Source of the DNA: Patescibacteria group bacterium
GTDB taxonomy: Bacteria > Patescibacteriota > WWE3 > UBA101185 > 2-01-FULL-41-18
Reading direction: 5' to 3'
NCBI GenBank assembly: GCA_038064575.1
Contig: JBBTST010000003.1
Location: forward strand, 6,751-70,750
DNA: 64,000 bases
Shown here: one piece after another, positions 1 to 64,000 of the stretch
How positions within the stretch are numbered: position 1 is the stretch's first letter
Layout of the letters: each line of letters begins with the position of its first letter
Notes under the pieces: model-generated
What the model was told of the DNA's origin: nothing
The model's input: only the letters and a program-made list of their open reading frames with translations
Database searches by the model: none
Translations under genes and position numbers: made by a program

Positions 1-1405
1 GCCAGGGGAAGACCTCTCTTCCAAGCGCTGTTAACTGGTAAACCCGCATGTCTTTCTTTGATAGCATAGAAATGGTGTTTGCATTCCAATAGTCTGATAA
101 ACCATATTTAAGGTTGTAAGTTTCTCTGTTTTCATCAATACACTTTACAAGAGACGGGTAATAATTGGTAAGTGAGTTTAGCTCTTTTGCGGATACCAAG
201 TTATAAAAACTAAAAAGCAAAACTGCGGGTACTGCAAACAAGCAAAAAAGGACTGATTTTAAGTGTTTAAGGGCTTCTAACTCAGCCAAAATAAGAATAT
301 GAAATAAGACAACAAAAAAAGGCAGAATCAAAAGAGGGGTCAGATATCTTAAATGCACTATACCCCTATACAACCTACTCAAAAGCGTTCCTGACAAGTC
401 AGAAAATGAGAGGAAAACAAAAAAAAGTGAGAATAAGATGAACCGCGGATTTGCGGTATAAGTTTTTAAAAGCTTCCCTTTTTTTGGAAACTTTTCAGCA
501 AAAAGAAAAAGAGCAATATTAAAGATGGAAAAGAGCAAAGCAAGAAAGAAAAGAATCGTACTTATCCACAGCTCATTAGAAAATGAGTATTCCACGGAGG
601 CTATGTTTACTGACAAAGTTTTATAATAGAAAAAAGAGCTAATGTCCTTAACAAAAGCAGCAACTGAGGTTTGATCCCACCCGGTTCTAGGACTTGTTGG
701 CAGGGGAATAAAATTAACATATAACAGATGCCCACAGGAAAATGCGGTAAAAAAAATCCCAAAGTAATAAATACTTCTTTTGAAGTAACCTTTTCCTCTC
801 TTAATAAGAGCGTATGCAAGCATTGCCAAAATAATAGGTATCATAAAATGGATGATCAGAAGTCTGTCAAAAGCCGTGGTTGCCAAAGTTAGAAAAAAAA
901 TAAGCAGGTATCTTAAAATAGTACCTTCCTCAAAAAACCACTTGAGGGTAAGAAAAAGTAAAAACAGACTAATCACAAGTGTGCCTACATGAAAATTAGG
1001 GGAAATTATAAAAGCCATTATCAAAAAAAAGTACCCTTTTGCAAATAAATGAATCAGAATTGATGAAAAAAGAAGCACAAGACCCTTACTAAAGGTGTTC
1101 TTTGAAAATAAGCCGAACAGCAAATAGAGACCCACAAAAATAAAAGCAAAAAGTAAAACTGCAGTGAAAACTATAGCCAGTTTAAAATTTGGTGAGAACA
1201 ACTCTATAAATATATAAACCAAAAAATCAGGAAAGAAAGAAGGGGAATCTGCAAACATCCAACCGTCAAAATCAAAACCGTCTTCAAAAATATCTTTATA
1301 GATTGTAGGGTGTGAAAGCGCATCGGAATTAAAAAAAAGCCGATTGTCTAAAGTCCCATTTACAACTGCCCCAAAAAAACTTAGAAAGGATAACAAAAGA
1401 AACAT
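1..1405 (-). CDS. polytopic integral membrane protein, 3'-partial (runs off window start); possible PMT/ArnT-like glycosyltransferase
   Basis: Minus-strand frame read by hand from ATG at 1403-1405 (MFLLLSFLSFFGAVVNG...) is open to position 1, with many hydrophobic segments. Absent from the ORF track because no in-window stop. Spot checks at 1-120 found no stop in frame. Confidence 0.4.
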   Translation of the reverse strand, partial: MFLLLSFLSFFGAVVNGTLDNRLFFNSDALSHPTIYKDIFEDGFDFDGWMFADSPSFFPDFLVYIFIELFSPNFKLAIVFTAVLLFAFIFVGLYLLFGLFSKNTFSKGLVLLFSSILIHLFAKGYFFLIMAFIISPNFHVGTLVISLFLLFLTLKWFFEEGTILRYLLIFFLTLATTAFDRLLIIHFMIPIILAMLAYALIKRGKGYFKRSIYYFGIFFTAFSCGHLLYVNFIPLPTSPRTGWDQTSVAAFVKDISSFFYYKTLSVNIASVEYSFSNELWISTILFFLALLFSIFNIALFLFAEKFPKKGKLLKTYTANPRFILFSLFFVFLSFSDLSGTLLSRLYRGIVHLRYLTPLLILPFFVVLFHILILAELEALKHLKSVLFCLFAVPAVLLFSFYNLVSAKELNSLTNYYPSLVKCIDENRETYNLKYGLSDYWNANTISMLSKKDMRVYQLTALGREVFPW

Positions 1406-1453
1406 GAAAAGCAAAATCCTTAATGTGTTTTCTTTGTTTTTTTTAATCATTCC

Positions 1454-3115
1454 TTACTTTCTCTTAAAAAACTTGTCTAATTCTTTTATAGAAAGTTCAA
1501 TTCTCACAGGTCTGCCGTGGGGACAAGTGTCCAGAAAGTCTGACCCCATAGCTTTTTCAACAAGTTTTTTCCTAGTTTCAGGGTCTATTTTATCTCCGGC
1601 TTTTATAGCGCTTCTACAGGCTATGGTAGCAAGCAGTTTATGACTCATGGAGTCAACGTTAGATACCGTTTTGATTTGAGAAAGCTCGTTTACTATTTCC
1701 AAAAGTAAGACATCCAAGCTTAGAGAAGAAAGCACGTAAGGCACTAAGCTTACTCTATAAGTGGTTGTACCAAACTCTTCAATTTCAAAGCCAAGCCCAT
1801 TTAGTAAATCAAGATGCTCATCCAAAACAGCTTTGAAATTTAGCGGGATGTCTATAATCACCGGAGTATCAAACCTATGATAGGTGTTTTTACCCTTTTC
1901 AAATTCTTTTTTTAACTCGTTAAAAAGTATTTTTTCATGAGTAGCGTGTTGATCAAATATCAAGATCTTGTTGTCTTTTGCACAAAGTAAGTAAAGGTTA
2001 CCAATCTGTAAAACCTCGTTTTCCTCTGAACCCTTTAAAAATAACCCCTGAGTACTAGAAAGTGCTTCAGATAAACCTTTATAACTTTCTTTAAACTTAT
2101 CATCTACAAACTCCACCCCAAATGCCAGATTGGCATCCCTAAGACTTCTTGTGACAGATTCAAAAATTGCGCTATTTACTTTTTTTTCTTCAAAAAAAAG
2201 CACTTCTTCTTTTCTGGGATGAATATTGGCGTCTATTTTAGAAGCAGGCATGTTCACAAAAACCACAGCAAGCGGGAAGGAGGGCGCATCCAATAAATCT
2301 GAGTAGGCTTTTTTTATAAGCTCACGCAAAGTTAATGATGAAATACATCTGTCATTTACATAAGTAAACATGTTATTTCTAAAAGGAAACCTGATCCCTG
2401 GGTGAGAAATAAAGCCGGAAATTTGTGTATCATCAACTGCAGTGTTTAGAGCAATCAGCCCATTAGTAACACTACTTCCAAAAGCCGTTCCGATTCTTGT
2501 TTTCAAAGTGCCCTTCTTAGCATTGAGAACTTCTTTTCCATTATGTAAAACTAGAAATGAAACTTGGGGATGAGAAAAAAGAAAAGGGATAATAGTATTT
2601 AATATAGCCTGGAAGTTGTGTTTCTGAGCGCTAAGAAAGGCTCTTCTGGGTGGTAAATTAATAAACAAGTCTTCCGCTATTACCTGTGTCCCAGACCTCA
2701 TTCCGGATACATCAAAGGAAAGTAGTTCTCCTCCTTTGAGCAAAGCTGTATAACCAAAGCTTTGACCCTTTGGCCTGCTTTTTAAAATGAGGTTGCTTAC
2801 CTGAGAAATACTGTACAGAGCCTCACCCCTAAAACCATAGGAAGAAATAAAACTTAAATCCTCCAAATTAGAAATTTTACTTGTTGTAAATTGTTTGAAA
2901 CAAAGTGCAATATCCTCCTTTTCCATGCCGGTACCATCGTCACTAACTTTAATTAGATCCAACCCAAAGTTTTTAAGCTCAATTGTGATTGTTTTTGATT
3001 TAGCGTCAAGAGAGTTTTCAATAAGTTCCTTAATAACTGCGCTGGGTCTGTGTATTACCTCTCCGGCTGCAATTTTTGACACAACATCTTTAGGCAAGAC
3101 TTTTATTTTCCCCAT
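1454..3115 (-). CDS. mutL: DNA mismatch repair protein MutL
   Basis: N-terminal GHKL ATPase motifs (KIAAGEVIHRPSAVIKELIENSLDA) are canonical MutL. 553 aa. Start is 4 nt downstream of the mutS stop. Confidence 0.9.
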   Translation of the reverse strand: MGKIKVLPKDVVSKIAAGEVIHRPSAVIKELIENSLDAKSKTITIELKNFGLDLIKVSDDGTGMEKEDIALCFKQFTTSKISNLEDLSFISSYGFRGEALYSISQVSNLILKSRPKGQSFGYTALLKGGELLSFDVSGMRSGTQVIAEDLFINLPPRRAFLSAQKHNFQAILNTIIPFLFSHPQVSFLVLHNGKEVLNAKKGTLKTRIGTAFGSSVTNGLIALNTAVDDTQISGFISHPGIRFPFRNNMFTYVNDRCISSLTLRELIKKAYSDLLDAPSFPLAVVFVNMPASKIDANIHPRKEEVLFFEEKKVNSAIFESVTRSLRDANLAFGVEFVDDKFKESYKGLSEALSSTQGLFLKGSEENEVLQIGNLYLLCAKDNKILIFDQHATHEKILFNELKKEFEKGKNTYHRFDTPVIIDIPLNFKAVLDEHLDLLNGLGFEIEEFGTTTYRVSLVPYVLSSLSLDVLLLEIVNELSQIKTVSNVDSMSHKLLATIACRSAIKAGDKIDPETRKKLVEKAMGSDFLDTCPHGRPVRIELSIKELDKFFKRK

Positions 3116-3118
3116 ACT

Positions 3119-5659
3119 TTACTTTACAACAACTATCTTTTTCTTTAATTCCTTGAGTTTTACATTTAGGGTATCAAGCTCTTTTGAAAAATCAACAAAA
3201 CTACCCTGAGCTTTAACAGCCTCCAACTCGTTAAGAATATGCAGGGCTCTTGAAGTAACTTCTTTTGGAACACCGGCAAGAGAGGCTACAGCTATACCAT
3301 AGCTATGACTTGCACCGCCTCTTACAACCCTGTGAATAAATACAGGACTCCCATCAATTTCTTTAACAGCAACTTGAAAATTTTTAACCTTTCTTGGTAA
3401 CAATTCCTCTAGCTTTTGAAGCTCATGATAATGAGTTGCAAACAAAGTCTTTGGTGTCTTCCCCCAGTCATTTTCAAGCAAGTACTCACATACTGCCCAT
3501 GCAATACTGATACCATCATAAGTACTGGTCCCACGCCCTACCTCATCCATTATCACAAGACTATTCTTTGTAGCATTATTAAGTATATTTGCGGTCTCTA
3601 CCATCTCTACCATAAATGTGGACAATCCGGAGGAAATCACATCAGACGCACCGCTTCTCACAAAAATCTTATCTACAATGCAAAGGCTTGCTTTACTTGC
3701 CGGCACAAATGATCCCATTTGGTTAAGCAGACAAATAAGTGCTATTTGTCTTACAAAAACTGATTTTCCGGACATATTCGGGCCAGTCAAAATTAGCATT
3801 TGATTCGTGTGAAGGTCCAAGGTAACGGTGTTAGGAACAAAGTCCCCTGTTGGCAACAACCTTTCCACCATAGGATGCCGCCCATTAATAATTGTTATTG
3901 ATCCTTTGTTTTGAATACTTGGTCTGACATAATCAAAACTGATAGCTAACTTTGCAAAAGATAACAAACAATCCAAAAGTGCTACAGCCGATGAAGCCTT
4001 CTTAATAACCAAGCATTTCTCCAATATACCCCCGCAAAGACTTTTGAAAATGGTGTATTCTATTTCCTCCATTTGTTCTTGAGCAGATAAGATTATTTCT
4101 TCATGTTTTTTAAGCTCTTCAGTTATGAATCGTTCCCCATTTACCAGCGTTTGTTTTCTCAGGTAATCAGAAGGCACATGCTCTGCATTGGTCTTGCTAA
4201 CCTCAATATAATAACCAAAAACTTTGTTAAACCTAACTTTTAAAGAATTTATTCCACTTCTTGCTTTCTCTTTTGCTTCCAAAGAAGCAATAAATTCTTT
4301 GCTGCCTTTGATTTTTGTTCTAAGCGTATCAAGTTTCACATTGACTCCGCTTTTCACAAAGCCTCCTGACTTAGAATCAAAAGGAGGTTCTTCAAGCAGC
4401 GTGCTTTCTATTTTTTCAATAAGTGTAGCTAAGTTTGCATCAATTTCCTTTTGCAAGTGCTTGAAAAGGTTGGATTTACAATCCTTTAATAACTCTTTGA
4501 CTTCCAAAATTTTGACAAGAGAGGCTTTCAAGAAAATTAGATCCGCTGGTCCGCATAAAAGAGCGGAGACCCTAGCAATAATACGCTCAACGTCACCTAC
4601 CTGAGACAAAAGATCTTTAAGTTTAGCTCTTAAATAAGCTTTTTTTACCAATTCTTCAACACAGGCATGCCTATCAATAATGTGCTTCTTATTAAGCAGA
4701 GGTTTAAACATTAATTCTCTTAGTTTTCTGCCACCCATTGAAGTAAGCGAGCCATCAATAACTTCCAACAGAGTTCCACGCTTTTCCCTATCTCTTATTG
4801 TTGAAGAAAGTTCCAGATTAACAATTGTGGCTTTATCAAGGCTCATAAACTCATGGCCTCCCAATAATTTTAATTCTCTTATCTGATAAACTTTGTCTTT
4901 TTGGGTATATTTAAGATAACCCAAAAGCACTGAAGCAGCTCTGACTGCATACTCTTTACCCTCCAAACCAAAGCCAAGAAGAGACCCTACCTTAAAATGG
5001 TTTATTAAATGCTCTTGGGCTCTGTTAACAAAAAGCTCCCAATCGGAAAAAGGGAAAATGCTCCCATCACAGGCCTCCCTAATAGTTTTAAGAAGCTCAG
5101 AATTCTCATAATTTTCTTTGTGTAACAAGACTTCTGAAGGATTTAGCCTGGCAAGCTCATTCTTCAGCGATTCAAACGGTGAGGCAGTTTCCCATTGGGA
5201 AACAAAAAAATCCCCGGTAGAAATATCTGCACAAGCAATGGCTAAAAACACGCCTTTTACTTCTATACTACACACATAGTTATTTTTATTTTTGTCCAGA
5301 ATATGCTCATCAAGAATAGTACCAGGAGTAATAACCCTTACAACATCCCTTTTAACAAGTCCTTTGACTTTTGAAGGATCTTCAAGCTGTTCGCAAATTG
5401 CGATTTTAAAGCCATTTCTTACAAGCTTTGCAAGATATGAATCTACAGCGTGATAGGGAACTCCACACATTGGTATCCTCCCATCTTTTCCGCGCGAACG
5501 GCTGGTTAGCGTAATATCAAGAACTGATGAGGCTTTCTTTGCATCCTCCAGAAACATCTCATAAAAATCTCCTAGTCTAAAAAAAAGCAAACAATCAGGA
5601 TATCTTTTTTTAATGTCCTGGTACTGCTTCATCATTGGAGTTGAAAACTGATCATTCAT
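3119..5659 (-). CDS. mutS: DNA mismatch repair protein MutS
   Basis: N-terminal mismatch-binding motif FYEMF/GDFYE. Walker A GPNMSGKS. 846 aa. Confidence 0.92.
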   Translation of the reverse strand: MNDQFSTPMMKQYQDIKKRYPDCLLFFRLGDFYEMFLEDAKKASSVLDITLTSRSRGKDGRIPMCGVPYHAVDSYLAKLVRNGFKIAICEQLEDPSKVKGLVKRDVVRVITPGTILDEHILDKNKNNYVCSIEVKGVFLAIACADISTGDFFVSQWETASPFESLKNELARLNPSEVLLHKENYENSELLKTIREACDGSIFPFSDWELFVNRAQEHLINHFKVGSLLGFGLEGKEYAVRAASVLLGYLKYTQKDKVYQIRELKLLGGHEFMSLDKATIVNLELSSTIRDREKRGTLLEVIDGSLTSMGGRKLRELMFKPLLNKKHIIDRHACVEELVKKAYLRAKLKDLLSQVGDVERIIARVSALLCGPADLIFLKASLVKILEVKELLKDCKSNLFKHLQKEIDANLATLIEKIESTLLEEPPFDSKSGGFVKSGVNVKLDTLRTKIKGSKEFIASLEAKEKARSGINSLKVRFNKVFGYYIEVSKTNAEHVPSDYLRKQTLVNGERFITEELKKHEEIILSAQEQMEEIEYTIFKSLCGGILEKCLVIKKASSAVALLDCLLSFAKLAISFDYVRPSIQNKGSITIINGRHPMVERLLPTGDFVPNTVTLDLHTNQMLILTGPNMSGKSVFVRQIALICLLNQMGSFVPASKASLCIVDKIFVRSGASDVISSGLSTFMVEMVETANILNNATKNSLVIMDEVGRGTSTYDGISIAWAVCEYLLENDWGKTPKTLFATHYHELQKLEELLPRKVKNFQVAVKEIDGSPVFIHRVVRGGASHSYGIAVASLAGVPKEVTSRALHILNELEAVKAQGSFVDFSKELDTLNVKLKELKKKIVVVK

Positions 5660-5747
5660 GATAGGACCATTTTAACAAATCCCATAAAAGGAGTACCAAA
5701 TTGGAAACCTATAAGGTATATTCAATTTAAGAAAGGATCAGATAAAC

Positions 5748-5972
5748 ATGACCGTTACAATTGTATTAATAGAACCCGAAGTTGAAATTACTGTAGACGG
5801 GGTCAAATACAAAGTGGGGGAAGCCCCCTGTAAACTCATGAATACTGCACTTGAGATGCATTTTATCCAAGGAGGCTGGGTTGATGGGTTGATAGTCCTA
5901 GCAGCTGCCGGAAACGGTAGGAGAAAAACCTTCAAGGTTGAAAAAATTGGAAGGATACTTATTAGCAACTGA
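5748..5972 (+). CDS. hypothetical small protein (74 aa)
   Basis: ORF in the 425-bp mutS upstream intergenic region, preceded by AAAGGA. No recognisable domain. Confidence 0.25.
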   Translation: MTVTIVLIEPEVEITVDGVKYKVGEAPCKLMNTALEMHFIQGGWVDGLIVLAAAGNGRRKTFKVEKIGRILISN

Positions 5973-6085
5973 GCGGAGATTTTGAATGTGAATCTTCGCT
6001 CAATTACTTTTTAATTTGTGCTTTACACTATATTAGTCTGTTCAACATTGACTAATTAGATTATAATCTTAGCAGAGGAGGAAAT

Positions 6086-6751
6086 ATGAAACTTAGATTA
6101 CTTGCAGCTCTTATAACCGTCACCATTACAATTGTGATGTTTCCGGGAGCATCATATGCTAAAGAGGGATCTGATGCTCAAGATAGTACAGAATCCACAA
6201 AACCCGCACCTCCAAGCTGGAAAGAAAAACTTAAAAATTTTCTTGATTTAAGAAAACAAAAAAAAGATGAGTATCAGCAAAATAAAGAAAACTTCAAGCA
6301 GGAAAAAAAAGAACTTAAAGAGCAGTTCGTTGAGAATAAGTGCGATGTTGCAACAAAGAGAATAGACACAAAGATTAATGCTTTTGATCAAAACAAAGCA
6401 AGACATATTGAGCGCTATAATCTCCTTAAAGATAAAATAAAGAATTTTATAGATCGGGCAAAAGCCAAAGGTCTTAACACATCTAAGCTTGAAGCCGATC
6501 TTGCCACGCTTGACGAGAAGATCAAAAAATTTGCGACAGACTATGCAAATTACATTAAAGAACTGCGAGATACAAAGGCATTTGCCTGCGGTAACTCCGA
6601 GGGGCAATTCAAACAAGCTCTTTCTGAGGCAAGAGAGGCTATGAAAAAAGTTCATGAAGATGCCAAGGATATAAGGCACTTCTATACCCAAACAATCAAA
6701 GAGGACCTAAAGGCATTGAGGCAACAGCTAAAAAACACGACCACAGAATAA
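6086..6751 (+). CDS. secreted lysine-rich coiled-coil protein
   Basis: N-terminal signal peptide (…ASYA/KEG) and GGAGG RBS 7 nt upstream. K/E-rich heptad-like sequence. Confidence 0.5.
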   Translation: MKLRLLAALITVTITIVMFPGASYAKEGSDAQDSTESTKPAPPSWKEKLKNFLDLRKQKKDEYQQNKENFKQEKKELKEQFVENKCDVATKRIDTKINAFDQNKARHIERYNLLKDKIKNFIDRAKAKGLNTSKLEADLATLDEKIKKFATDYANYIKELRDTKAFACGNSEGQFKQALSEAREAMKKVHEDAKDIRHFYTQTIKEDLKALRQQLKNTTTE

Positions 6752-6771
6752 TTAAGCGTTGTGATTGTAAT

Positions 6772-7089
6772 ATGAAATTTAAATTTTTACTTGTTTTTGT
6801 GTCGATTATAGCGATAATGGGGCTCTTCTCCCTCAAAGGGCAGAATAAGACTACAGCACCAGAAGTCGCTAACGCTACGGACGAATCTTTCATAACCGAA
6901 GAGGATTTTACTGACTTTGACCTTGATTCCAACCTTGAACTTCTGCAACCCGATGTAGATACCGACCTGGGCGCCTCAACAACTTTGAAAGATGAAGATT
7001 TGGAGAAAGAGCTGGAGGCACTTGATAACACCATGGAAAATACAAATCCCGACGATTTTTCTGATGATTTAGACGATCTAGCCCAATAA
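6772..7089 (+). CDS. small secreted acidic protein
   Basis: Signal-peptide-like N-terminus and a D/E-rich C-terminus. Sits directly after the previous gene. Confidence 0.4.
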   Translation: MKFKFLLVFVSIIAIMGLFSLKGQNKTTAPEVANATDESFITEEDFTDFDLDSNLELLQPDVDTDLGASTTLKDEDLEKELEALDNTMENTNPDDFSDDLDDLAQ

Positions 7090-7094
7090 AACCT

Positions 7095-8816
7095 TTAAAC
7101 CAAAGCTACTTTTGATTTTTCCTCATCTATAACCCCCTTTTCAATTTTCTTAAATAGAGGCTTTGCTTCAGACACTTTTACCACCCTAAGATCTTTTGAT
7201 CGAGTTAAGACGTCCTTCCAACAATCCGGCTTTTGTATAGAAAGCATGGCATAAACTTTTTGACACGTATCAGGAATTAAAGGAAGCAAAAGATCGGTAA
7301 GGACCAAGACCGCAAAGGTTAGATTTTTTACAACAGTATCATAGGCCTTTTTATTATCTTTGTTCTTCCACGGTTCTTTGCTCGTCAGGTACTCATTTGC
7401 AAAAGAAGACAGTTTTAAAACAGCTTCAAGGTAGCTTTTGTATTCACAATGGTCCAAATGATTACAGGCGTTTTCATAAGCTGCTTTTACTTTTTCAAAA
7501 ACGGTGGTGTCGACCTCATAAGACCCTTGCAAAAAATCAACATCTTTTGCAAGCGTTAGAACCCGGTTTATCAGATTTCCAAAGTTTCCAATAAGAACAT
7601 TGTTAACTTTCTGGTAAAAATCCTCCCAAGAGAAATTAGCGTCGGAATTTTCCGGCATTATCAAACAAAGATAAAAACGTAAAATGTCATTGCCATACTT
7701 CTCAACAGCATATCTAGTGTCAACAATGACCTCTCTGCTCTTAGAAAACTTTTTACCTTCAAGGTTTAAAAACTGATTGATTGCAAAAAAGTTGGGGAGG
7801 TTCAGCTTCTCATCATACCCGTGAAGCTGTCCCGGCCAAAAAAGTGTATGGAAAATGAGGTTGTCTTTACCCATAAAGTAATAATGTGTTGAATCCCCGC
7901 CAAACCAAAACTTCCTCCAATCGCCTTTTTTTAAGAGGTCACCCCACTCAATACTTGCAGATAAGTAACCAATTACAGCATCAAACCACACATAAATTCT
8001 TTTGTTTTCTATGCCTGAAATCTTTTGATCGTTGGGAATTCTATCAAGCGGAAGTTCAACACCCCAGTCAAGATCACGGGTAATTGCTCTTGCTTTAAGA
8101 CCCTGCTTTAACCAACCCAATGTTTCGTTAAACACCCAATCGCGCCAGCCAAGCTCATGAAGATGCGGCATTTCAACATATTCTTCCAAGAATTCCTGAA
8201 AGAGAGGCCAGTCTAAAAAATAATGCTCGGATTCTTTTAGCACAACAGGACTTCCGGATACCCTGCTCACAGGCTTCAAAAGTTCCCCCTGATCAAGAAC
8301 CGCCCCACATTTCTCACACTGGTCACTTCGAGCACCATCAAAACCGCATTTTGGGCACTTTCCTTCAACGTAGCGATCGGGCAAAAACCTGTTCTCGTTA
8401 TTGGAGTAGTACTGCATAGAAACACCTTTAAAGATATAACCTTTTTCCAAAAGCTTTAGAAAAATGTCTTGAGTCACCTTTTTGTGGTTTTCCGTGTCGG
8501 TTTTTGTGTAAAGGTCATAAGAGAGTCCAAGAAGGTCAAAGAGCTCCACATCTCTGGCGTGATAACCGGCAACTACTTCTTTTGGTGTCTTGCCACTTTT
8601 GTCCGCCTCTACCGTTATGGGAGTTCCAAAGCAATCCGAACCCGAAACCATTAAGACGTCTCTCCCACGCAGCCTGTTATATCTTGCGCAAATGTCTGAG
8701 GGCAAAAGATAACCTGCATAATGCCCTATGTGAAGATCCCCATTCACATACGGCCAGGCAACGCCTATAAATACTTTGTTTTTTGGTTTGCTTGGTATCA
8801 CAACTGGCAAGGTCAT
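7095..8816 (-). CDS. metG: methionyl-tRNA synthetase
   Basis: Class I HIGH motif (LHIGHYAG) and KMSKS variant KFSKS. Zinc knuckles CPKCG…CEKCG. Confidence 0.9.
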   Translation of the reverse strand: MTLPVVIPSKPKNKVFIGVAWPYVNGDLHIGHYAGYLLPSDICARYNRLRGRDVLMVSGSDCFGTPITVEADKSGKTPKEVVAGYHARDVELFDLLGLSYDLYTKTDTENHKKVTQDIFLKLLEKGYIFKGVSMQYYSNNENRFLPDRYVEGKCPKCGFDGARSDQCEKCGAVLDQGELLKPVSRVSGSPVVLKESEHYFLDWPLFQEFLEEYVEMPHLHELGWRDWVFNETLGWLKQGLKARAITRDLDWGVELPLDRIPNDQKISGIENKRIYVWFDAVIGYLSASIEWGDLLKKGDWRKFWFGGDSTHYYFMGKDNLIFHTLFWPGQLHGYDEKLNLPNFFAINQFLNLEGKKFSKSREVIVDTRYAVEKYGNDILRFYLCLIMPENSDANFSWEDFYQKVNNVLIGNFGNLINRVLTLAKDVDFLQGSYEVDTTVFEKVKAAYENACNHLDHCEYKSYLEAVLKLSSFANEYLTSKEPWKNKDNKKAYDTVVKNLTFAVLVLTDLLLPLIPDTCQKVYAMLSIQKPDCWKDVLTRSKDLRVVKVSEAKPLFKKIEKGVIDEEKSKVALV

Positions 8817-8871
8817 AGCTGAAAGTATAGACTAAAAGATAATGTGCGCAAAAGGTTAAATTAGGTTGAGA

Positions 8872-9135
8872 TTAGAAAGAATTCTCCCAAAAGTTATGAG
8901 ACACATTTTGCTCACAAAAACACTTGGTTTCCGGCTCGTTACACTTTGCACATTTTCTAAGCAGAAATCTTGCCCCGCACACATGATTAGCATCATAAGC
9001 TTCCGTTTCAACCCCACAGGACTCACACTTAAAGCCTTTAACTTCCCCTCCGCACATTATGCAAAAATCTTTTCTTAAACTTTCACCACCTGCTTTTAAA
9101 GTCATACTAAAAACTCTATAGTTATTATATATCAC
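8872..9135 (-). CDS. small multi-zinc-ribbon protein
   Basis: Several CxxC pairs (CIMCGG…CESCG…CAKCN…CFC). The real start is probably an internal Met (MTLKAGG…). Confidence 0.4.
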   Translation of the reverse strand: MIYNNYRVFSMTLKAGGESLRKDFCIMCGGEVKGFKCESCGVETEAYDANHVCGARFLLRKCAKCNEPETKCFCEQNVSHNFWENSF

Positions 9136-9212
9136 AAAAATTCACTTGGGAGGAAACTATGTTCACCGCATACTCATCCCTCCATCTTTGTAAGCAGGCC
9201 TTCTTTTAAAAT

Positions 9213-10268
9213 TTATTTCCAAAAAGCCTTTGATGCGTTCCAGAAAAAAGGCTCGTTGTTAAACTCCTTTTCCCAGTACCACCACTCAGCACCCCAAAAA
9301 TAAAACGCGCCGATTCCGGTTTTTTGAGCATAGCTCATTGTTTCAAAAAACTTATCCTTAGACATGGTTCTATCTTTCACATCCAAAGTTAACTCATTAA
9401 CAGCACCATCCCCCCAAGGCTCTGCCTGAAGCTCAAGAACAACTACTTTATCAAGAGGTATTCCAAGTATTCTGGCTTTTAAGGGATAGGACCAATGGGA
9501 TAAGGGATAAGTAAAAAAGATGTGCTTCCCAAAAATTACCCCCCAGAAGTCATACCAGATTCTTCTGTACATACTAATCCCAAGGTAGTCACCAAGCTTA
9601 TAGGTTGGCAGCCAAAAGCCCCCCTCACCGCTGTCCTGCACAATTATTGGTCTGGAATCTAGTAAGCGAACCAGATTAACCTCACTTCTGACAAATTCCC
9701 ATCTAGGAAAGTCACACTCTCCAAAAGGAAAATATGGCTCGTTTTCAACTTGCCAGATTTTTATATTGTCATAGTTTTTAAAGTGTTCAACCTCTACTTT
9801 GAGAAGTTCCAGAAGTCTTTTTTCTTGTTCCTGGTCAGATAACTTCTTAGCCCATTTAGGCAAATGGCACTCCGGCCATCTTGGTACTTTTCTACCAAGA
9901 GCCAAAACAACACTTACATTTCTTTTTTTAGCTTCAGTAAGCTGCCAATCAAGCTCTGAAAAATCATAAATACCTCTTTCCTTCTCAATTTTGCTCCAGT
10001 ACGCAACAAGCCTTAGATTGTTAACTTTAAGATCATCTAGCAGAGCCAGATAAACTTTTTTCCAGTCTCCAGTTAGAAACTGGGCATATTCAGGTGAAAA
10101 ATTAGCCCCATAAGTAATGTCCTGTGAAGGCTTAACATCAAGAGCTATAGCAAAAAGAAAAGGGATGATAAGAAATACAAAAAATAAAACAAGAGTAAGC
10201 TGAACTAATTTATTAGAAAGAATTTTTGTAAGGTCTCTTGATAAGTGCCGTGGAAGGTTTGAGGGCAT
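9213..10268 (-). CDS. membrane-anchored glycoside hydrolase, GH5/clan GH-A-like
   Basis: N-terminal TM helix. VENEPYF motif resembles the NEP acid/base motif of GH5-type TIM-barrel glycosidases. Confidence 0.45.
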   Translation of the reverse strand: MPSNLPRHLSRDLTKILSNKLVQLTLVLFFVFLIIPFLFAIALDVKPSQDITYGANFSPEYAQFLTGDWKKVYLALLDDLKVNNLRLVAYWSKIEKERGIYDFSELDWQLTEAKKRNVSVVLALGRKVPRWPECHLPKWAKKLSDQEQEKRLLELLKVEVEHFKNYDNIKIWQVENEPYFPFGECDFPRWEFVRSEVNLVRLLDSRPIIVQDSGEGGFWLPTYKLGDYLGISMYRRIWYDFWGVIFGKHIFFTYPLSHWSYPLKARILGIPLDKVVVLELQAEPWGDGAVNELTLDVKDRTMSKDKFFETMSYAQKTGIGAFYFWGAEWWYWEKEFNNEPFFWNASKAFWK

Positions 10269-10337
10269 AAATCAATAATAACAAATCCAAGGCTTTATTG
10301 ATTGTGCCCAGGTTCTACCAAAAGGACTAAATGAATG

Positions 10338-11477
10338 TTAACCTATCAGTGCTTTGTATATAGTTAAGAGCGTTTTTGCCTGCTTTGTTTGAGAAAACTT
10401 CTGTTCAGCCAGCTTTCTTCCGTTTTGACCCATTCGCTTTCTTAAAGGAGCGTCTGTACAAAGCTTTACACAGGCATCAGAGAATTTATCTAGGGAGTGT
10501 TTAACTGAAAAACCATTAGTACCATTCACCACAATAGACTGATTTGAAACATCCTTTACAACAACACACGGAAGGCCGCAGGCTACCGCTTCAATTACAA
10601 CCCTTGGATGAACCTCCGTTAAGGAGGCCATAACAAAGATGTGGGAACTTTTATAAACTTTTTCCAGTTGGGAGTTGGGAATAATACCTGTAAATACAAC
10701 CCTCTTAGACAAACCTAACTCCAAAACCACTTTCTCCAAATTTTCCCGTTCGGTGCCATTACCAACAACCACAAGTTTTGCCCTGTCAACCCGTTTGGCA
10801 ACTTTTGCAAAGGCTTCTATCAAAAAGCCTACATTTTTCTCCTTACTCAACCTTCCAACATACAAAAGAACCACATCCTCTTCCAAAACATAGCCTTTTT
10901 CAAATAAATAATTTGTTTTTCCTTCAGTAAATCTATTTAAATCAACGCAAGTGTACACAATATGAATGGGTTTTTCTATTTCCCATTTCTTTAAAAGAGT
11001 CTCAATTTTCTCTGAGGGGGCAACTACTACATCACATAGATTGCAGTAAAACTTGCTGAACCACCTGACCATTTTGGGAGTTAAAAGCTTCCCCCCAAAA
11101 ATGTGAGAAACATACTCGGAAAAAAGAGTGTGATAAGTAAATACATAAGGAACACGTCTTATTTTTGCCAGCTGATAACCAAAAAAACCCACAGTTCCAC
11201 ACGAATGCGCATGAATAATATCAAAGTCAATGTTTAAAAGATTCCTGACATCTTTATTAGGAAGTGGAAAGGAGGCTCTGATGTCATATTTTGAATAGAC
11301 TTCAATTGCCGGAATTCTAAAAACATGCTTGGGATCATCCAAAACACCCTTGATTGAAGGCGCAACAACATATACCTCATGGCCCAACTTTTTAAACTGG
11401 TTAACAGAATAATCAACGGAGATTACAACTCCATTTACATCGGGATGATATGTATCTGTAAAAAGACCTATTTTCAT
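10338..11477 (-). CDS. glycosyltransferase family 4 (GT-B, group 1)
   Basis: N-terminus MKIGLFTDTYHPDVNGV typical of GT4. 379 aa. Confidence 0.75.
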   Translation of the reverse strand: MKIGLFTDTYHPDVNGVVISVDYSVNQFKKLGHEVYVVAPSIKGVLDDPKHVFRIPAIEVYSKYDIRASFPLPNKDVRNLLNIDFDIIHAHSCGTVGFFGYQLAKIRRVPYVFTYHTLFSEYVSHIFGGKLLTPKMVRWFSKFYCNLCDVVVAPSEKIETLLKKWEIEKPIHIVYTCVDLNRFTEGKTNYLFEKGYVLEEDVVLLYVGRLSKEKNVGFLIEAFAKVAKRVDRAKLVVVGNGTERENLEKVVLELGLSKRVVFTGIIPNSQLEKVYKSSHIFVMASLTEVHPRVVIEAVACGLPCVVVKDVSNQSIVVNGTNGFSVKHSLDKFSDACVKLCTDAPLRKRMGQNGRKLAEQKFSQTKQAKTLLTIYKALIG

Positions 11478-12737
11478 TTAACCAAGGTAATCCCTAAGTT
11501 TCTTGCTTCTTGAAGGGTGTCTTAATTTCCTCAAAGCTTTTGCCTCAATTTGCCTTATGCGCTCTCTTGTTACCCCAAACTCTTTCCCAACTTCTTCCAA
11601 AGTCCTTGGGCGCCCATCCTTAAGACCAAATCTAAGCTCCAATACTTTCTGCTCCCTGGGGTTAAGAGTTTGCAAAACCTCATCCAAATGACCCTTTAAA
11701 AGCTCATAGCTTGCTGCCTCAAAAGGCGTTTCCATGTCTGTATCAGGAATAAATTCTTTAAGTTTTGAATCATCCTCTTTCCCAACCGGAGTTTCAATTG
11801 AGGTGGGTTCTTGGGAAATTTTTATTATTTCATTGGCTTTTTCAACCTCAATACCCATTTCTTTGGCAATTTCCTCAGGCTTTGGAGGCCTTTCAAACTC
11901 CTGTTCCAGCTTTCTCTGAACTCTTTTGAATTTATTTATTGTTTCTATCATGTGGACCGGAATTCTGATGGTCCTAGCATGATCCGCAATAGCTCTTGTT
12001 ATAGCCTGCCTAATCCACCAAGTAGCATAGGTAGAAAACTTAAAACCCCTTCTCCAGTCAAATTTTTCAACGGCTCTCATTAAACCAATATTCCCTTCCT
12101 GAATCAGATCCAAAAAAGGTAAACCCCTTCCCATATATTTTTTTGCAATAGAAACAACCAGTCTTAAATTGGCACCAATAAGTCTGTCTACCGCCTCTTT
12201 TTCCCCTTTTTCCGCTCTTTTAGCAAGAGTTACCTCCTCAGGCCCTGTTAAAAGCTTCACTTTCCCAATTTCCCGCAAGTACATCCTAACAGGATCTGTA
12301 GAAGTGGCTTTATCTGCTGTAATAGTCATTTCCAGCTCTGCAACTTCTTCCGGTTCCGACTCTTCAACTACATTACTGTCAAAAACATCAATTTTAAGCT
12401 CGGCAAGTTTTTGATAAAGATTATCAAGCTCAATCACATTTTCCTCAGCCTCAGGGAATAAATCCAAAATATCTTCCTGAGTCAGGAAACCCTGTTTTTT
12501 GCCTTTTGCTACAAGTTTTTTTAAGATTGCTGTTCTTTTGGCATCAGCTTTAACAGGCTTGAGCTTAACCTCTACAACTTTCTCAACTTTGGGTGCTTTT
12601 GCGGAAAGCTCTTTAACAGGTGCCCCTTTTTTCTTTTCTGGGGGAAACTTTTTAGCTCCTACAACCCCCCCAACTTCCTGTTTTTCAATCTTAAGTTGTT
12701 TTCTTTCAAAAATCTTACCTTTCTGCAGTTTTTTCAT
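11478..12737 (-). CDS. rpoD: RNA polymerase sigma-70 factor RpoD
   Basis: Region 2 ([18 protein letters not shown]…[14 protein letters not shown]) and region 4.2 ([20 protein letters not shown]). Immediately downstream of dnaG. Confidence 0.92.
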
Positions 12738-12741
12738 ATAA

Positions 12742-14526
12742 TTACGTCAACCTCTCGGAAATTTCTTTAAACTCGGAAAGAAGCCGATCAACTTCCCCTG
12801 AATCTCCCAAGGCTTCGGCCTCTTTTATTCTAGCCGAAAGATCTTTTAGCTCTCTTTTGGCCGTTTCGCTCTTTAAGCGCCTTAGAGTTTGGGAGAGCTC
12901 ACCCCCATACTTCTCTTCATCTTGGGAACTGCCTACATCGGATAGGTATAGTTTTTCAATTCTTTGAACAAGGCTTTCATCCTCAAGACGGGCCAAGAAA
13001 TATTTTATCTCAAATTTCTTTTTCCTGCCTAGGAGATAGCTCTTTAGTTTTGTAAAAACCGCCCCGATCTGTGAATCTGTAAAATCCCGTTGTCCCAACT
13101 TATATAGGTTTGTTTGAGCTAAGTCAAGTGGGGCTTTTAGGATGAGGCCAATCATGTATTCCTCCAGAGGAACCCCTGACAAAGCCCCTAACTTCCCAAA
13201 AACTGCGTCATCAGGCTCTTTTCCCACTTTAAAAGGGCGTGCAGTACTGCTGCTTCTCTCAAAAATTGAGCCAATAGCACTCTCAGAAATAGCTAAATCT
13301 TGAGACAGCTTGTTAACATAATAGTCCTTGAGCACAGGGTTTTGAATAACACTAAGCAGAGGCGCTAAAAATTCCAAAATCTTCTTTTTTCCAATAGAAT
13401 CTTTTCTATCAAACTTTCCAAAGGCATGAAGAATGTAAAAATCATAAACAGGCAATGCATTTGAGAGATTTTCTTTGAATTTATCAGGTTCTTTGCGCAG
13501 ACACTCGTCTATATCTTTGTAGGGTTTTGGGATGATAACAACTCTTAAATTAAAGTTCAGTTTTTCAGCAAGTTCAATCCCTCTTTGCGCAGCATTCATG
13601 CCTGCAAAGTCTGCATCAAAGCAAAAGTAAATATCTTTTGTAAATTTTTTAAGAGTTTCAAGCTGAAGATTTGTAAGAGCTGTTCCCCCGGTACAAACAG
13701 TGTTTCTTATCTCATTTTTATGGGCGGCAATCACATCCATTTGCCCTTCCACAAGAAGAACATACCCTGCCCGTTTAATTTCAACTTTGGCTTTTTCCAA
13801 AGCATACAAAATTGCGCTTTTGTTAAAGGCGTCTGTTTCAGGAGTATTCATGTATTTGGGCTCGCTACCATCCATGCTTCTTGCGGTAAAACCCACAACA
13901 TCTCCTGAAAGAGCCTTGATAGGAAACATAAGTCTTCCCCTAAACCTATCGTAACAGCCGCCCCTACCCTCAGAAACAACTCCCATACTGGAAGCAATAA
14001 TATCTTCAATCCTAAATTTTTTACCCATTAAAAACTTGCTCAGGCTGTTCCAGGAATTTGGCGCGTAACCAAGATTAAATTGGATAATATCTGCATCTCT
14101 AAGTCCTCTCTCCTCTTTAATATAAAGAAGCGCCTTTTCCCCAAGTTTATGTTTTGTCAAAATGAAATGATAAAATTCGGACGCCATGTGGTTTATTTCA
14201 ATAATTCTGTCTTTTCTGGATTTTTCTTTTTTTTGGTCCTGTATATCAATTTCCACGCCTGCTTTATTTGCCAAAAGTTTAAGAGAGGGTAAAAAGTCTA
14301 TACCTTCAATTTCCTTGATAAAAGCAAAAATATCTCCACCCTTTCCACAGCCAAAGCATCTGAAAATCTGCAGTTCCGGCGAGACCATAAATGAAGGGGT
14401 TTTCTCTCCATGAAAAGGGCATAAGCCTTTATAATTCTTCCCGGCTTTGGTAAGAGCCATGTAGGAAGCTATTAGATCTACTATGTTTATTCGCTCTTTA
14501 ATTTCTGTAAGCTTAGAATCCTCCAT
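12742..14526 (-). CDS. dnaG: DNA primase DnaG
   Basis: CHC2 zinc finger [11 protein letters not shown]…CFGCG. TOPRIM VEGQMDV. 594 aa. Confidence 0.9.
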
Positions 14527-14635
14527 TGGCTAGATATAACATTTAAGCACCAAGCTCACAACACTAAACTGGAAACGCCCGGGGTTTGCTATGCGTATAA
14601 CAAACCCCGAGTATTTAGACGCGGACAAGTAGCTA

Positions 14636-15019
14636 TCAAGTTAGGATTGTGTATATCAGGAAAGCGGCTGCGAGCAGGCTAATCATGGTGTGTAGAAAGC
14701 TAAACACCAACACAACCCAGTACCGCCACGACCTGGTAACATAATAGTCCTGGTAGAAAGGCCGTGAAAGAGCAGAAAGAACACCCAAATTTGACCACAC
14801 AATTACTTCAATCCCATACTTCCTTTCTACCGGAATCCTAAATCTCACAAGCCACAACCACAGGCACACATTTGCCCCAGCAACATAAAAAAGAGCTTGT
14901 TGGCCCCAGAAAAAAGCGCCTACTGCTACCATCAGGTTAAGAAGTGAGCAAAATCTTGCAAGGGGGCCTGGGGTTAATACTACCATCAGCTCTGGCTCAG
15001 ATATGTCTTCCATTGTCAA
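14636..15019 (-). CDS. small membrane protein (127 aa)
   Basis: Multiple hydrophobic helices. Occupies the position upstream of dnaG where rpsU usually sits. Confidence 0.4.
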   Translation of the reverse strand: MTMEDISEPELMVVLTPGPLARFCSLLNLMVAVGAFFWGQQALFYVAGANVCLWLWLVRFRIPVERKYGIEVIVWSNLGVLSALSRPFYQDYYVTRSWRYWVVLVFSFLHTMISLLAAAFLIYTILT

Positions 15020-15147
15020 TCTCCTTTGTTTTAGATGTAAGTGAATGATAAAACAGGATTAAAAATAAAGAAAACCGAGTATTTACCTAACGTTTTCTTG
15101 AAAAGGGCTTTGCAAACGCTTCAGTCAATTATTTTGAAAATGAAAAT

Positions 15148-15237
15148 TGGCGGAGGGGGCGGGATTCGAACCCGCGTGAGGCTTTCACCCCAACAGACTT
15201 TCCAGGTCTGCGCACTAGGCCTCTATGCGACCCCTCC
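15148..15237 (-). tRNA. tRNA-Ser (anticodon GGA)
   Basis: Reverse complement folds as a cloverleaf with acceptor stem GGAGGGG, anticodon loop CUGGAAA, long variable arm, T-arm GGTTCGAATCC, and encoded CCA. Confidence 0.85.
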
Positions 15238-15388
15238 ACAACCCAATCCAAAAGTACAAGAATTATACCAATAATAAGTTATTTAGCTCTGAATCAAAAA
15301 GCATAAATATATATAAACTTTCACTTGTTCAGAATTCCAAATCCGGTAGCAGAATCAAAGCAGTTTAGTAAATAGGGAAAATATAAAA

Positions 15389-15958
15389 CTAACACCAACT
15401 GCAACCGTAGTCTAAACCGTTTGTATGGCTGCAATCGTTAAAAACAGCAAGCTCCAAGTTTCCATTGTCTTTTATTCTTACAACAGTAACCGAGGCAAAG
15501 TCCACATTCATATTGAAAAAGCCAAGTACGTCTCCTCTCAAAATTCCAAGTACAACAAACCGAATGAAGTGGCCATGCGTAAAGATAAAAACATTTTCTC
15601 CTTTGGAACCCTCTACCAAACTTTTAAAGTTGTCAAATACTCGCTGTTTAATAGGTATAAATTTGTCTATCAAATAAATTAACTTATCATGATCGTTTGC
15701 AAAATACTCATCCACAACTTCTCTTAGACTATCCTCATACTTTGGGGTAACTCCCGGGTGGTATGTTAAAAATGTTTGGCAGGTGTCTTTAGCCCTCTCC
15801 ATTGTGCTTGAGTAAACTTCCTGAATTTTAAAATCTTTGAAGCGCCTGGCCATAGCTTCAGCGTGCTCAATACCGTTTTTGTTTAGCGGAGAGTTAGGAA
15901 GCTGCTTCCAGCTTTTGTCATACGCATTGCCATGCCTGATTAAATAAATCTGACGCAT
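15389..15958 (-). CDS. histidine phosphatase superfamily protein (phosphoglycerate mutase-like)
   Basis: RHG motif (IYLIRHGNA) near the chosen start, and a second His motif (FTHGHFIR). The track start 16033 overlaps the next gene, so the internal Met at 15958 was taken. Confidence 0.7.
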   Translation of the reverse strand: MRQIYLIRHGNAYDKSWKQLPNSPLNKNGIEHAEAMARRFKDFKIQEVYSSTMERAKDTCQTFLTYHPGVTPKYEDSLREVVDEYFANDHDKLIYLIDKFIPIKQRVFDNFKSLVEGSKGENVFIFTHGHFIRFVVLGILRGDVLGFFNMNVDFASVTVVRIKDNGNLELAVFNDCSHTNGLDYGCSWC

Positions 15959-15993
15959 GGGAGAATTATACCTGTATCCAACTTGATTTAGAA

Positions 15994-16719
15994 TCAGACC
16001 TTTGGCATAAAGTTGTTGCGGCTCCAGTTCCACAGCACAGAGTGCATTTCAACCGGTGTAATGGGAGAATCCTTGAGTAACCTGCTCCAGGCTTCAACCG
16101 CCGCTTTTGGATCTGAGTCCTTGATTAAACCTAACTTAATAGAACTTTTAATTACGTGCGTATCTGGAATTATTGAAATAAGGTGCATGTTTTTTAGATT
16201 TGCATTTGTATATTTATTTAGTATGTAAAGCCAATAATTTGCCATTTTAAGGCCTTTTAAATAAGGGAACCACTCTTTTTTTTCACCTTGAATAAACTTT
16301 AGGATTCTACTTACGTCAAACCCATTTTTAATCAAAATGTTTCTTGGGTCATTCCCAAAATGGGTGTTTAGAGTAGTAGATATCTTTACCCAAATATCTG
16401 TATGTTTATTTTTTTGCAGAGCGAGTTTGTGTTTTAAAAGATCTGCTTGAATCTTAACCCATTCGGTCTCCACTATTTTTTCAGGATAAAATAAATAATT
16501 GGTTTTTTCATCATTCCAAGTTTTAAGAGCCGACTGCCACATAGCAGGGGAGCTTCTTTGAAAGTTTAAACAGACAGGCAGTGTAAAATAGATATAATTT
16601 AACCTATCTTCCTTACTAAACCCGGGATTGACCTCATGTTGTGCCAAAGTTTTAATTTGGCCTTCAGTAAAAAGTCTGTACAACTTCAAAATTCTGGGTA
16701 AAACTTTAGAATTTGTCAT
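15994..16719 (-). CDS. HhH-GPD superfamily DNA glycosylase-like protein
   Basis: Helix-hairpin-helix Gly/Pro-Asp-like segment (LKGLKMANYWLYI…IIPDTHVIKSSIKLGLI) resembling the endonuclease III/AlkA PVDTHV motif. No Fe-S cysteine cluster. Confidence 0.45.
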   Translation of the reverse strand: MTNSKVLPRILKLYRLFTEGQIKTLAQHEVNPGFSKEDRLNYIYFTLPVCLNFQRSSPAMWQSALKTWNDEKTNYLFYPEKIVETEWVKIQADLLKHKLALQKNKHTDIWVKISTTLNTHFGNDPRNILIKNGFDVSRILKFIQGEKKEWFPYLKGLKMANYWLYILNKYTNANLKNMHLISIIPDTHVIKSSIKLGLIKDSDPKAAVEAWSRLLKDSPITPVEMHSVLWNWSRNNFMPKV

Positions 16720-16721
16720 TG

Positions 16722-17492
16722 TTAAATTTTAGTTTCCATGAAATACCTCTCAAAATAAGGGTTTTGAGTTTCCTTCATCACAATAGCAATAAGCTCTTGC
16801 ATTCCGGTATACATTTGAAGTTTGGTTGCTTCCTCCGGGGTAAACCAAAAATTCCGCCCTTCATTTGAATCTCTTAGTTCCCCCTCAGGATCAAGCATAA
16901 GATACACAAAGAAAAAGTTATCAAGGAGTATTTCCCGCCTACTGGGACCTCTGAGTTTATGGTATACACAAATGTTTTTGGGCTCGCCTTTAAGACCTGT
17001 CTCTTCTCTAAATTCTCTCACAGCGGTCTCTTCAGTTGTATCACCAAACCTTATTTTTCCGTTCACAAATCCAAAATAACCATAAAAGGGCTCCTTTAAT
17101 CTTTGGTGAAATAAAAGATGTGTTTTGCCATCGACTGTTCTTTTTGCCGTAATTGCAACACCGGGCCTGCCAAATTTCTCAAGCTTTAGAGCATCAACAT
17201 CAATTGTACTTGCAAAAGCTTTTCCCTTTAGAGTAAGAAGGTAGCGTCTGGCTTTCTTCTCAACCAAACCTTCTTTTATTAATTTTTTAATGTGAAAAGT
17301 AAAATGGTCACTTGTTAACCCAAGCCTGTTAAGCGAGGCAAAATTGGTACCGTTGTTAAACAGTAATTCCTTTAAAATGCTTATTTGTACTTGATGTAAT
17401 TCATTGTTCATGATTTCAAAGTGTAGCGGTGAGAAAGGTGCAAGTCTAGTGAAGAAGACTTTACTTCTCAAAAAAAACACAAAAACAGTCAA
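16722..17492 (-). CDS. NUDIX hydrolase with N-terminal winged-helix domain
   Basis: Nudix box GKIRFGDTTEETAVREFREETGL (Gx5[E/D]x7REUxEExGU). Confidence 0.7.
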   Translation of the reverse strand: MTVFVFFLRSKVFFTRLAPFSPLHFEIMNNELHQVQISILKELLFNNGTNFASLNRLGLTSDHFTFHIKKLIKEGLVEKKARRYLLTLKGKAFASTIDVDALKLEKFGRPGVAITAKRTVDGKTHLLFHQRLKEPFYGYFGFVNGKIRFGDTTEETAVREFREETGLKGEPKNICVYHKLRGPSRREILLDNFFFVYLMLDPEGELRDSNEGRNFWFTPEEATKLQMYTGMQELIAIVMKETQNPYFERYFMETKI

Positions 17493-17531
17493 GGCGTGAA
17501 GAAATAAAACCTCACGCCTTTTGGAAAGAAA

Positions 17532-17738
17532 TCAGCCAGTTAAAGCCTGCATGGCCTTGAATAAAGCTTCCTGATCTGTTTTAAATATTTCGCCCCAGCT
17601 TTTTTTGGCCACCCCCTCTTTTAAAGAGGTTTGTGTTGCAATCTGCTTTCTTTCCGACATGTTTGCACCTTTTCCAGCGTAGGGTCCCGTACCATCCCAC
17701 CATTGGGAAAAACTCTCCACATCTTTGAACGCAACCAT
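17532..17738 (-). CDS. hypothetical small protein (68 aa)
   Basis: ORF only. No recognised motif. Confidence 0.3.
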   Translation of the reverse strand: MVAFKDVESFSQWWDGTGPYAGKGANMSERKQIATQTSLKEGVAKKSWGEIFKTDQEALFKAMQALTG

Positions 17739-17963
17739 TTAAAACAAACCCTTTCTTCTTAAGATTTTGAGGCGGGTGTATTTTACAGTAAAAAGAAAAA
17801 TTGGTCTAATATAAGCGGTGTGACTCAAGAAGCTCTTCAAGAATAGATAGGGCTATGAAAAATACTCCGTATGCAACCATGAGCTTCCAACTCATATTGA
17901 GCCATCTTTTTGGTTGTTCCATAATTGGTGTTGTGTTGTTTATGTGTACCCTATAATTAGGTT

Positions 17964-18149
17964 TTAGGCAGCATCAAACCTTGCCTTATTTTCAGTCATC
18001 CATTTCTCCAAGTCCTCCTTAGTATGATTAGAATTCTTCATTACCTCAGCATGAGCAACAAAGTAATGAGGCTTAAGTGCTTCCATCCAATCTTCGAATG
18101 TTTCACCTTTAGCCGTTACTTCACATAAATCACATTTAAGAGTTTTCAT
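17964..18149 (-). CDS. small DUF1059-like protein
   Basis: 61 aa, MKTLKCDLCEV…GETFEDWMEALKPHYFVAHAEV resembles the DUF1059 small metal-binding family. Confidence 0.4.
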   Translation of the reverse strand: MKTLKCDLCEVTAKGETFEDWMEALKPHYFVAHAEVMKNSNHTKEDLEKWMTENKARFDAA

Positions 18150-18248
18150 AGTTTTTTAGCCAATGTTTTTAACCCTTTAATAGTAGCGCATATTTTACAC
18201 TTTCGCCCCGGTTTGAAATTTCCCCAAAAATCGTCTGGCGAGCCAGCG

Positions 18249-18339
18249 TGGCGGAGGGGGTGGGATTCGAACCCACGTTGGGACTGGTCCCAGAACGCTT
18301 TTCGAGAGCGTCGCCGTATGACCGCTTGGCTACCCCTCC
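18249..18339 (-). tRNA. tRNA-Ser (anticodon CGA)
   Basis: Cloverleaf with acceptor stem GGAGGGG, anticodon loop CUCGAAA, long variable arm, T-arm GGTTCGAATCC, and encoded CCA. Confidence 0.85.
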
Positions 18340-18447
18340 AGAGTTTATAGTAATCTGGTCTGGTTCTTTAAATTATAAAACTTCTACAGCAAGTATTTAG
18401 GGAAGGCAGCCTACTCAGAAACCACCTTCCCAAAAAGCAAACCAAAC

Positions 18448-18684
18448 TTACCCAAACGTGATATTTTTATCCCGCGGTTTTTTGCCAAGATCAGAATCAG
18501 GAATGGTAAGACCAAAATCCCCCCAAAATCCTGGGTGTGTGAATTTAGTGAATGCACCATCCTTCTCTGCTGTAAGCTCACCCTTAACATACTTGGGCGT
18601 ATCATGCAGATCATCTTTCAACTCTGTTTCAACGGGACATATTTTTGCAATCTCTCGCCAGGTAAGATCATTCAAATACTCCAT
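18448..18684 (-). CDS. hypothetical small protein (78 aa)
   Basis: ORF only. Overlapping plus-strand ORFs look spurious. Confidence 0.3.
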   Translation of the reverse strand: MEYLNDLTWREIAKICPVETELKDDLHDTPKYVKGELTAEKDGAFTKFTHPGFWGDFGLTIPDSDLGKKPRDKNITFG

Positions 18685-18747
18685 CTTGTGCTTTCTCCTT
18701 TCATCCTAAGCTTATGCAATATTACTAAATAATCGCTCAAACAAAAA

Positions 18748-19761
18748 ATGTATAATACCCCTATGCTTCATGAAACTCTCACACCACAAAGCCCGGTTGA
18801 AAAACATATCACATTGGAAGTCCCAATATTTTCAATAAATGATAGGGTTGGCACAATAAAAAACTTTGTCATTAACCGCCCTCAACAATACAGAAAGCTC
18901 AATTATGTATACTTTGAAGACGCAAACAAAAAATTAACTGGTCTTATTTCTCTACACACTCTTCTTGCATTAAAAGATGATGAGATGGTAAATCATCATG
19001 TTATAAGAAATGTTAAGCACTGCTTTGCCCACACTACTCTTGAAAAGGCTACCGCAATATCACTTCATCAGGGTATAACGGATTTGCCTGTTATCAACAA
19101 GGACGGGACTCTTTTGGGAGTTTTAACATCAGATACCATTCTGCATTTTGCTTCCGCATTTTTTTCAAGCAAGCACTTTGAGCACGGCGGGATTGTGCAT
19201 GGGAAATCTTTGTATGATCTGGTTGTAAACGGTTCCCTGGGAAAGCTTTTTGTGGCCAGACTCCCTTGGCTTTTTCTTGGAGCCGTTGGGGGAGTTTTTT
19301 CCGCAAGAGTGGTAGGATTTTTTGAAGGAACTATTGAGCAAAATATAACTTTAGCTTTATTTATTCCGGCAATTGTATATATGAGCGATGCCGTAGGAAC
19401 TCAAACTGAAACTCTTTTCATCAGAACTCTTGCACTCAAGGACGATCTAAATATTTTAAACTATGTTCTAAGAGATTTCCTTACTGCACTTTTGCTGGGA
19501 GGGGTGATTGGACTGGTGTTTGGCGTACTTTCTTATTTGTGGAAGGGAGAGCTTATTAGCTCTTTGATTATAGGTATGACAATGCTTATCAATACTGCAA
19601 TTTCATCCCCTGTAGCTATTGTAATTCCAACAATTTTTAGAAAACTTAGAATGGACCCGGCAATTGGCAGCGGTCCTTTGGCAACAATTATTCAGGATTT
19701 ATTAAGCCTGGTTGTGTATTTTGCTATAGCGTTAGCAGCACTTAAAGTTTTGAATTTCTAA
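18748..19761 (+). CDS. mgtE: magnesium transporter MgtE family
   Basis: CBS-pair region followed by MgtE-type transmembrane domain (MSDAVGTQTETLFIR…). Confidence 0.75.
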   Translation: MYNTPMLHETLTPQSPVEKHITLEVPIFSINDRVGTIKNFVINRPQQYRKLNYVYFEDANKKLTGLISLHTLLALKDDEMVNHHVIRNVKHCFAHTTLEKATAISLHQGITDLPVINKDGTLLGVLTSDTILHFASAFFSSKHFEHGGIVHGKSLYDLVVNGSLGKLFVARLPWLFLGAVGGVFSARVVGFFEGTIEQNITLALFIPAIVYMSDAVGTQTETLFIRTLALKDDLNILNYVLRDFLTALLLGGVIGLVFGVLSYLWKGELISSLIIGMTMLINTAISSPVAIVIPTIFRKLRMDPAIGSGPLATIIQDLLSLVVYFAIALAALKVLNF

Positions 19762-19838
19762 AAAGTCTCTCAAGAAGACGGTGGGGAGGTTCTGATGGCA
19801 AGAAACACGCCTTCAAAACCTCCTCTGCTTGACTTGTC

Positions 19839-19961
19839 TTAATCAGAGTCGTGCTTCTGGCTAATTTGACTACTTCTCATTGTAGCCACAAACACAAGTA
19901 GTGTTGACCCCAAAGTCAGGACCACCACCACAACAACAAGTAAAATCACTGTGGTATTCAT
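19839..19961 (-). CDS. 40-aa single-TM micropeptide
   Basis: Not in the ORF track. MNTTVILLVVVVVVLTLGSTLLVFVATMRSSQISQKHDSD, with strong GGAGG RBS 6 nt upstream. Confidence 0.25.
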   Translation of the reverse strand: MNTTVILLVVVVVVLTLGSTLLVFVATMRSSQISQKHDSD

Positions 19962-20121
19962 CTTTCCTCCTCATGGCTATGGCACGCTGTTATGTAGAGG
20001 CGGGGCTCTGTTTTTCCCTCTAGAAACTCACAAACCCTTTCTGATAAAGCTTTGGGCATTTCTTTGCCTCCTTTCCTTCAAGTTTTATCTGATTATCACA
20101 CTGGCTTCAATAATTAACAAA

Positions 20122-21543
20122 TTAAGGTTCAATGATTTTAAGTGTTGCTGTTGCTGTCCAAGATTGTTTTGCGGAACCTAAGGCAGAGGCATTAATGGGA
20201 TTGAAATATTCGTAAAAACCCCCATTAATATCAAGAGAGTTTATTATAAGACTTAGGCTATCCTCCCTAATTAACTTTGAGGCATCTTTAAACCCATAGT
20301 GATCAAGCCCATCTGAAATTAGCTCATTTGTGATTATCCATATGGGACCTCTCCAATATCTATTAGGCTCAAAGGCAGGACCCTCACTTGGAAAGGTGCT
20401 TGGAATAATGTGCTTAATTCTTGAATCTTTTCTCAAAAGAGCTATCTTGCCCTCAATTGCTAAAGCTTTTTCTCTAGAAATTTCCCTGCTAAACACTGGA
20501 GCTAAACCTGACACCGTTTCAACTTCAATCAAAGTCCCATCAAACAAGTCCTTTGTTAAATACATCCCATGTTTTTCAGACCAAAGATTATCAAGACCTT
20601 TTTTTGTGACGTTAAGCCATTGCTTTAACTTTCCTAAAAGCACACCATCAGTTAGTCCCAGTAAATTGTAAAGTTCAAGAAGAGAACTATTTGACCTTAA
20701 AAGGATTGCGTTTGTCATAGGGTCAAGAACTCTAAAGGGCGATTTTTTAAGGATTGTTTTCTCATCCCAACCCCAGATTCCATATAGATAAATTAACAAA
20801 AGGTAAATATCATAATGCGGGTCAACCGGTCTCTGGCTGGGAGCAATTATTTTTGTATCAACTCTTTCATATTTTATTTCAATTTTTCTAAGCCAGTTTT
20901 CCATTAACTCGGTGAGACTTCCCAGCGTAGCACTATCAACTCTTATCCGGTCATAAAGTCTATCCCACTTTGGAGAGTTGTCATCTCCCGCTTCCCAAGG
21001 GTGGATTGTAACCACACAACCTTCAAACACACGGTTGGCATAGATATAGTTATGATAGTTGAAAACCTTGTAGAAAAATTCCGTGAAAAGGTTCTTGGTA
21101 GCATCTGTGAAAGAAAGCTTTTTTGCCAACTCCAAAAGACCATAACCCATGTTTGGCGGTTGTGTAATTCTTGAAATTATTTCTCCGCTTTCCGGTAGAG
21201 AGCCGGTTTTGTAATATATTTCCGGGGGGGGGAAATACTCCTTCTTTTTTAGTATGTCTCTGTTGTATCTTATGTGTCCGCAAAAACCGTTTGCCTGTTG
21301 GGCATTCAAAAACTTTTGCACGTCCTTTAATGATTGATCTGTATTTAAATTCCAGGCAGCTATAAAAAAAGTGTCCCACAACCATTGAAAAGGGTATAAA
21401 AATCTCTCCTCATTTTCTCCATTTAGTTTCATTTTACCGGAGGCTGCGGTATAGCCACTATCCTCAAAGCCGGTCAAAACATTTTCTTTGAGAGTCCTTT
21501 GTGCTAACTCCTTTAGTTGTTGAAGTGCATCTTTATTAGGCAT
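20122..21543 (-). CDS. (alpha/alpha)6-barrel glycoside hydrolase-like protein (GH63/GH37/GDE-like)
   Basis: 473 aa. Aromatic-rich motifs (YPFQWLWDTFF, WEAGDDNSPKWD) resemble six-hairpin glycosidases. Contains a 9-nt G/C homopolymer. Confidence 0.4.
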   Translation of the reverse strand: MPNKDALQQLKELAQRTLKENVLTGFEDSGYTAASGKMKLNGENEERFLYPFQWLWDTFFIAAWNLNTDQSLKDVQKFLNAQQANGFCGHIRYNRDILKKKEYFPPPEIYYKTGSLPESGEIISRITQPPNMGYGLLELAKKLSFTDATKNLFTEFFYKVFNYHNYIYANRVFEGCVVTIHPWEAGDDNSPKWDRLYDRIRVDSATLGSLTELMENWLRKIEIKYERVDTKIIAPSQRPVDPHYDIYLLLIYLYGIWGWDEKTILKKSPFRVLDPMTNAILLRSNSSLLELYNLLGLTDGVLLGKLKQWLNVTKKGLDNLWSEKHGMYLTKDLFDGTLIEVETVSGLAPVFSREISREKALAIEGKIALLRKDSRIKHIIPSTFPSEGPAFEPNRYWRGPIWIITNELISDGLDHYGFKDASKLIREDSLSLIINSLDINGGFYEYFNPINASALGSAKQSWTATATLKIIEP

Positions 21544-21636
21544 CTTTGCAATATATATGTTACATGGTAGCTCTTTTGATAAATGAAAGGGAAGAGGGTT
21601 TTTGGTTTTGGGTAGTTTTAACCTATAATAAAGTTA

Positions 21637-22530
21637 TTGGAGGTGTATATGTTACGTGTAGGCAAGCAAAATTCTTTAACCTATTCTCAAAACTTTCTTA
21701 AAAGCTCCAGGCTTGTTAAACATCTTTTGCAGGAGTCGGGAATTTTGCCAACCGATCTGGTAGTAGAAATAGGCGCAGGACATGGAGAAATTACACTGGA
21801 ACTGGCAAAGGTAGCCGGGAGGGTTATTGCCTATGAACCCGACCCCACCCTTTACACTTTTTTAAAAAAGGAACTTCAAAAGGATTCTAATGTAACTCTT
21901 ATACCAAAAGACTTCCTGAAAGCAAACCTTCCGGATAAGGAATATAAAGTTTTTGCAAATATTCCCTTTTCCAAGAGCGCTCAGATTATTGATAAGCTAA
22001 CCAATACAAAAAATCCGCCCGTTAGCTCCCACTTAATAATACAGCGTGAGGCGGCATACAAACTGTTGGGGCTACCAAAAGAAACCCAAGTATCCCTTCT
22101 TCTTAAGAACTTATTTGCTATGAAAATTAACTACGCTTTTAACTCCTCAGATTTTGAGCCTTCCCCCAAAGTAACAGCAGTAATGCTTGAGATTATTAAA
22201 AAGCACACGCCTGATGTTGAAGACAACAATACTTATCAGGATTTTATTTCTTTTGTTAAAAGCAGAGAAAACCCATCCCTTTCCAAAACATTAAGGACCG
22301 TTTTTACCAACATGCAAACCAAACTTATTGAAAAAGAGCTGAAGGGCATTACTAAAACCTCACAACTAAGTTATTCCCAATGGTTGTTTTTATTTAAAAC
22401 TTTTGAGCGTTATGAAGACGGTAAGCACAGCAGACAAATTAAAGGCTACTTTGGTAAATCAAAGCTTCAACAGGAGCATATTAAAAAGATTCACCGGACA
22501 AGGCTTGATAGTAATTGGTTTAGAGGCTGA
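21637..22530 (+). CDS. rRNA adenine N-6-methyltransferase, Erm/KsgA family
   Basis: N-terminal QNFL motif, SAM-binding VVEIGAGHGEITLEL, and catalytic motif IV variant NIPF. Confidence 0.7.
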   Translation: MEVYMLRVGKQNSLTYSQNFLKSSRLVKHLLQESGILPTDLVVEIGAGHGEITLELAKVAGRVIAYEPDPTLYTFLKKELQKDSNVTLIPKDFLKANLPDKEYKVFANIPFSKSAQIIDKLTNTKNPPVSSHLIIQREAAYKLLGLPKETQVSLLLKNLFAMKINYAFNSSDFEPSPKVTAVMLEIIKKHTPDVEDNNTYQDFISFVKSRENPSLSKTLRTVFTNMQTKLIEKELKGITKTSQLSYSQWLFLFKTFERYEDGKHSRQIKGYFGKSKLQQEHIKKIHRTRLDSNWFRG

Positions 22531-22622
22531 TAGAATGTGCGACTTTAGTTTCATATAGAAACAGGCAAGTCGCCAACCTTTGGGTGGATCTACTTATGGA
22601 ACCAGTAAAGGTCACTCTGGCA

Positions 22623-22892
22623 TTAATACTTTCTGAATAGCCAGATGAATAGAACCCCCAGACCCCATCCAAAAAGCATCACTCTCAAAAACAGCGCGAG
22701 AGCGAACAAGGTAGATCCTTCGTCGGGACTTGTTAAGTACACAATGGGTCCGAGTAGGATCCAGAGAACCAACAGTGGTTTTACCCACTTTAGCAAGCGC
22801 TCTCTCCTCAACCGATAACCCATGAGGTTTGCCATGCCCAAACCTACAACCAGCAAGATAGCTGGTAGAAAATCTTCCATCTTAACCTCCAA
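22623..22892 (-). CDS. small hydrophobic membrane protein (89 aa)
   Basis: Two or three TM helices. Locally higher GC than surroundings. Confidence 0.3.
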   Translation of the reverse strand: MEVKMEDFLPAILLVVGLGMANLMGYRLRRERLLKWVKPLLVLWILLGPIVYLTSPDEGSTLFALALFLRVMLFGWGLGVLFIWLFRKY

Positions 22893-22944
22893 CTTGTTGG
22901 TCTTGCCCCAAGTATTCCGGGTTCAACCAAACTCAACTGCCCTG

Positions 22945-23184
22945 CTAAGCGCTTTTCCACAAAGAAATTATGAGAAGTGCCAGCAGTAAAAAACCAAGCA
23001 CAGTGAGATATATCATCACCAGGGGGTTACCCATCAAAGCCTGCTGAACCAGCATGAGGAGTAAACCCAAAAGCGTGACTACTATAATCAGGCTCCCAAT
23101 GATTATTGTCAAAACTACCGGAATAAGCAGAACAAAGATCAAGCCCTGCACTAACCGGACTAAAGATGAGCTAATCTTGCCCAT
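22945..23184 (-). CDS. small hydrophobic membrane protein (79 aa)
   Basis: Two TM helices. Locally higher GC. Confidence 0.3.
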   Translation of the reverse strand: MGKISSSLVRLVQGLIFVLLIPVVLTIIIGSLIIVVTLLGLLLMLVQQALMGNPLVMIYLTVLGFLLLALLIISLWKSA

Positions 23185-23265
23185 TTATGCCTCCTAAGGA
23201 TAGTTATCCGAGTTTTCGTTATCTTATCAAAAAATATGAGAATTATCAATGCTATGGGATATATG

Positions 23266-23341
23266 TGGTGTGCCCGGAGGGACTTGAACCCCCGACTTTA
23301 GCGTCCGCAACGCTACGTTCTATCCGCTGAACTACGGGCAC
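23266..23341 (-). tRNA. tRNA-Arg (anticodon GCG as read)
   Basis: 76-nt cloverleaf with acceptor stem GTGCCCG/CGGGCAC, anticodon stem TAGCG/CGCTA, loop UUGCGGA, T-loop TTCAAGT, and encoded CCA. Confidence 0.75.
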
Positions 23342-23427
23342 AAACAAGCAAAAGCCAGGCAAATAACAATCAAGGTTTTCAGATGAAGTTTAACACAGAA
23401 GACTTATAAAATTCCTTTGCGGAGAGC

Positions 23428-24012
23428 TCACTCCAACGAAAGCTTAGAGGAAACTTTCTTGTACACTTTTTCTAGCATGGTTTCAGGTGGGGTTTCTCTC
23501 ATGGAGATGTTCTGGGACAAGATGTCCTTTATCTGATCGTAAGATACGCCGTCTAAGATCAACATCATTCTGCCTGGATAAGGCTCTTTTGTATCTATGT
23601 TAAGTATGTCAAAACCCGCATCCTTAGTGAAAAAGAAAAATTTGAAGTCATCCCAATAATACTGGCTCCCAAGGTAAAAAAGCCCGTAATTGTCTATCTC
23701 ATGTTTTACTTTTTCAGGGGGCACATTTGTTAAAACGTAGTACAAAACGCCAAGACTAAAAATGACTACAGCCAAAAGCGGAAGTCCAGCAAGCACCAAA
23801 ATAAGCGAGACTACAATAATCAAAGACCAAAGTCTTTTATAAAAAACAGGCGTTCTGGGCACAAAAGGCCTTAAAGGGGAAGACCAGGACAAAACAATAC
23901 TTCTAGAGGGCGGGACGGTCTTTCTGTCAAGAGCACGCCTGGAAGATTCCTTAACCGGAATATCTCTTGAGGGGGGGATAAAAGCGTTCAAAGTTGTTTT
24001 TAGTATATCCAT
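23428..24012 (-). CDS. membrane protein, hypothetical
   Basis: The track start 24075 overlaps the tRNA-Ser gene, so the internal Met (MDILKTT…) was taken. Two central TM helices. Confidence 0.4.
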   Translation of the reverse strand: MDILKTTLNAFIPPSRDIPVKESSRRALDRKTVPPSRSIVLSWSSPLRPFVPRTPVFYKRLWSLIIVVSLILVLAGLPLLAVVIFSLGVLYYVLTNVPPEKVKHEIDNYGLFYLGSQYYWDDFKFFFFTKDAGFDILNIDTKEPYPGRMMLILDGVSYDQIKDILSQNISMRETPPETMLEKVYKKVSSKLSLE

Positions 24013-24027
24013 AAATCTTAAACTCCT

Positions 24028-24115
24028 TGGCGGAGGGTACAGGATTCGAACCTGTGGCCGCATAAAATACGGCACGGCTTAGCAAGCCGTTGCATTACCG
24101 CTCTGCCAACCCTCC
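24028..24115 (-). tRNA. tRNA-Ser (anticodon GCU)
   Basis: Cloverleaf with acceptor stem GGAGGGT, anticodon stem ACGGC/GCCGT, loop UUGCUAA, long variable arm, T-arm GGTTCGAATCC, and encoded CCA. Confidence 0.85.
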
Positions 24116-24178
24116 ACAGAAAATTTGAATCCAGGACCTCCTACTTACTAAAATACAACAAACTAGAAAGTTTTGCAC

Positions 24179-24895
24179 CTATTTATTGTAAATAAAGTCA
24201 GAGGCTCTGGCCAAACTGAAGCACATAACAAATCGGGCCCCTGCAGCCTTCAATACCTTGGCACATTCTATAAAAGTTGCCCCGCTTGTGCAAAGATCAT
24301 CAACAAGGATAACATCTTGCCCTTTAAGCTTTGCTAAAAACGCTGAGGGCACTTCAAAGGCCCCACCAACATTGGCAAATCTGGCAGCTTTAGAAAGCTC
24401 CGATTGATACAAAGTTTTCTTTTTCCTAACAAGGAAGGGACAAAACTTATGCTCTGAAAGTGCTTTGGCTATAACATCAGCCGGGTTAAATCCTCTGGCA
24501 TGCAAGCGATCCTTGCTAGAAGGAACAGGGACAATCAGCGCATCTTGAGTGACAGCATTTTTTAAAAAACTACAAGCTGTTAAATCCAAAGCTATCTTTG
24601 TTAAAAGCTCAAGATTATAAAAGCTCATTTGCCCAAACTTTGAGGAAACAATTAACTTTTTAATTACGCCCTCATATAAAAAAGGGGAAAGCAGCTTTTC
24701 CGGAGTGAAAAAGGTCAAACAGCCAACATGAGTAAAACCGTTTTGACAAAAAGTATTACAAATCACACACCTTGGATGAAAATTAAAAGGCGCACTTTTA
24801 ATACAAACAGAACACAAAATGGTCCCCAGGCGCCCGCATGTCAAACACTTTGGAGGATATATAACATCAAGAAGAGTTGTAAACAGTTTATCCAC
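24179..24895 (-). CDS. comFC: ComF family protein (competence, phosphoribosyltransferase fold)
   Basis: N-terminal double zinc ribbon (CLTCG…CSVC…CVIC). C-terminal PRT motif VILVDDLCTSGAT. Confidence 0.75.
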   Translation of the reverse strand: MDKLFTTLLDVIYPPKCLTCGRLGTILCSVCIKSAPFNFHPRCVICNTFCQNGFTHVGCLTFFTPEKLLSPFLYEGVIKKLIVSSKFGQMSFYNLELLTKIALDLTACSFLKNAVTQDALIVPVPSSKDRLHARGFNPADVIAKALSEHKFCPFLVRKKKTLYQSELSKAARFANVGGAFEVPSAFLAKLKGQDVILVDDLCTSGATFIECAKVLKAAGARFVMCFSLARASDFIYNK

Positions 24896-25032
24896 AAACT
24901 TTGGGAGGTTGTCCTAGCGGCTTTAAGCTAACACATATCCTATAATAGCGGCATCATTAAATCTTATAGTATTATACTGTTTTTTAAAACTTTTTAAAGA
25001 CTCAAAATCTATTAAATGTTAGAATTTGCCTT

Positions 25033-25725
25033 ATGGATCAGAAGAAAGGCGCTTTTTTAGACATAGATCAAACTCTCTACAACGGTTATCTTTTTTACGA
25101 ATGGGCTAAGCAGCTTGAATCTCAGGACGTATTTTCTGTCCTTGATATTGTCAAAATGGATGAGCCTCTCATTCTTTATAAGATTGGGCATTACTCCTAC
25201 ATTGAAGCTGCAACCAAAGTGTCCGAGTGCATTGCAGACATGTTAGTTGGCAAAGAGGTTGATGAGGTTATTGCTGCCACCCAAAGTTTCACACAAAAGA
25301 TTGGCAACAAGTTTTATGAATATGCAAAACCTCTTACTGAAAAGCTTAAAGACAGCGGGTTTTTAATAGTGCTTGTTACAAATGAGCCCGACTTTCTTGC
25401 TGAAATGATCAAAGACATCCTTGGCGCACATGATGCACTAGGACTTGACTTCACAATTAAGAGAAATAAATTTGCCGGTCCGGCTATAAATGATCTGGCA
25501 ACAGAACACGCAAAAGAGGCTATAGTTAGAAAATATGCTCAAGATTCTGGGATAGATCTAAATGTATCGCTTGCAATGGGGGATGCTGAATCAGACGTAG
25601 AAATGCTAAAAGCCTGCGGAAAGGGCTTTTTGATCAATACTTCTGCCAAAATGCAAAAACACACTGAGGGAACCAATATAATTTCAATAAGTAGGGAAGA
25701 AGTTCTTAGTAAAGTTTTTTGTTAA
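25033..25725 (+). CDS. HAD-superfamily hydrolase, subfamily IB-like
   Basis: Motif I DIDQT (DxDxT) near the N-terminus. Motif IV GDAESD. Confidence 0.6.
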   Translation: MDQKKGAFLDIDQTLYNGYLFYEWAKQLESQDVFSVLDIVKMDEPLILYKIGHYSYIEAATKVSECIADMLVGKEVDEVIAATQSFTQKIGNKFYEYAKPLTEKLKDSGFLIVLVTNEPDFLAEMIKDILGAHDALGLDFTIKRNKFAGPAINDLATEHAKEAIVRKYAQDSGIDLNVSLAMGDAESDVEMLKACGKGFLINTSAKMQKHTEGTNIISISREEVLSKVFC

Positions 25726-25738
25726 GTTTCATTTTTTT

Positions 25739-26908
25739 ATGAAAATTTTAACTTGTATTGCTGTGGGAACTCTTCTTACTTTAAACCTGGTAACTTTCTT
25801 ATTTCTCCTGGACCTAGTTCCTCAAAAAAATCTCTCAAATATATACAAACCAAAGGAGGTTTTGGATTTCAGCGCCTTTTATACGGCGGCACACATAATC
25901 AACTCGGGAGAGGTTGGGAATTTGTACAACCAGGAGCTGCAACTTAAAGTTCAGAATGAAAAAATTCCCCCACCCACAAGGTCTACTCCCCTGACATTTA
26001 GAAACCCGCCCATTGTTGGTTATTTGTTTCTGCCTTTCTCGGTTCTAGACTACTCTTCCTCTTACAAGCTTTTTCTTCTGATGAATCTTCTAATTATATG
26101 TTTTGCACTTGTTATAACCTGCAAGACTTTTGAAATAAAGAATAGTGTAGCTTTAGTTGTTGGTGGGGCTTTTTATCCTTTATTTGCAACTCTCTACTGG
26201 GGACAGATTTCCTCGCTAGTTTTTTTAGGCATTTCTTTAAGCTTTTACTTTTATAAGAAAAAGCTGTTTTTGTTTAGCGGCGTATTTGCCAGCCTTGTTT
26301 TTGTAAAACCGCAATTTCTTTTGTTTTTGCCCCTTGTTTACTTTGGGCTAAAGGCAGGAGAACAAAGAAAACTTTTTTTCCTTGGAGCATTTGGAGCTCT
26401 TTTGGTTGTTGCCCTAACAAGCGTTTTGCTTCTGGGAAGCGATGGCGTGTGGGCGTATCCAAAGTTTGTGACTTCAACTGAAAGGCTTACTGCCGGAACT
26501 GATACCACTTTTTTGTATACAATTTCCGGAGCCTTTTACAAATTCTTTGGAAGAGAAAGAGGTTTTATACCCGGACTTATAACTTCTGCTGCTGTTTACT
26601 CAATCTCACTTCTTAAACTTGCAAAGAAATCATTCAAGCAGGATCTACTCAACCCAAAAATAATTCTCATAATTGTCCTCACAACACTCCTTACTTCAAT
26701 GCATGCTCTTATAGCGGACTATTTAAGCCTCATTATCCCAATACTTCTATTCCTTAAAAAACCCAAGTGGGTGGCACTTTTCTTATTTGTGTTCTCTTCC
26801 ATTTTAGCGGATAGTTTTGTTTTTATAGGCTCACTTATGCTTACGGCACTTCTTATTAGGGAAACTTTAGAAAGACCTCTTAGAGTTGGGAAGGCGCCGC
26901 TTCACTAA
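25739..26908 (+). CDS. polytopic membrane protein (possible polyprenol-dependent glycosyltransferase, DUF2029/GT87-like)
   Basis: About 10 predicted TM helices. Overlaps the PIG-L gene convergently by 29 nt. Confidence 0.4.
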   Translation: MKILTCIAVGTLLTLNLVTFLFLLDLVPQKNLSNIYKPKEVLDFSAFYTAAHIINSGEVGNLYNQELQLKVQNEKIPPPTRSTPLTFRNPPIVGYLFLPFSVLDYSSSYKLFLLMNLLIICFALVITCKTFEIKNSVALVVGGAFYPLFATLYWGQISSLVFLGISLSFYFYKKKLFLFSGVFASLVFVKPQFLLFLPLVYFGLKAGEQRKLFFLGAFGALLVVALTSVLLLGSDGVWAYPKFVTSTERLTAGTDTTFLYTISGAFYKFFGRERGFIPGLITSAAVYSISLLKLAKKSFKQDLLNPKIILIIVLTTLLTSMHALIADYLSLIIPILLFLKKPKWVALFLFVFSSILADSFVFIGSLMLTALLIRETLERPLRVGKAPLH

Positions 26909-27626
26909 AATACTCGTTTGCACCCATCAAAAGTACATAAAACCCCAAGGGAATAAATTTATGAGGAAAGGCGCTTCTAAAAGAGTAAAGTTGGCTTTTG
27001 TGTGCATAAAGAGCTCTAATTTTATTAAGGGTGTGTTTTCCTACAAATATTTTGTGTGTTGGAGTACTTCTTCTCTCCTTAAACTTTGCGTCTTTTGCCA
27101 TGTGCTCAGGAAGTTTGATACTTTTTAATTTCTCAGGCGGGAAACTTAAGTACCAAAGTTTAGTTTTTGTGGATTTTGAGGCTATAAGAGTTGTGATGAT
27201 TTGTGAGACTGCTATATGGTCTTCATGACCGTAGAGACCGGAGAGATCATAAGTTACAACTAAGTCAGGGTTTTCTGCTGTGAGAAGCGTTGAAAGATAG
27301 TTGTTAAGCGCTTCCTTTTTTACATTAAGTTCCCCATCACCAAAATCCTCCTGGATTAGCATTGAAGCCCCAAGGATTTTTGCGGATTTTTGCATTTCTT
27401 TTACTCTTATGTTTGCAAGAACTTCATCTTTTCCTCCCAAAGGACCGCCTGCCTCTCCCTTTGTAAGAACGCAAAGAGCAACTTGACAGCTGCTAGCTGA
27501 AAGGGCACCAATTAGGCCCCCGCAACCAAGAATTTCATCATCAGGATGAGGAAAGATAAACAGCGCTTTTTCAAAGTTTGGAACTTTTATGGTTGGGACT
27601 AAAGACTCAGCAAAAAACATCTTCAA
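26880..27626 (-). CDS. PIG-L/LmbE family N-acetylglucosaminyl deacetylase
   Basis: Signature PHPDDE (FIFPHPDDEILGCGG) and a second motif HxxH (GHEDH). Confidence 0.75.
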   Translation of the reverse strand: MKMFFAESLVPTIKVPNFEKALFIFPHPDDEILGCGGLIGALSASSCQVALCVLTKGEAGGPLGGKDEVLANIRVKEMQKSAKILGASMLIQEDFGDGELNVKKEALNNYLSTLLTAENPDLVVTYDLSGLYGHEDHIAVSQIITTLIASKSTKTKLWYLSFPPEKLKSIKLPEHMAKDAKFKERRSTPTHKIFVGKHTLNKIRALYAHKSQLYSFRSAFPHKFIPLGFYVLLMGANEYFSEAAPSQL

Positions 27627-27725
27627 AGTATAGTATAAAAAAACTCTTTCTTGTCATTACTTTTGTGAAATGCATCAAAATTCTCTTTGTGTTAGATTTG
27701 CCACACAGGAGAGAAAGGAATAGAG

Positions 27726-28100
27726 ATGAGAAAAGTTTCTTTGTACAGAAGAAGTGTGTCTTGGCCACTTCGTAACTTAATTGAAAGCTTTGACTTTGGA
27801 GCCCCTATGAGAGGAGATAAGGGATGGCTGGACCCGGCCACAAGCCCTCTTATTCTTATCCCCTGCATTGTTTTGGGAATCCTTTTGGGCCTTGGGGCAA
27901 ATTTAATCGGAAGGGGTGGGATCACTATGACAGGGGTCGTAACAGTATCTCTTCTGATCTACCTCTTTGGTTATGTAATAGACGGCCTTCTGGCCGGAGC
28001 AAGCCCAATGCCAACTAACACCAAATTTCCCTTGCTATCCCTTCTTTGCGGAACGCTGTTGGGTTTGGCATGGTTGGCTTACAAAATCTTAACTGCTTAA
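27726..28100 (+). CDS. small membrane protein (124 aa)
   Basis: Three hydrophobic helices. Start uncertain. Confidence 0.3.
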   Translation: MRKVSLYRRSVSWPLRNLIESFDFGAPMRGDKGWLDPATSPLILIPCIVLGILLGLGANLIGRGGITMTGVVTVSLLIYLFGYVIDGLLAGASPMPTNTKFPLLSLLCGTLLGLAWLAYKILTA

Positions 28101-28258
28101 TAGTTGGGGTGTTCCTCCTGGCACCCCACTTTCAATCTTGTATAAAATGTATAAAAATTCCCGGAGTTCTATATTGGGTCAATTGCTTGTGGAGTTCCAT
28201 TGGGACAAACCACCTGGTGGCAATCTCAAAGAGTCTGAATGAATCCTCAAACGGTTGT

Positions 28259-28295
28259 ATTCGGAAAACATGAATACAACCGTTTTGTGTAAATT
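28259..28295. repeat. perfect 14-bp inverted repeat hairpin (AAACGGTTGTATTC…GAATACAACCGTTT)
   Basis: Seen directly in the intergenic region. 9-nt loop. Weak T-run on the plus side. Confidence 0.4.
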
Positions 28296-28336
28296 TTCCA
28301 AATTTAGGATTTGCTTCTCCTAAACTAAATGTCCAT

Positions 28337-28609
28337 TTAGTTCACAGCTTCTATGCGCTTTATCCGACCGGTAAGAAACATCTCCCCACTTGGTTTTTTT
28401 AAAAGCATTGGATAGCTTGGCAGTAATTCGTCATGAACCACCCACGCTCTACGACCATCCTCATCTCCGCTTCCCAATAATACGCATCTGCTAAACAAGA
28501 GTTTATCCCCTTCCTTAATAATGGTCCGCCACCCTTCCTCATCTGCCTCTCCCAACAGGTAAACAGATCCTGAGACCGTTGTAACTTTCAATGGTTTACT
28601 TTGATCCAC
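28337..28609 (-). CDS. hypothetical protein (90 aa)
   Basis: ORF only. Confidence 0.3.
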   Translation of the reverse strand: MDQSKPLKVTTVSGSVYLLGEADEEGWRTIIKEGDKLLFSRCVLLGSGDEDGRRAWVVHDELLPSYPMLLKKPSGEMFLTGRIKRIEAVN

Positions 28610-28786
28610 TAGAACCTCCTAAGGGTTTGTTTTGTTATAACCCCCATTTTAGCGATTTTTCACTTTAAAGCAAAAAGAATAATACTGATCAACAAAACCA
28701 GATATTGGAATTATCCTCATGAAACCTGTCTAGGACGCGATAGATGCCGTACACCTGATTTGAGAGGTGTATGAAAGGAAACGGCA

Positions 28787-29122
28787 ATGAAGATACAAAT
28801 GAGGCAGCTAGGTATAGCTTTAGTTTTTGAGTTACCTAAAAGCTTCCGCTATTTTGTTGAACATGAGGTAAGAACCAGTGACTCTATTGTTTGGCTTGTA
28901 GGTGGCGAAGCCACAACAGGGCTTGATGTCCACCACCAACCGGATAAGCCAACCCAACCCGAAGTTTCCCACGGGATCTGGGAAGATGGTAATACGCCTC
29001 ATAAAATCGTGGTAGACGGGGAGGAACTTAGGTTCTCAAGTTCCTTGCCCATAAACCCCGGAAGTGTAATAACACTTCATTTAGCTGATCAGGAAATCGA
29101 GTTCCAGGTCGAGGCAATGTAA
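28787..29122 (+). CDS. hypothetical protein (111 aa)
   Basis: ORF with moderately elevated GC. No motif recognised. Confidence 0.3.
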   Translation: MKIQMRQLGIALVFELPKSFRYFVEHEVRTSDSIVWLVGGEATTGLDVHHQPDKPTQPEVSHGIWEDGNTPHKIVVDGEELRFSSSLPINPGSVITLHLADQEIEFQVEAM

Positions 29123-29327
29123 CGGACAACTAGCTTCGGTTTCTTCAAAAAAAGAGCCGAAGCACGTTTTTTTATGGGGTAAAGAGCAGTACAACAGTTT
29201 TTTCCCCACCAAAAACTCCAAATGAACGAGTATTTCTTGCTTTAAAACTCTTACAACCTCTGTTTGACACTAGATTTCACCTTGGTATCATTACCTAAAA
29301 TCTTAATTTAGATAAGGAGAAATACCA

Positions 29328-37677: not shown

Positions 37678-39535
37678 AAAAGCTTGTCCATAATACTAAA
37701 GTTCCGGGGGAGCGTAAATTAAACACTGACTTAAACTTGTAACCGTCAAATGATTTTGAGGAATAATTACTTGAAGAGAGTACAACGCTTGTTGTGAAAC
37801 CTGTTCCATCATCCTTCATGGAAATGTTGTTGACCTTGCCAACAGTCTTTATCCCAAGGTCTGAAAGCTTATCTTTAACCCTATCAAAGGACCAGCCTCC
37901 TTTGGAAGGGGCAGAAAGATACTTGTTGTAAGAGGAGTTGTTTTCAGATAGTAGATACGCATTAAAGATATCAGCAACTTCACTCTCAGTCATCCAGGCA
38001 CTTCCTGAAGTTTTATTTGTTCCCCAGGCTTTGTGAAACCAGGGAGATTTACCATAATTAGGCCCATCATATGCACAATCAAACAAATCCCCCGAACATT
38101 TTGCATCTCTGATCCCCTTTGTCCAAGGCCTGTCGGAGCCCCATACCTGCCCTGAGGTTCTTGTGTACCCGCCTGATGTTGAGGCGTACCACGCTGTTAT
38201 AGGCATACCATTCCATTTCGCAACCACCCCACAGGTATCTTCAACGGCCTTTTTCCAATTTCCTGTTTTCTTACGATTGTTATAAACTTGGCACGATTGC
38301 GTAGTACAAATGGAAACGGGCTTTGAGCGCTTTTTTAAGCTGCCTTTTTCCCAATAATATTGGGTGTAGTTAAGGGCGTAGGTACGGGCTAAAACCACCT
38401 GTGCCTTGAGAGCTTCCTGACCGCCGTTTGAGCCCCAAGATTCGGGCATTTCCGCAATACCCATAAGATAAGTATTCTCCAAATTAAGGCTTCCATAACC
38501 TGTGACAGAAATGGTTTTTCCTTTATCACAAGAGCCGCTAATATCCACATCTTTAAAATAAGCTTTAATAATATCTTTGTAATTTTGGCCGGCCTTTGAT
38601 CTGCCGTACATGCCATATTGATTTGCCCCCACTCTGTGGGGATACCCATAAGTAAAAAATGCAAATGCGGGTTTGAACGATGGGTTGGGAAGAGTAGAGG
38701 AGGATTGTTCGCTATCTCCTATAGTTGTGGATTCAGTTGTTGCACCAAACTTTTCCCTCAATAGCTCCTGCTGCCTTGCTGACAGATCTGAAAGGGAAGA
38801 ATTAACTTTTTTTATCTCATCAGCAAGATCATCAATATCTTCAACCGTTTCTTCTTTTTGATTTGCTAAATTTTGCTTCAGTAAAACAAGCTTGGCTCTT
38901 TGGCTGTCAAAAGAGTTTTTGAGATCCTCTGCTGCTTTTTTATCTTTTTCATACTGAAAAATGTCTTTGTTTAAAAGCTCAATTGTTGTGAGAGTGTTTT
39001 TATTAAGAGTTTTTTGGGCAACATATGACTGGCTTGCAAACCTAAAGCCTGCCTCATCAGTTTGTGAATTGGAGGCGGTTGGAGAGGGCAGAAGGGAAAT
39101 AAGCAGGGAAAACTCCATATCCCTAAGAGAATTACTTTTGTAATAATTTCTTAAAATTTTATTTCTTAAAATTATTTTTGAATCCAGCGTACGCCTGGTT
39201 TCATCAAGGCTCACATTTATATCTTTAAGTTTTTCCTCCATAGCAATAATATCTGCCAAAACTTCTTTAATGTCCGATTCTGTGGCAGAAAGGTCTGTTG
39301 TTAGCTTATTAAGCTTTGCTTCCAGAGAAGATTTGTCTGAAGTAAGGTCATCAAGCTTTTTTGAGAGCTTGTCTTTCTTTTTTTCTATATCGGAAAGCTC
39401 ATCTGCCCTTGCAGGAGGCAGTACTGAAGAAACAAAAATAAGAAAAAAATAAAGTATTGCCGCTAAAAAGGAAGCAAAAATTAGTGCAAAAAAAGTGTTG
39501 GTTTTATGTTTAACTAAGAGTCCTAAATAAGGCAT
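37655..39535 (-). CDS. SpoIID/LytB-domain protein with N-terminal TM and coiled-coil
   Basis: C-terminal segment EALKAQVVLARTYALNY matches the SpoIID/LytB signature. N-terminal 250 aa are coiled-coil. Confidence 0.6.
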   Translation of the reverse strand: MPYLGLLVKHKTNTFFALIFASFLAAILYFFLIFVSSVLPPARADELSDIEKKKDKLSKKLDDLTSDKSSLEAKLNKLTTDLSATESDIKEVLADIIAMEEKLKDINVSLDETRRTLDSKIILRNKILRNYYKSNSLRDMEFSLLISLLPSPTASNSQTDEAGFRFASQSYVAQKTLNKNTLTTIELLNKDIFQYEKDKKAAEDLKNSFDSQRAKLVLLKQNLANQKEETVEDIDDLADEIKKVNSSLSDLSARQQELLREKFGATTESTTIGDSEQSSSTLPNPSFKPAFAFFTYGYPHRVGANQYGMYGRSKAGQNYKDIIKAYFKDVDISGSCDKGKTISVTGYGSLNLENTYLMGIAEMPESWGSNGGQEALKAQVVLARTYALNYTQYYWEKGSLKKRSKPVSICTTQSCQVYNNRKKTGNWKKAVEDTCGVVAKWNGMPITAWYASTSGGYTRTSGQVWGSDRPWTKGIRDAKCSGDLFDCAYDGPNYGKSPWFHKAWGTNKTSGSAWMTESEVADIFNAYLLSENNSSYNKYLSAPSKGGWSFDRVKDKLSDLGIKTVGKVNNISMKDDGTGFTTSVVLSSSNYSSKSFDGYKFKSVFNLRSPGTLVLWTSFYDIFIKK

Positions 39536-39633
39536 TAGAGTAGATTATACCATTGACTGCTTGACAGGCTTTTCTATTAATAAGATACTTTAACAGTAGT
39601 AATTCTTTCTGTTTAACTAAAAAGGAGGTGCAC

Positions 39634-39954
39634 ATGGCTTACGCTATTAATATTACGTCTAATAACCCGCTTTCCAACACGGGGATTAAAAGCTTGGCAG
39701 ATCTTTTTAATCTTATTATCAATATTGTAATGGGTATCGGCGTGGCGTTAACCGTCATCTTCTTGATACTTGGGGGTATCAAATATATTACAAGCCAGGG
39801 GGATCAAAAGAACACACAGCAAGCAAGGGAATGGTTAACTAACGCTGTCATTGGATTTATTGTTGTATTAGGAGCATTTGTTATAAGACAGGTTGTAGCA
39901 GGAGTACTCCAGGCAAATGTAAATGTTGCCGAGCAGTCTTTGCAACAAGAGTAG
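39634..39954 (+). CDS. VirB2/TrbC-like T4SS pilin-family protein (two TM hairpin)
   Basis: Two hydrophobic helices separated by the loop ITSQGDQKNTQQAREWLTNAV, which is shared with three paralogs. AGGAGG RBS 5 nt upstream. ATG 39634 chosen over the track GTG. Confidence 0.5.
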   Translation: MAYAINITSNNPLSNTGIKSLADLFNLIINIVMGIGVALTVIFLILGGIKYITSQGDQKNTQQAREWLTNAVIGFIVVLGAFVIRQVVAGVLQANVNVAEQSLQQE

Positions 39955-40059
39955 TTCTCCTAGATAAGAAATAATTAAGGCGCGGGTTAAACCCCGCGCT
40001 TTTTGGTTGGGGTTGGCGGTTGACGCACATACAATCTGCCATATATAGTTACTCCATAT

Positions 40060-40950
40060 ATGAGATATAAAATATCTGTTTTATCCTCACTTGCGTTCTT
40101 GACACTGACAATCATATTTATTGCACTTCCTTTGAGGGCATGGGCAGTTCATTGTTTAAATGCTTTGTCTTGCGACATAGAAGGAGATCTTATTACATGT
40201 GCAGACCCAACATCCGTTTGTCTCACAGATGCAACAAACCCTTGCGGAATTTGTGTTGAGTGTGTTGATAACACAACATGTGTATCCGGAACTTCATGTA
40301 ATCTCACAACTCACACCTGTGACTCTAATCCTTGTGTTGCAGATAATGAGATTTGTCTTACCGGAGATACTTGTTGTAGCAGCACGTTCTCTTGCCAAAC
40401 TGCACAAGTTGCCCCTCCAATAAAAAGGTGTATCAGTAATACCCCTCCCGTTTCCGATTGCTCAGGGGGGAACGTTGCCTGTGATTCTTCCGGTACGTGC
40501 AATAACTGCCTAAAACCTTGGGAATACACTTGTTCCAGTGCTAACAAATGCGTCAAAGAGAAAACATGGCGCTGTAATCCTAGTACTACTCCATGGAGTT
40601 GTGAAGAAGTTGATAGTAGCAGTTATTACGCCACGCAGGCTCTCTGTTCCGCAGCGTGTGTATATACACCGCCTGTAGGTCCCGGAGTGCTTGACCCCAG
40701 CGCCAACTTTCCTGAACCGGATAATCCACAGGGCTTGATATCTGCCATTATTATAATCTTAATGCCAATTGTTATAGTTCTTGGACTTCTAAGAGCTGCC
40801 CAGGGAGGTTTGATGATACTCACAAGTCAAGGTAACGAGCAGCAGCTAACAGAAGGGAAAGAGATAATAACCTCAGCCGTAGTAGGCATAATATTTGCGA
40901 TTACAGGGCTTGGTATCCTAAGGTTTGTTTTAAACACTTTTGCAAAGTAA
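40060..40950 (+). CDS. secreted cysteine-rich domain fused to C-terminal VirB2-like pilin module
   Basis: Signal peptide, then about 200 aa with roughly 36 Cys and many Thr/Ser. C-terminal 80 aa match the two-TM pilin pattern (LTSQGNEQQLTEGKEIITSAVVGI). Confidence 0.5.
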   Translation: MRYKISVLSSLAFLTLTIIFIALPLRAWAVHCLNALSCDIEGDLITCADPTSVCLTDATNPCGICVECVDNTTCVSGTSCNLTTHTCDSNPCVADNEICLTGDTCCSSTFSCQTAQVAPPIKRCISNTPPVSDCSGGNVACDSSGTCNNCLKPWEYTCSSANKCVKEKTWRCNPSTTPWSCEEVDSSSYYATQALCSAACVYTPPVGPGVLDPSANFPEPDNPQGLISAIIIILMPIVIVLGLLRAAQGGLMILTSQGNEQQLTEGKEIITSAVVGIIFAITGLGILRFVLNTFAK

Positions 40951-40998
40951 GACCCTTTATAGCCTAATGAAAACACATGTAGTATTATTCATAGCAGT

Positions 40999-41331
40999 AT
41001 GCCTTTTGATTTTGTAAATACTATTATTGATGATCCAAATGTAAATCCAACAGGAGGCGCTTTTTCAACTGTTAGTAGCTTTTTAAATCTAGCCCTTGGA
41101 GTTCTTATGGGAATCAGCATAGCCTTAGGAACTGTTGCCATAATACTTGCCGGCATTCAGTATATAATGAGTGAAGGGGATGCCAAGGCAATAGGCACTG
41201 CCAAACGCTATCTCACCACAGCAATTCTGGCAATAGTTGTAGCTCTGCTAGCGTTCACTTTCAAGCTGATTATATTAAACATTCTGGGATCTAGCAGTCC
41301 AGATCTTGAGAATAATGTGCCGGGATTTTAA
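40999..41331 (+). CDS. VirB2/TrbC-like pilin-family protein
   Basis: Two TM helices flanking the loop IMSEGDAKAIGTAKRYLTTAI. Paralog of 39634 and 41334. Confidence 0.5.
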   Translation: MPFDFVNTIIDDPNVNPTGGAFSTVSSFLNLALGVLMGISIALGTVAIILAGIQYIMSEGDAKAIGTAKRYLTTAILAIVVALLAFTFKLIILNILGSSSPDLENNVPGF

Positions 41332-41333
41332 AT

Positions 41334-41768
41334 ATGCAAATTTTTAGAAGTGGTGTCAAAAAATTAAGCCTAAACCTGTTTTTGCTCCTATTTCTTTTTT
41401 TGGTATCTCAAAGAAGTGCAAATGCGGCATGCGAAAACTTTGGAGAACCAACTAAAGATCAGCCGCTAGATCAATTAGTTAATTTAATGTGCCCTGTGTT
41501 AAAAGCTTTAGATATAATAATACTCTCATCGGGAGGCATATTTGTTGCCTTAATTTTAATAGCCTCCATTAAGCTAAGCCTTTCCCAAGGAGACGCCAAA
41601 GCAATAGATGGTGCAAAACAAACAATTACCTGGGCAACAATAGGTTTTGTTACGGTAATAGGTCTTTATGTGGGTCTTGGGATATTATTGGGATATTTTG
41701 GAGTAAGCCCCAATGCGCTCTCATTTAGCACAGCTATTCAGGGGGTAGTAACATGGTTAAATCAATAA
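41334..41768 (+). CDS. VirB2/TrbC-like pilin-family protein with signal peptide
   Basis: Signal peptide, then the two-TM hairpin with loop LSQGDAKAIDGAKQTITWAT. Confidence 0.5.
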   Translation: MQIFRSGVKKLSLNLFLLLFLFLVSQRSANAACENFGEPTKDQPLDQLVNLMCPVLKALDIIILSSGGIFVALILIASIKLSLSQGDAKAIDGAKQTITWATIGFVTVIGLYVGLGILLGYFGVSPNALSFSTAIQGVVTWLNQ

Positions 41769-44700
41769 CAAAAGTAGTCTTTGCAATACCAATAATTCTA
41801 GTCTTGACTTTTACTTCCGGTAAAAGCGCTTCTGCTGCGGTAGAAAAGTGGGGACCTAATCTCAAAGACTCTCCATCAATGATAGCTCCAGCAAGACAGG
41901 CATACTTGGGTTTGGGCGGGGATACAAATAACTGGGTTCCTTTTGAGATTATGATGTCCGCAGCAGGAATACCGGGAGATGTGGCGGGCACAAAACAGGC
42001 TATGCAGGAAATGTTGGACATTGCAAGAACCAATAAAATGATGCCTGTAGTCAGACTCACAACCAGACTCTGTTCAGGCGGGGTAAGTGGCTGGGAAAAA
42101 TTAACATTGGATTATGCAAGATATACTGCCCAAGCATTTAATTCTGTTGACGCTTCAGGATTTCCAGACACAATTCGCCTAGAGTGGGGAAACGAGGTAA
42201 ACCTTGGCAGGGAATGGGGAAACGAGATGCCAGACCCCGGCGAATATAGTAGCACCTACACATCATTCAAGGCACAACTTACAAACCCCAATATAAGCAC
42301 AATGCCTTCCTCAATAAATACATCCAACCCTGATGTCTTACCTCCTCAAGCTCCGGCAATGGATGCCATTAAATTTTATCAGGGTTTGTCAGGCACCACG
42401 GGTTCGGGACTTGCCTCACACCCTTATGAGACTGATGTGCCGGGTCCTGCTAGATACAGAATAACAGCTTGGGATTTTGATAATGACTATGCCAAAACAA
42501 CATCTCCTATAATTGTGAACGGTGGGGGTTTGTCACCTAATTTTGTGTATGGAGGCAGCAGGGTCAACTTTAATCAGCGCATTGACTACCTTAAAGCTTC
42601 TTTTCAAGGTAGTTCTTATTTGGGTGTACCCCCCTTAACCGGTGGTCCAGATGCAAAGTACCTCATGCCTGATCTTCAGGACGACCCAACGGCAGGTGGG
42701 GGAACCGATCAATTCCTTGTTATGGTGTATGGACCGGGGGGAACAACAACTCTTCCACTTGCAGGAGGAGGCTCCAGAGGAGGGGGTACATGCGAAGATA
42801 TTGAGGACACTAACACAGAGGTGCTTCCGGCGTGTACTCCAGAAGACCTTGAAATTGAGCCTGAAGAATTTACTCCAGCTACACTTAGGGGAACTGTAAC
42901 AAATTCTTATACAAACAATTTTGGAAAAAGAATAATTCCAAGTATGGCTACACCCCCACTAACAGGGGCTAAAATTGCTTGGGTAGAAACTTTTGCCAGA
43001 CCGGCCCCACCTCTTAAAAACCAATCCATCTGGGATGATCTTAACAAACCTGATGAGAATGAAGAAAAAAAGAAAAATGCTACATATAACTCAACAACCA
43101 TTCAAAATGTCAATGGCAAGTATCAATATGAACTTCAAATACCCAAAGACAAAACCTCCTACCTTATGGTTATCTGCGGAAACAAAGTGCTAGATGTATT
43201 TTCTGTTAACCCAAATGGAAACAGCAACGTTAAACTTGATTTAAGTTACGCTAAATTTATTGAGGGTTGCGGAGGAAGCAACGAGTGTTTAAGACTTAAA
43301 CCTGTAGGGGATGTGACAAAAGCGGGCTATTGTCCTTTTATATCAGGCACAGCTCCGGTAGCAGATGAGATGGTACCTGATAAAATAGTTCAAATCTCTC
43401 AGCAACTGGGAAAGTTTTCTCTAAGCTGCGTTAAAAACCTTTTGAGTTGTGTCAAAGTTGTCTGGGACACTACTTGGACTACACTAGGTGGTTTTGCAGG
43501 CTCACAAAAGCAAGATCAGGTCAAAGGTATAGCAAGAGATCATGCTTCTGACAAACAGGCTATAAGACAATCTTGGGGAGAAATTCCGTATGTAGATAAA
43601 GTAAGTTGTGAAGCTATAAAAGCCAACAATGAAAGGATGAGTCTAATTAGAAACATGCCTATAGGAGCAAATTTACTTGGCATGAGACCTGGTCTTTTGA
43701 CAGAAATTTGTATAAAAGCCAGAGAAAGGCAGGGGGCACTAATTGCTTGTCAAGGGACACCCCTATCAGGGATTTGCGCTCCGGGAGAGGTAGGTTGCAC
43801 AATGAAAGATTCAAAATACTTCCCGCTTTACATGTGCGCTTATGGCCTTGATGCCCCGGGGGTAATTTACAATGTGGCAGACTCCCCATTTGGAGCAATA
43901 AACTCCCCAGAGGGCGTTAGAGAACCAATAGTAGTTAATAACAACACGGGTAGCGTGAATCTGGAAAGCGATTACACTCCACACATCTGCGGTGGTCCGT
44001 ATCTGGACGAAGCTGATATAGGATGTTACGTAGGAGATCCCATCACAGAAAATAGAGACGATTGTCAAGGAGCCGCGTGCGACACACAGCCTACCGTTTA
44101 TGTTAGCGGACCAAACGGCGGAAACGCAGGCCCCGGCCCTGCCACATCCGTTGCAACCGTAGCAAGCATGTACACAAGACCCGGTGTGATTGGAGCAAAT
44201 GAGGCCGGAAAGATGATGAATATAGAGGATGCAGACCCAACACCTACCGCTGCACTTGATAGAACTATTTTTTCAGACAATCCTGTAAGAACATCCGCAT
44301 ATAGTGCTGTGATAAGGAGGTTAAAAATTCTGGGCAATGAGTGTCCATGTGATGGAGAACAGCTTAAGGTAAATAAGAAGTATGATGATGGTTTTGTTTG
44401 CACAAAGGGAGGATTAAGATTTAATATGATTATTGATTTTGGCGAGCTTATAGATGCTTTCTTAGCTAACTTATTGAAAGCTTTCAATGACTGTGCCCTG
44501 TTACCCACCCCAGAAGAAGTACAGGCTTGCCAAGATGCGGAGACAGAATATGAAGCATCGGCTGATTTGACTCCAACTTTTAAAGTGCCTTATGCGGCCC
44601 ATAAGGGAGCGCCTGCAGCAACAATTGCAGATGTAGTAAAAATGCCATATCACAAGCCTGTTCAAAAAATCGGTACTCTTGGTACGGTCAATACAGAGCT

Positions 44701-44848
44701 TGAAAGAAACAGAATCCCATGGACTGCCGCTTCCGGAGTTTCAGGGGAGGCTTTAAGAACCGGCGAGTTTGTGAGAAATATGTTTTGTATACCAAGAGAG
44801 GGAGTAAGTTGCGGGGTGGGAGGTCCGGGTATTGAAGAAACCCCCTAA
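41753..44848 (+). CDS. large secreted protein (1031 aa), possible N-terminal glycosidase-like domain
   Basis: Signal peptide (SASAA/VE). Translationally coupled to the upstream pilin gene by a 16-nt overlap. G/P/T-rich. LEWGNEVNLG resembles the GH-A NE(P) motif. Confidence 0.45.
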   Translation: MVKSITKVVFAIPIILVLTFTSGKSASAAVEKWGPNLKDSPSMIAPARQAYLGLGGDTNNWVPFEIMMSAAGIPGDVAGTKQAMQEMLDIARTNKMMPVVRLTTRLCSGGVSGWEKLTLDYARYTAQAFNSVDASGFPDTIRLEWGNEVNLGREWGNEMPDPGEYSSTYTSFKAQLTNPNISTMPSSINTSNPDVLPPQAPAMDAIKFYQGLSGTTGSGLASHPYETDVPGPARYRITAWDFDNDYAKTTSPIIVNGGGLSPNFVYGGSRVNFNQRIDYLKASFQGSSYLGVPPLTGGPDAKYLMPDLQDDPTAGGGTDQFLVMVYGPGGTTTLPLAGGGSRGGGTCEDIEDTNTEVLPACTPEDLEIEPEEFTPATLRGTVTNSYTNNFGKRIIPSMATPPLTGAKIAWVETFARPAPPLKNQSIWDDLNKPDENEEKKKNATYNSTTIQNVNGKYQYELQIPKDKTSYLMVICGNKVLDVFSVNPNGNSNVKLDLSYAKFIEGCGGSNECLRLKPVGDVTKAGYCPFISGTAPVADEMVPDKIVQISQQLGKFSLSCVKNLLSCVKVVWDTTWTTLGGFAGSQKQDQVKGIARDHASDKQAIRQSWGEIPYVDKVSCEAIKANNERMSLIRNMPIGANLLGMRPGLLTEICIKARERQGALIACQGTPLSGICAPGEVGCTMKDSKYFPLYMCAYGLDAPGVIYNVADSPFGAINSPEGVREPIVVNNNTGSVNLESDYTPHICGGPYLDEADIGCYVGDPITENRDDCQGAACDTQPTVYVSGPNGGNAGPGPATSVATVASMYTRPGVIGANEAGKMMNIEDADPTPTAALDRTIFSDNPVRTSAYSAVIRRLKILGNECPCDGEQLKVNKKYDDGFVCTKGGLRFNMIIDFGELIDAFLANLLKAFNDCALLPTPEEVQACQDAETEYEASADLTPTFKVPYAAHKGAPAATIADVVKMPYHKPVQKIGTLGTVNTELERNRIPWTAASGVSGEALRTGEFVRNMFCIPREGVSCGVGGPGIEETP

Positions 44849-44849
44849 G

Positions 44850-45800
44850 CTAATATTCTGAATAATAAATTTCTAAGACTTTGTTTCCAAAACCCTTGAT
44901 GCTAGCTTTTTTTGCAACATACGGAATAAGAACCCCATCTTTAGAATTCATAACATAAATCTTTGAAAAACCCGTCTCATCAAAGGCAACGTAACTTTTT
45001 GGAATACCTCCAAGATTAAAAAAAAGATCAAAGTAGTAAGGATCTAAAGGCGCGGAAGGTCTTAAGATATATGTTCCTTCTGAAAAAGCCCTGATGGTAT
45101 GAACAGAAATATAGGAAGGAAGAAAATTGGGGATAGTAACTATTGAAGCCCCACCTGATATTGGTGACCAAACTTGTATATTATTCATTCTGCTTATATT
45201 TGATACCGGATAACCCCCTAAAGAAATAAAGTATACAAACTCTTTGTGTGTTGGAGGAGAACAGTTCCCTTCAAATTCTTGCGCCACACAAATACCTTTT
45301 TCAGAAACTGGAATGGCTTGGAATTTCAAATTGTTTAGTATAGGCTCCTTTACCAATTTTGAATTCAAGAATGCTACATAACGAGTCACAAAAGCTGAGG
45401 GTGTGAGATTTGTGGTAAACCTACTCTCATAATCTCCACTGTTTTGTATTTCAACAATTCCTAAGTCTTTCTCAAGAAAAGGTAAAGAAGAAGACTCAAA
45501 AGTAAGAATGAAATTATCCTTGGAAAGCTTAGAAGCTTCCACTTCCCCAAGTACAAAAGTAAGCTCAGAACCTGTCTCATCAAAGCCGTCTATTCTGGTC
45601 CCTTTATATTTATCTATTGTAGCCTCAACAAAATTTTGCTGCTGAGTTAGTCTTTCCTGTGTGGGTTCATAGACTTCTTTGTATCGAGTCTGCTCTTGAT
45701 ACTGTGTAAAGAAAATGAAAGTTAGAACACAAAAGACCAATATGACACCAAGAATAATTAAAACCGTTTTATTTTTTAAAAATTGTGGCAACGCAGGCAT
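44850..45800 (-). CDS. bitopic membrane protein (316 aa), possible VirB8-like
   Basis: Single N-terminal TM and extracytoplasmic domain. Downstream of the M23 gene in the same operon. Confidence 0.35.
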   Translation of the reverse strand: MPALPQFLKNKTVLIILGVILVFCVLTFIFFTQYQEQTRYKEVYEPTQERLTQQQNFVEATIDKYKGTRIDGFDETGSELTFVLGEVEASKLSKDNFILTFESSSLPFLEKDLGIVEIQNSGDYESRFTTNLTPSAFVTRYVAFLNSKLVKEPILNNLKFQAIPVSEKGICVAQEFEGNCSPPTHKEFVYFISLGGYPVSNISRMNNIQVWSPISGGASIVTIPNFLPSYISVHTIRAFSEGTYILRPSAPLDPYYFDLFFNLGGIPKSYVAFDETGFSKIYVMNSKDGVLIPYVAKKASIKGFGNKVLEIYYSEY

Positions 45801-45817
45801 AAATTTCCTTCAGTCTA

Positions 45818-48655
45818 TCATAAATTTAGCGTAGTCGGGCAAGAACCACCGGTGTTAATGGCAGGGCAAGCGAAAGAAGTGGCACAGGGGTTAACCTGCT
45901 TTGTTCTATCATTACTTCCAGATCTAATCTCAAAGTGCAAATGCGGTCCGGAAGAATAACCCGTAGAATCCACCTGGCCCAAAGTAGTACCTTTAGTAAC
46001 AACACTACCAACAGGAACGCTAAAACTCTTAAGATGTGCAAAGTACATATAATAGGGTAGGGCTGTTCCACCTGATTGAGCCTGTATTACTATTAACTGT
46101 CCAAAATTCCCAGCAGAACTTGCAAATACAACCTTTGCATCTCCATCATAAGGGGAGAGTACAAATGCACCAGTGGGAGCTGCAAGATCTATACCACCAT
46201 GTTTCACACAAACGCCCCCCACAGTCCTATCTTCCCCAAAACAAGACCAAGTCTGTCCGCTACCTCCAGGAAACACTGTTCCGTTGGTCTTTGAAAAGGG
46301 TACAGGCTGATTGGTACCTGAGGTTGTAGCACTGCAGGCAATTGCTTCCCCTCCCGGAGCAGTACCTGGACCTAAGACAGGTGTAGAAGTACCTCCCAAA
46401 CACTGAGGGGTCTGGCTAAACCAACTTTCTGTTCCCCAAATACCCACCAAAAGCCAAGGATTAACATTTTTGGCTTTGGCAACCTGTAAAACCTGAAGTA
46501 ATTTACCGGGAGGTGGGGAGAAACCCGAATAACTTACATTTAGTATGTTCGTCATGTAATCAGCAAGCTCTTCAGGAGTTTTCCCAAAGGAATTGTCAGT
46601 TGTCCATTTAAGCTGAGCGTTAGGCACTTCACAATCTCTCAATGCCTCTCTATAGTAAGCAAATATCCCATTTACGGCAGGGTCGGGTACGGCGCAGGTG
46701 CCCCCATTAAAGCATCGGGGAGATGTACCTGTGCACCTGTAGCCTGCATCCAAAGGTCTTGCGGTTTCGGGCGGCGGGGTAGCACAGGACCTCCCGGCAG
46801 GAGTCCCTATAGCAACATATTTATCATAAAATTTCACAAAAAGGTTGTACGCAAAAGGCAAGTTCCTGGTTTCATTGTCACAATAAGGACCGTACTCATC
46901 AACTAACCTCCAAAGAGGTCCGCTTGTATCGCTAGACAAAGTTGCTGCAGCACAATTAAGAGACGATTCAAAATCCGTAACTCCGGAACCAAAGCAGTTA
47001 AAATCATTACAGCTTGGAGTTGGAAGTTCTGTGCCACCACCAACACCTCCCGCAGTTTCACCATAAGGCTGTGTGCCTCCAAGAGGGGCCAACACAGTGT
47101 TAACAATAAAATACAAAGCCAGTATTAAAACTACAACCGTGAAACCTGTAATTCCAGCCACAAACTTAAAGATATTTGCCATCTCTTTGCCAAGCTCATC
47201 AAGAGCCTTACCAAGATCAAGCTTCATTGTGTGCCAAATTATGTTCCAAGCTTTTTCCCCAACATAAATCAAGGCAGCTGTTATAGCAGCAGGAAGAGTT
47301 CCAACACCACTAGCACCTGCAGCGGTTAAAGCTGAACTTACAAGAGACCTGATAGCAATTTTAATTGCACCACCGCTAACAAGGTTGATAAGCCCAGAAG
47401 CTTTACCACTTAACACTTGTGCAAGAGCTCCCAAGGTTCCATCCAGACCCTTGGCTACCTTGTCCATTAACGTCTGAAGCATTTTATTAATAGGAGAATT
47501 TTTGTTTCCAATTAAAATTCTTAAGCCCCCCCTAACAGGGTCCTGAACAAAACTTGCAAACTTAAAAGCAGGAGTCAAAAACTTAATCTTTGTTTTAATT
47601 TTGCTCCACATATAGAGCTGGAAAAACTTTCCTTCAGCAACAGCGTCCAGAAGTTCGTTGTATTCAAAAACTTTCTTTCTGTAATCTAACATTTGTGCAA
47701 AAGCCACAAGACGATTATCTCCAAGAGTGTCTCCAAGATCCTTTGATCCCATTGCTCTCTTCCAAATGGAGTCTATATCTTCGTTTCCCCTAGATTCTAT
47801 TGAACTTCTTACCTTTTCCATCTCCCCTGCAGAAAGCTTGTTTCCATCCGCATCAGTGTCCTTAACAAAAATCTTCTCCCCATCAACAGATTTGTAAGCA
47901 CCTGTTGAAAAAACTCTATCTAAATCTCGTTTTAAGGCTGTGACTTCAGGGGAAGCAGTACGAGGGTCATAAGTTTCATCGAGTTGCCTTTTAAGGGCAA
48001 GAGCAAATCTGGTTTGAACTACGTTAAATTTAACACCCCTTTTATCTGCCGAATTTCCAAAAACAACAAAATCTCTAACAGAAGCTGCAAATCTATCTGA
48101 GGATTCAAAAGCACCTTGAGTCGTGACCCCATATAAATCTTTAAAAACTGATGAGTGAAGACTCAAGGCCTTCTGCTCTTTAGTTGCAGTTATCAGAGGA
48201 TTTAACATTGGGTCCCAAATACCTTTTAATTCGGCTTGGGCAGTTAAATCCTTAAAACCCATGACCGCTGTGAACCAATCCTGGGCGGTCTCAGCAACAA
48301 ATTCTTCTAAGCTTTTCTTCTTGAGCTTCTCTGGATCAAGATTCAAACCAATACCAGCAGCCCCTGGAAGCTCTGCGTATTCCTCTTCTACACTACCTAA
48401 TTCTCCGCTAGCTACTCTAGCACCGGCGTCTCTAATCTTACCTCTGATCACAAAAGAAGAAGCAACAAAATCTTTCTCAATTAGCTTTGTAAGAGTGCCA
48501 GGAAGACCCAGTGCAACAGAGTCAAAGGAAACTACAGATGCAAGTTCTCTTTGAAATTCATCAGATTCATATCTTTTGGGCCTACCCCCTCTTTTTTTCT
48601 TTTTAACAGGGCGGCTGCCTGGATAATACCCAGGATAAAAAATTGGCGCTGCCAT
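45818..48655 (-). CDS. membrane-spanning peptidoglycan hydrolase with C-terminal M23 peptidase domain
   Basis: C-terminal M23/LytM motifs HxxxD-like and GPHLHFEIR. Central TM (FVAGITGFTVVVLILALYFIV). Segment WLLVGIWGTESWF is reminiscent of lysozyme/transglycosylase active sites. About 500-aa cytoplasmic N-domain. Confidence 0.7.
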   Translation of the reverse strand: MAAPIFYPGYYPGSRPVKKKKRGGRPKRYESDEFQRELASVVSFDSVALGLPGTLTKLIEKDFVASSFVIRGKIRDAGARVASGELGSVEEEYAELPGAAGIGLNLDPEKLKKKSLEEFVAETAQDWFTAVMGFKDLTAQAELKGIWDPMLNPLITATKEQKALSLHSSVFKDLYGVTTQGAFESSDRFAASVRDFVVFGNSADKRGVKFNVVQTRFALALKRQLDETYDPRTASPEVTALKRDLDRVFSTGAYKSVDGEKIFVKDTDADGNKLSAGEMEKVRSSIESRGNEDIDSIWKRAMGSKDLGDTLGDNRLVAFAQMLDYRKKVFEYNELLDAVAEGKFFQLYMWSKIKTKIKFLTPAFKFASFVQDPVRGGLRILIGNKNSPINKMLQTLMDKVAKGLDGTLGALAQVLSGKASGLINLVSGGAIKIAIRSLVSSALTAAGASGVGTLPAAITAALIYVGEKAWNIIWHTMKLDLGKALDELGKEMANIFKFVAGITGFTVVVLILALYFIVNTVLAPLGGTQPYGETAGGVGGGTELPTPSCNDFNCFGSGVTDFESSLNCAAATLSSDTSGPLWRLVDEYGPYCDNETRNLPFAYNLFVKFYDKYVAIGTPAGRSCATPPPETARPLDAGYRCTGTSPRCFNGGTCAVPDPAVNGIFAYYREALRDCEVPNAQLKWTTDNSFGKTPEELADYMTNILNVSYSGFSPPPGKLLQVLQVAKAKNVNPWLLVGIWGTESWFSQTPQCLGGTSTPVLGPGTAPGGEAIACSATTSGTNQPVPFSKTNGTVFPGGSGQTWSCFGEDRTVGGVCVKHGGIDLAAPTGAFVLSPYDGDAKVVFASSAGNFGQLIVIQAQSGGTALPYYMYFAHLKSFSVPVGSVVTKGTTLGQVDSTGYSSGPHLHFEIRSGSNDRTKQVNPCATSFACPAINTGGSCPTTLNL

Positions 48656-48763
48656 ATATCTAGTATAAAAACACTAATAGATATACTAACAGATGCTTGA
48701 TATTTTTAGTATAGTGTCCTAACATTTACTATAGAGAAAGGTTATTGTCATTAAATATAAAGT

Positions 48764-50050
48764 ATGAATAAAAAAACAAGCTCAAATCAAACAGTTCTTC
48801 GTGCTATAAGTGTTATTTCTGCTCTGGTTCTTGTTTTTTCAACTCAAGTCAGAACCTCATACGCTGGTGGTAATTGGGTCTGGGATCAAGCAGTGGGTTT
48901 TGTGTTGGGAGATAAAAACGATTTGCAGACACTCGTTACCGGAACAGCCATCGGTGGCATTGCCGGGGCTGGTTATATATTAGTAACGGGGTGTACTTAT
49001 GACCAAATGATTGATAAAGCAAAAGGAGTAGCCTCAGAGTGTGATCCTACTCTTCAAATTGTAAACAGTAAATCAAGCATGTTAGCTTTTGCCGTAGGTG
49101 CTATGGACTCGGCAATTGAGGCACCTCCTGTAATGAATCTTGCATACTATTTTAATAGTATGAAGTCCGATTCGGTGTTATTTAGGCAAGCTTACGCTGC
49201 ACCTTCCCCAGCATTTCAGGCTGTTATTGATATGTGGAAAGCCATGAGGAATCTAGCTTATGGTCTTCTTGCCGCTTTTGTTTTAGTAGTAGCGTTTATG
49301 ATAACCATGCGTTCTAAAATAGATCCTCAAACGGTTGTAACTGCACAGTCTGCAATTCCCAGAATTGTGATAAGTGCCGTTCTAATAACAATATCTTATG
49401 CACTAGGTTCCTTGTTTGATCAGATGATAGGTAGGGGGTGGAATAGCCCCTTAGTTGGAGTTGCGTCCTGGTTAGCAGGTCCTGGGGGTGTTACAGGACA
49501 GGGAATAATTTATGTGATACAAGGGGTGTGGCCTCCTATATGCAGCAGTTACCAAGCAGGTAATCTGACTGGGGCAATGCAGTGTCTTCTGGCAATATTA
49601 GGAAACGTAAGTAATGCCGCTGTATCCGGTGGTCTCGGTCTTTTCATTCTGTTAGAAATAATATTGGCACTTGTTCTTCTGGTAATAATGCTTATTGTCT
49701 TCTTAACAAGTTATGTCAAAGTCATTGCAAGGACAATTATCTCCCCAATGATATTTGCTGTCGCGGCGATTCCAGGACAAGAACACAGAATAAAAGATTG
49801 GTTCAAAGACATGCTTGCGGACACGTTAGCCCTACCCGTAATAGTGTTTCTCATGGCTTTTGGACTGGTAATCTTTTTCAAGACGGCAGCCGCAGCTGCA
49901 GCAGATCCAAACACAAATGTGGCAGCAGGCTTTTTAAGCGATACTTTAGCTGTTGTTGCAGCACACATGATTCTTATGGCAACGTGGGTAATGGCTATAA
50001 AGGCCCCGGGATTGGTTAGAGCTGCAATTCAAGGACCAAAGACTAGATAA
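48764..50050 (+). CDS. VirB6/TrbL-like polytopic membrane protein
   Basis: Signal peptide, roughly 150-aa extracytoplasmic domain, then at least 5 TM helices and an Ala-rich tail. Position and architecture fit VirB6. Confidence 0.45.
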   Translation: MNKKTSSNQTVLRAISVISALVLVFSTQVRTSYAGGNWVWDQAVGFVLGDKNDLQTLVTGTAIGGIAGAGYILVTGCTYDQMIDKAKGVASECDPTLQIVNSKSSMLAFAVGAMDSAIEAPPVMNLAYYFNSMKSDSVLFRQAYAAPSPAFQAVIDMWKAMRNLAYGLLAAFVLVVAFMITMRSKIDPQTVVTAQSAIPRIVISAVLITISYALGSLFDQMIGRGWNSPLVGVASWLAGPGGVTGQGIIYVIQGVWPPICSSYQAGNLTGAMQCLLAILGNVSNAAVSGGLGLFILLEIILALVLLVIMLIVFLTSYVKVIARTIISPMIFAVAAIPGQEHRIKDWFKDMLADTLALPVIVFLMAFGLVIFFKTAAAAAADPNTNVAAGFLSDTLAVVAAHMILMATWVMAIKAPGLVRAAIQGPKTR

Positions 50051-50145
50051 ATACTGGGAGATAGTTGACTAAAAAAGCAAAACAGACGAGTTTGTTATGT
50101 ACAAAGCCTCGTCTGTTTCTGGTTTTTTGATCTTTTTGCCTATCC

Positions 50146-50526
50146 TCAAGGTCTGAGGAAAAGCAGGGCAACAAGCCAAAAGAAACGCCAGGATATAAAC
50201 CAGTAAACTATCCAAGCGTTGTAGATCAGGGTGTTCCCTGGTTCCCCCCACGGCCAAATCAGCCAGGAAAAATCATGGCTGAAGTGACCCAGGGCTCCGA
50301 CCAAACCAAGAATTATGGCTAGCCAGAGTCCCCGAGAGGACTTGTTGAGGGGCCTTTTATAAAAAAGCCGACGGAGGAGAGCTCCCCAAATCCCTTGGAG
50401 GATTGGGGAAAAAAGTACATATAACATCAGGTGGCCCTCACTTTCCACCCGATAACGAAGCAGGTACTCTGCTCCGGCCGCAAAGCTCAAATTCATTGCG
50501 GCAAAAACAATCCATTTTTTCACCAT
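50146..50526 (-). CDS. small membrane protein (126 aa), GC-rich
   Basis: Trp/Leu-rich hydrophobic protein on the opposite strand inside the T4SS-like locus. Confidence 0.3.
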   Translation of the reverse strand: MVKKWIVFAAMNLSFAAGAEYLLRYRVESEGHLMLYVLFSPILQGIWGALLRRLFYKRPLNKSSRGLWLAIILGLVGALGHFSHDFSWLIWPWGEPGNTLIYNAWIVYWFISWRFFWLVALLFLRP

Positions 50527-50655
50527 TATCTTTTTCCTCCTTTAGAAAAAGTATCTTTCAATTATACTATAGGTTTCTAGTATTCCCAAACTTCAAAACC
50601 TTAATTAAACCCCTCAAATCTGTTAAAATCAGACTAGTCTAAATTAAGCTTATAT

Positions 50656-53328
50656 ATGCCCTTAAAAGAAACTAGCGGACTATCTAATAAACAACACGCA
50701 GTACCACAAAACATAATGCAGGTGGAGTTCAAGATAATAGGGGACTTGACCATGCGCCAGTTCTTTTACCTGCTTATTGCAGCTATTTTTGCCTTTGGAG
50801 CTATCAAAAGTGGGCTTCCTTCCTATGTTGCCTGGCCCCTTGGCATTGTGGCAGCCCTTGCCGGCGTAGCCATAGCTTTTGTCCCTATTCAAGATAGAGG
50901 AATGGATCAATGGGTAGCTTTTTTCTTCCAGGCAATTTACCAACCAACCCTGAGGGTCTGGAGAAAAGAAACACTTATCCCACAATATTTTCTATATCAA
51001 AGCGCGGCATTGCTTAAATCTGAAATGTTAACAATAGCCCCAACGGCAAGCAGAAGAAAACTGGAGGAGTATCTTGAAAGAGCTTCTGGCGATCTTAAGA
51101 AAAAAGATTATCTTGATGAAAAAGAAGAGGAGTATATCAAAAAAGTAAGGGCTGCTTTTGAACCCTCTTTAGCTAATGCTAGACCCACTACACCTCAAAC
51201 CATACTTAACACTCAAGCAACAGCCGTTACGGCACCACCCCAAGTAACAACTCAATTCAGACCACAAAGTTTACCTCAGACACACCCAAGCGTTAGAAGC
51301 ATCCCTATTACGCCCACTATAGCACCCTCACCTAAAATACCTATATACCAGGCACCTAAGTTCACACCACCTTCACCACAACCCTCTATCCCACAGGCTC
51401 CCAAACCTCAAGAGGTTAATAAAGCTTCAGGGGCTCAGGAGAAAGTAGCACAACAGCCTCAGCAGCAGAGCGTGCCTCAAGCTAGTCAAAAACCACCCTC
51501 ACCAAAAGTGCAAACCCCTGAAGTCTTAAAGCTTCCGGATGTTAAAAAGGAGGAAGTAAAAATAATAACTCCAAAAACTTTAGACGCTTTAACCGTTTCA
51601 ACCCCCCCGCAAACTTTTGTTAAACCCCCTGTTCAGATGCAAACGCAGCAGCAACCACAACCTAAACAAGTTGTGGCCAAACCATTCGAACCCCCACAAG
51701 TTATAGAACCAAAAGTAATAGAAGTAGCAAAAGAAGTTGGGAGGGAAGAAGCTCCTATCTTTGTGGATATAACTCCCAAGAGTGAGGAAAAACCGGAAGT
51801 GGTGGAAAACATAATTGAGCAGGATAAGGCAAACCTTGTCAGGACAGAACTCGCACCCGGTAAAGAATCCACACCCAAAGAGCCCCCAGCACCAGCGCTA
51901 GCACCCGCACCCGCACCGTTCACGTCTGGCCCACTAACTCAAGAAAAAGCGTCTCTAACACAGTCTGAAACCGTTGCAATCCCAGCTAAAGAACCAATTC
52001 AGGAACCAAAAGTTCAGGAACAAAAAAAAGAGGAGCCCCATGAACAGGAGCAGGAACAGGAACAAGAAAGAGCGGAAATAATCAAGCCTTCAAGATCCCA
52101 GCTGAGGCAAAACTTTCCAATTACAGCAAGAATTGGTTCTTTTAAACCAAAGTCTCAGGGCACCACCTTAACCCCTGCCGGCATTACAGGCAGAAGATTT
52201 ACAAACCTGACTCCAACCCAGGGTGAGATTGTTTTACCAATCAGAGGAGAAAGAATTTTAAGAATGTCAGGCGAGCCCGAACCTCCTAAAAGCCAGGAAG
52301 ACATGAAAAGAAAGGAAAAATTAGACCAACTCAACGCTTTGGTTGAAAAACTGAAAGTAGATCAAAAAAGCAGTGCTTCCCAGGCAAGACTTTCAATACC
52401 CCCGCTTAATATATCTGCTCTGACACAGCAAGATCAAAAGAAAGAAGAAAAAATAGAGGTTGGGAACCCGTTTAAAGAAGTGGCTGTTACAGAAGTAGAA
52501 AAGAAAACTGCAGAGGGAGTAGGAGTACCTGCTCAACAAACCCCCCCGCAAACCTCTCAAACACCAAAAAAAGGCAGCATGTACCTGCCGCCGGAAAGAC
52601 TTATGTGGACAGGTCCGGAACCAACAGCTTCTCTCAAAAAAGAGGTTCCAAAAGATGAAAAAGTTGAAATAAAATATGATATCCCCGGCAAAAAAGCAAC
52701 AGATGAAGAAATAGAAAAGCACCTGATTGAAGCAGATTCCAAACTAACTAAGGAGATTGAAGCGCTAAACATGAGCATGAAAGATTCGTCAAAAACGGAG
52801 GCTGAAAGAAAAGCCATCCAGGATCAAATAAAACGTGTAGAAACGGAAAGAGTTGAAGCGCAAAAAGTGATAACAGGCCTTGAAACCAAAGTTAAAGAGC
52901 TTGAACAAAAACTCACAGAAACCACCTCTCCACAAGTTGTTGTTCAAAAAGTGGTGGAAAAAGTACAAGTACCTGTAATTCATGACAGCAAAGAAGATAC
53001 GCAACTCAAACAGCCTAAGGCTCCAGTGCTAGCCAAAGTTCCTACAATAACAACTCTGCCTAATTCAATAAACGGGGTTGTAAAAGACAACAACGGCAAA
53101 CTTGTGGAAGGCGCAGTAGTTATGATTAAAGATCCAAGAGGAGACGTTGTCAGAGCGCTAAGAACCAACAAACTGGGCCAATTCTTCATCACAACTGCAG
53201 TAGCAAACGGTAGTTACATAGTTGAGGTTTCATTTGAGAAAGATAATATTGCCTTAAACTTTGATTCTTCCCTGATACAAACCAAAGGAGAGGTATTACC
53301 TCCAATTGAATTTACTGGTAAGATTTGA
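50656..53328 (+). CDS. VirB3/PrgI-like two-TM N-domain fused to Pro/Gln-rich linker, coiled-coil and C-terminal CarboxypepD_reg-like domain
   Basis: N-terminal 110 aa with two TM helices (MRQFFYLLIAAIFAFGAI…VAWPLGIVAALAGVAIAF). Roughly 400-aa P/Q/A-rich low-complexity region. C-terminal beta-sandwich motif (GVVKDNNGKLVEGAVVMIKDPRGD…). Confidence 0.45.
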   Translation: MPLKETSGLSNKQHAVPQNIMQVEFKIIGDLTMRQFFYLLIAAIFAFGAIKSGLPSYVAWPLGIVAALAGVAIAFVPIQDRGMDQWVAFFFQAIYQPTLRVWRKETLIPQYFLYQSAALLKSEMLTIAPTASRRKLEEYLERASGDLKKKDYLDEKEEEYIKKVRAAFEPSLANARPTTPQTILNTQATAVTAPPQVTTQFRPQSLPQTHPSVRSIPITPTIAPSPKIPIYQAPKFTPPSPQPSIPQAPKPQEVNKASGAQEKVAQQPQQQSVPQASQKPPSPKVQTPEVLKLPDVKKEEVKIITPKTLDALTVSTPPQTFVKPPVQMQTQQQPQPKQVVAKPFEPPQVIEPKVIEVAKEVGREEAPIFVDITPKSEEKPEVVENIIEQDKANLVRTELAPGKESTPKEPPAPALAPAPAPFTSGPLTQEKASLTQSETVAIPAKEPIQEPKVQEQKKEEPHEQEQEQEQERAEIIKPSRSQLRQNFPITARIGSFKPKSQGTTLTPAGITGRRFTNLTPTQGEIVLPIRGERILRMSGEPEPPKSQEDMKRKEKLDQLNALVEKLKVDQKSSASQARLSIPPLNISALTQQDQKKEEKIEVGNPFKEVAVTEVEKKTAEGVGVPAQQTPPQTSQTPKKGSMYLPPERLMWTGPEPTASLKKEVPKDEKVEIKYDIPGKKATDEEIEKHLIEADSKLTKEIEALNMSMKDSSKTEAERKAIQDQIKRVETERVEAQKVITGLETKVKELEQKLTETTSPQVVVQKVVEKVQVPVIHDSKEDTQLKQPKAPVLAKVPTITTLPNSINGVVKDNNGKLVEGAVVMIKDPRGDVVRALRTNKLGQFFITTAVANGSYIVEVSFEKDNIALNFDSSLIQTKGEVLPPIEFTGKI

Positions 53329-53335
53329 GTAATCT

Positions 53336-54037
53336 ATGGAAGACATTAAATTCACAACACAAGAGCATCTTGATATTGAGACCATAACAAACGACCTTGT
53401 AGTTTTGAAAAACGGTGCTGCAGTCCTTATTATCAGAACCAATGCCGTAAATTTTGATCTGTTATCTGAGATTGAACAGGATGCAATTATTGCAGCTTTT
53501 TCAGGCCTTCTAAACTCTCTAAACTTTCCGGTTCAGATAATTGTCAGAAGCAAAAAGCTAGACATTACCAATTATCTTGAAAAAGTTAAGGCTATAGAAA
53601 ACAGAATCAAGGACCCTCTTCTTAAAGTTCAGGCGGAGGCCTACAGAAAATTTGTGCAGGAGCTAATCAAAAGAAATGAGGTTTTGGATAAGAGTTTCTA
53701 TGTGTCCATTCCTTCGGGAGGCACAGCTTCTACACCAACAGGCAGTCCTTTTGACTTCCTCTCAGCGCTAACGGGTACAAAAAAAGCCACCAAAAGAGTG
53801 AATGTTGACGTGCCAAAACTGCTTAAAACGGCAACAAATGAACTTTACCCCAAAAGAGACACTCTAACTAGGGAGTTTGCAAGGATTAACATTAAAGCAA
53901 AACAATTAACAACTCAGGAGCTAGTGGAACTGTTTTTTGATATTTATAATCCGGTTTCCCTGCATGATCAAAGAATGAGAACAAACGCGGATGATTACAG
54001 AATTCCAATAGTAGAACCTGCAATACTTGAAGAGTAG
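53336..54037 (+). CDS. hypothetical cytoplasmic protein co-transcribed with VirB4
   Basis: 233 aa with no TM. Lies 18 nt upstream of virB4. Confidence 0.4.
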   Translation: MEDIKFTTQEHLDIETITNDLVVLKNGAAVLIIRTNAVNFDLLSEIEQDAIIAAFSGLLNSLNFPVQIIVRSKKLDITNYLEKVKAIENRIKDPLLKVQAEAYRKFVQELIKRNEVLDKSFYVSIPSGGTASTPTGSPFDFLSALTGTKKATKRVNVDVPKLLKTATNELYPKRDTLTREFARINIKAKQLTTQELVELFFDIYNPVSLHDQRMRTNADDYRIPIVEPAILEE

Positions 54038-54054
54038 ATTTAAGTTTAACAAAG

Positions 54055-56199
54055 ATGAAATTACCATTTGGCAACAAAAAAAAACAAGCACAACAACTCC
54101 ATGAAATGACCGCCGCAGAAAAGCTTTCTCAGGGCATGGTCTCAATAAGAGACATTATTGCCCCCTCAGCTATTGAAATAGATTTTTCTTATATTAGGAT
54201 TGGAAACACATATTATAGAACTTTATTTATTTCAGGCTACCCCAGATTTGTTGGGGCGGACTGGCTTTCTCCTCTTATTAATTTTGATAAGACTCTTGAT
54301 ATTGCAATGTTTTATTATCCCGTCCAATCCAAGGGCATTCTTGATGATCTCAGAAGAAAGATTGCGGAAATGGAGGCCACAATAAAGGCTGATACAGAAA
54401 AAGGCAAAGTTGTAGACCCTGCCGTTACGGCAGCCTTAGAAGATGCTCGCTCCTTACAGGAGCAACTGGTGAAAGGCATAGAACGCTTTTTTCAATTTTC
54501 CTTTTATATCACAATTCCTGCAGAAACTTTGGAAGAGCTTGAGACCATCACAAAAAAGGTTGAGTCCACTCTTGGGGCCCTGCTTTTAATTTCTAAACAA
54601 GCCTCTCTTCAAATGGAACAGGGCTTTCAGTCCACCATACCAACCTGCCTGGACAAGCTTCTTGTAACAAGAAATATGGACACAACAAGTATTGCCACAA
54701 CCTTCCCGTTTACTTCCTCTGACCTTACTTCAAATGAGGGAATAATGTATGGAGTAAATATGCACAACGGGTCCCTAATAATTTTTGATAGGTTTTCTTT
54801 GGAAAACGCTAACATGGTAGTCTTTGCAAAAGCAGGAGCCGGAAAATCTTTTTTTGTAAAACTTGAGGCACTTAGATCTTTGGTTTTTGGAGCGGAGATT
54901 ATAGTAATTGATCCTGAAGAGGAGTACAGAAGATTAAGTGATGCTGTTGGCGGTAATTACATAGCATTCTCACCCTCCTCCCCTTCAAGAATTAATCCGT
55001 TTGACCTTTCTGGAATTGCGGTGGAGGGGGAGAACGAGCTCGGTCAAAAAATCCTCTCCCTACACACCCTTTTTAAAATAATTTTTGGTTCCCTAACAAG
55101 CACTGAGGAGTCTGTGTTAGATAAAGCCTTGATAGAAACATATAGAATTAAGGGCATTACAACGGAACCAACCACCCAAAGAGACAAAGAGCCACCCATA
55201 ATGGAAGATTTATATAAAGTGCTGCTTGGCACTGAAGAACCGGAAGCCAAATCTTTATCCGGAAGACTGGAAAGATACATAAAAGGCTCCTTGGCCGGAA
55301 TTTTTGACCAAAAATCAAACATAGATTTAACCGGAAGATTTACAGTATTTTCCACAAAAAGCCTTGAAGATGTGTTAAGACCTCTTGCCATTTACATTCT
55401 GCTTGATTTTATCTGGACAAGAATCAAAAGAGATCTTAAAAAAAGAATCCTCATTGTTGATGAGGCCTGGTACCTGATGCAAAACAAAGACTCAGCAACT
55501 TTTATGTTTGGCATTGCAAAAAGATGCAGAAAATACTATCTGGGGCTTACCACAATAACACAGGACGTACAGGACTTTTTATCAAGTGAGTACGGCACCG
55601 CAATCATTACAAACTCTTCCATTCAAGTTCTTCTTAAACAACACCCGGCAGCAATAGACAGACTCGCTGAAGTTTTTTATCTTTCTGAGGGGGAAAAGAG
55701 GCTTTTGCTTTCAGCAGGTGTTGGGGAGGGGCTCTTTTTTGCGGGGAGTAATCACGTAGCAATGAAGGTGGAGGCTTCTGATGAGGAGCACAAACTTATA
55801 ACCACCAATCCGCAAGAGTTATTAAGGCTCAGGGAGAAAGGCACGCTCAAGGCAGATACTGGACCCTCCAAGAATATCTACAAACCAACACCAAGCTTTG
55901 ATAACAAACCAAAACAGGCAACAGTTGGAACAACGGGGTTGCCATCGGTCAACAATCCCAATATCAGCTCAATAAAACCTCCTCAGCCCGGTCTGGCACA
56001 GCCTCAAGCCGGAGATACTTCCCCAAACCAGGGGGCAGGCTTGGCTCTTCCTGATGATCCTTACATTCCTACTAAATCAACTAAGATTGAGGTCCCCGAA
56101 GTAGACACCAGCAGTCCCGCGCCAAAATTTGGTCAAACAGAAAATCCGGAGCAAAAACAGCCGGAAGACAGTGATGAAAAAGTAACAGAAATATTTTAG
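54055..56199 (+). CDS. virB4: VirB4/TrbE/TraC-family type IV secretion ATPase
   Basis: Walker A FAKAGAGKSFF and Walker B/DEAW motif ILIVDEAWYLM. 714 aa. Acidic C-terminal tail. Confidence 0.85.
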   Translation: MKLPFGNKKKQAQQLHEMTAAEKLSQGMVSIRDIIAPSAIEIDFSYIRIGNTYYRTLFISGYPRFVGADWLSPLINFDKTLDIAMFYYPVQSKGILDDLRRKIAEMEATIKADTEKGKVVDPAVTAALEDARSLQEQLVKGIERFFQFSFYITIPAETLEELETITKKVESTLGALLLISKQASLQMEQGFQSTIPTCLDKLLVTRNMDTTSIATTFPFTSSDLTSNEGIMYGVNMHNGSLIIFDRFSLENANMVVFAKAGAGKSFFVKLEALRSLVFGAEIIVIDPEEEYRRLSDAVGGNYIAFSPSSPSRINPFDLSGIAVEGENELGQKILSLHTLFKIIFGSLTSTEESVLDKALIETYRIKGITTEPTTQRDKEPPIMEDLYKVLLGTEEPEAKSLSGRLERYIKGSLAGIFDQKSNIDLTGRFTVFSTKSLEDVLRPLAIYILLDFIWTRIKRDLKKRILIVDEAWYLMQNKDSATFMFGIAKRCRKYYLGLTTITQDVQDFLSSEYGTAIITNSSIQVLLKQHPAAIDRLAEVFYLSEGEKRLLLSAGVGEGLFFAGSNHVAMKVEASDEEHKLITTNPQELLRLREKGTLKADTGPSKNIYKPTPSFDNKPKQATVGTTGLPSVNNPNISSIKPPQPGLAQPQAGDTSPNQGAGLALPDDPYIPTKSTKIEVPEVDTSSPAPKFGQTENPEQKQPEDSDEKVTEIF

Positions 56200-56217
56200 C
56201 CTAGGAAGACCTCAACA

Positions 56218-57351
56218 TTAATACTGCAAAGGCATTATCAGATAAGTATGGTTATCCCTGCCAACAGGCTTTAAAACTCCGGGCATTCCGGGACCTATTT
56301 TATCAGAGCAGGAAAACACAAAACCATCCGCTTTAATGTTTGACAGGGCATCAAGTATATATTTTGAATTAAAAGCAACTTCAATATCTCCACCGTCAAT
56401 TTTTGCATCAACACTACTCCTGTTTTCCCCAGCCTCAGTGCTTGAAGAGGATATATACAAAACCCCATCTTCTCCGCTTACTTTAAATTTGACCACACTT
56501 GTTGCATTTTCTTTGGCAAAAACATTTGCAAGTCTTAAGCCATTGGTAAAATCCTTAGTTAACATCTCTACTCTAATATTTGTTAGGGCAGGATCCGGAA
56601 TGAGTTTTTTGTATTCGGGAAAAGCCCCATCCAAAAGTCTTGAGGAAATCAGCAGATCTGAAGATTTAAAAACAGCAAGATTTCCGTCTTTATTTAAGGA
56701 GATTTCTAAAGGCTCCTTGAGAGAGCTAACCAACCTGGCAACTTCCAGTATGATTTTTGCAGGTATGATAGCAGAAAAGTTTTCTTTCACCGTTTCGTTT
56801 TCTGCAAGCTCAACAACCCTCTCCGCTAGTCTAAACCCATCAACTCCTACCATAAAAAGCTTGCCCCCTTCTGAATAAACAAGGATACCTGTAAGAACGG
56901 GTCTTCCCTCATCCATGGCTGCAGCAAAAGCAACCTCAGACACCACCTCACTAAAAATCTTGGGATCCATAGTCAAATGCACCTCATCCGGAGTATCCGG
57001 AAGGGAAGGAAATTCAGAGGCATCAAGCCCATTAAATTTGGAAGAGGCTTTGTCACACATAATTTTCAAAGAAAAATCATCAGATTCACCACTTACTGTC
57101 TGTGGGGGAAGATTAGAAATAAACTCTGAAAGCAGTCTTGCCGGTATCGTAACACTTCCTTCTTCTTCAACAGAAGCACCAATCCAAGTAGTAATAGAAG
57201 TTTCAAGATTGGTAGCTGAAAGCTTAAGTCTGCCGCCCTCTGTTGAAAGTAATACGTTAGATAAAACGGGCATGGGACCTTTATTGGAAACAGCTTTAGA
57301 AACTGTTGTCAGGGCACGGGACAAGTTTTCTTGAAGACAGGTAAATTTCAT
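56218..57351 (-). CDS. dnaN: DNA polymerase III beta sliding clamp
   Basis: 377 aa, canonical N-terminus (MKFTCLQENLSRAL…PVLSNVLL) and three-domain length. Confidence 0.9.
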   Translation of the reverse strand: MKFTCLQENLSRALTTVSKAVSNKGPMPVLSNVLLSTEGGRLKLSATNLETSITTWIGASVEEEGSVTIPARLLSEFISNLPPQTVSGESDDFSLKIMCDKASSKFNGLDASEFPSLPDTPDEVHLTMDPKIFSEVVSEVAFAAAMDEGRPVLTGILVYSEGGKLFMVGVDGFRLAERVVELAENETVKENFSAIIPAKIILEVARLVSSLKEPLEISLNKDGNLAVFKSSDLLISSRLLDGAFPEYKKLIPDPALTNIRVEMLTKDFTNGLRLANVFAKENATSVVKFKVSGEDGVLYISSSSTEAGENRSSVDAKIDGGDIEVAFNSKYILDALSNIKADGFVFSCSDKIGPGMPGVLKPVGRDNHTYLIMPLQY

Positions 57352-57386
57352 GTTTTCTAAAAGGATTAACTACCAATCCTTTAACT

Positions 57387-57848
57387 TTATTCTTTAGGTT
57401 TTATTACAACTCTTCTACTAAAACCATCTCCAATACTATCTGACGCAATTCCCTCATATTTGGAGGCTTCCAAATGAACAATACGCCTTTCATAAGAAAC
57501 CATTGGGGAAAGTTCTACAGGCTTTAAGGTAAATTTGACTCTATCAACAGCCTTTTTAACTATGTCTTTAATCTTTTCTTCTCTTTCCCTCTTGTAACCG
57601 TTGACATCAACAGAAAGATGCACCCATTTATCAGCTTTTTTGAGAATCATTAAACCAAGAATTGTCTGGAGAGAAGAAAGACCTTCTCCATGATACCCAA
57701 TCACAACCCCAAGGTCATCGCCGGAAAGGGAAACATGAAAACTATCCTCCTCAGTAATATTTTTAAAAACATCTACGGCAGCAACAACTCCAATAAAATA
57801 AAGAATTTTTTCTATCGTTTCTACAATTAATTTTTCTAAATCTGACAT
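57387..57848 (-). CDS. jag: Jag/KhpB-like RNA-binding protein (KH + R3H)
   Basis: R3H-like segment ERRIVHLEA and KH-like GVVIGYHGEGL. Conserved position downstream of yidC. Confidence 0.65.
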   Translation of the reverse strand: MSDLEKLIVETIEKILYFIGVVAAVDVFKNITEEDSFHVSLSGDDLGVVIGYHGEGLSSLQTILGLMILKKADKWVHLSVDVNGYKREREEKIKDIVKKAVDRVKFTLKPVELSPMVSYERRIVHLEASKYEGIASDSIGDGFSRRVVIKPKE

Positions 57849-57849
57849 A

Positions 57850-58638
57850 TCAAACTTTCAAGCCAATTTTTCTTGCAAGAGGTGCAAGACCACCAAGCCC
57901 ACTCACATAATATTGCTGAACTATAGAAAACAGAGTCGTTACTAAAATGTTTAAAACCACTCCGGAGGGCAGATTCAACCCCACAATCAAAAAGACTATA
58001 GGCATGGTATAAAGCATTTGCTCCTGCATATTATACATAACATCATCTGTTGAGTCACTGGTCTTTTTAGCTATTTCTTCTTCTTTTTTTACGTCAGGCA
58101 TCATCATTTTAGAGGTTAAAAATTGAAACAAGGCAGCCAATACCGGAAGAATAAAAAGCGGGTCTTTCTTTGCCAAATCCAAATACAAAAAATTTGAGTT
58201 TATTTTGTGGTTTTCTGGAATTCTCAAAAAATCAGAGTAAAGTCGTGGGTTTAAATCGCCAGAAGAAATGGCGTGTGTTCCAGTTGTAAGATTTATTACT
58301 GAGAAAAGCGCAAAGATTACAAGAATAGGAAAGATTTGGGTCAAACAGCCGGAAGCCGGATTAATCCCAAGAGTCTTGTAAAGCGCCATTTGTTTTTCAG
58401 CAAGCACTTTTTTATCATGTCCATACTTCTTTTTAAGCTTATCAAGCTCAGGCATTATTTCTTTTTGTTTCTGTGCAAGTTTTAAAGAGGAGTGCATGAA
58501 AGGGGCTGATAAGCCCTTAACCAAGAGGGAAAGCGCAATAATAGCCACTCCCAAATTTCCACCAAGCACTCTATAAAAAAAGAGCAAAATATTAAGAAGT
58601 GGCGTTACAAGCACCAAATTCCAAATTGTTGAAATCAT
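57850..58638 (-). CDS. yidC: membrane protein insertase YidC (short form)
   Basis: 262 aa, 5-TM YidC/Oxa1 core. Adjacent to yidD/rnpA. Confidence 0.85.
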   Translation of the reverse strand: MISTIWNLVLVTPLLNILLFFYRVLGGNLGVAIIALSLLVKGLSAPFMHSSLKLAQKQKEIMPELDKLKKKYGHDKKVLAEKQMALYKTLGINPASGCLTQIFPILVIFALFSVINLTTGTHAISSGDLNPRLYSDFLRIPENHKINSNFLYLDLAKKDPLFILPVLAALFQFLTSKMMMPDVKKEEEIAKKTSDSTDDVMYNMQEQMLYTMPIVFLIVGLNLPSGVVLNILVTTLFSIVQQYYVSGLGGLAPLARKIGLKV

Positions 58639-58641
58639 AAA

Positions 58642-58884
58642 TTATAGGAGAGGGCCTGCTGCGTGTTTTGAGAGGGGATTACAGCAAGCAACCCTTTTAG
58701 CTCCTTTCAGTAACCCTGCTAAGATACCATACTTTTCTACCGCCTGATAGGTATACTCAGAACAAGTAGGAACGTGTCTACAAACCCTGAAAGTAAACTG
58801 AGGCAAAAGAAGTCTCACCAGTCCTGTATCAAAGGAAAGATATTTCTGATAAAACTTTATTAATTTGAGAACTAATTTCTTCAT
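58642..58884 (-). CDS. yidD: membrane protein insertion efficiency factor YidD
   Basis: Motif CRHVPTCSEY matches the YidD signature CRFxPTCSxY. Overlaps the rnpA 3' end. Confidence 0.8.
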   Translation of the reverse strand: MKKLVLKLIKFYQKYLSFDTGLVRLLLPQFTFRVCRHVPTCSEYTYQAVEKYGILAGLLKGAKRVACCNPLSKHAAGPLL

Positions 58885-59176
58885 ATGTAGCAGTTAACCC
58901 TTTAAATCGGATGATAAAAATATAATAATAACCTGCCTTAAAACCACCCAAAAGCTTATAAACTATATCAGAAAAGACTCTTTTTAGCTTATGTCTAACT
59001 ACAGCTCTTTTGTCAATCTTGTTTGACACAATGAAACCTATTTTTGGTTTTGCGGAAGGATTCTTAATATTCCTCATCACAGACAGCACAAAAAAGGGTG
59101 TGGAACAGCTCTTCCCATACTTTTTGGCTTTCTCGTAATAATATTTATCTGTTAACCGATTATCCGGCGGAAGCAT
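58829..59176 (-). CDS. rnpA: ribonuclease P protein component
   Basis: 115 aa basic protein with RNR-like motif (KRAVVRHKLKR). Located between rpmH and yidD. Confidence 0.75.
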   Translation of the reverse strand: MLPPDNRLTDKYYYEKAKKYGKSCSTPFFVLSVMRNIKNPSAKPKIGFIVSNKIDKRAVVRHKLKRVFSDIVYKLLGGFKAGYYYIFIIRFKGLTATYEEISSQINKVLSEISFL

Positions 59177-59185
59177 GTAATAAGC

Positions 59186-59338
59186 TTACTTTGATTTTTT
59201 TGCAACCACAACTCTAACTCTTCCTTTTTGTTTTCTTCTTTTAATTATGTTTCTACCGCCCGGGGTTGAATTTCTGGCCATGAACCCATGTTTTCTGATT
59301 CTTTTTCTCTTTTTAGGCTGATATGTTCTTTTTGGCAT
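59186..59338 (-). CDS. rpmH: 50S ribosomal protein L34
   Basis: Hand-translated: [50 protein letters not shown]. 50 aa. Not in the ORF track. Confidence 0.85.
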
Positions 59339-59513
59339 AACCAGGCTATATTAAACGATCCTCCTACCCCAGTCAATGCGTTGCTGCGCTAGACAGATAC
59401 CCTATAGTGTGATATGATGCACCAATCCTTAGAAACAAGTGTAAAAAGTGTTTTAGACCTGCAAACACACGTTAATCAGGCTTTATTTTTAGCTAACCTA
59501 AAGAAGGACTAAG

Positions 59514-60434
59514 ATGGATAAACTAAAAATTGGTGTTTTAACAGTAATACTGGCTCTTGTATTAACCCCGTTAAAGGCGTGGGCATGGAAGGCTAGTGGG
59601 TCTGCCAAATCTTCCTGCGTTTTGGAAAAAGCCGTTATCAAAGTGTCCTTCTCAAACACAGAATTAAACGGGGAACAAAATGTAATGAATGTGATAGCTA
59701 AAGACTTAGCTTCAACCAAGACCGTTGCTCTTGGCAGCATAGCTCCCGGACAAACAAAAAATGGAGAAATAAAGCTTGATACTTCTAGCACTTCTGCAAA
59801 TTCTGTTCTTTTTGAGCTTTCCTGGATAAACGGCAGAGAAGGAAAAGATAAACGCTTTGCAAACTACTCTTCTGTTGACTGTAAAGCTACTGAAGAGCCC
59901 AATGAGGAACCCAAAGAACCTAAAGAAGAGAAATCAAAAAATGAGAAAGCAGAGCTTAAAGTCAAAAAGATGGTAAAGCTTGACGGTACTAAAGACTATA
60001 AAGAAAACCTCTCAAATGTTTCAGTTGGAGACACGCTTGTTTTTAAGATAGATGTTAAAAATACAGGAGAAAAAGATGTAGTTGATATTGAAGTATTTGA
60101 TGAACTACCTATTGAATTCAAAGTTCTTGACGGAGAGCTTATAAAAGAGCTTGAAAGACTGCCTGACAATCAAAAGTTCAGCTATACCATAAGAGTAAAA
60201 GTAAAAGAGACGGGAAAAGTTTTAAGTAACGATTGCGTAGAAAACAAAGTAAAAGCAAAGGCGGATATTAATGGAAACGGTAGCAGAGAAAAGCTGTCTT
60301 CAGACACAGTCAAAGTGTGTTTTTCCGGAAGTCTTAAGAGGCTTCCAAAAACAGGAACTGAAAGTTTACTTATAGGAAGCCTCATAGGCCTAAGCCTCCT
60401 TACACTGGGCAAACTGCTACAAACAAGGCTTTAA
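59514..60434 (+). CDS. LPXTG cell-wall-anchored surface protein with DUF11-like repeat domain
   Basis: Signal peptide. C-terminal LPKTG, then a hydrophobic stretch and a basic tail (QTRL). Confidence 0.7.
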   Translation: MDKLKIGVLTVILALVLTPLKAWAWKASGSAKSSCVLEKAVIKVSFSNTELNGEQNVMNVIAKDLASTKTVALGSIAPGQTKNGEIKLDTSSTSANSVLFELSWINGREGKDKRFANYSSVDCKATEEPNEEPKEPKEEKSKNEKAELKVKKMVKLDGTKDYKENLSNVSVGDTLVFKIDVKNTGEKDVVDIEVFDELPIEFKVLDGELIKELERLPDNQKFSYTIRVKVKETGKVLSNDCVENKVKAKADINGNGSREKLSSDTVKVCFSGSLKRLPKTGTESLLIGSLIGLSLLTLGKLLQTRL

Positions 60435-60489
60435 CACACATCCCCAAAACTCCTAAAGAGTCACACAAAAGCTTTACTTTAAAAAACCA

Positions 60490-60508
60490 TTGACATTATT
60501 GTGGATAA
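60490..60508 (+). promoter_or_regulatory. putative dnaA promoter (TTGACA -35) with overlapping perfect DnaA box
   Basis: TTGACA at 60490-60495. Perfect box TGTGGATAA (TTATCCACA reversed) at 60500-60508. TTAAAT lies 17 nt after the -35. Confidence 0.5.
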
Positions 60509-60555
60509 CTTTTTAAATTGTGTGAGATTTGCAAAACTTCTGCCCCACAGTAACT

Positions 60556-61911
60556 ATGAATAACCTCGATCTTTTTAAAGCTGCAATGGGAGAACTGGAA
60601 ACAACGCTGTCAGGAGCGGTGTTCAAAACTTTTTTTTCCACTCTTTCTTTTGGCAAGGCGGAAGGAAGAAAAATGGAGATAGTCGCTCCAAGCGACTACG
60701 TAGCAGACCAAATAAATAAACGCTTTCTAATATTTTTAAAAAACAGCATTGATAGACTTGGAAAGGAAAGCATTGACATAACTTTTAGAGTGGAAAAAAA
60801 AGAAGTTCAAACAATCACAGAAGGCTTGCCACTTTTCACAAGTGTGGAAAAAGTTAAACAGACGGATTCCACAAATAATACCCAGCTTTCTCAAAAATAC
60901 ACATTTGAAACGTTTATAGTAGGCCCTAGTAATAGGCTTGCGCATGCTATAGCAACAACTGTTGCTGAAAATCCGGGCAAAATGTACAATCCGTTTTTCT
61001 TATATGCTGGCGTGGGACTTGGAAAAACCCATCTAATCCAAGCAATAGGAAACAGAATTCTTAAAAACCAACCAAAAGCAAAAGTAGTCTATGCAACGGC
61101 CGAGTCGTTTATGAACGAACTTATTGAAACTATTCAGGAAGGCAGAAATAAAAATTACACCGCAAATAAATTTAGAGATAAGTTTAGAAAGGCTGATTTA
61201 CTTTTGATTGATGATATTCAATTCATTGCAGGCAGGGGAGAGGCAACCCAAGAGGAGTTTTTCCACACCTTCAATGCCCTTTATATGTCACAAAAACAGA
61301 TTGTTCTGACCTCAGACAGACCCCCAAAAGAATTAAATAAATTAGACGCAAGAATCACTTCAAGATTTGCAAGCGGTGTAGTTGCGGATATGCAAAACCC
61401 GGACAGTGAAACAAGAGCTGCAATACTAAGAGAAAAAAGAAATGTGCTCAAAGAAGAAATACCCAATGAAGTTGTAGATTTCATAGCAATAAACTTTGAG
61501 TCAAATATCAGAGAGCTTGAAGGCATGTTTTTACAAATAGTTACAGGGGCAAAAGCTGAAGGAGTACAAATAACCAAAGAATATGCAGCAAAGATCATAG
61601 GGCATGTTTTAAAAGAGCCTCCAAAAGTAAATATAAATGACATCCTAAAAACGGTATGCACTTACTACAATATCAAAATCACTGATTTAAAGGGCAAAAG
61701 CAGGGTGAAAGAATTTGTAGTTCCAAGGCAAATCTCAATGTACTTATTAAAGGATTTAACTCAAACACCCTTCATGGTTATTGGAGACATTTTAGGTGGA
61801 AGAGACCATACCACCATTATGCACGGCAATCAAAAGATAGAAAACAATCTTAAGGAAAACCCAAAAATAAAACAAGACGTTTTAAATATAAAAAGGGCAA
61901 TGAGACTTTAA
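60556..61911 (+). CDS. dnaA: chromosomal replication initiator DnaA
   Basis: AAA+ Walker A GVGLGKTHL, Walker B LLLIDDIQF, C-terminal DNA-binding domain. Start taken at MNNLDLFK, since the track start is upstream in-frame. Confidence 0.92.
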   Translation: MNNLDLFKAAMGELETTLSGAVFKTFFSTLSFGKAEGRKMEIVAPSDYVADQINKRFLIFLKNSIDRLGKESIDITFRVEKKEVQTITEGLPLFTSVEKVKQTDSTNNTQLSQKYTFETFIVGPSNRLAHAIATTVAENPGKMYNPFFLYAGVGLGKTHLIQAIGNRILKNQPKAKVVYATAESFMNELIETIQEGRNKNYTANKFRDKFRKADLLLIDDIQFIAGRGEATQEEFFHTFNALYMSQKQIVLTSDRPPKELNKLDARITSRFASGVVADMQNPDSETRAAILREKRNVLKEEIPNEVVDFIAINFESNIRELEGMFLQIVTGAKAEGVQITKEYAAKIIGHVLKEPPKVNINDILKTVCTYYNIKITDLKGKSRVKEFVVPRQISMYLLKDLTQTPFMVIGDILGGRDHTTIMHGNQKIENNLKENPKIKQDVLNIKRAMRL

Positions 61912-62156
61912 AGGATGTGGATAAAGAGCCTCTTTTATCCACAAAGATATACACAGCCTTTTGGGAGTTTTGCACACAAAAAAAGGCTTGGTAGAGGGCT
62001 TGTTCGGGTTTATTTTTAGGCAGGTACAACAAAAACACATCTATAAACAGGAAGCATCATTGAGGTAGGTACTGATACAACTAAAACTGCCCGAAAGTCA
62101 CATATGCACAACACCTATTGTAAGTACTGCTTAGTTTATATATATGCTTTATAGTT
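61912..62156. promoter_or_regulatory. putative oriC core: inverted perfect DnaA boxes plus AT-rich unwinding region
   Basis: TGTGGATAA at 61916-61924 and TTATCCACA at 61935-61943. Degenerate boxes follow. AT-rich stretch GTTTATATATATGCTTTATAGTTATG at the 3' end. Confidence 0.55.
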
Positions 62157-63461
62157 ATGAAAAGACTGTTGATAACTTTAACCTCTTATAAATTTGGCTT
62201 GGTTCTTTTTTTTCTTATCCTTCTTTTCTTTCCCCTAAATTTGTCTAAACATTTTATTCTTAATTCTAGTTTTGTGTCGGGGCTTTTGCTTGATTACCTT
62301 ATTCCCACAATTTATGTATCTGACATTCTTTTATTTTTGGTTGCCTGTTTTTTAGCAGTCAAACTCTTTGTGTTGCATAGAAAAGTAAGCATCTCAAACA
62401 AATTTAAACATCTTTTGTACGTTTTAGTCGGTTACCTTTTGGTTCTTTTTCTAAGAGTGGAAAACATTCAGGCATTTGTCTACAGTTTAAAAACTACACT
62501 TTTCTTAATTTTAGTTTTTTACTTTTCTGTTTTCTTTTCATTTAAGAAAACTTTTAAGGCTTTTTCTTTGGCACTTTCCATAACTATGTTCCTTGAAGCC
62601 CTGCTTGGTATTTTTCAGTTTTTTGGGAGAGGTTCAGTATTTGATAACTTTTTGTTTTTTGGGGAGGTTCCCTATTCCTTTAACACTCTTGGTATTACCA
62701 GGGAAAGTTATTTTGGAGTTATGATGGTTGCCCCCTATGCAACATTTCCCCACCCCAATGTTTTTGGAGGTTTTCTTGTATTTGCTCTGCTAACCACTTT
62801 TTACAGTCTGCTAAAAGAAAAATCTGCAGGCTTGCTGTTTGCAAATTTTCAAATCCTCTCATTAGTGTTTGGTTTTTTTGCACTGCTCCTTACAAAAAGC
62901 ACTTCAGCTTTTTTAGCCCTTATTTTTGGATTTGCTATTTTACTTTTGCTAAAAATTCAAGGGAAAAAAATAGTAGTAAGAGCAGCCCTCTTAGTTTTTA
63001 TTTTAATTAACTTTGTTTCTTTTGAAGCTTTCACTTCTTACCGTTTCAATAATACCCCCTCCTTTTTTAGAAGAGGCGATCTTATCAAAAGTTCCAGCCT
63101 TATGATTAGAGATAATTTTTTATTTGGAGTGGGTACGGCCTCTTTCACAAGAAAACTTGAAGGTTATGGAGGGGTTAGGGGGATTATTAGATTTGTACAC
63201 CCTGTGCACAACATTTTTTTGTTAGTATTTTCTGAGCTTGGGCTGGTGGGTTTTCTGCTTTTTATACTTTTTCTAATTAAAGCTTACATTCACCTTGAAA
63301 ACAGCACCACGCCTTTACTTATTCCTGCCTTGTTTTTTTCAGTTCTTACTTTGGGGGTTTTTGATCATTACCTTTTAACCATACAACAAGGGCTTTTTGT
63401 TTTTTGGTTGACACTGTCTTTGGTGTTATCTACAATGAATTCACATGAAACTAGTTCCTAG
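62157..63461 (+). CDS. polytopic membrane protein (O-antigen ligase/Wzy-like, inference)
   Basis: 434 aa with at least 10 hydrophobic helices. No soluble domain recognised. Confidence 0.4.
   Translation: MKRLLITLTSYKFGLVLFFLILLFFPLNLSKHFILNSSFVSGLLLDYLIPTIYVSDILLFLVACFLAVKLFVLHRKVSISNKFKHLLYVLVGYLLVLFLRVENIQAFVYSLKTTLFLILVFYFSVFFSFKKTFKAFSLALSITMFLEALLGIFQFFGRGSVFDNFLFFGEVPYSFNTLGITRESYFGVMMVAPYATFPHPNVFGGFLVFALLTTFYSLLKEKSAGLLFANFQILSLVFGFFALLLTKSTSAFLALIFGFAILLLLKIQGKKIVVRAALLVFILINFVSFEAFTSYRFNNTPSFFRRGDLIKSSSLMIRDNFLFGVGTASFTRKLEGYGGVRGIIRFVHPVHNIFLLVFSELGLVGFLLFILFLIKAYIHLENSTTPLLIPALFFSVLTLGVFDHYLLTIQQGLFVFWLTLSLVLSTMNSHETSS

Positions 63462-64000: not shown

Follow-up and report, generated by a model that had tools for sequence, protein, structure and literature searches.

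A tandem set of four candidate VirB2-like pilin genes, one fused to a cysteine-rich ectodomain, in a type IV secretion locus of a WWE3-like member of the Patescibacteria

Four adjacent genes on the chromosome of a WWE3-like member of the Patescibacteria probably form the VirB2-like pilin set (Pfam family PF18895) of an origin-proximal type IV secretion system (T4SS), a reading to which we assign a probability of roughly 60%. The genes lie in a stretch of 64,000 nucleotides (GenBank assembly GCA_038064575.1, contig JBBTST010000003.1, positions 6,751 to 70,750 of the forward strand), hereafter the window, to which all coordinates refer. Each gene falls into an orthologous class of its own, and in one of these classes a conserved membrane hairpin carries an N-terminal domain that is replaced between relatives.

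Results

The array is composed of pil1 (39634-39954, 106 aa), pil2cys (40060-40950, 296 aa), pil3 (40999-41331, 110 aa) and pil4 (41334-41768, 144 aa), all on the forward strand and assigned here to pilin classes A, B, C and D, respectively. Pil1 and pil3 have no signal peptide, and pil1 has no cysteine either, while pil2cys is built of a signal peptide-like segment, an ectodomain and the hairpin. A Kyte-Doolittle scan found two hydrophobic helices around a polar loop in each of the four proteins. A first motif (ITSQGD, LTSQGN, IMSEGD and SLSQGD in gene order) and a second one (AREWLTNAVIG, GKEIITSAVVG, AKRYLTTAILA and AKQTITWATIG) are present, both with small deviations from the pattern that had been given in a preliminary description of this DNA. 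That description had presented the genes as four tandem paralogs of a two-helix membrane module, and it was upheld by the open reading frames, the helices, the motifs and the alignment of the modules that it had proposed as a check. In Smith-Waterman alignments, each of the six pairs scored higher than all 1000 whole-sequence shuffles (z 8.8-19.6) and higher than all 1000 shuffles within blocks of 12 residues, which preserve the hydrophobic block pattern (z 5.7-13.2). Thus, the similarity of the hairpins exceeds what chance or composition would produce, and their homology is established despite a mutual identity within the array of 27-33%. When all open reading frames of at least 60 aa in the window were scanned with two module profiles, these four were the only pilin modules found.

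The best Pfam match of all four proteins was PF18895 (T4SS_pilin). Pil1 scored 45.5 bits, above the curated gathering cut-off of 26.6, and every one of the 35 proteins in the alignment of the pil1 family (35/35) matches PF18895; the NCBI name of the pil1 product is already “pilin”. The scores of pil2cys (18.3 bits), pil3 (19.8 bits) and pil4 (17.8 bits) lie below the cut-off, and the membership of these three is supported indirectly, by their significant similarity to pil1 and by the PF18895 matches of orthologs. Precomputed matches of this kind exist for the genes of 105 and 147 aa at the related locus L005 (weak) and for those of 322 aa and 106 aa at locus L007 (the latter faint). The NCBIfam model NF045849 (pilin-like conjugal transfer protein), of 80 positions, was covered over nearly its full length by all four proteins, with scores of 36.5, 17.9, 25.6 and 18.0 bits in gene order, all under its curated cut-off of 40. 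The holin families of Pfam gave no match to any of the four proteins at E values up to 1. The earlier claim of a T4SS pilin-type module is therefore borne out by the best family match of all four proteins, by the lack of holin matches in Pfam and by the position of the genes within a T4SS locus.

Similarity to the classical VirB2/TrbC pilins was fainter. The TrbC family PF04956 was matched by pil3 with 17.7 bits (E 0.004, below the cut-off of 27.9) and weakly by 9 of the 35 members of the pil1 family (E <0.1; best 1.7e-4). In an hhalign comparison of the pil1 family with eight annotated plasmid VirB2/TrbC proteins, homology did not reach significance (P = 0.054, probability 1%); the alignment placed helix to helix in register. 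A search of the PDB sequences with the pil1 family profile yielded no pilin and only chance matches, with E of 0.05 or worse. The AlphaFold2 model of pil1 is a helical hairpin (H21-53 and H58-94, pLDDT 79.6), and fold searches for a likeness to solved conjugative pilins returned non-specific matches.

The array is surrounded by a T4SS locus in which the genes for SpoIID, M23, PrgI, TrsD-like and VirB4 proteins lie within ~16 kb. Divergent from pil1 is a gene for a SpoIID-domain protein (37655..39535, reverse strand; PF08486, E 3e-14), a neighbour that is conserved beside the array at loci L001-L007 of relatives. On the other side, the open reading frame list contains a secreted protein of 1031 aa with 26 cysteines (41753..44848, forward strand), whose start overlaps the stop of pil4 by 16 nt, so that the gene is probably co-transcribed with pil4. 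This protein has no match in Pfam or NCBIfam; it is homologous to a 931-aa protein at the same position of locus L004 (E 5e-64), and locus L008 has a 632-aa open reading frame there. It is followed by a protein of 945 aa whose C-terminal domain is an M23 peptidase (45818..48655, reverse strand; PF01551, E 3e-21), a candidate cell-wall hydrolase of the T4SS whose gene position matches that of ~1067-aa genes in L001, L005 and L007. A polytopic membrane protein of 428 aa (48764..50050, forward strand) has at least six hydrophobic segments and no family match in Pfam or NCBIfam; its position and topology alone make it a VirB6-like candidate, with syntenic counterparts of 454-474 aa in L001, L005 and L007.

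Further downstream, all on the forward strand, lie a protein with a PrgI (VirB3-like) domain that is extended far at its C-terminus (50656..53328; PF12666, E 5e-9; CarboxypepD_reg, E 7e-8), a TrsD-like protein that resembles the N-terminal part of VirB4 (53336..54037; NF041427 TrsD, E 7e-8, and NF045975, E 1e-8, both below cut-off) and a VirB4-type ATPase (54055..56199; PF19044 TraG P-loop, E 3.5e-29, AAA_10 and CagE_TrbE_VirB). The syntenic counterparts of the TrsD-like gene in L001 and L007 carry PF26593 (TraC-like). The VirB4 gene is located 12.3 kb downstream of the array, and the arrangement of the pilin array with VirB4, PrgI and TrsD is conserved across loci. No relaxase or coupling-protein domain was found among the window's open reading frames that were scanned, and no VirB5 homolog was noted in the T4SS locus. 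The genes dnaN, yidC and dnaA are adjacent to the locus, and a T4SS position near dnaA/dnaN is the published layout in Patescibacteria (PMC12102498).

The four classes could be followed through other genomes. Reciprocal best hits recovered classes A, B, C and D at loci L001, L004, L005, L007, L008 and L010, the class order is conserved across genomes, and each paralog is closer to its ortholog elsewhere than to its neighbours in the array. Orthologs of pil1 are 59-65% identical, which makes class A the most conserved class; those of pil3 in L004 and L001 are 44-47% identical, and those of pil4 37-44%. The classes also differ in architecture, namely in signal peptide, cysteine pair, tails and ectodomain. 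Pil4 has a signal peptide-like N-terminus (ANA at residues 29-31), a pair of cysteines before helix 1 and a C-terminal tail, and the same cysteine pair occurs in its orthologs in L001, L004, L005, L007 and L008. A recent duplicate was seen in L007, where a second class A gene is 73% identical to the first. For the array itself, recent duplication was considered and is ruled out by the orthogroup evidence; to judge by these sequence comparisons, its four genes are ancient syntenic orthogroups.

Pil1 stands out in its expression signals. In the divergent intergenic region upstream of it, a consensus scan found a promoter-like site (TTGACA-17-GATACT, 39561..39589, forward strand; 10/12 positions, a consensus match only). 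An AGGAGG Shine-Dalgarno sequence (39623-39628, forward strand) lies 5 nt ahead of the ATG of pil1, and none of the other three genes has a ribosome-binding site as strong. Directly after pil1, the sequence, RNA folding and a stem scan agree on a hairpin followed by a U-tract (GCGCGGG-UUAAAC-CCCGCGC, then UUUUU; 39980..40004, forward strand), a putative terminator or attenuator. Pil1 is a candidate for the major or bulk subunit: its class is the most conserved, its ribosome-binding site is the best, and it has a promoter-like site and a terminator-like hairpin of its own.

Pil2cys is the class B member. Just upstream of it the consensus scan found a second promoter-like site (TTGACG-18-TATAGT, 40020..40049, forward strand; again 10/12 and a consensus match only). 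Residues 1-29 (40060..40146) resemble a Sec signal peptide, with a charged n-region (MRYK...), a hydrophobic core and AWA at -3 to -1, as judged by eye and hydropathy. Residues 30-225 (40147..40734) are the ectodomain of ~196 aa, which is rich in cysteine and in serine and threonine (44/196 residues) and includes a proline-rich linker. Residues 226-296 and the stop codon (40735..40950) encode the class B hairpin, and the protein ends directly after the second helix. The preliminary description was right about a cysteine-rich domain of ~200 aa and the C-terminal module, and also about CxxC spacings, and its signal peptide agrees with the signal peptide-like segment; its estimate of ~36 cysteines and its CxC spacings did not hold. 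We counted 26 cysteines, all in the ectodomain, where they span residues 32 to 200 and would allow 13 disulfides. Among the spacings are three CxxC, one CC, one CxxxC and no CxC.

The ectodomain had no Pfam match, and a phmmer search against the PDB sequences gave nothing better than E 1.6. In the AlphaFold2 model of pil2cys, built from 10 sequences, it is beta-rich and of low confidence (pLDDT 63.5), and a Foldseek search with this low-confidence model had no significant match, the top ones being the knottin toxins 5irx_E (E 0.29) and 3s3x_D (E 1.9). Since the model is of low confidence and no structural or sequence relative is significant, a binding function cannot be deduced from it. A knottin or inhibitor cystine knot fold was considered and set aside: Pfam and the PDB sequences had no match, and the toxins found by Foldseek were not significant. 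As a lead only, residues 92-124 of the ectodomain have the spacing C-x6-C-x5-CC-x5-C-x11-C.

Next to a conserved hairpin, the ectodomain of class B is replaced among relatives. The class B hairpins of the window and of L004, the closest relative, are 50% identical (score 207 vs 30 +/- 5.5 in shuffles), whereas their ectodomains have no similarity (27 vs 31 +/- 5); an unrelated domain rich in glycine, serine and threonine stands at the ectodomain position of L004. Across loci, the N-terminal extensions of class B range from ~40 to 702 aa, and many relatives string 2-7 hairpins in a single polypeptide. The search for similar cysteine-rich fusions in related genomes, suggested earlier as a check, did find them: cysteine-rich N-terminal extensions (100 aa or longer, with 6 or more cysteines) occur in 36 of 149 representative relatives. 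The number of cysteines is even in 33 of these 36 extensions, as disulfide pairing predicts. The loci of the class B census had been picked out by means of a class B pattern, which biases the frequencies upwards.

A word-indexed homolog search with pil2cys returned only itself, and one with an alignment of the fusion proteins returned two proteins only, low-complexity words having probably swamped the candidate list; an exhaustive phmmer search brought out relatives. When the ectodomains alone were aligned, that of pil2cys was related to those of P0047 (z 8.3), P0185, P0041 and P0039, while the likeness of the other fusions' ectodomains to it was no better than composition would give. The notion of one cysteine-rich domain family was dropped for this reason: the true relatedness extends to a few relatives, and several types of ectodomain are found on one anchor.

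Discussion

The following mechanism would account for these observations. Each product would be a two-helix membrane hairpin with both ends outside and with the conserved S-Q/E-G-D/N ... A-K/R loop facing the cytoplasm. Pil2cys would be exported via its Sec signal peptide, its ectodomain lying outside with up to 13 disulfides and joined by the proline-rich linker to the N-terminus of the hairpin. Pil3 and pil4 would be specialised minor subunits, the cysteine pair of pil4 being capable of forming a disulfide. The VirB4/TrsD/PrgI machinery, aided by the wall hydrolases SpoIID and M23, would extract the hairpins from the membrane, and the extracted hairpins would assemble into a conduit or short pilus. 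As subunits that each bore a 196-aa domain should not pack, class B would enter this structure sparsely or at its end, and its ectodomain would be displayed as the element contacting the host cell surface. That the class B hairpin is kept while the ectodomain is replaced in relatives is what one would expect of a specificity module.

The family bears the curated label of a T4SS pilin and has weak TrbC cross-matches, and its one highly conserved class beside several specialised ones resembles major/minor pilin sets. Both points argue for pilins over a reading that we regard as rather unlikely, according to which the hairpins are membrane-resident components of a T4SS without a pilus. They might, for example, line or gate the VirB6/VirB4 channel, and pil2cys would then be a hairpin-anchored surface protein that holds its cysteine-rich domain at the surface or wall. 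Such an arrangement agrees with the fact that no pilus has been observed for any Patescibacteria T4SS and that monoderm T4SSs are generally without pili (PMC12857230, PMC10633639). The nearest NCBIfam model comes from integrative elements (ICEs) of the wall-less Mycoplasma, and the 2-7 hairpins per polypeptide of many relatives would suit an embedded oligomer as well. However, both termini point outward in assembled VirB2-type pilins, and this is the topology predicted for the hairpins here.

The preliminary description had left open whether the paralogs reflect antigenic or functional variation or major and minor pilin roles. If they were interchangeable variants of one pilin, kept for varying the exposed surface, as a 2025 survey suggested for Patescibacteria arrays (PMC12102498), low identity within the array (27-33%) and recent copies such as the class A duplicate of L007 would be in keeping with it. 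However, the best hits of each paralog are positional orthologs rather than neighbours, the class architectures differ while their order is kept, and the variability falls mainly on the class B ectodomain rather than on the set of paralogs. Moreover, the six pilins of the cultivated relative S. epibionticum (SEML1_0014-0019) were each scored essential in Tn-seq (PMC10633639, supplement), a score that for small operon genes may include polar effects. Variation through paralog turnover is accordingly improbable, and four orthogroups with a conserved order across genomes fit fixed major/minor roles instead. Hardly any credit is left for the idea that these are holin-like or other two-helix membrane proteins unrelated to secretion, which release the adjoining wall hydrolases SpoIID and M23: it is effectively refuted by the absence of holin families from the Pfam matches, by T4SS pilin families as the best matches in two libraries (Pfam and NCBIfam), by the VirB4/PrgI/TrsD association conserved across loci, and by two members whose signal peptides are predicted to be cleaved and whose termini would point outward, which sets them apart from class II holins.

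For a pilin set, an adhesin or tip role of the pil2cys ectodomain is plausible, given its predicted position outside and its replacement between relatives, and this replacement fits a role in recognition. More tentatively, and at well under even odds, we propose that class B pilins are host-specificity determinants, in which a VirB2-type hairpin acts as the scaffold for interchangeable, disulfide-rich binding domains that are presented on the pilus of a monoderm T4SS or at the contact site. If so, exchanging one ectodomain for another, be it of a cysteine-rich type or a Gly/Ser/Thr-rich beta domain, or for next to none, would retarget the epibiont to other host surfaces. The T4SS of Patescibacteria is essential for epibiotic growth in one tested species, and its role has been described as completely unknown (PMC11665869); a pilus, if formed, would be the first of a T4SS in a monoderm (PMC12857230). 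The four-class division points to specific proteins with which the recognition and tapping of hosts by these ultrasmall bacteria could be studied, and the swappable disulfide-rich ectodomain of class B is a natural target for binding assays, antibodies and nanobodies.

Comparison with known systems

The conjugative TrbC/VirB2/TraA pilins of Gram-negative T4SSs (PF04956), like the predicted products of the array, are small two-helix hairpins whose polar loop is short, and their genes too stand with VirB3/VirB4 homologs. They differ in the long signal peptide of VirB2, which is absent from pil1 and pil3, and the organism here is a monoderm; to our knowledge, no classical VirB2 carries an N-terminal ectodomain of ~200 aa. 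The Mbov_0395 family of Mycoplasma ICEs (NF045849) belongs to monoderm conjugation systems and is encoded beside a VirB4. Its model is an equivalog for the Mycoplasma proteins, and all four proteins fall below its cut-off and are not members.

Other filaments have minor pilins and tip adhesins, such as the minor pilins of type IV pili that bear extra domains, or VirB5 in the T4SS pili of Gram-negative bacteria. The resemblance lies in an abundant conserved subunit with a few specialised ones, one of which has an exposed domain thought to mediate contact. It is a functional analogy only, since the protein families and the assembly machines are unrelated. The VirB2 arrays of Bartonella and Anaplasma, like the present one, consist of several divergent tandem copies. 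Those copies are interpreted as antigenic variants (cited in PMC12102498), whereas the array described here is old, ordered and architecturally distinct.

The closest likeness is to the VirB2-like pilin arrays already published from Patescibacteria: those of TM7x (bioRxiv 10.1101/258137, 2018) and of S. epibionticum (SEML1_0014-0019; Wang et al. 2023, PMC10633639), and 441 arrays of 2-11 genes in a survey (Quinonero-Coronel et al. 2025, PMC12102498). Like the present array, they are composed of tandem PF18895 genes with ~25-33% mutual identity, and they lie within or close to a chromosomal T4SS of MPF-FATA-like type that includes PrgI and VirB4, in the vicinity of dnaA/dnaN. The survey defined an array as 2-11 pilin genes of low mutual identity, in tandem or one gene apart, with a VirB4 in the assembly and usually nearby (PMC12102498), and the four adjacent genes, with 27-33% identity and a VirB4 12.3 kb downstream, fall within this definition; the names of the proteins and their relatives are likewise those of Patescibacteria/WWE3. 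In the S. epibionticum array, one member has a module that starts at residue 115. The published array descriptions that we searched contain no division into conserved orthologous classes and no class with large exchangeable cysteine-rich N-terminal ectodomains. Our coverage of the literature, which was incomplete, yielded no cysteine-rich or fused T4SS pilins of Patescibacteria, and this is absence of evidence only. The array is a further example of the published kind, and its division into classes and its ectodomain fusions go beyond the descriptions that we found.

Four paralogous genes share a two-helix module

Four tandem open reading frames lie on the + strand: pil1 (39634-39954, 106 aa), pil2cys (40060-40950, 296 aa), pil3 (40999-41331, 110 aa) and pil4 (41334-41768, 144 aa). 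All four products have a polar loop between two hydrophobic helices, and the loop motifs proposed in the preliminary description recur in each, with small variants from the form given there. In Smith-Waterman alignments, all six pairs scored higher than each of 1000 full shuffles (z 8.8-19.6) and each of 1000 shuffles within 12-residue blocks (z 5.7-13.2), which rules out hydrophobic composition as the source of the similarity. The four genes are thus paralogs sharing a two-helix module, as had been proposed. Two cysteines precede helix 1 of pil4, whose N-terminus is signal-peptide-like (ANA at residues 29-31); pil1 and pil3 have neither such a start nor the Cys pair.

The pil4 stop is overlapped by 16 nt by the start of a gene for a secreted protein of 1031 aa with 26 Cys (41753-44848). 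This protein had no family match in Pfam or NCBIfam. The equivalent place in L004, the locus of the closest relative, is taken by a homologous protein of 931 aa (E 5e-64), and that in locus L008 by a 632-aa ORF. The window and L004 proteins have an EWGNE motif in common, and IIVNGGGL in the former stands in place of IIITEFGL in the latter. Judged by eye, this might be a glycosidase-like domain that has lost its catalytic Glu.

The paralogs fall into four classes

The same gene set adjoins SpoIID in syntenic loci of WWE3, Saccharibacteria and unclassified Patescibacteria. All-against-all BLAST yielded four classes, the best matches of each window gene being its positional orthologs and not its neighbours. 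Identity with orthologs was 59-65% for class A (pil1), 44-47% for class C (pil3) and 37-44% for class D (pil4); in class B (pil2cys) the hairpin forms the protein end. Every class D protein combines a signal peptide with a Cys pair ahead of helix 1 and a tail at the C-terminus, and the class C and D genes are neighbouring or overlapping in every locus. Since the best matches are positional orthologs in other genomes, the paralogs are old and differentiated, which speaks for roles that are fixed and against antigenic variation; of the two explanations offered earlier, antigenic variation is not borne out, while major and minor pilin roles fit the four classes. In agreement with fixed roles, all six pilins of S. 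epibionticum are individually essential, with polar effects possible (PMC10633639). Among the four genes only pil1 has a strong Shine-Dalgarno sequence; it also has a promoter-like site and, directly 3' of the gene, a terminator-like hairpin, cues that would fit an abundant subunit. As far as we found, this four-class division of pilin arrays is undescribed.

In L004, a HEPN/nucleotidyltransferase pair of toxin-antitoxin type (4913-5613) lies between classes A and B. Just upstream of the called pilin in L001 (9621-9980), L002 (8315-8674) and L003 (9621-9980) is a 119-aa ORF with a class B-type module and a short N-terminal extension, absent from the called genes of those records.

Family assignment

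The best Pfam match of all four proteins was PF18895 (T4SS_pilin). The score of pil1 (45.5 bits) exceeded the curated cut-off of 26.6, and those of pil2cys (18.3), pil3 (19.8) and pil4 (17.8) fell below it. There was a weak match of pil3 to TrbC/VirB2 (PF04956, E 0.004), and weak TrbC cross-matches occurred in 9 of 35 pil1-family members. All four proteins also matched, below cut-off, NCBIfam NF045849 (pilin-like conjugal transfer protein of Mycoplasma ICEs), a hint that monoderm systems of the Tenericutes type may already possess a pilin-like hairpin. NCBI names the pil1 product 'pilin' in a MAG recorded as 'Patescibacteria group bacterium', and the nearest named relatives are from candidate division WWE3. 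A search of PDB sequences with the pil1-family profile found no pilin. When the pil1 family was compared by hhalign with eight annotated VirB2/TrbC proteins, the alignment ran helix to helix (P = 0.054, probability 1%). We therefore base the label 'pilin' on the curated family, the TrbC cross-matches and the gene neighbourhood; the earlier pilin reading is supported to that extent, but classical VirB2 homology is not established. According to published work, monoderm (MPF-FATA) T4SSs have no VirB2 homologs, and Patescibacteria have perhaps co-opted theirs from elsewhere (PMC12102498).

The short N-terminal leader of class A pilins ends in [V/A]-[Y/H]-A; the next residue is often Q, and ..TDP.. 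comes after it (e.g. MLKLIKQAHAQ...TDPLG; window 39634-39700, L001 10001-10339, L005 8001-8333, L007 7571-8357). This start resembles the AxA-Q signal-peptide cleavage site and GGTDP of Agrobacterium-type VirB2 but has no hydrophobic core; it may be the remnant of a signal peptide or a short leader that is processed. The ORF list has no start codon upstream of the called start of pil1.

Class B joins a conserved hairpin to variable ectodomains

The N-terminus of pil2cys resembles a signal peptide (AWA at residues 27-29); after it come a Cys/Ser/Thr-rich region of ~196 aa, a Pro-rich linker and the hairpin. The protein has 26 Cys rather than the ~36 first counted; the predicted CxxC spacing is present, together with CC and CxxxC, but CxC is absent. 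No relative of the ectodomain was found in Pfam, NCBIfam or PDB sequences. Its structure model is of low confidence, and the fold search run with it ranked knottin toxins top, not significantly; the knottin-like Cys spacing of residues 92-124 is only a lead. Ectodomain-only alignments showed true relationship to four representative related proteins, P0047 (z 8.3), P0185, P0041 and P0039; resemblance to the remaining fusions was one of composition only, and they were rejected as members of the same ectodomain family.

Class B was defined by a protein-terminal hairpin with the consensus ...GGY.I.TSQGDE.K..EGKEI.TSAV.G...TF; N-terminal to this hairpin are a signal peptide and a domain that varies. 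Between the window and L004, the hairpins are 50% identical (score 207 vs 30 +/- 5.5 in shuffles); the ectodomains are unrelated (27 vs 31 +/- 5), that of L004 having a Gly/Ser/Thr-rich segment, a poly-Gly linker and two Cys. Elsewhere the extension ranges from ~40-55 aa including the signal peptide, with 1 Cys (L001, L005), through 218 aa with 13 Cys (L010, Saccharibacteria), 242 aa with 18 (L015, Dojkabacteria), 246 aa with 16 (L007) and 275 aa with 30 (L008, WWE3 RIFCSPHIGHO2_01_FULL_40_23), to 702 aa with 18 (L009). An exhaustive phmmer search returned 601 relatives at E <= 1e-3, of which 149 listed representatives were surveyed. In 41 of the 149 the N-terminal extension was 100 aa or longer, and 36 of these 41 had at least 6 Cys; Cys-rich fusions do recur in related genomes. 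The Cys count was even in 33 of the 36, as expected if cysteines pair in disulfides. The picture suggested by these sequences is of one conserved anchor bearing several fast-changing or exchanged ectodomains. Our literature search, incomplete in coverage, found no description of ectodomain-fused T4SS pilins; the exchangeable Cys-rich ectodomain of class B is, as far as we found, undescribed.

Two or more hairpin modules per polypeptide were present in 73 of the 149 listed representatives (maximum 6-7; e.g. P0037, 606 aa, and P0074, 555 aa); in P0044, P0048, P0053, P0058 and P0060 a Cys-rich N-terminal domain precedes two modules. We found no description of concatenated pilin hairpins in the literature. 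Arrays of 2-9 tandem module genes also occur in MAGs labelled Gammaproteobacteria, Spirochaetia or Pseudomonadales (L012, L016, L017, L018, L019), some headed by a Cys-rich fusion (L012 305 aa, L016 227 aa, L017 280 aa); either these contigs are Patescibacteria DNA binned wrongly or the module is distributed more widely.

Proposed mechanism

Signal peptide cleavage would leave the N-termini of pil2cys and pil4 outside; helix 1 would then cross inward, the conserved loop would be cytoplasmic and helix 2 would return outward. Being homologs of these two, pil1 and pil3 should also be N-out/C-out, the arrangement of VirB2-type pilins. Concatenated pilins are compatible with this topology, since both ends of each hairpin would lie outside. 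The T4SS would pull hairpins from the membrane to build a filament or a conduit, most of it class A. Subunits that all bore a 196-aa domain would probably not pack, and class B is therefore more likely to be sparse or terminal in the structure, where it would display a host-binding domain. The main rival, that no pilus is made and the hairpins act inside the membrane, with pil2cys a hairpin-anchored surface protein, we consider less likely but still plausible. The four classes and the exchangeable class B ectodomain offer a candidate, open to experiment, for the means by which an essential T4SS of unexplained role may recognise its host.

Comparison with known systems

Around the array lie Patescibacteria-type T4SS genes: a divergent SpoIID, an M23 hydrolase, a PrgI (VirB3-like) fusion, a TrsD-like protein, a VirB4 ATPase and a polytopic membrane protein that is a VirB6-like candidate. 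The PrgI domain covers only residues 16-98 of its 890-aa protein (50656-53328), which has a CarboxypepD_reg-like domain close to the C-terminus; syntenic counterparts in other loci are 490-698 aa long. The locus adjoins dnaN, a jag/KhpB-like gene, yidC and dnaA (56218-61911) and therefore sits in the replication-origin region, a position reported for many Patescibacteria (PMC12102498). The remaining window genes are housekeeping (mutS/L, metG, rpoD, dnaG, ksgA, smpB), and no relaxase or coupling-protein domain was found among the window ORFs scanned. The tandem pilin array itself is of a kind already published: such arrays were first noticed in 2018, in Saccharibacteria; a survey of Patescibacteria counted 441, with 2-11 pilin genes each and a mean identity of 25% (PMC12102498); and the array is essential in Southlakia epibionticum (PMC10633639). 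The window locus agrees with the published picture of an MPF-FATA-like T4SS that is chromosomal and close to the origin, lacks a relaxase and has VirB2-like pilins.

Follow-up and report, generated by a model that had tools for sequence, protein, structure and literature searches.

A putative membrane-anchored peptidoglycan hydrolase beside type IV secretion genes of Patescibacteria

Introduction

According to PMC12102498 (Quinonero-Coronel et al. 2025), the type IV secretion systems (T4SS) of Patescibacteria are related to the monoderm MPF_FATA class, lie near the origin, and are usually without a relaxase; a recognisable VirB1 is rarely found near virB4. A 945-aa protein with a predicted M23 peptidase domain is encoded among T4SS genes in the stretch of Patescibacteria DNA that we analyzed (the window; 64,000 nt). 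Is this protein a wall hydrolase of the secretion system, a housekeeping enzyme that happens to lie next to it, or something else?

Results

The gene and its homologs

The open reading frame for the 945-aa protein (45818..48655, minus strand) starts with ATG, and its product is identical to MEK7595255.1 from NCBI ([quoted passage not shown]). The gene call from ENA (P0001) is shorter, at 877 aa. We judged the shorter call to be truncated because no motif of the family is more strongly conserved than the first 13 residues of the longer product, MAAPIFYPGYYPG. From the N-terminus, the protein comprises a cytoplasmic N-domain, a transmembrane (TM) helix, an extracellular Cys-rich domain that we call MID, and the M23 peptidase domain (Table 1; the topology is predicted).

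Residues 1-800 have no sequence match in Pfam, NCBIfam, or PDB. A word-indexed search for homologs with the full length or the N-domain recovered no protein other than the query, and with MID it recovered nothing. We used an exhaustive HMMER search instead, which gave 68 matches among 1.84 billion representatives, including 32 full-length copies of MID.

Table 1. Features of the hydrolase gene, its product, and the neighboring genes, in window coordinates
Feature	Position	Strand	Basis
Whole gene, 945 aa, bitopic membrane protein	45818..48655	minus	ORF list, NCBI product, domain map
N-domain, residues 1-496, cytoplasmic, all alpha-helical, without Cys	47168..48655	minus	No database match
N-terminal motif FYPGYYPG, residues 6-13	48617..48640	minus	Alignment A4; followed by basic stretch KKKKRGGRPKR (18-28)
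Gly/Ala-rich amphipathic helix GASGVGTLPAAITAALIYVGEKAW immediately ahead of the TM helix, residues 447-470, conserved	47246..47317	minus	Hydrophobic peak 1.49
Single TM helix, residues ~495-525	47081..47173	minus	Kyte-Doolittle peak 2.54
MID, residues 546-754, Cys-rich, ~210 aa, extracellular	46394..47020	minus	Unannotated fold
Motif NVNPWLLVGIWGTESWF, residues 730-746; the last MID helix ends at its invariant Glu743	46418..46468	minus	Alignment A2
M23 (LytM-type) zinc endopeptidase domain, residues ~801-925	45881..46255	minus	H819xxxD823, H874, H905xH907
316-aa bitopic membrane protein, downstream of the hydrolase gene	44850..45800	minus	17-nt gap containing GAAGGA
Four VirB2-like T4SS pilin genes, array	39628..41768	plus	PF18895 T4SS_pilin E=8e-12 (39628-39954); other three weaker
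428-aa polytopic membrane protein, divergently transcribed	48764..50050	plus	About six hydrophobic regions; VirB6-like by position and topology only
PrgI(VirB3)-fusion protein	50656-53328	plus	PrgI E=5e-9
TrsD-like protein	53336-54037	plus	TraC_F_IV weak
VirB4 ATPase	54055-56199	plus	TraG P-loop E=3.5e-29 and CagE_TrbE_VirB

The M23 domain

Peptidase_M23 (PF01551) matches residues 818-917 with 75.8 bits (E = 3.1e-21; the cut-off is 28.7 bits). The signature GPHLHFEIR, which an earlier note on this DNA had placed near the C-terminus, is indeed present, at residues 903-911. That note had also raised the question of whether the HxxxD and HxH motifs might prove incomplete on alignment. Both are complete (H819-G-G-I-D823 and H905-L-H907), and they align with the corresponding residues of 9gy1 and 3slu. 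We take H874 to correspond to the third catalytic histidine of LytM. The domain has the beta-sheet fold of the M23 family, and the close family members that we compared retain HxxxD, HxH, and the third histidine. The M23 domain is complete in its zinc-binding and catalytic residues.

Membrane topology

A single strong hydrophobic peak is found in all 28 of the 28 family members, and lysine and arginine are enriched on the N-terminal flank of the TM helix in 25 of them. Cysteines are distributed very unevenly: across 28 homologs, they account for 6 of 21,052 residues on the N-terminal side of the TM helix versus 211 of 7,413 on its C-terminal side, which is roughly a 100-fold asymmetry (the baseline for the window is 1.0%). 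In the protein studied here, the ~490 residues preceding the helix are free of cysteine, and 16 cysteines follow it. The TM helix, the positive-inside bias, and the asymmetry in cysteines indicate an N-in/C-out topology, with the hydrolase part predicted to be outside the cell. The earlier proposal of one TM helix and extracellular hydrolase domains is thereby borne out at the level of prediction.

Ahead of the TM helix, a Kyte-Doolittle plot has a weaker Gly/Ala-rich hydrophobic stretch at residues 408-466. The helix GASGVGTLPAAITAALIYVGEKAW is conserved in homologs, and a predicted helix spans residues 453-477. Because the weak stretch at 408-466 could be membrane-embedded, the topology is predicted rather than demonstrated.

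Genomic context

The hydrolase gene lies between the array of pilin genes and the genes for the polytopic protein, the PrgI fusion, the TrsD-like protein, and VirB4. The polytopic protein has no match in Pfam. The T4SS genes are followed by dnaN, jag, yidC, rnpA, and dnaA. The cluster is chromosomal and near the origin of replication; it adjoins dnaN in other genomes as well. A gene with a SpoIID domain is also near the hydrolase gene. The 64,000-nt window contains no integrase, relaxase, or coupling protein. Given this and the flanking housekeeping genes, we rejected the idea that the cluster derives from a mobile element.

Scanning a genome collection with a narrower N-terminal alignment identified two genomes in which the full gene order recurs: L002, which is a WWE3 MAG (39% protein identity), and L003, a MAG labelled as Saccharibacteria (36%). 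Both contain the trio of PrgI fusion, TrsD-like protein, and VirB4. In L002 (E = 1e-84) and L006 (E = 3e-29), a homolog of the polytopic protein is encoded divergently from the hydrolase, and an ORF of similar size occupies this position in L003 and L008. In L006 and L008, whose family members are more distant, the hydrolase gene is still accompanied by the divergent polytopic partner, the pilin genes, and the SpoIID gene. We did not find VirB4 within 10 kb in either of these two, which suggests that the tightest association is with the pilin/polytopic-membrane module and not with the ATPase. The association with a T4SS that the earlier note had proposed is strongly supported by this gene context and by the literature on the T4SS of Patescibacteria (PMC12102498, PMC10633639).

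The 316-aa protein is probably encoded in the same transcript as the hydrolase. In L002 and L003, an ortholog is encoded at the corresponding position. We considered whether it might be a homolog of PrgL (VirB8) but found no sequence similarity to PrgL or to any chain in PDB.

The N-domain family

The absence of database matches agrees with the earlier description of a ~500-aa N-domain without a recognizable motif. But the alignment of its homologs does reveal motifs that are specific to the family. Among 23 family members (alignment A4), G13 of the FYPGYYPG motif never varies, and G9, Y10, Y11, and P12 hardly do; P0047, P0054, and P0057 carry two copies of the motif. The family is small and, wherever the source names the organism, is restricted to CPR. 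The extracellular heads that are attached to the N-domain vary: they include M23, divergent M23-like, CHAP/NlpC-P60, and HExxH domains. By sequence, the N-domain defines a small CPR family with interchangeable heads that are predicted to be extracellular hydrolases. With MID, this makes two unannotated domain families that are delimited here: the cytoplasmic N-domain and a Cys-rich extracellular domain.

The MID domain

In an alignment of 23 MID sequences (A2), the invariant residues are C549, N550, F562, G589, C592, N604, C641, C675, N732, P733, W740, and E743. The last of these falls within the segment WLLVGIWGTESWF (residues 734-746). A model of MID (pLDDT 86.6, pTM 0.84) is predominantly helical, apart from one tiny hairpin, and E743 sits at the end of its helix 193-204. 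We found no significant match to this fold in PDB or BFVD. Outside of this family, MID is a component of large secreted proteins that also contain GH5, M23, and CBM60 modules, and two relatives carry the domain in circularly permuted form.

The last helix of MID ends in the invariant glutamate, within A..NINP..L.G.W(G/A)TES.FGQ, and aligns with the helix that bears the catalytic glutamate in SLT_2 (PF13406, MltB-type). The best SLT_2 match (E = 0.0013) is below threshold, at 18.5 bits versus a cut-off of 24.3 bits, and is in a relative rather than in the protein studied. The best match to Glucosaminidase (PF01832; GH73, FlgJ-type), with E = 0.0047, is likewise sub-threshold and in a relative. 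These matches cover ~25-60 residues around the invariant glutamate (positions 47-105 of the SLT_2 profile), and the window's own sequence has zero matches to the SLT_2 and GH73 profiles. When we compared MID to FlgJ from E. coli with hhalign, E743 fell on the glutamate of "ALESGWGQ," in a motif-level match of 24 columns with a probability of just 4%.

We also considered if MID might simply be a permuted SLT_2 or GH73 domain. This is unsupported at the sequence level because, after rotation, the SLT_2 matches end at the junction instead of crossing it; also, the rotated sequences have no match in PDB. The earlier note had suggested a second muralytic, lysozyme-like segment upstream of the peptidase. 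There is a real, rare, and conserved domain in this region, but the lysozyme-like label is unproven, as the matches are sub-threshold and at the level of a motif. MID is a candidate for a module that cleaves or binds glycans.

Comparison to known systems

PrgK, the VirB1 homolog of plasmid pCF10 of E. faecalis, belongs to the "DELTA" class of peptidoglycan hydrolases of Gram-positive T4SS. Its N-terminal domain is intracellular, its TM helix spans residues 254-274, and its LytM, SLT, and CHAP domains are extracellular (PMC11323569). More generally, all of the known VirB1 homologs of Gram-positive bacteria are membrane-anchored with extracellular enzymatic domains, in mixed sets of SLT/muramidase, LytM, and CHAP (PMC12857230). 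The orientation of our protein was previously described as unusual and "inside-out," which we do not accept: PrgK has this same orientation, as N-in, TM helix, and extracellular hydrolase domains, and the enzymatic domains of the other known Gram-positive homologs are extracellular as well (PMC11323569, PMC12857230).

The suggested likeness to PrgK holds for this layout but not for the sequence of the N-domain. hhalign of the family alignment (A1) against PrgK gave a single match of 20 columns in the LytM region, with a probability of 0.3%; it gave no homology for the N-domain, so the similarity is confined to M23/LytM. The enzymatic parts also differ. The LytM domain of PrgK is degenerate and regulatory (PMC11323569), while the M23 domain here has a full set of catalytic residues; and PrgK has CHAP and muramidase/SLT domains, whereas a Pfam search of our protein found neither CHAP nor a recognizable muramidase/SLT. 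The N-domain of PrgK is ~250 aa, and the N-domain here is about twice as long (~490 aa), is conserved, and has an N-terminal motif of its own. The departure from PrgK is in the size and conservation of the cytoplasmic domain, not in orientation.

The locus has much in common with the T4SS clusters of other Patescibacteria, as described in PMC12102498 and PMC10633639: an origin-proximal chromosomal site, VirB2-like pilins, PrgI/VirB3, a TrsD-like protein, VirB4, and no nearby relaxase or coupling protein. S. epibionticum is the one genetically tractable member of the Patescibacteria. It needs its cluster (SEML1_0006-0019) for epibiotic growth, and the system is thought to be non-conjugative (PMC10633639, Wang et al. 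2023). One protein of this cluster, SEML1_0007, is essential, has 1113 aa with a DD-peptidase fold at the C-terminus, and adjoins VirB4 (Tables S1 and S2 of that paper); it resembles the distant members of our family by overall layout only. The available portions of these two papers do not describe the N-domain family, its N-terminal motif, or MID.

Phage proteins are another point of comparison, as matches to PHROGs fall on the M23 domain. M23 domains are found in phage tail-associated lysins and in tape-measure or ejection proteins: phi29 gp13 combines a lysozyme domain with M23, and some tape-measure proteins end in a C-terminal M23 domain. But the context here is a T4SS and not a prophage. 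Outside of M23, the PHROG matches are two weak and probably compositional ones, to helical or hydrophobic regions of two homologs, and we rejected an assignment as a tape-measure protein.

Discussion

We think that the 945-aa protein is probably a functional analog of VirB1 and PrgK, that is, a membrane-anchored peptidoglycan hydrolase of a chromosomal T4SS in Patescibacteria (CPR, WWE3-related). Three observations speak against this: most VirB1 homologs carry an SLT or lysozyme domain, and none is recognized here; there is no sequence homology to PrgK outside of M23/LytM; and VirB4 is not within 10 kb in L006 and L008. If the protein does have this role, the N-domain, with its FYPGYYPG motif and basic stretch, might dock the enzyme to the inner-membrane machinery, either to the polytopic VirB6-like partner or to VirB4/TrsD. 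On the extracellular side, peptide cross-links would be cut by the M23 domain, and the Cys-rich MID may bind or cleave the glycan strand via Glu743. Together, these two domains would make a local opening in the wall for passage of the pilus or channel. The wall that is opened could be the cell's own or that of the host bacterium to which epibionts attach.

Instead of helping to assemble the T4SS, the protein could be a weapon against the host: the heads would be tuned to the host's wall and would breach it at the contact site, for feeding or for insertion of the pilus, and the N-domain would only anchor and regulate them. The pairing of an unchanging N-domain with varied enzymes at the C-terminus fits this idea, as do the large secreted proteins in which MID is otherwise found and the essential, apparently non-conjugative T4SS of S. 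epibionticum (PMC10633639). But the extracellular part (~420 residues in all) is tethered by the TM helix and short linkers, so it is uncertain if it could reach through its own wall and into another cell. Moreover, ordinary VirB1 homologs from Gram-positive bacteria also vary in their domains (PMC12857230), and we did not identify an immunity-like gene. We consider a weapon unlikely. It overlaps largely with the role of a T4SS hydrolase; the only difference is which wall is the target.

It is quite improbable, in our view, that the protein is a housekeeping M23 endopeptidase for wall remodelling or division (similar to ShyA, MepM, EnvC, or SpoIIQ) that merely lies beside the T4SS genes. The best partial matches in NCBIfam are to MepM, Pgp3, DipM, and ShyA, a SpoIID-domain gene is nearby, and the chromosomal locus is among housekeeping genes. 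But the scores of those matches are far under the families' cut-offs (e.g., 49 versus 341 bits), and the full T4SS gene order is kept in two genomes at 36-39% identity, with the pairing of polytopic protein and pilins kept in two more. Also, the N-domain family is tiny and confined to CPR where the organism is named, and exchange of the head for CHAP, NlpC/P60, or HExxH is atypical of division factors. Another idea is that the protein is mainly a structural or adhesive subunit of the T4SS, whose hydrolase-like domains would attach to peptidoglycan but leave it uncut, as was proposed for LytM and CHAP in PrgK. The precedents are the degenerate, regulatory LytM of PrgK (PMC11323569) and the inactive VirB1 homologs that were proposed to be adhesins (PMC12857230), and MID is without a proven catalytic fold. 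We find this hard to credit: unlike PrgK's LytM, the M23 domain retains HxxxD, HxH, and the third histidine, and so do those of close family members.

Returning to a hydrolase of the T4SS, a more speculative version, which we think is possible but rather unlikely, is that the N-domain family is an undescribed core component of the T4SS of Patescibacteria. It would be a "missing VirB1" that is built like a polymorphic effector, with a constant Cys-free module, FYPGYYPG as a docking or recognition motif, and interchangeable heads that match the host's wall. In this version, MID would be a new, circularly permutable glycosidase fold that derives from a lysozyme-like catalytic helix.

Both the N-domain and MID (with its natural circular permutants) could enter domain databases. 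The family is a concrete candidate for the VirB1-type wall hydrolase that is reported to be usually missing beside virB4. It has features that can be tested, namely an intact M23 active site and an N-terminal motif that could mediate docking, and its exchangeable heads could report the specificity for the host's wall.

The hydrolase gene and its M23 domain

The hydrolase gene has an ATG start and encodes 945 amino acids, and the NCBI deposit MEK7595255.1, an M23 family metallopeptidase by its annotation, is the identical 945-aa product. The source of the contig is a 0.1-um fraction of groundwater (record Hain_H41_01um, ENA ERZ1292619). We rejected an 877-aa gene call (P0001) as the full product. 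We judged it to be truncated because it is missing the first 13 residues, MAAPIFYPGYYPG, which are the most conserved motif of the family.

Pfam places Peptidase_M23 at residues 818-917 (E=3.1e-21), and PHROG matches, including some to tape-measure families, are confined to this domain. NCBIfam matches to MepM, Pgp3, DipM, and ShyA are each partial and far below threshold. The domain retains every metal-binding and catalytic residue (H819xxxD823, H874, and H905xH907), so the HxxxD and HxH motifs of the M23 signature proposed in the earlier note are complete, and the active site is intact.

Topology and cysteine content

The window protein has one strong hydrophobic helix (residues ~495-525; Kyte-Doolittle 2.54) and a weaker, Gly/Ala-rich hydrophobic stretch at residues 408-466. 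All 16 of its cysteines fall within residues 546-945, and residues 1-545 have none. Across 28 family members, cysteine accounts for 6 of the 21,052 residues before the transmembrane (TM) helix and 211 of the 7,413 after it, and Lys/Arg are enriched on the N-terminal flank of the helix in 25 of the 28. Thus, three independent features predict an extracytoplasmic location: the TM helix, the cysteine asymmetry, and the flank bias support an N-in/C-out orientation, which would put the hydrolase domains outside the cell, as had been proposed. The same proposal called this topology unusual and inside-out, which we do not retain, as it is the normal arrangement. In PrgK, the VirB1 homologue of Enterococcus faecalis pCF10, the N-domain is intracellular, the TM helix is at 254-274, and the LytM, SLT, and CHAP domains are extracellular (PMC11323569). 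Every known VirB1 homologue of Gram-positive systems is anchored in the membrane and has its enzymatic part outside the cell (PMC12857230).

With those 6 cysteines in 21,052 residues, the N-domain family (the window protein and P0002-P0066) is nearly Cys-free relative to our comparison baseline, which is 1.0% for the window. Elsewhere in the cluster, the PrgI fusion and the TrsD-like protein have no cysteines and VirB4 has 2. By analogy, the exclusion of cysteine from the N-domain family recalls substrates that thread unfolded through narrow export channels.

A family with a common N-domain and varied heads

A word-indexed homologue search returned the window protein itself and nothing else. 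Exhaustive HMMER, run with residues 1-800 on 1.84 billion representatives, found just 68 hits, which split into two unrelated groups, one for the N-domain (group N) and one for the Cys-rich extracellular domain (MID). Among these 68 hits, the window protein alone combines the N-domain and MID.

Group N includes ~35 proteins of 800-1300 aa that share the N-domain, a Gly/Ala helix before the membrane, and the TM helix. The named members are from candidate division WWE3. At the extreme N-terminus they have (M)x1-4-P-F-Y-P-G-Y-Y-P-G followed by a basic or GG(R/K) stretch; G13 is invariant, G9, Y10, Y11, and P12 are nearly so, and three members have the motif twice.

The C-terminal heads vary. Pfam identifies M23 in 10/28 members, CHAP in 2/28, and NlpC/P60 in 1/28. 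Another 13 group N members have a divergent M23-like head (HGxxxYW...YGxAxD...H...HVHIE); the only PDB chains matched by its profile are of M23 type, with weak E-values (0.14-0.9). Four members (P0047, P0051, P0057, and P0062) have, in place of M23, an HExxH-containing head in their C-terminal ~230-360 aa; FAHETGHVYNN is one example of the motif. Pfam does not recognize this head; its motif suggests a zincin-type enzyme. P0003 (1050 aa; 9998-13150 of locus L003) has an unannotated Cys-rich insert between the TM helix and M23, where MID would be; this insert differs from MID and bears the Glu motif AIALAIWIEETGASNY.

The MID domain

MID spans residues 546-754 (~210 aa). Its relatives are usually C-terminal in secreted proteins of 800-2300 aa that also have GH5, M23, or CBM60 modules. 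There are 12 invariant positions, which include 4-6 cysteines and E743 within a W(G/A)TE(S/T) motif. The model, based on 23 sequences, is confident (pLDDT 86.6, pTM 0.84) and mostly helical, and its last helix ends with E743. In two relatives, MID is circularly permuted (P0027, residues 1634-1834; P0039, residues 1639-1832): the half with the Glu motif (equivalent to 594-747) comes first and the half with CNxFNC (equivalent to 549-597) follows after a joint of 4-5 residues. Therefore, the two ends of MID are adjacent in the fold. We regard MID as a genuine extracellular domain that is new to description.

The motif around the conserved Glu resembles the catalytic helix of lysozyme-like enzymes. 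Among the 23 relatives, sub-threshold Pfam matches were found to SLT_2 in 5 (best E=0.0013) and to Glucosaminidase in 6 (best E=0.0047), and these span just the Glu-terminated helix (SLT_2 profile positions 47-105). hhalign aligned this helix to the FlgJ motif ALESGWGQ over 24 columns with 4% probability. When MID sequences were rotated to the permuted order, no match lengthened. Because the matches are limited to the Glu helix and were not extended by rotation, we keep "lysozyme-like" as a plausible lead, suggested by the motif.

Genomic neighborhood

Genes of a type IV secretion system (T4SS) cluster flank the hydrolase gene on both sides, and this cluster is followed by dnaN, jag, yidC, rnpA, and dnaA. 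We found no relaxase, coupling protein, or integrase within the window. The cluster agrees with the published description of Patescibacteria T4SSs: they are kin of the monoderm MPF_FATA class, chromosomal and origin-proximal. They have pilin arrays and usually lack a relaxase, and their recognizable VirB1 homologues seldom adjoin virB4 (PMC12102498).

Features of the window protein and its neighborhood
Feature	Position	Strand	Remarks
Fic/DOC-domain protein	31246-32361	+	E=2e-12; adjoins tmRNA gene
tmRNA gene	32602-32991	-	predicted tag peptide VDNEYVDAPALVGAFV
SpoIID-domain protein (602-626 aa) and unannotated 482-499-aa protein	36178-39535	-	adjoin pilin array; size ranges cover the window, L006, and L008
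Four VirB2-like pilin genes	39628-41768		T4SS cluster
296-aa protein	40060-40950	+	weak T4SS_pilin match at C-terminus
1031-aa Cys-rich protein	41753-44848	+	26 Cys; between pilin array and hydrolase operon
316-aa bitopic membrane protein	44850-45800	-	17 nt downstream of hydrolase gene; GAAGGA ribosome-binding site
Hydrolase (945 aa)	45818-48655	-	N-domain at 47168-48655
GPHLHFEIR	residues 903-911		motif quoted in earlier note
WLLVGIWGTESWF	residues 734-746		motif quoted in earlier note
428-aa polytopic membrane protein	48764-50050	+	T4SS cluster; divergent from hydrolase gene
PrgI (VirB3-like) fusion	50656-53328	+	T4SS cluster; beyond polytopic protein; 890 aa; long extension ending in CarboxypepD_reg-like domain
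TrsD-like protein, VirB4			T4SS cluster; follow PrgI fusion

Scanning a single genome from each species turned up two loci: L002, from a WWE3 MAG with P0002 (39% identical to the window protein), and L003, from a MAG labelled Saccharibacteria with P0003 (36% identical). Both have the gene order of the window in mirror image. After yidC-jag-dnaN, one strand encodes VirB4, the TrsD-like protein, the PrgI fusion, and then the polytopic protein; the other encodes the hydrolase with a protein of 318-321 aa. A large protein and the pilins come last. The 316-aa bitopic protein is conserved in both loci, and the polytopic partner has a homologue in L002 (E=1e-84). P0047, with an HExxH head, and P0054, with a CHAP head, are distant members whose loci (L006 and L008) retain a pilin array, a SpoIID-domain gene, and a small ORF downstream of the hydrolase. 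A divergent ORF also occupies the position of the polytopic partner, and the one in L006 is homologous (E=3e-29). In these two loci, no VirB4 lies within 10 kb. The gene order of L002 and L003 and the partners retained in the distant loci indicate that the hydrolase gene is a conserved component of a T4SS/pilin neighborhood and no chance neighbor, which bears out the T4SS association drawn in the earlier note.

The 1031-aa protein has no Pfam match and may belong to the cell surface or to the tip of the pilus. In L002 and L003, its position is taken by large ORFs (632-677 aa). The PrgI fusion recurs as well, with 555 aa in L002 and 718 aa in L003. The 296-aa pilin-like protein, with 26 cysteines (8.8%), greatly exceeds its three pilin neighbors (~110-144 aa) in both size and cysteine content. 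The SpoIID-domain protein and its 482-499-aa companion may also serve in wall remodelling within the neighborhood. This pair also adjoins pilins at 17474-20768 of L006 and 10488-13796 of L008. tmRNA tag peptides usually end in ...LAA, and the predicted tag in the window lacks this ending. In L006 and L008, smpB is located close to the hydrolase homologue.

Comparison with known systems and proposed function

Like the window protein, PrgK of the pCF10 pair PrgK-PrgL combines a cytoplasmic domain, a TM helix, and several extracellular wall-active domains, and it is encoded beside PrgI/VirB4 with the gene for a small bitopic protein next. There is no sequence homology between the window protein and PrgK outside the M23/LytM fold, and the M23 domain is intact whereas the LytM domain of PrgK is degenerate. 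By position, the 316-aa protein parallels PrgL (VirB8-like), although it has no similarity to PrgL or to PDB chains. Also, the PrgI of pCF10 has 117 aa instead of 890. In the essential T4SS cluster of S. epibionticum, SEML1_0006 has two lysozyme-like domains and a cysteine-proteinase domain, and SEML1_0007 (1113 aa) adjoins VirB4 and has at its C-terminus a domain with the DD-peptidase fold (residues 951-1105) (PMC10633639). In layout, SEML1_0007 resembles the distant group N members.

The window protein might instead be a housekeeping division peptidase, which we disfavor given the synteny, or a non-catalytic adhesin or scaffold, which the intact M23 active site argues against. We favor the central idea of the earlier note, without its remark on topology and with its lysozyme label as unproven: the window protein is a putative VirB1/PrgK-type functional analogue, with an M23 domain and two unannotated domain families. 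The cytoplasmic N-domain would keep the enzyme at the T4SS machine. The invariant N-terminal FYPGYYPG/basic motif is a candidate docking element, and the likeliest partners would be either the polytopic protein, encoded divergently, or VirB4/TrsD. On the outer side, the enzyme would open the peptidoglycan locally, with the M23 domain cutting cross-links and MID binding or cutting glycan. The wall that is cut may be the cell's own or that of a host bacterium, and the interchangeable heads are compatible with either.

Follow-up and report, generated by a model that had tools for sequence, protein, structure and literature searches.

A PrgI/VirB3-like protein with a fused accessory module in the T4SS locus of a WWE3-type Patescibacterium

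Introduction

PrgI and VirB3 proteins are small; canonical members have a mass of about 10–15 kDa with short cytoplasmic tails, and PrgI of Enterococcus faecalis pCF10 has 117 aa (PMC12857230). In the 64,000-nucleotide stretch of DNA that we analyzed (the window), which comes from a WWE3-type Patescibacterium, an ultra-small groundwater bacterium, a gene upstream of virB4 encodes instead a PrgI family protein of 890 aa, of which about 720 residues are extra. We asked what the extra residues are, whether they belong to the PrgI unit, and on which side of the membrane they are likely to work.

Results

The N terminus is a PrgI/VirB3-type membrane unit

ORF calling returned an ATG-to-stop frame with exactly the coordinates listed for the whole ORF in Table 1. 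Without any change, the same protein is encoded by 8 contigs that come from several runs; its database entry reads 'MAG: PrgI family protein [Patescibacteria group bacterium]'. Its N-terminal domain matches PF12666 (PrgI; aa 16–98) in Pfam with 36.9 bits against a cut-off of 27, and a profile built from 33 such domains aligned in register with pCF10 PrgI (hhalign, E 0.0016), confirming the initial annotation of this part as PrgI/VirB3 type. Hydropathy revealed only two hydrophobic segments in the whole protein, at about aa 35–54 and 57–80, and AlphaFold2, supplied with an alignment of 106 sequences, placed helices at 33–51 and 56–74 (pLDDT about 96). The two-helix hairpin near the N terminus followed by a helix at 82–95 is a trait of the PrgI/VirB3 family. 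Because the family-like part is limited to the first ~170 of the 890 residues, the ORF product is a PrgI-domain fusion and not a typical PrgI/VirB3 member.

The helices that follow TM2 are conserved, with the family consensus KQELITLAPTSSRRKLEEYL ... DPLDI.E.EYI.KVR. We read aa 82–173 as a putative cytoplasmic tail binding TrsD/VirB4, because VirB3 binds its partner in this manner (PMC9259494). Sequence searches of solved structures with the N-terminal domain and with TrsD returned chance matches alone (E>0.3). A tblastn search of the N-terminal domain against 72,556 plasmids gave no match, which means that known conjugative plasmids carry no close relative.

Table 1. Positions of the features discussed, in window coordinates.
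Feature	Coordinates	Strand	Residues	Basis or remark
Three VirB2-like pilin genes, same T4SS locus	40060..41768	+		Weak T4SS_pilin/TrbC and NF045849 matches; two-TM hairpins
945-aa protein, C-terminal M23 peptidase	45818..48655	-		PF01551, 3.1e-21
p428, 428-aa polytopic membrane protein, VirB6/PrgH position upstream of prgI	48764..50050	+		Hydropathy; N-terminal hydrophobic segment
Whole ORF, PrgI/VirB3-like subunit plus fused accessory module	50656..53328	+	890 aa	
PrgI family domain with TM hairpin	50701..50949	+	16-98	PF12666, hydropathy, AlphaFold2
TM1	50752-50808	+	33-51	
TM2	50821-50877	+	56-74	
Conserved helices after TM2	50899..51174	+	82-173	Conservation; AlphaFold2 helices 82-95, 114-127, 130-145, 152-173
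Linker 1, Pro/Gln-rich, disordered, unconserved	51175..52074	+	174-473	Includes PA and EQ repeats
PA repeat PAPALAPAPAPF	51886-51921	+	411-422	
EQ repeat HEQEQEQEQE	52039-52068	+	462-471	
Start of separable module	52075..52170	+	474-505	Begins EIIKPSR
Nearly invariant ~35-aa motif TPAGITGRRFTNLTPTQGEIVLPIRGERILRMSGE	52171..52275	+	506-540	Conservation
Conserved helix after motif	52297..52374	+	548-573	K555 conserved, L559 invariant; AlphaFold2
Linker 2, disordered, length-variable	52375..52701	+	574-682	3-175 residues in family
Coiled-coil-like helical region	52702..52920	+	683-755	AlphaFold2 helices, heptads
Transthyretin/CarboxypepD_reg/CnaB-like beta-sandwich	53053..53325	+	800-890	
TrsD-like protein, 233 aa, next gene in operon	53336..54037	+		Homologous to VirB4 N-terminal part
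VirB4 ATPase, 714 aa	54055..56199	+		Lacks first ~176 profile positions

The extension contains a conserved motif, a coiled-coil-like region, and a terminal beta-sandwich

Beyond the PrgI unit, the AlphaFold2 model is disordered over aa 175–546 and 573–680, forms two helices at 683–709 and 715–755 (pLDDT about 90), and ends in a beta-sandwich over aa 800–890 (pLDDT about 96). In the best heptad register of helix 715–755, the a/d positions are 82% hydrophobic compared with 32% overall, which is far above chance; together with the predicted helices, this periodicity supports the coiled coil proposed previously. The sandwich matches PF13620 (CarboxypepD_reg; aa 804–860, 33.2 bits against a cut-off of 32.3) and has the seven-strand prealbumin-like fold of carboxypeptidase-regulatory/transthyretin-like domains, in agreement with its original assignment. 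It sits at the extreme C terminus in all relatives. Its closest structural neighbors are mostly pilin and adhesin domains from Gram-positive surfaces (CnaB, SdrD-B), while cytoplasmic neighbors (such as 4v4c_B and HIU hydrolases) score equally well. Pfam, AlphaFold2, and the heptad data thus agree on a composite ORF consisting of a PrgI/VirB3 N terminus, low-complexity linkers, a coiled-coil-like region, and a CarboxypepD_reg sandwich. This architecture is common to >100 homologues, and within candidate division WWE3 the fused form is the rule, with 69 uninterrupted ORFs of 397–752 aa among species representatives.

The region between the membrane unit and the coiled coil had been described as a single spacer of ~400 aa. 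Its low complexity is evident, but it is not unbroken: a first linker of about 300–335 aa and a second of about 110 aa surround a strongly conserved element, comprising the motif at aa 506–540 and the helix at 548–573, that the initial annotation had missed. Within the motif L527 and P528 are invariant, and conservation is 90% or higher at G512, R513, F515, G523, R530, G531, and E532; in the AlphaFold2 monomer model the motif is unstructured (pLDDT<50). We considered whether the motif could be a docking signal shared by several proteins and rejected this idea, as scanning the window proteins and about 90 loci found it once per locus, in this protein alone. We also rejected an apparent 29-aa insertion in the query, because residues 476–510 had been misaligned in alignment A1 and the ungapped equivalence of LTPAGITGRRF with ITPDRHSGRKF is correct. 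Linker 1 contains 17% Pro and 12% Gln (counted over aa 171–505); its length in the family is 63–489 residues (median 127), and the query has the third longest.

The module is a separate gene in a minority of lineages

At least four to five loci encode everything after the PrgI domain in a gene of its own, which either has a separate ribosome-binding site or starts in an ATGA overlap. The stand-alone modules, in these loci and in about 25 representatives, contain neither a signal peptide nor a TM segment. Their N termini in loci L087 and L089, MT(L)EIIKSR, match the EIIKPSR with which the separable module begins in our protein. The initial annotation held that an ORF split by frameshifts in related genomes would speak against the fusion; the ORF is indeed split in a minority of lineages, but as clean two-gene arrangements and not by frameshift decay, and these arrangements refine the fusion reading without refuting it. 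Apparent splits were discarded in L038 and L073, where runs of N lie within the linker, and in L054, where the frame shifts next to a homopolymer run, possibly through a sequencing error. We also rejected an internal start through which the fused gene would yield the module on its own, because GAGGAG...ATG at 52031–52042 is out of frame and, read by eye, opens only ~13 codons.

The gene heads an operon in an origin-proximal T4SS locus

The gene is the first of a prgI–trsD–virB4 operon next to dnaN/dnaA, with gaps of 7 and 17 nt, and this gene order is conserved in about 80 loci. The prgI gene does precede virB4, as had been expected, although a TrsD-like gene, corresponding to a split-off N-terminal part of VirB4, intervenes. 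The TrsD-like protein matches NCBIfam TrsD (NF041427, 7e-8), covers VirB4 profile positions of about 24–222, and carries a precomputed annotation as PF26593 TraC-like; the VirB4 ATPase matches Pfam P-loop_TraG (3.5e-29) and the NCBIfam CD1110 family (7.6e-116) over profile positions 177–737 of 752.

The gene for the 428-aa membrane protein is a conserved upstream neighbor in several loci, and its product has no family match in Pfam or NCBIfam. This protein, the 1031-aa protein p1031, and pil1 and pil3 of the same locus have N-terminal hydrophobic segments of the kind expected of signal peptides, as read by eye. The 945-aa M23 protein may act as the cell-wall hydrolase of this locus, in a VirB1 role, and M23-containing VirB1 analogues exist in CPR (PMC12102498). 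No relaxase or coupling protein (T4CP) was found among the subset of window ORFs scanned, and promoter and terminator scans did not rise above shuffled expectation. With a CD1110-like VirB4, TrsD, PrgI, VirB2-like pilins, and a VirB6-like protein near the origin, the locus is a chromosomal, origin-proximal Patescibacteria (MPF-FATA-related) T4SS of a type already known from the literature.

The protein resembles pCF10 PrgI and VirB3/TrwM in its PrgI Pfam match, in an N-terminal conserved motif followed by a two-helix hairpin, and in a gene position close upstream of the VirB4 ATPase, but here TrsD lies between it and virB4. The locus shares its VirB2-like pilins, VirB6-like protein, PrgI, TrsD, VirB4, and peptidase with described Patescibacteria T4SSs (Quinonero-Coronel et al. 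2025, PMC12102498; Wang et al. 2023, PMC10633639), among them SEML1_0006–0019 of Southlakia epibionticum (PMC10633639), and like them it is chromosomal and adjoins dnaN/dnaA, with no relaxase or T4CP among the window ORFs scanned. The PrgI of the Southlakia system, SEML1_0010, is essential, is extended to about 300 aa, and lies upstream of a 293-aa protein and VirB4. The Saccharibacteria PrgI has only a short helical extension, in contrast to the module found here, and neither PMC12102498 nor PMC10633639 mentions a carboxypeptidase-regulatory-like domain, the conserved motif, or fused and split PrgI variants.

Discussion

We favor the reading, at a probability of roughly 0.55, that the ORF encodes the VirB3/PrgI subunit of the WWE3 T4SS with a tethered accessory module that works in the cytoplasm at PrgI–TrsD–VirB4. 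The first ~170 residues would constitute a canonical unit: an N-terminal tail in the cytoplasm, a hairpin of two membrane helices, and further helices on the cytoplasmic side. VirB3 wraps around the VirB4 N-terminal domain and anchors it (PMC9259494), and by analogy these helices would clasp that domain, supplied here by the separate TrsD. Linker 1 would serve as a fast-evolving Pro/Gln-rich tether to a lineage-specific accessory module made up of the invariant motif and its helix, the second linker, the coiled coil, and the terminal sandwich. Tentatively, we suggest that the motif, disordered when alone, may dock onto a conserved partner, with TrsD and VirB4 as the prime candidates, that the coiled coil may oligomerize the six copies expected per machine, and that the sandwich might bind another ligand, which could be a substrate or a partner in assembly.

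Our case for the location of the module draws on homology, TM-helix parity, the absence of export signals, and a positive-inside bias, though a modest one. The module is most likely cytoplasmic, at the TrsD/VirB4 ATPase, and probably does not span the wall, because the protein has two TM helices, the termini of VirB3 are cytoplasmic (PMC12857230; PMC9259494), and the stand-alone module lacks an export signal; we regard this argument as fairly strong. Natural VirB3–VirB4 fusions, for example on Campylobacter plasmids, are cited in PMC12102498 and PMC12624023; because such fusions exist, the VirB3 C terminus can be placed in the cytoplasm, and they provide a precedent for a large cytoplasmic polypeptide at this end. 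Here, however, the fusion partner is an unrelated disordered/coiled-coil/beta-sandwich module, and it is VirB4 itself that is split, into TrsD and the ATPase.

The extension could instead be an envelope-spanning arm. The initial annotation suggested a reach through the wall, and under this explanation the extension would lie outside the membrane, either through an out/out hairpin or by threading through the T4SS channel, its Pro-rich linkers would cross the wall or S-layer, and the sandwich would act at the surface as a VirB10/TonB-like or adhesin-like stand-in for the missing VirB8/9/10. The lack of recognizable VirB8 and VirB10 in CPR T4SSs (PMC12102498) would fit such a role, as would the resemblance of the sandwich to CnaB, SdrD-B, and pilin domains of Gram-positive surface proteins and the invariably C-terminal position of the module; however, the same fold is found in cytoplasmic enzymes. 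VirB10/TonB-type proteins are similarly anchored in the membrane and have an extended Pro-rich stretch and a beta domain at the C terminus, but they have a single N-terminal TM helix with the N terminus inside and the C terminus outside, whereas our protein has two TM helices, so that its N and C termini face the same compartment; Pfam and NCBIfam showed no match to a VirB10 or TonB family, and the two types of protein are unrelated in sequence and fold. Proteins that span the envelope typically carry Pro-rich linkers, and a linker 1 of 63 residues, the shortest in the family, would be long enough to cross an envelope. In FtsK-type proteins, on the other hand, a long, poorly conserved P/Q-rich linker tethers the membrane domain to a cytoplasmic functional module; that linker is not homologous to ours, but it shows that such tethers occur inside cells too. 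The stand-alone modules also speak against an external location, since they lack signal peptides and TM segments, unlike p1031, p428, pil1, and pil3 of the same locus, and six threaded chains per machine would be expected to block the channel. Export of a signal-less module by the T4SS itself could in principle occur. Overall, we consider an envelope-spanning arm doubtful.

The favored cytoplasmic reading could be extended by supposing that the module is a built-in recruitment arm replacing the missing T4CP or VirB11, which we regard as unlikely. Six flexible tethers per machine would then capture cargo or assembly partners through the coiled coil and the ligand-binding sandwich, and the invariant motif would reel them onto the TrsD/VirB4 ATPase.

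It is very unlikely that the module is itself cargo, whether a substrate or effector of the T4SS or a factor associated with the pilus, being free where split and retained at the channel entrance where fused. The module is largely disordered, lacks a Sec signal, and is encoded within a T4SS operon, and CPR T4SSs are thought to export proteins and not DNA (PMC10633639), all of which would suit cargo; but most lineages fix it covalently to an integral membrane subunit, from which release would need processing at a cleavage site that is not evident, and the strongly conserved motif and strict one-per-operon synteny are more suited to a machine component than to an effector.

That strains differ in the length of the low-complexity part because it is a contingency region prone to slippage, as the repeats had initially suggested, is scarcely credible: linker length does range widely between species and assembly gaps fall within the linker in two species representatives, but TRF found only (GCACCC)x2.8 and an imperfect (GAACAG)x4.5, that is, short, imperfect 6-bp repeats, the 8 contigs carry the same protein, the protein database holds no near-identical length variants, and a scan for EQ-repeat variants in the JGI metagenome collection, which probably lacks this groundwater population, gave 0 matches.

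The module is operon-encoded, conserved, and coupled physically or genetically to the VirB3–TrsD–VirB4 core. The natural fused and split variants provide an argument for its location and supply construct boundaries for structure prediction and biochemistry. Were the module extracellular, the wall-spanning part of a monoderm T4SS would be built here in a manner that has no precedent; were it a recruitment arm, it would define a T4SS component of a new class and offer a way to learn what an essential CPR T4SS transports. In Southlakia epibionticum, the only Patescibacterium in which this has been tested, the T4SS is essential for epibiotic growth. For a machine that operates without the usual coupling protein and relaxase, a module with an invariant motif offers a testable lead on how the T4SS is organized in WWE3, a large CPR class.

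A PrgI-domain fusion with four conserved blocks

The initial annotation had placed the open reading frame exactly: it starts with the ATG at 50656 and ends, after 890 aa, with a stop codon at 53326–53328. Pfam matched PrgI (PF12666) at aa 16–98 (36.9 bits; curated cut-off, 27) and CarboxypepD_reg (PF13620) at aa 804–860 (33.2 bits; curated cut-off, 32.3). There were only two hydrophobic segments, at ∼aa 35–54 and 57–80, as in nearly all of 106 relatives. An AlphaFold2 model built from the 106-sequence alignment comprised a transmembrane (TM) hairpin (helices 33–51 and 56–74; pLDDT ∼96), four more helices as far as residue 173, disordered stretches at 175–546 and 573–680 with a helix (548–573) between them, two helices at 683–709 and 715–755 (pLDDT ∼90), and a beta-sandwich at 800–890 (pLDDT ∼96). 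In the best heptad register of helix 715–755, 82% of a/d positions were hydrophobic. These results bear out the VirB3/PrgI-like N terminus, coiled coil, and CarbopepD_reg-like C terminus proposed initially, and the EQ and PA repeats described in the spacer were located at aa 462–471 and 411–422, respectively. On sequence, hairpin, and synteny, the N-domain belongs to the PrgI/VirB3 family. Members of this family are small, whereas the window protein has 890 aa; it is therefore a PrgI-domain fusion.

Column conservation revealed four conserved blocks (see table) with fast-evolving linkers of variable length between them. Linker 1, which joins the PrgI part to the remaining module, ranged from 63 to 489 residues across relatives (335 in the window protein), and linker 2 ranged from 3 to 175 (109 in the window protein). 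The single spacer of the initial annotation holds insofar as low-complexity linkers are present, but it overlooked a conserved feature within, the block 2 motif (I/L)TPxxxSGR(K/R)FTNLLPxxGE(I/L)(I/V)LPIRGE(R/K)VLxTSEE. L527, P528, and L559 are invariant in block 2, and conservation is 90% or higher at G512, R513, F515, G523, R530, G531, E532, and K555. The monomer model left the motif unstructured (pLDDT <50), a predicted disorder that would be expected of a short linear motif folding on a partner.

Features of the T4SS locus (window positions) and conserved blocks of the window protein (aa)
Feature	Position	Strand	Description
Cys-rich pilin, 296 aa	40060–40950	+	Signal peptide, ∼190-aa very Cys-rich domain (>30 Cys), C-terminal VirB2-like pilin hairpin; so large a Cys-rich head is unusual on a pilin
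Short VirB2-like pilin	40999–41331		
Short VirB2-like pilin	41334–41768		
1031-aa protein	41753–44848	+	Predicted secreted; no family match
316-aa protein	44850–45800	−	N-terminal TM anchor
945-aa protein	45818–48655	−	Mid-protein TM, C-terminal M23 peptidase
126-aa ORF	50146–50526	−	Trp-rich small membrane protein between VirB6-like gene and prgI; annotated gene in source contigs; no family match
PrgI-domain fusion	50656–53328	+	Window protein
TrsD-like protein, 233 aa	53336–54037	+	NCBIfam; VirB4 profiles matched at positions ∼24–222
VirB4 ATPase, 714 aa	54055–56199	+	NCBIfam CD1110-type profile matched only from position 177
Origin gene set	56218–61911		dnaN, khpB/jag, yidC, rnpA, dnaA
Block 1	aa 11–170		PrgI domain and conserved helices; consensus KQELITLAPTSSRRKLEEYL ... 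DPLDI.E.EYI.KVR
Block 2	aa 506–573		Nearly invariant motif, then helix
Block 3			Coiled coil
Block 4			Sandwich

Distribution and length variation

Eight contigs from Hainich groundwater metagenomes encode the identical protein, whose database entry reads 'MAG: PrgI family protein [Patescibacteria group bacterium]'; the nearest other database match shared 67% identity, and this only across the N-domain. The database search yielded 105 further clusters of 490 to 1142 aa (median 566), almost all with both Pfam domains; the named ones were WWE3 or Patescibacteria. Scanning a single genome from each species gave 120 relatives, among them that of the complete genome CP006914.1 (RAAC2_WWE3_1), and 69 loci carried a single uninterrupted ORF of 397 to 752 aa; fusion is thus the rule in this WWE3-type lineage, and the window copy is among the longest. 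Precomputed Pfam annotations already show the architecture. Within the searchable literature, none of the papers naming VirB3 or PrgI also named a carboxypeptidase-regulatory-like domain, nor is one mentioned in PMC12102498, the key paper on the CPR T4SS.

The suggestion that the repeats vary in length was not borne out: the only tandem repeats returned by Tandem Repeats Finder (TRF) were (GCACCC)x2.8 and (GAACAG)x4.5, the latter imperfect; all eight contigs encode one and the same protein; and a scan of the JGI metagenome collection, which probably lacks this groundwater population, returned no EQ-repeat length variants. The linkers differ greatly between species, and two assemblies are gapped there; there is no sign that slippage drives variation within the population.

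Natural split forms

Searching with the C-terminal half of the window protein, we found relatives with the coiled coil and sandwich that lack the PrgI domain, and these natural split forms are the key new evidence of this analysis. They are clean two-gene arrangements in the operon position of the fused forms. At L004/L005 (WWE3 GCA_013335095.1), a 161-aa prgI product ends at TAA, and AAGGAGG precedes the ATG of a 445-aa module; at L006/L090 (846-kb contig), AAGGAG is followed by a TAA abutting the ATG (227 and 588 aa); and at L087 (182 and 296 aa) and L089 (265 and 446 aa), the genes overlap by ATGA. In L087 and L089, the free module begins MT(L)EIIKSR, a match to EIIKPSR (aa 474–480 of the window protein), and has the motif ∼35 residues from its start; L087 lacks the long linker 1. 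After the L090 module come trsD, virB4, recF, dnaN, and dnaA. In the split-gene lineage, a bAvd/23S_rRNA_IVP family gene lies directly upstream of prgI (L006, 1332–1814; L090, 7775–8257); this family forms four-helix bundles and is linked with diversity-generating retroelements. Apparent splits at two other loci, L038 and L073, proved to be artifacts, runs of N (∼6860–6970 and ∼2150–2260, respectively) within the low-complexity linker of species-representative assemblies; assemblers evidently struggle there.

An exhaustive HMMER search with aa 470–890 gave 1363 representatives (527 at E ≤1e-10), with the sandwich at the extreme C terminus in all cases. The PrgI domain was present in 60 of 110 new representatives and absent from 50, about 25 of which look like full-length stand-alone proteins with N termini conserved within subfamilies. 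No TM- or signal-peptide-type hydrophobic segment was found in the stand-alone proteins except in P0133 and P0166; these two are multi-repeat proteins, hydrophobic at the N terminus, and we took them to be unrelated surface proteins.

Location of the extension

We consider the extension most likely cytoplasmic (probability roughly 0.7), because four lines of evidence agree. Because the TM helices are even in number, both termini lie on one side of the membrane; VirB3 homologs have cytoplasmic termini and bind cytoplasmic VirB4, to which VirB3 is naturally fused in some systems (PMC12857230 section 12; PMC9259494; PMC12624023); the K+R count is ∼2.0 and ∼1.9 in the two TM flanks versus 1.1 in the loop; and export signals are lacking from the free module, whereas the 1031-aa protein, the polytopic VirB6-position protein, and two pilins (pil1 and pil3) of this locus start with hydrophobic segments of the signal-peptide type. 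The same evidence speaks against the initial proposal of an extension reaching through the wall, for example by an out/out hairpin or by threading through the channel, which we regard as improbable even though the fold neighbors of the sandwich include surface pilins and adhesins. Because these neighbors also comprise cytoplasmic enzymes (e.g., 4v4c_B and HIU hydrolases), the predicted fold does not decide the location.

The T4SS locus and a proposed mechanism

The locus is the Patescibacteria T4SS of Quinonero-Coronel et al. 2025 (PMC12102498), so this context was already known. Upstream of the fusion are the VirB6-position protein, an M23 peptidase protein, the 1031-aa protein, and three VirB2-like pilins; two of the 1031-, 316-, and 945-aa proteins are uncharacterized. 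Downstream, 7 nt separate the fusion from the TrsD-like gene and 17 nt separate the latter from virB4. Given the profile matches (see table), TrsD looks like a detached N-terminal region of a VirB4 split in two genes; in R388, VirB3 wraps that region of VirB4 (PMC9259494). The order prgI-module, trsD, virB4, and dnaN (opposite strand) recurred in essentially every locus examined. Adjacency to the origin gene set fits the placement near the origin reported for CPR T4SSs, and outside the T4SS locus the window holds chromosomal housekeeping genes (mutS, mutL, metG, rpoD, dnaG, dnaN, yidC, rnpA, and dnaA).

With a cytoplasmic extension, linker 1 would be a passive tether, because it is unconserved, has an eightfold length range, and can be dispensed with in free modules. 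The motif and helix would be the best candidate for docking to a conserved partner; candidate partners are TrsD and VirB4, the most conserved operon proteins and the nearest neighbors of the PrgI C terminus. The coiled coil would oligomerize the arms, of which, by analogy with the six VirB3 copies of R388, there may be six per machine, and the sandwich would serve to bind another ligand. The module may act in cargo recruitment, as an assembly scaffold, or in regulation of the ATPase.

The Saccharibacteria counterpart of this T4SS is essential for epibiotic growth, and in Southlakia epibionticum the PrgI protein SEML1_0010 is itself essential, with a 293-aa protein and VirB4 next (PMC10633639, supplementary table). 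At ∼300 aa, SEML1_0010 is also extended, and its C-terminal part is helical. C-terminal elaboration of PrgI may thus be general in CPR, with add-ons that differ between classes.

Follow-up and report, generated by a model that had tools for sequence, protein, structure and literature searches.

The chromosome-origin region of a groundwater WWE3 bacterium with dnaN behind jag: a lineage-specific gene order best explained by a small inversion

The canonical dnaA-dnaN origin, as in the incC region of B. subtilis and the loci L050, L080 and L085, has a gene set in common with the WWE3 locus described here. In Helicobacter pylori, dnaA is not followed by dnaN. The origin of H. pylori has the bipartite structure oriC1-dnaA-oriC2 (PMC8235120, PMC4285127), and the definition of the unwinding module BUS is given in PMC8287927. 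In several classes of Patescibacteria, type IV secretion clusters lie near dnaA, dnaN, rnpA and rpmH (PMC12102498); the passages of that paper on dnaA, dnaN and the origin describe no inverted order and do not locate oriC, and the term WWE3 is absent from its main text.

The locus is a genuine chromosome-origin region of a groundwater WWE3 (Patescibacteria) bacterium, with an ordinary DnaA-type origin apart from its gene order. The host belongs to candidate division WWE3 (Katanobacteria, Patescibacteria) from Hainich groundwater, an assignment based on the organisms named as sources of the closest DnaN and DnaA homologues. The following features were recognised in or next to the origin region of the window (the whole 64-kb stretch of DNA that was analysed):

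54055-56199, plus strand: virB4-like ATPase (Pfam P-loop_TraG, AAA_10, CagE_TrbE_VirB)
56218-57351, minus strand: dnaN, beta sliding clamp (Pfam DNA_pol3_beta domains 1-3, all three)
57352-57386, minus strand: jag-dnaN spacer of 35 bp, putative inversion junction 1
57387-57848, minus strand: jag/khpB, RNA-binding (Pfam R3H and KH_KhpA-B)
57850-58638, minus strand: yidC, short membrane insertase (Pfam 60KD_IMP, E = 1.8e-39)
58642-58884, minus strand: yidD (Pfam YidD)
58829-59176, minus strand: rnpA, RNase P protein (Pfam Ribonuclease_P)
59186-59338, minus strand: rpmH, ribosomal protein L34, first gene of the cluster (Pfam Ribosomal_L34)
59514-60434, plus strand: DUF11-domain surface protein, 306 aa (Pfam DUF11, translation)
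60490-60519, plus strand: dnaA promoter-like site TTGACA-18-TAAATT (promoter scan) with a perfect DnaA box inside its spacer
60556-61911, plus strand: dnaA, 451 aa (Pfam Bac_DnaA and Bac_DnaA_C)
61912-62156, plus strand: predicted oriC, 245 bp, continuous, the dnaA-wzy spacer (box score, conserved layout)
62102-62156, plus strand: predicted BUS-like unwinding module (box, spacer, trio-like repeats, AT-rich element)
62157-63461, plus strand: wzy, Wzy_C-family (O-antigen-ligase-like) membrane protein (Pfam Wzy_C)

A preliminary description of this DNA had placed dnaN on the minus strand behind jag, in line with rpmH-rnpA-yidD-yidC-jag, and had reported that dnaA is followed by a box cluster and a membrane protein gene rather than by dnaN. 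Gene identities at the stated coordinates were confirmed by Pfam, and the membrane protein gene, which occupies the place of dnaN downstream of dnaA/oriC, belongs to the Wzy_C family. The product of dnaN, the terminal gene of the same-strand cluster headed by rpmH, shows 100% identity with an NCBI entry that is named DNA polymerase III subunit beta and comes from a Patescibacteria group bacterium. The dnaA start (ATG at 60556) agrees with the deposited protein, and dnaA matches P0121 exactly. The DUF11 gene, omitted from the preliminary description, encodes a protein with an LPKTG motif and a hydrophobic tail at its C-terminus; it is a lineage-specific insert in the rpmH-dnaA slot, which is vacant or holds other genes in relatives.

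A promoter-like site (TTGACT-17-TAATAT, 59376-59348) was found for rpmH by the promoter scan. Within the cluster, yidD and the 3′ end of rnpA overlap by 56 nt, and this overlap is kept in WWE3 loci. The jag-dnaN spacer contains a small hairpin (AAAGGATT-N7-AATCCTTT, 57382-57360), and its length in WWE3 loci ranges from about 5 to about 90 bp; its shortness is compatible with co-transcription. On the other side, dnaN and the virB4-like gene are convergent with a gap of 18 bp. The latter is the final gene of a prgI/traC-like/virB4 type IV secretion-like cluster (50656-56199). Every WWE3 locus has such a virB4-like neighbour, and in canonical relatives it lies a few kb downstream of dnaN.

Comparison of gene order in related genomes, proposed in the preliminary description, has now been made and showed that the order is not an artefact. 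In a neighbour-joining tree of DnaN, 35 of the loci fetched group with the window; all of these WWE3-type loci have rpmH-rnpA-yidD-yidC-jag-dnaN on a single strand, and no WWE3 locus holding dnaA has dnaN behind it. In nine of the ten distinct dnaA-holding WWE3 loci, the genes behind dnaA are wzy or murT-gatD-wzy, SBP and, in most cases, tsaD, in that order; the exception is L034, in which the rpmH cluster comes after oriC. In the closed RAAC2_WWE3_1 genome, a distance of 108 protein accessions, or about 108 genes, separates dnaA from dnaN. Among Patescibacteria outside WWE3, the three closest loci (Microgenomates-like L050, L080 and L085) show the canonical order wzy-jag-yidC-yidD-rnpA-rpmH / dnaA-dnaN, and the wzy homologues after dnaA in WWE3 and after jag in these relatives share 28-41% identity. 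That the rearrangement is common to all of the sampled WWE3 class, and probably an inversion rather than a movement of dnaN, had been missed before.

The WWE3 gene order appears best explained by a single old and small inversion, best described as inversion of a block comprising rpmH..jag, dnaA and oriC. The ancestral order would have been Microgenomates-like (wzy<-jag<-yidC<-yidD<-rnpA<-rpmH / dnaA->oriC->dnaN). One inversion of the ~4-kb block [jag..rpmH, dnaA, oriC], with breakpoints at wzy/jag and at unwinding element/dnaN, would yield wzy<-oriC<-dnaA / rpmH->rnpA->yidD->yidC->jag->dnaN and leave the outer flanks unchanged (wzy left-hand, the virB4-like type IV secretion cluster right-hand). 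Because the WWE3 module matches the canonical dnaA-dnaN spacer, the origin would have stayed with dnaA, the break having occurred between unwinding element and dnaN. This model rests on three outgroup loci and on wzy orthology at 28-31% identity. Later events in sub-lineages would include insertion of genes into the rpmH-dnaA interval (in the window, the DUF11 gene), insertion of murT-gatD beside oriC, and complete separation of dnaA-oriC from the rpmH..dnaN block, as in RAAC2_WWE3_1. Most deeper WWE3 lineages carry murT-gatD between oriC and wzy, a position that requires one event in addition to a single inversion.

Alternatively, the origin may be assigned correctly while the gene order arose by several independent moves, for example if dnaN alone was transposed to a place behind jag, or if rpmH..jag was inserted between oriC and dnaN (L034-like) and dnaA flipped afterwards. 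L034 is basal in the DnaN tree and has dnaA co-oriented with rpmH, with dnaA-oriC-rpmH..jag-dnaN all on one strand; this speaks for such a history, as do murT-gatD in many WWE3 loci and the canonical loci, in which SBP and tsaD were not found beyond wzy. Nevertheless, we regard several moves as unlikely. One inversion accounts for both new adjacencies (dnaA/oriC-wzy and jag-dnaN) and for the orientations with unchanged outer flanks, the L034 order is two inversions away from the canonical one with the standard WWE3 order as one-step intermediate, and both the clade of the window and the outgroup are without murT-gatD at the oriC-wzy site. After a single inversion, dnaN would no longer lie downstream of the DnaA-regulated dnaA promoter; it now ends the tightly packed rpmH cluster, with which it is probably co-transcribed.

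Judged from its sequence, the best oriC candidate is the dnaA-wzy spacer, which contains the following elements:

61916-61924: box R1, TGTGGATAA
61935-61943: box R2, TTATCCACA
61947-61955: box R3, ATATACACA
61968-61976: box R4, TTTTGCACA
62003-62009: TTCGGGT block
62042-62049: weak box TATAAACA
62094-62102: weak box AAAGTCACA
62102-62110: last box, ATATGCACA
62111-62114: module spacer ACAC
62115-62132: trio-like repeats CTA TTG TAA GTA CTG CTT
62133-62156: AT-rich element AGTTTATATATATGCTTTATAGTT, 83% A+T versus 60.5% in the window

Five perfect boxes (TTATCCACA) occur in the 64-kb window, where the expectation from shuffling is 0.58 and none of 100 shuffles gave five. Three of the five boxes flank dnaA (60500-60508, minus; 61916-61924, minus; 61935-61943, plus). 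The top weighted DnaA-box score of the window is found in 250-bp windows over 61.7-62.15 kb, where the oriC cluster itself is small (two perfect and three two-mismatch boxes). The preliminary description had given these three positions and the inverted pair correctly, and the AT-rich stretch that it placed near 62110-62150 is real. The upstream box does not overlap TTGACA as stated there: the hexamer occupies 60490-60495 and the box begins 4 nt beyond, within the 18-nt promoter spacer, where it probably serves autoregulation. Of the 13 distinct loci compared, 12 have just one perfect box, 47-162 nt upstream of dnaA, and the 13th has a box with one mismatch.

The layout of the spacer is conserved. 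The inverted box pair, exactly 19 nt start-to-start, directly follows the dnaA stop in the window and in L012, L013, L091, L093, L097, L098 and L099. R2 lies 167-168 bp from the last box in six loci; two others have 175-177 bp. Each of the 13 loci compared has a box, a spacer of 1-11 nt (3-4 nt in every locus but L091 and L093) and a CTA-led trio array; in L050, L080 and L085 these lie in the dnaA-dnaN spacer. With the last box as anchor, T is the central base in 61 of 78 triplets across the 13 loci, against a T frequency of 0.26. Every locus has CTA as its first triplet, and the sequence beyond the trios has 67-95% A+T. The pattern of the canonical spacers (CTA CTA CAA CTA CTA) matches that of the window (CTA TTG TAA GTA CTG). 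The window trios are degenerate, with CTA alone fitting the consensus and a longest uninterrupted NTN run of three, and the formal BUS rule is permissive. According to this motif layout, DnaA would bind the perfect head-to-head boxes and the phased row of weaker boxes of the same orientation, and would then oligomerise on single-stranded DNA at the CTA-type trios and the AT-rich element. The duplex would open beside the wzy start codon, with unwinding at 62133-62156. The single box in the dnaA promoter spacer would probably mediate autorepression.

GC skew was followed over 72 kb of chromosome (window plus extension), a scale at which it mostly tracks gene strand. The strand-corrected third-codon-position skew is -0.059 left and +0.040 right of the dnaA-wzy spacer, and it moves the same way in L093 and, marginally, in L091. 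The cumulative minimum lies at 59.5 kb in a trough of 58-64 kb; in its raw form it is 2.4 kb off the predicted oriC, at the rpmH/DUF11 divergence. The 72-kb skew is compatible with an oriC in the dnaA-wzy spacer, though not decisive. The raw minimum would also suit an origin outside this spacer, in the rpmH-dnaA divergent region or, similar to the E. coli oriC, far from dnaA, with the boxes near dnaA serving dnaA regulation or transcript termination only. The raw skew, which shows no switch at dnaA in L091, L013 and the close relative L097 (unchanged at dnaA), points the same way, and reviews emphasise a lack of strict conservation in oriC context (PMC4285127). Furthermore, the box pair folds as an RNA hairpin directly past the dnaA stop (-18 kcal/mol, z = -2.4) and therefore could be a transcript-end structure as well, or nothing else. 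However, its stem retains the DnaA-box sequence without co-variation, no U-tract is present, and the terminator scan gave no match there. The rpmH-dnaA region contains a single box and is split by differing genes among relatives, the upstream box stays by dnaA even where rpmH lies elsewhere, and rpmH..dnaN loci without dnaA have no skew switch at rpmH. The downstream spacer, in contrast, keeps the 167-168 bp phasing and the box/trio/AT-rich module of the relatives' dnaA-dnaN spacer. We thus consider an origin elsewhere quite improbable. The earlier claim of an origin region with rearranged gene order gains support from the conserved module, its match to the canonical spacer and the sign change of the strand-corrected skew.

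A chimeric assembly or binning join placing dnaN behind jag is hardly conceivable and was rejected without any support found, because the identical arrangement recurs in contigs of at least five independent samples/assemblies of one population, with the same junctions in ENA and Logan assemblies of differing sequencing runs and in ~35 other WWE3 genomes of unrelated studies, including a closed chromosome (closed WWE3 genomes include CP006914.1) and a 1.11-Mb contig (JBMORU010000001.1). As a whole, it is likely that we are dealing with an origin region whose oriC is the dnaA-wzy spacer and whose order was inherited across WWE3 via one inversion.

The locus represents a well-known system in a lineage-specific form. 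As in the canonical origin, rpmH is divergent from dnaA, oriC lies directly downstream of dnaA in the same orientation, and box, short spacer, CTA-type trios and AT-rich element are alike (PMC8287927, PMC4285127). In contrast to it, dnaN of WWE3 lies on the other side of oriC, where it ends the rpmH cluster on the opposite strand, and a Wzy-like gene has its position. Since only one box lies upstream of WWE3 dnaA, the origin seems to be continuous, unlike the bipartite one of B. subtilis. With BUS (Richardson/Pelliciari/Murray; PMC8287927) the window shares a box with ≤2 mismatches and a weaker neighbour box overlapping by 1 nt, a spacer of ≤16 bp, at least three CTA-led NTN trios (bottom strand 3′-NAN-5′) and an AT-rich stretch past them. 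It differs in its degenerate trios; the third triplet, xAA, does not conform, as in 7 of the 13 loci compared, including the canonical L080 and L085. The prgI/traC-like/virB4 cluster abutting dnaN in the window and in all WWE3 loci fits the pattern described for several classes in PMC12102498. None of 47 Chloroflexota loci fetched has dnaA within 10 kb of dnaN. As in this group and in H. pylori, dnaA and dnaN are uncoupled in WWE3, and a box cluster and an unwinding element lie by dnaA with an unrelated gene beyond. In contrast to them, and to the bipartite H. pylori origin in particular, dnaN of WWE3 has a fixed new partner, jag of the rpmH cluster, which would be traceable to one local inversion.

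The genes around the predicted origin were identified by an ORF listing and Pfam scans, which confirmed all gene names given in the preliminary description.

Genes around the predicted origin (positions in the window; from ORF listing and Pfam scans)
54055-56199, plus strand: virB4-like gene, convergent with dnaN, 18 bp between the stop codons
56218-57351, minus strand: dnaN
57387-57848, minus strand: jag/khpB
57850-58638, minus strand: yidC
58642-58884, minus strand: yidD, 56-nt overlap with rnpA
58829-59176, minus strand: rnpA
59186-59338, minus strand: rpmH
59514-60434, plus strand: DUF11-domain protein with LPKTG-type C-terminus
60556-61911, plus strand: dnaA
62157-63461, plus strand: Wzy_C-family membrane protein (wzy)

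From rpmH through rnpA, yidD, yidC and jag to dnaN the gaps are 9, −56, 3, 1 and 35 nt. The rnpA/yidD overlap (58829-58884, minus strand) is kept at about 50 nt in nearly all WWE3 loci, and both yidD and rpmH are missing from the public gene calls for the window contig. An 8-bp-stem hairpin, AAAGGATT-N7-AATCCTTT, is located at 57360-57382 (minus strand) inside the 35-bp jag-dnaN spacer; it did not pass a terminator scan, being too AT-rich, and might serve for processing or attenuation between the two genes. The virB4-like gene belongs to a type IV secretion-like cluster (50656-56199, plus strand) encoding a PrgI-domain protein of 890 aa as well as TraC-like and VirB4-like proteins. That genes for type IV secretion occur close to dnaA, dnaN, rnpA and rpmH in Patescibacteria has already been published (PMC12102498). 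An Rfam scan of the window revealed only tRNAs and tmRNA, with no match in the origin region; the tmRNA (tag VDNEYVDAPALVGAFV) and four tRNA genes (three Ser, one Arg) are all on the minus strand (32602-32991 and 15148-24115) and ordinary.

A DnaN-alignment scan with one genome per species was applied for comparing gene order and yielded 80 loci, which were annotated by tblastn with the window proteins (L-numbers denote loci fetched from other genomes). Among the WWE3 loci are those of the closed genome CP006914.1 (L026) and of one contig of 1.11 Mb. The order rpmH-rnpA-yidD-yidC-jag-dnaN is present on one strand in 35 of 35 WWE3-type loci, the window included, and DnaN identity to the window among the fetched WWE3-type loci is 39-62%. 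In a neighbour-joining tree of DnaN these 35 loci group together, apart from 3 Microgenomates-like and 47 Chloroflexota loci, and the closest named homologues of both DnaA and DnaN from the window originate from candidate division WWE3 and Patescibacteria group. The secretion-cluster neighbourhood is kept in all WWE3 loci, where the convergent virB4/traC-like/prgI cluster usually comes after dnaN.

The canonical order, in contrast, is found in the Microgenomates-like loci L050, L080 and L085, which read wzy(-) jag(-) yidC(-) yidD(-) rnpA(-) rpmH(-) | dnaA(+) dnaN(+). Here, too, the secretion cluster is found downstream, but at a distance of a few kb and so farther from dnaN than in WWE3. In none of the 35 WWE3 loci does dnaN directly follow dnaA on the same strand; in the window it is placed behind jag on the other strand, 3.2 kb upstream of dnaA. 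The divergence of rpmH-rnpA-(yidD)-yidC-jag from dnaA is present in the window with the DUF11 gene in between, and has been lost in some WWE3 lineages. The rearranged order claimed in the preliminary description, with dnaN behind jag and apart from dnaA, recurs in every WWE3-type locus compared. Separation of dnaA and dnaN is not rare in itself, since in the 47 Chloroflexota loci obtained via DnaN alignment (among L035-L090) no dnaA was detected within 10 kb of dnaN; it appears to be the rule in Chloroflexota lineages too.

With dnaN set to the plus strand, WWE3 loci read wzy(-) [oriC] dnaA(-) | rpmH(+) ... jag(+) dnaN(+) virB4(-). The canonical order would be converted into this arrangement by inverting the block [jag..rpmH, dnaA, oriC]; oriC would have moved together with dnaA, and the breakpoint would be located between the unwinding element and dnaN. 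The modelled inversion yields both new adjacencies (dnaA/oriC with wzy, and jag with dnaN) in the correct orientation and leaves both outer flanks as before. Flank conservation on the wzy side concerns wzy alone, because SBP and tsaD, the genes beyond wzy in WWE3, were not found in the canonical loci. It is possible that a multi-step rearrangement history rather than one inversion produced the gene order. Further changes, later and specific to single lineages, are seen among the WWE3 loci: murT-gatD is located between oriC and wzy in L013, L067, L091 and L093, dnaA-oriC is locally flipped in L034, and in the RAAC2-like lineage (L091) dnaA-oriC is wholly apart from the rpmH..dnaN block. In GCA_964636285.1 these two units are on different contigs (L097 and L011). 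DnaA of the closed genome RAAC2_WWE3_1 (L026/CP006914.1) is gene 0698 (P147_WWE3C00001G0698, AHB40609, annotated as hypothetical), so that the deposited sequence does not begin at dnaA; DnaN (AHB40717) follows 108 protein accessions later (accession order, not coordinates), and the two genes are far apart. A WWE3-wide inversion with oriC retained beside dnaA is the supported reading, and it refines the interpretation of the preliminary description.

The slot between rpmH and dnaA is occupied by the DUF11 gene in the window, is empty in L012 and L093, and contains unrelated genes in L098 (DUF4349) and L099 (a 125-aa ORF). Its changing gene content suggests a variable insertion site adjoining the origin. 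The LPKTG motif and hydrophobic tail of the DUF11 protein form a sortase-type sorting signal.

More tentatively, and with somewhat greater doubt than confidence, we consider the inversion with its breakpoint at the edge of the unwinding element as a defining character of the WWE3 class, which would have moved dnaN permanently out of a DnaA-autoregulated dnaA-dnaN unit into the rpmH-rnpA-yidD-yidC-jag operon. Clamp supply would then be tied to the expression of ribosome, RNase P and membrane insertase, and dnaA-oriC and dnaN would be free to drift. If this is true, the supply of sliding clamp in the reduced-genome WWE3 is linked to rpmH-operon expression and not to initiator levels, and the uncoupled dnaA-oriC and dnaN could drift up to 108 genes apart.

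The perfect DnaA boxes (TTATCCACA) named in the preliminary description were all recovered, at 60500-60508 (minus strand), 61916-61924 (minus strand, R1) and 61935-61943 (plus strand, R2). In total the 64-kb window contains five perfect boxes compared to 0.58 expected, a number reached in 0 of 100 shuffles. The remaining two are at 562-570 and 24888-24896 (both plus strand); the latter is located in the 400-bp spacer that separates a phosphoribosyltransferase-domain gene (24179-24628, minus strand) from a HAD hydrolase gene (25033-25725, plus strand) and possibly marks a DnaA-regulated promoter, or is there by chance. The 245-bp dnaA-wzy spacer carries two perfect and three two-mismatch boxes versus 0.94 expected (Poisson P = 0.003) and has the highest DnaA-box score of all 250-bp windows in the 64 kb, so that a noncoding cluster enriched in TTATCCACA-like boxes is present here. 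An AT-rich element, the candidate unwinding element, is found at the edge of the cluster (62133-62156, 83% A+T versus a window mean of 60.5%), overlapping the AT-rich stretch near 62110-62150 that had been noticed before. The spacer begins 1 nt past the dnaA stop; proximity to dnaA is a usual indicator of oriC (Ori-Finder 2022, PMC10225481). The window and its four closest relatives (L012, L097, L098, L099) share an invariant TTCGGGT block within the predicted oriC (62003-62009), which is absent from more distant WWE3 origins and not assignable to a known binding factor.

Upstream of dnaA, the preliminary description had reported a perfect box overlapping a TTGACA hexamer. The box itself (60500-60508) was confirmed, the overlap was not: it sits within the 18-nt spacer of a promoter-like site, TTGACA-18-TAAATT (60490-60519). 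The promoter scan as a whole gave no more sites than shuffled sequences, and this site is considered a putative promoter. A single perfect box is present 47-162 nt upstream of dnaA in 12 of 13 distinct loci, L080 having a one-mismatch box there, and it remains with dnaA even where rpmH has moved off. Its position and conservation are in line with regulation of dnaA rather than with a second half of the origin.

The spacer downstream of dnaA is 245-345 bp in all distinct dnaA-bearing WWE3 loci except L034, for which a default stretch of 400 nt was used as its end could not be delimited; such a length is long for genomes this compact. Directly after the dnaA stop, the window and L012, L013, L091, L093, L097, L098 and L099 carry a head-to-head box pair exactly 19 nt apart (start to start). 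Beyond this pair follow two more boxes of the same orientation, 12 and 21 nt further, then a weak TATAAACA box and a terminal double box. Six loci have 167-168 bp from R2 to the terminal box, and two have 175-177 bp. Hairpin folding of the box pair is possible; across lineages the stem retains the DnaA-box sequence while the loop is variable. An intrinsic terminator at this place was rejected, as the fold is modest, without U-tract and without match in the terminator scan.

Anchored on the terminal box, 13 of 13 loci show a common module of a box, a spacer of 1-11 nt (3-4 nt except in L091 and L093), CTA-led triplets with central T, and a stretch of 67-95% A+T. The central T is present in 61 of 78 triplets across these loci versus a background T frequency of 0.26. 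In the window the module reads ATATGCACA-ACAC-CTA TTG TAA GTA CTG CTT-AGTTTATATATATGCTTTATAGTT, and in the dnaA-dnaN spacer of the canonical relatives TTATCCACA-AGA-CTA CTA CAA CTA CTA-AT-rich. Box, spacer, DnaA-trios and AT-rich stretch define the basal unwinding system (BUS), and modules of this type are predicted in most bacterial origins (PMC8287927). The published rule allows a box with ≤2 mismatches, an optional second box with ≤4 mismatches, and ≤16 bp to ≥3 consecutive NTN trios, a trio having a central A on the bound strand, i.e. NTN on the top strand (PMC8287927). A putative BUS was accordingly found in the window, with ATATGCACA (2 mismatches) as main box and AAAGTCACA (4 mismatches) as second box. 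The CTA-anchored frame gives NTN in 5 of 6 triplets after a 4-nt spacer, and the longest unbroken NTN run is GTA CTG CTT after a 13-nt spacer. This formal rule is permissive, and the match draws its weight from the conservation across the 13 loci.

The WWE3 dnaA-wzy spacer shares the BUS arrangement (PMC8287927) with the canonical dnaA-dnaN spacer and is therefore the predicted WWE3 oriC, the counterpart of the ancestral dnaA-dnaN origin, which supports the reading of this stretch as an origin region. The module conserved in the spacer downstream of dnaA makes it less likely, though possible, that the true origin lies at another place. The cumulative GC skew falls over the window, has its minimum at 59.5 kb in a trough from 58 to 64 kb and rises from 64 to 68 kb, with only about 72 kb of chromosome covered. 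Raw short-range skew around dnaA or rpmH tracks gene strand in 23 loci and is uninformative alone; it was thus replaced by a strand-corrected measure, the third-codon-position skew averaged over plus-strand and minus-strand genes. The corrected skew is −0.059 left of the spacer, where both window halves agree, and +0.040 right of it, where only 10 kb, little sequence, is available. A shift of the same sign as in the window is seen in L093 and L091, and not in L097. Gene-strand bias is weak and not diagnostic (59% of the coding sequence left of the spacer on the minus strand). The skew data can be reconciled with an origin near 62 kb but fall short of proof.

An assembly artefact, the refutation considered in the preliminary description, is excluded by the order in other WWE3 genomes and by identical junctions, identified by exact DnaA and DnaN look-ups, in independently assembled contigs of several Hainich groundwater samples (ENA ERZ1292633, ERZ1292619, ERZ1292630; Logan ERR3858121, ERR3858136, ERR3858137, ERR3858138), so that the gene order is a real feature.

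Searches of the literature on dnaA, dnaN, oriC and GC skew in WWE3/Katanobacteria turned up no account of the jag-dnaN order, the inversion or a WWE3 oriC, and the origin is not a topic of the publication on the closed RAAC2 WWE3 genome. For a class with a closed genome and no described origin found, oriC is now predicted at sequence level together with an explicitly defined unwinding module. The prediction is of use when genomes are rotated or closed, when growth rates are estimated from coverage (iRep/PTR) in groundwater metagenomes, and in any later design of vectors. As a simple marker of gene order, the jag-dnaN adjacency occurs in all WWE3 genomes sampled. The understanding of replication initiation is unchanged by this finding, whose value lies in annotating WWE3 genomes. 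According to a review, the context of oriC is not strictly conserved and the rnpA-rpmH-dnaA-dnaN cluster is dispensable for origin function (PMC4285127). WWE3 provides a clean natural example in which the dnaA-oriC link outlasts rearrangement while the dnaA-dnaN link does not, consistent with the notion that an origin can function without the conserved gene cluster itself. The arrangement is a lineage-specific variant of a very well-known system, real, tidy and mechanistically unsurprising.
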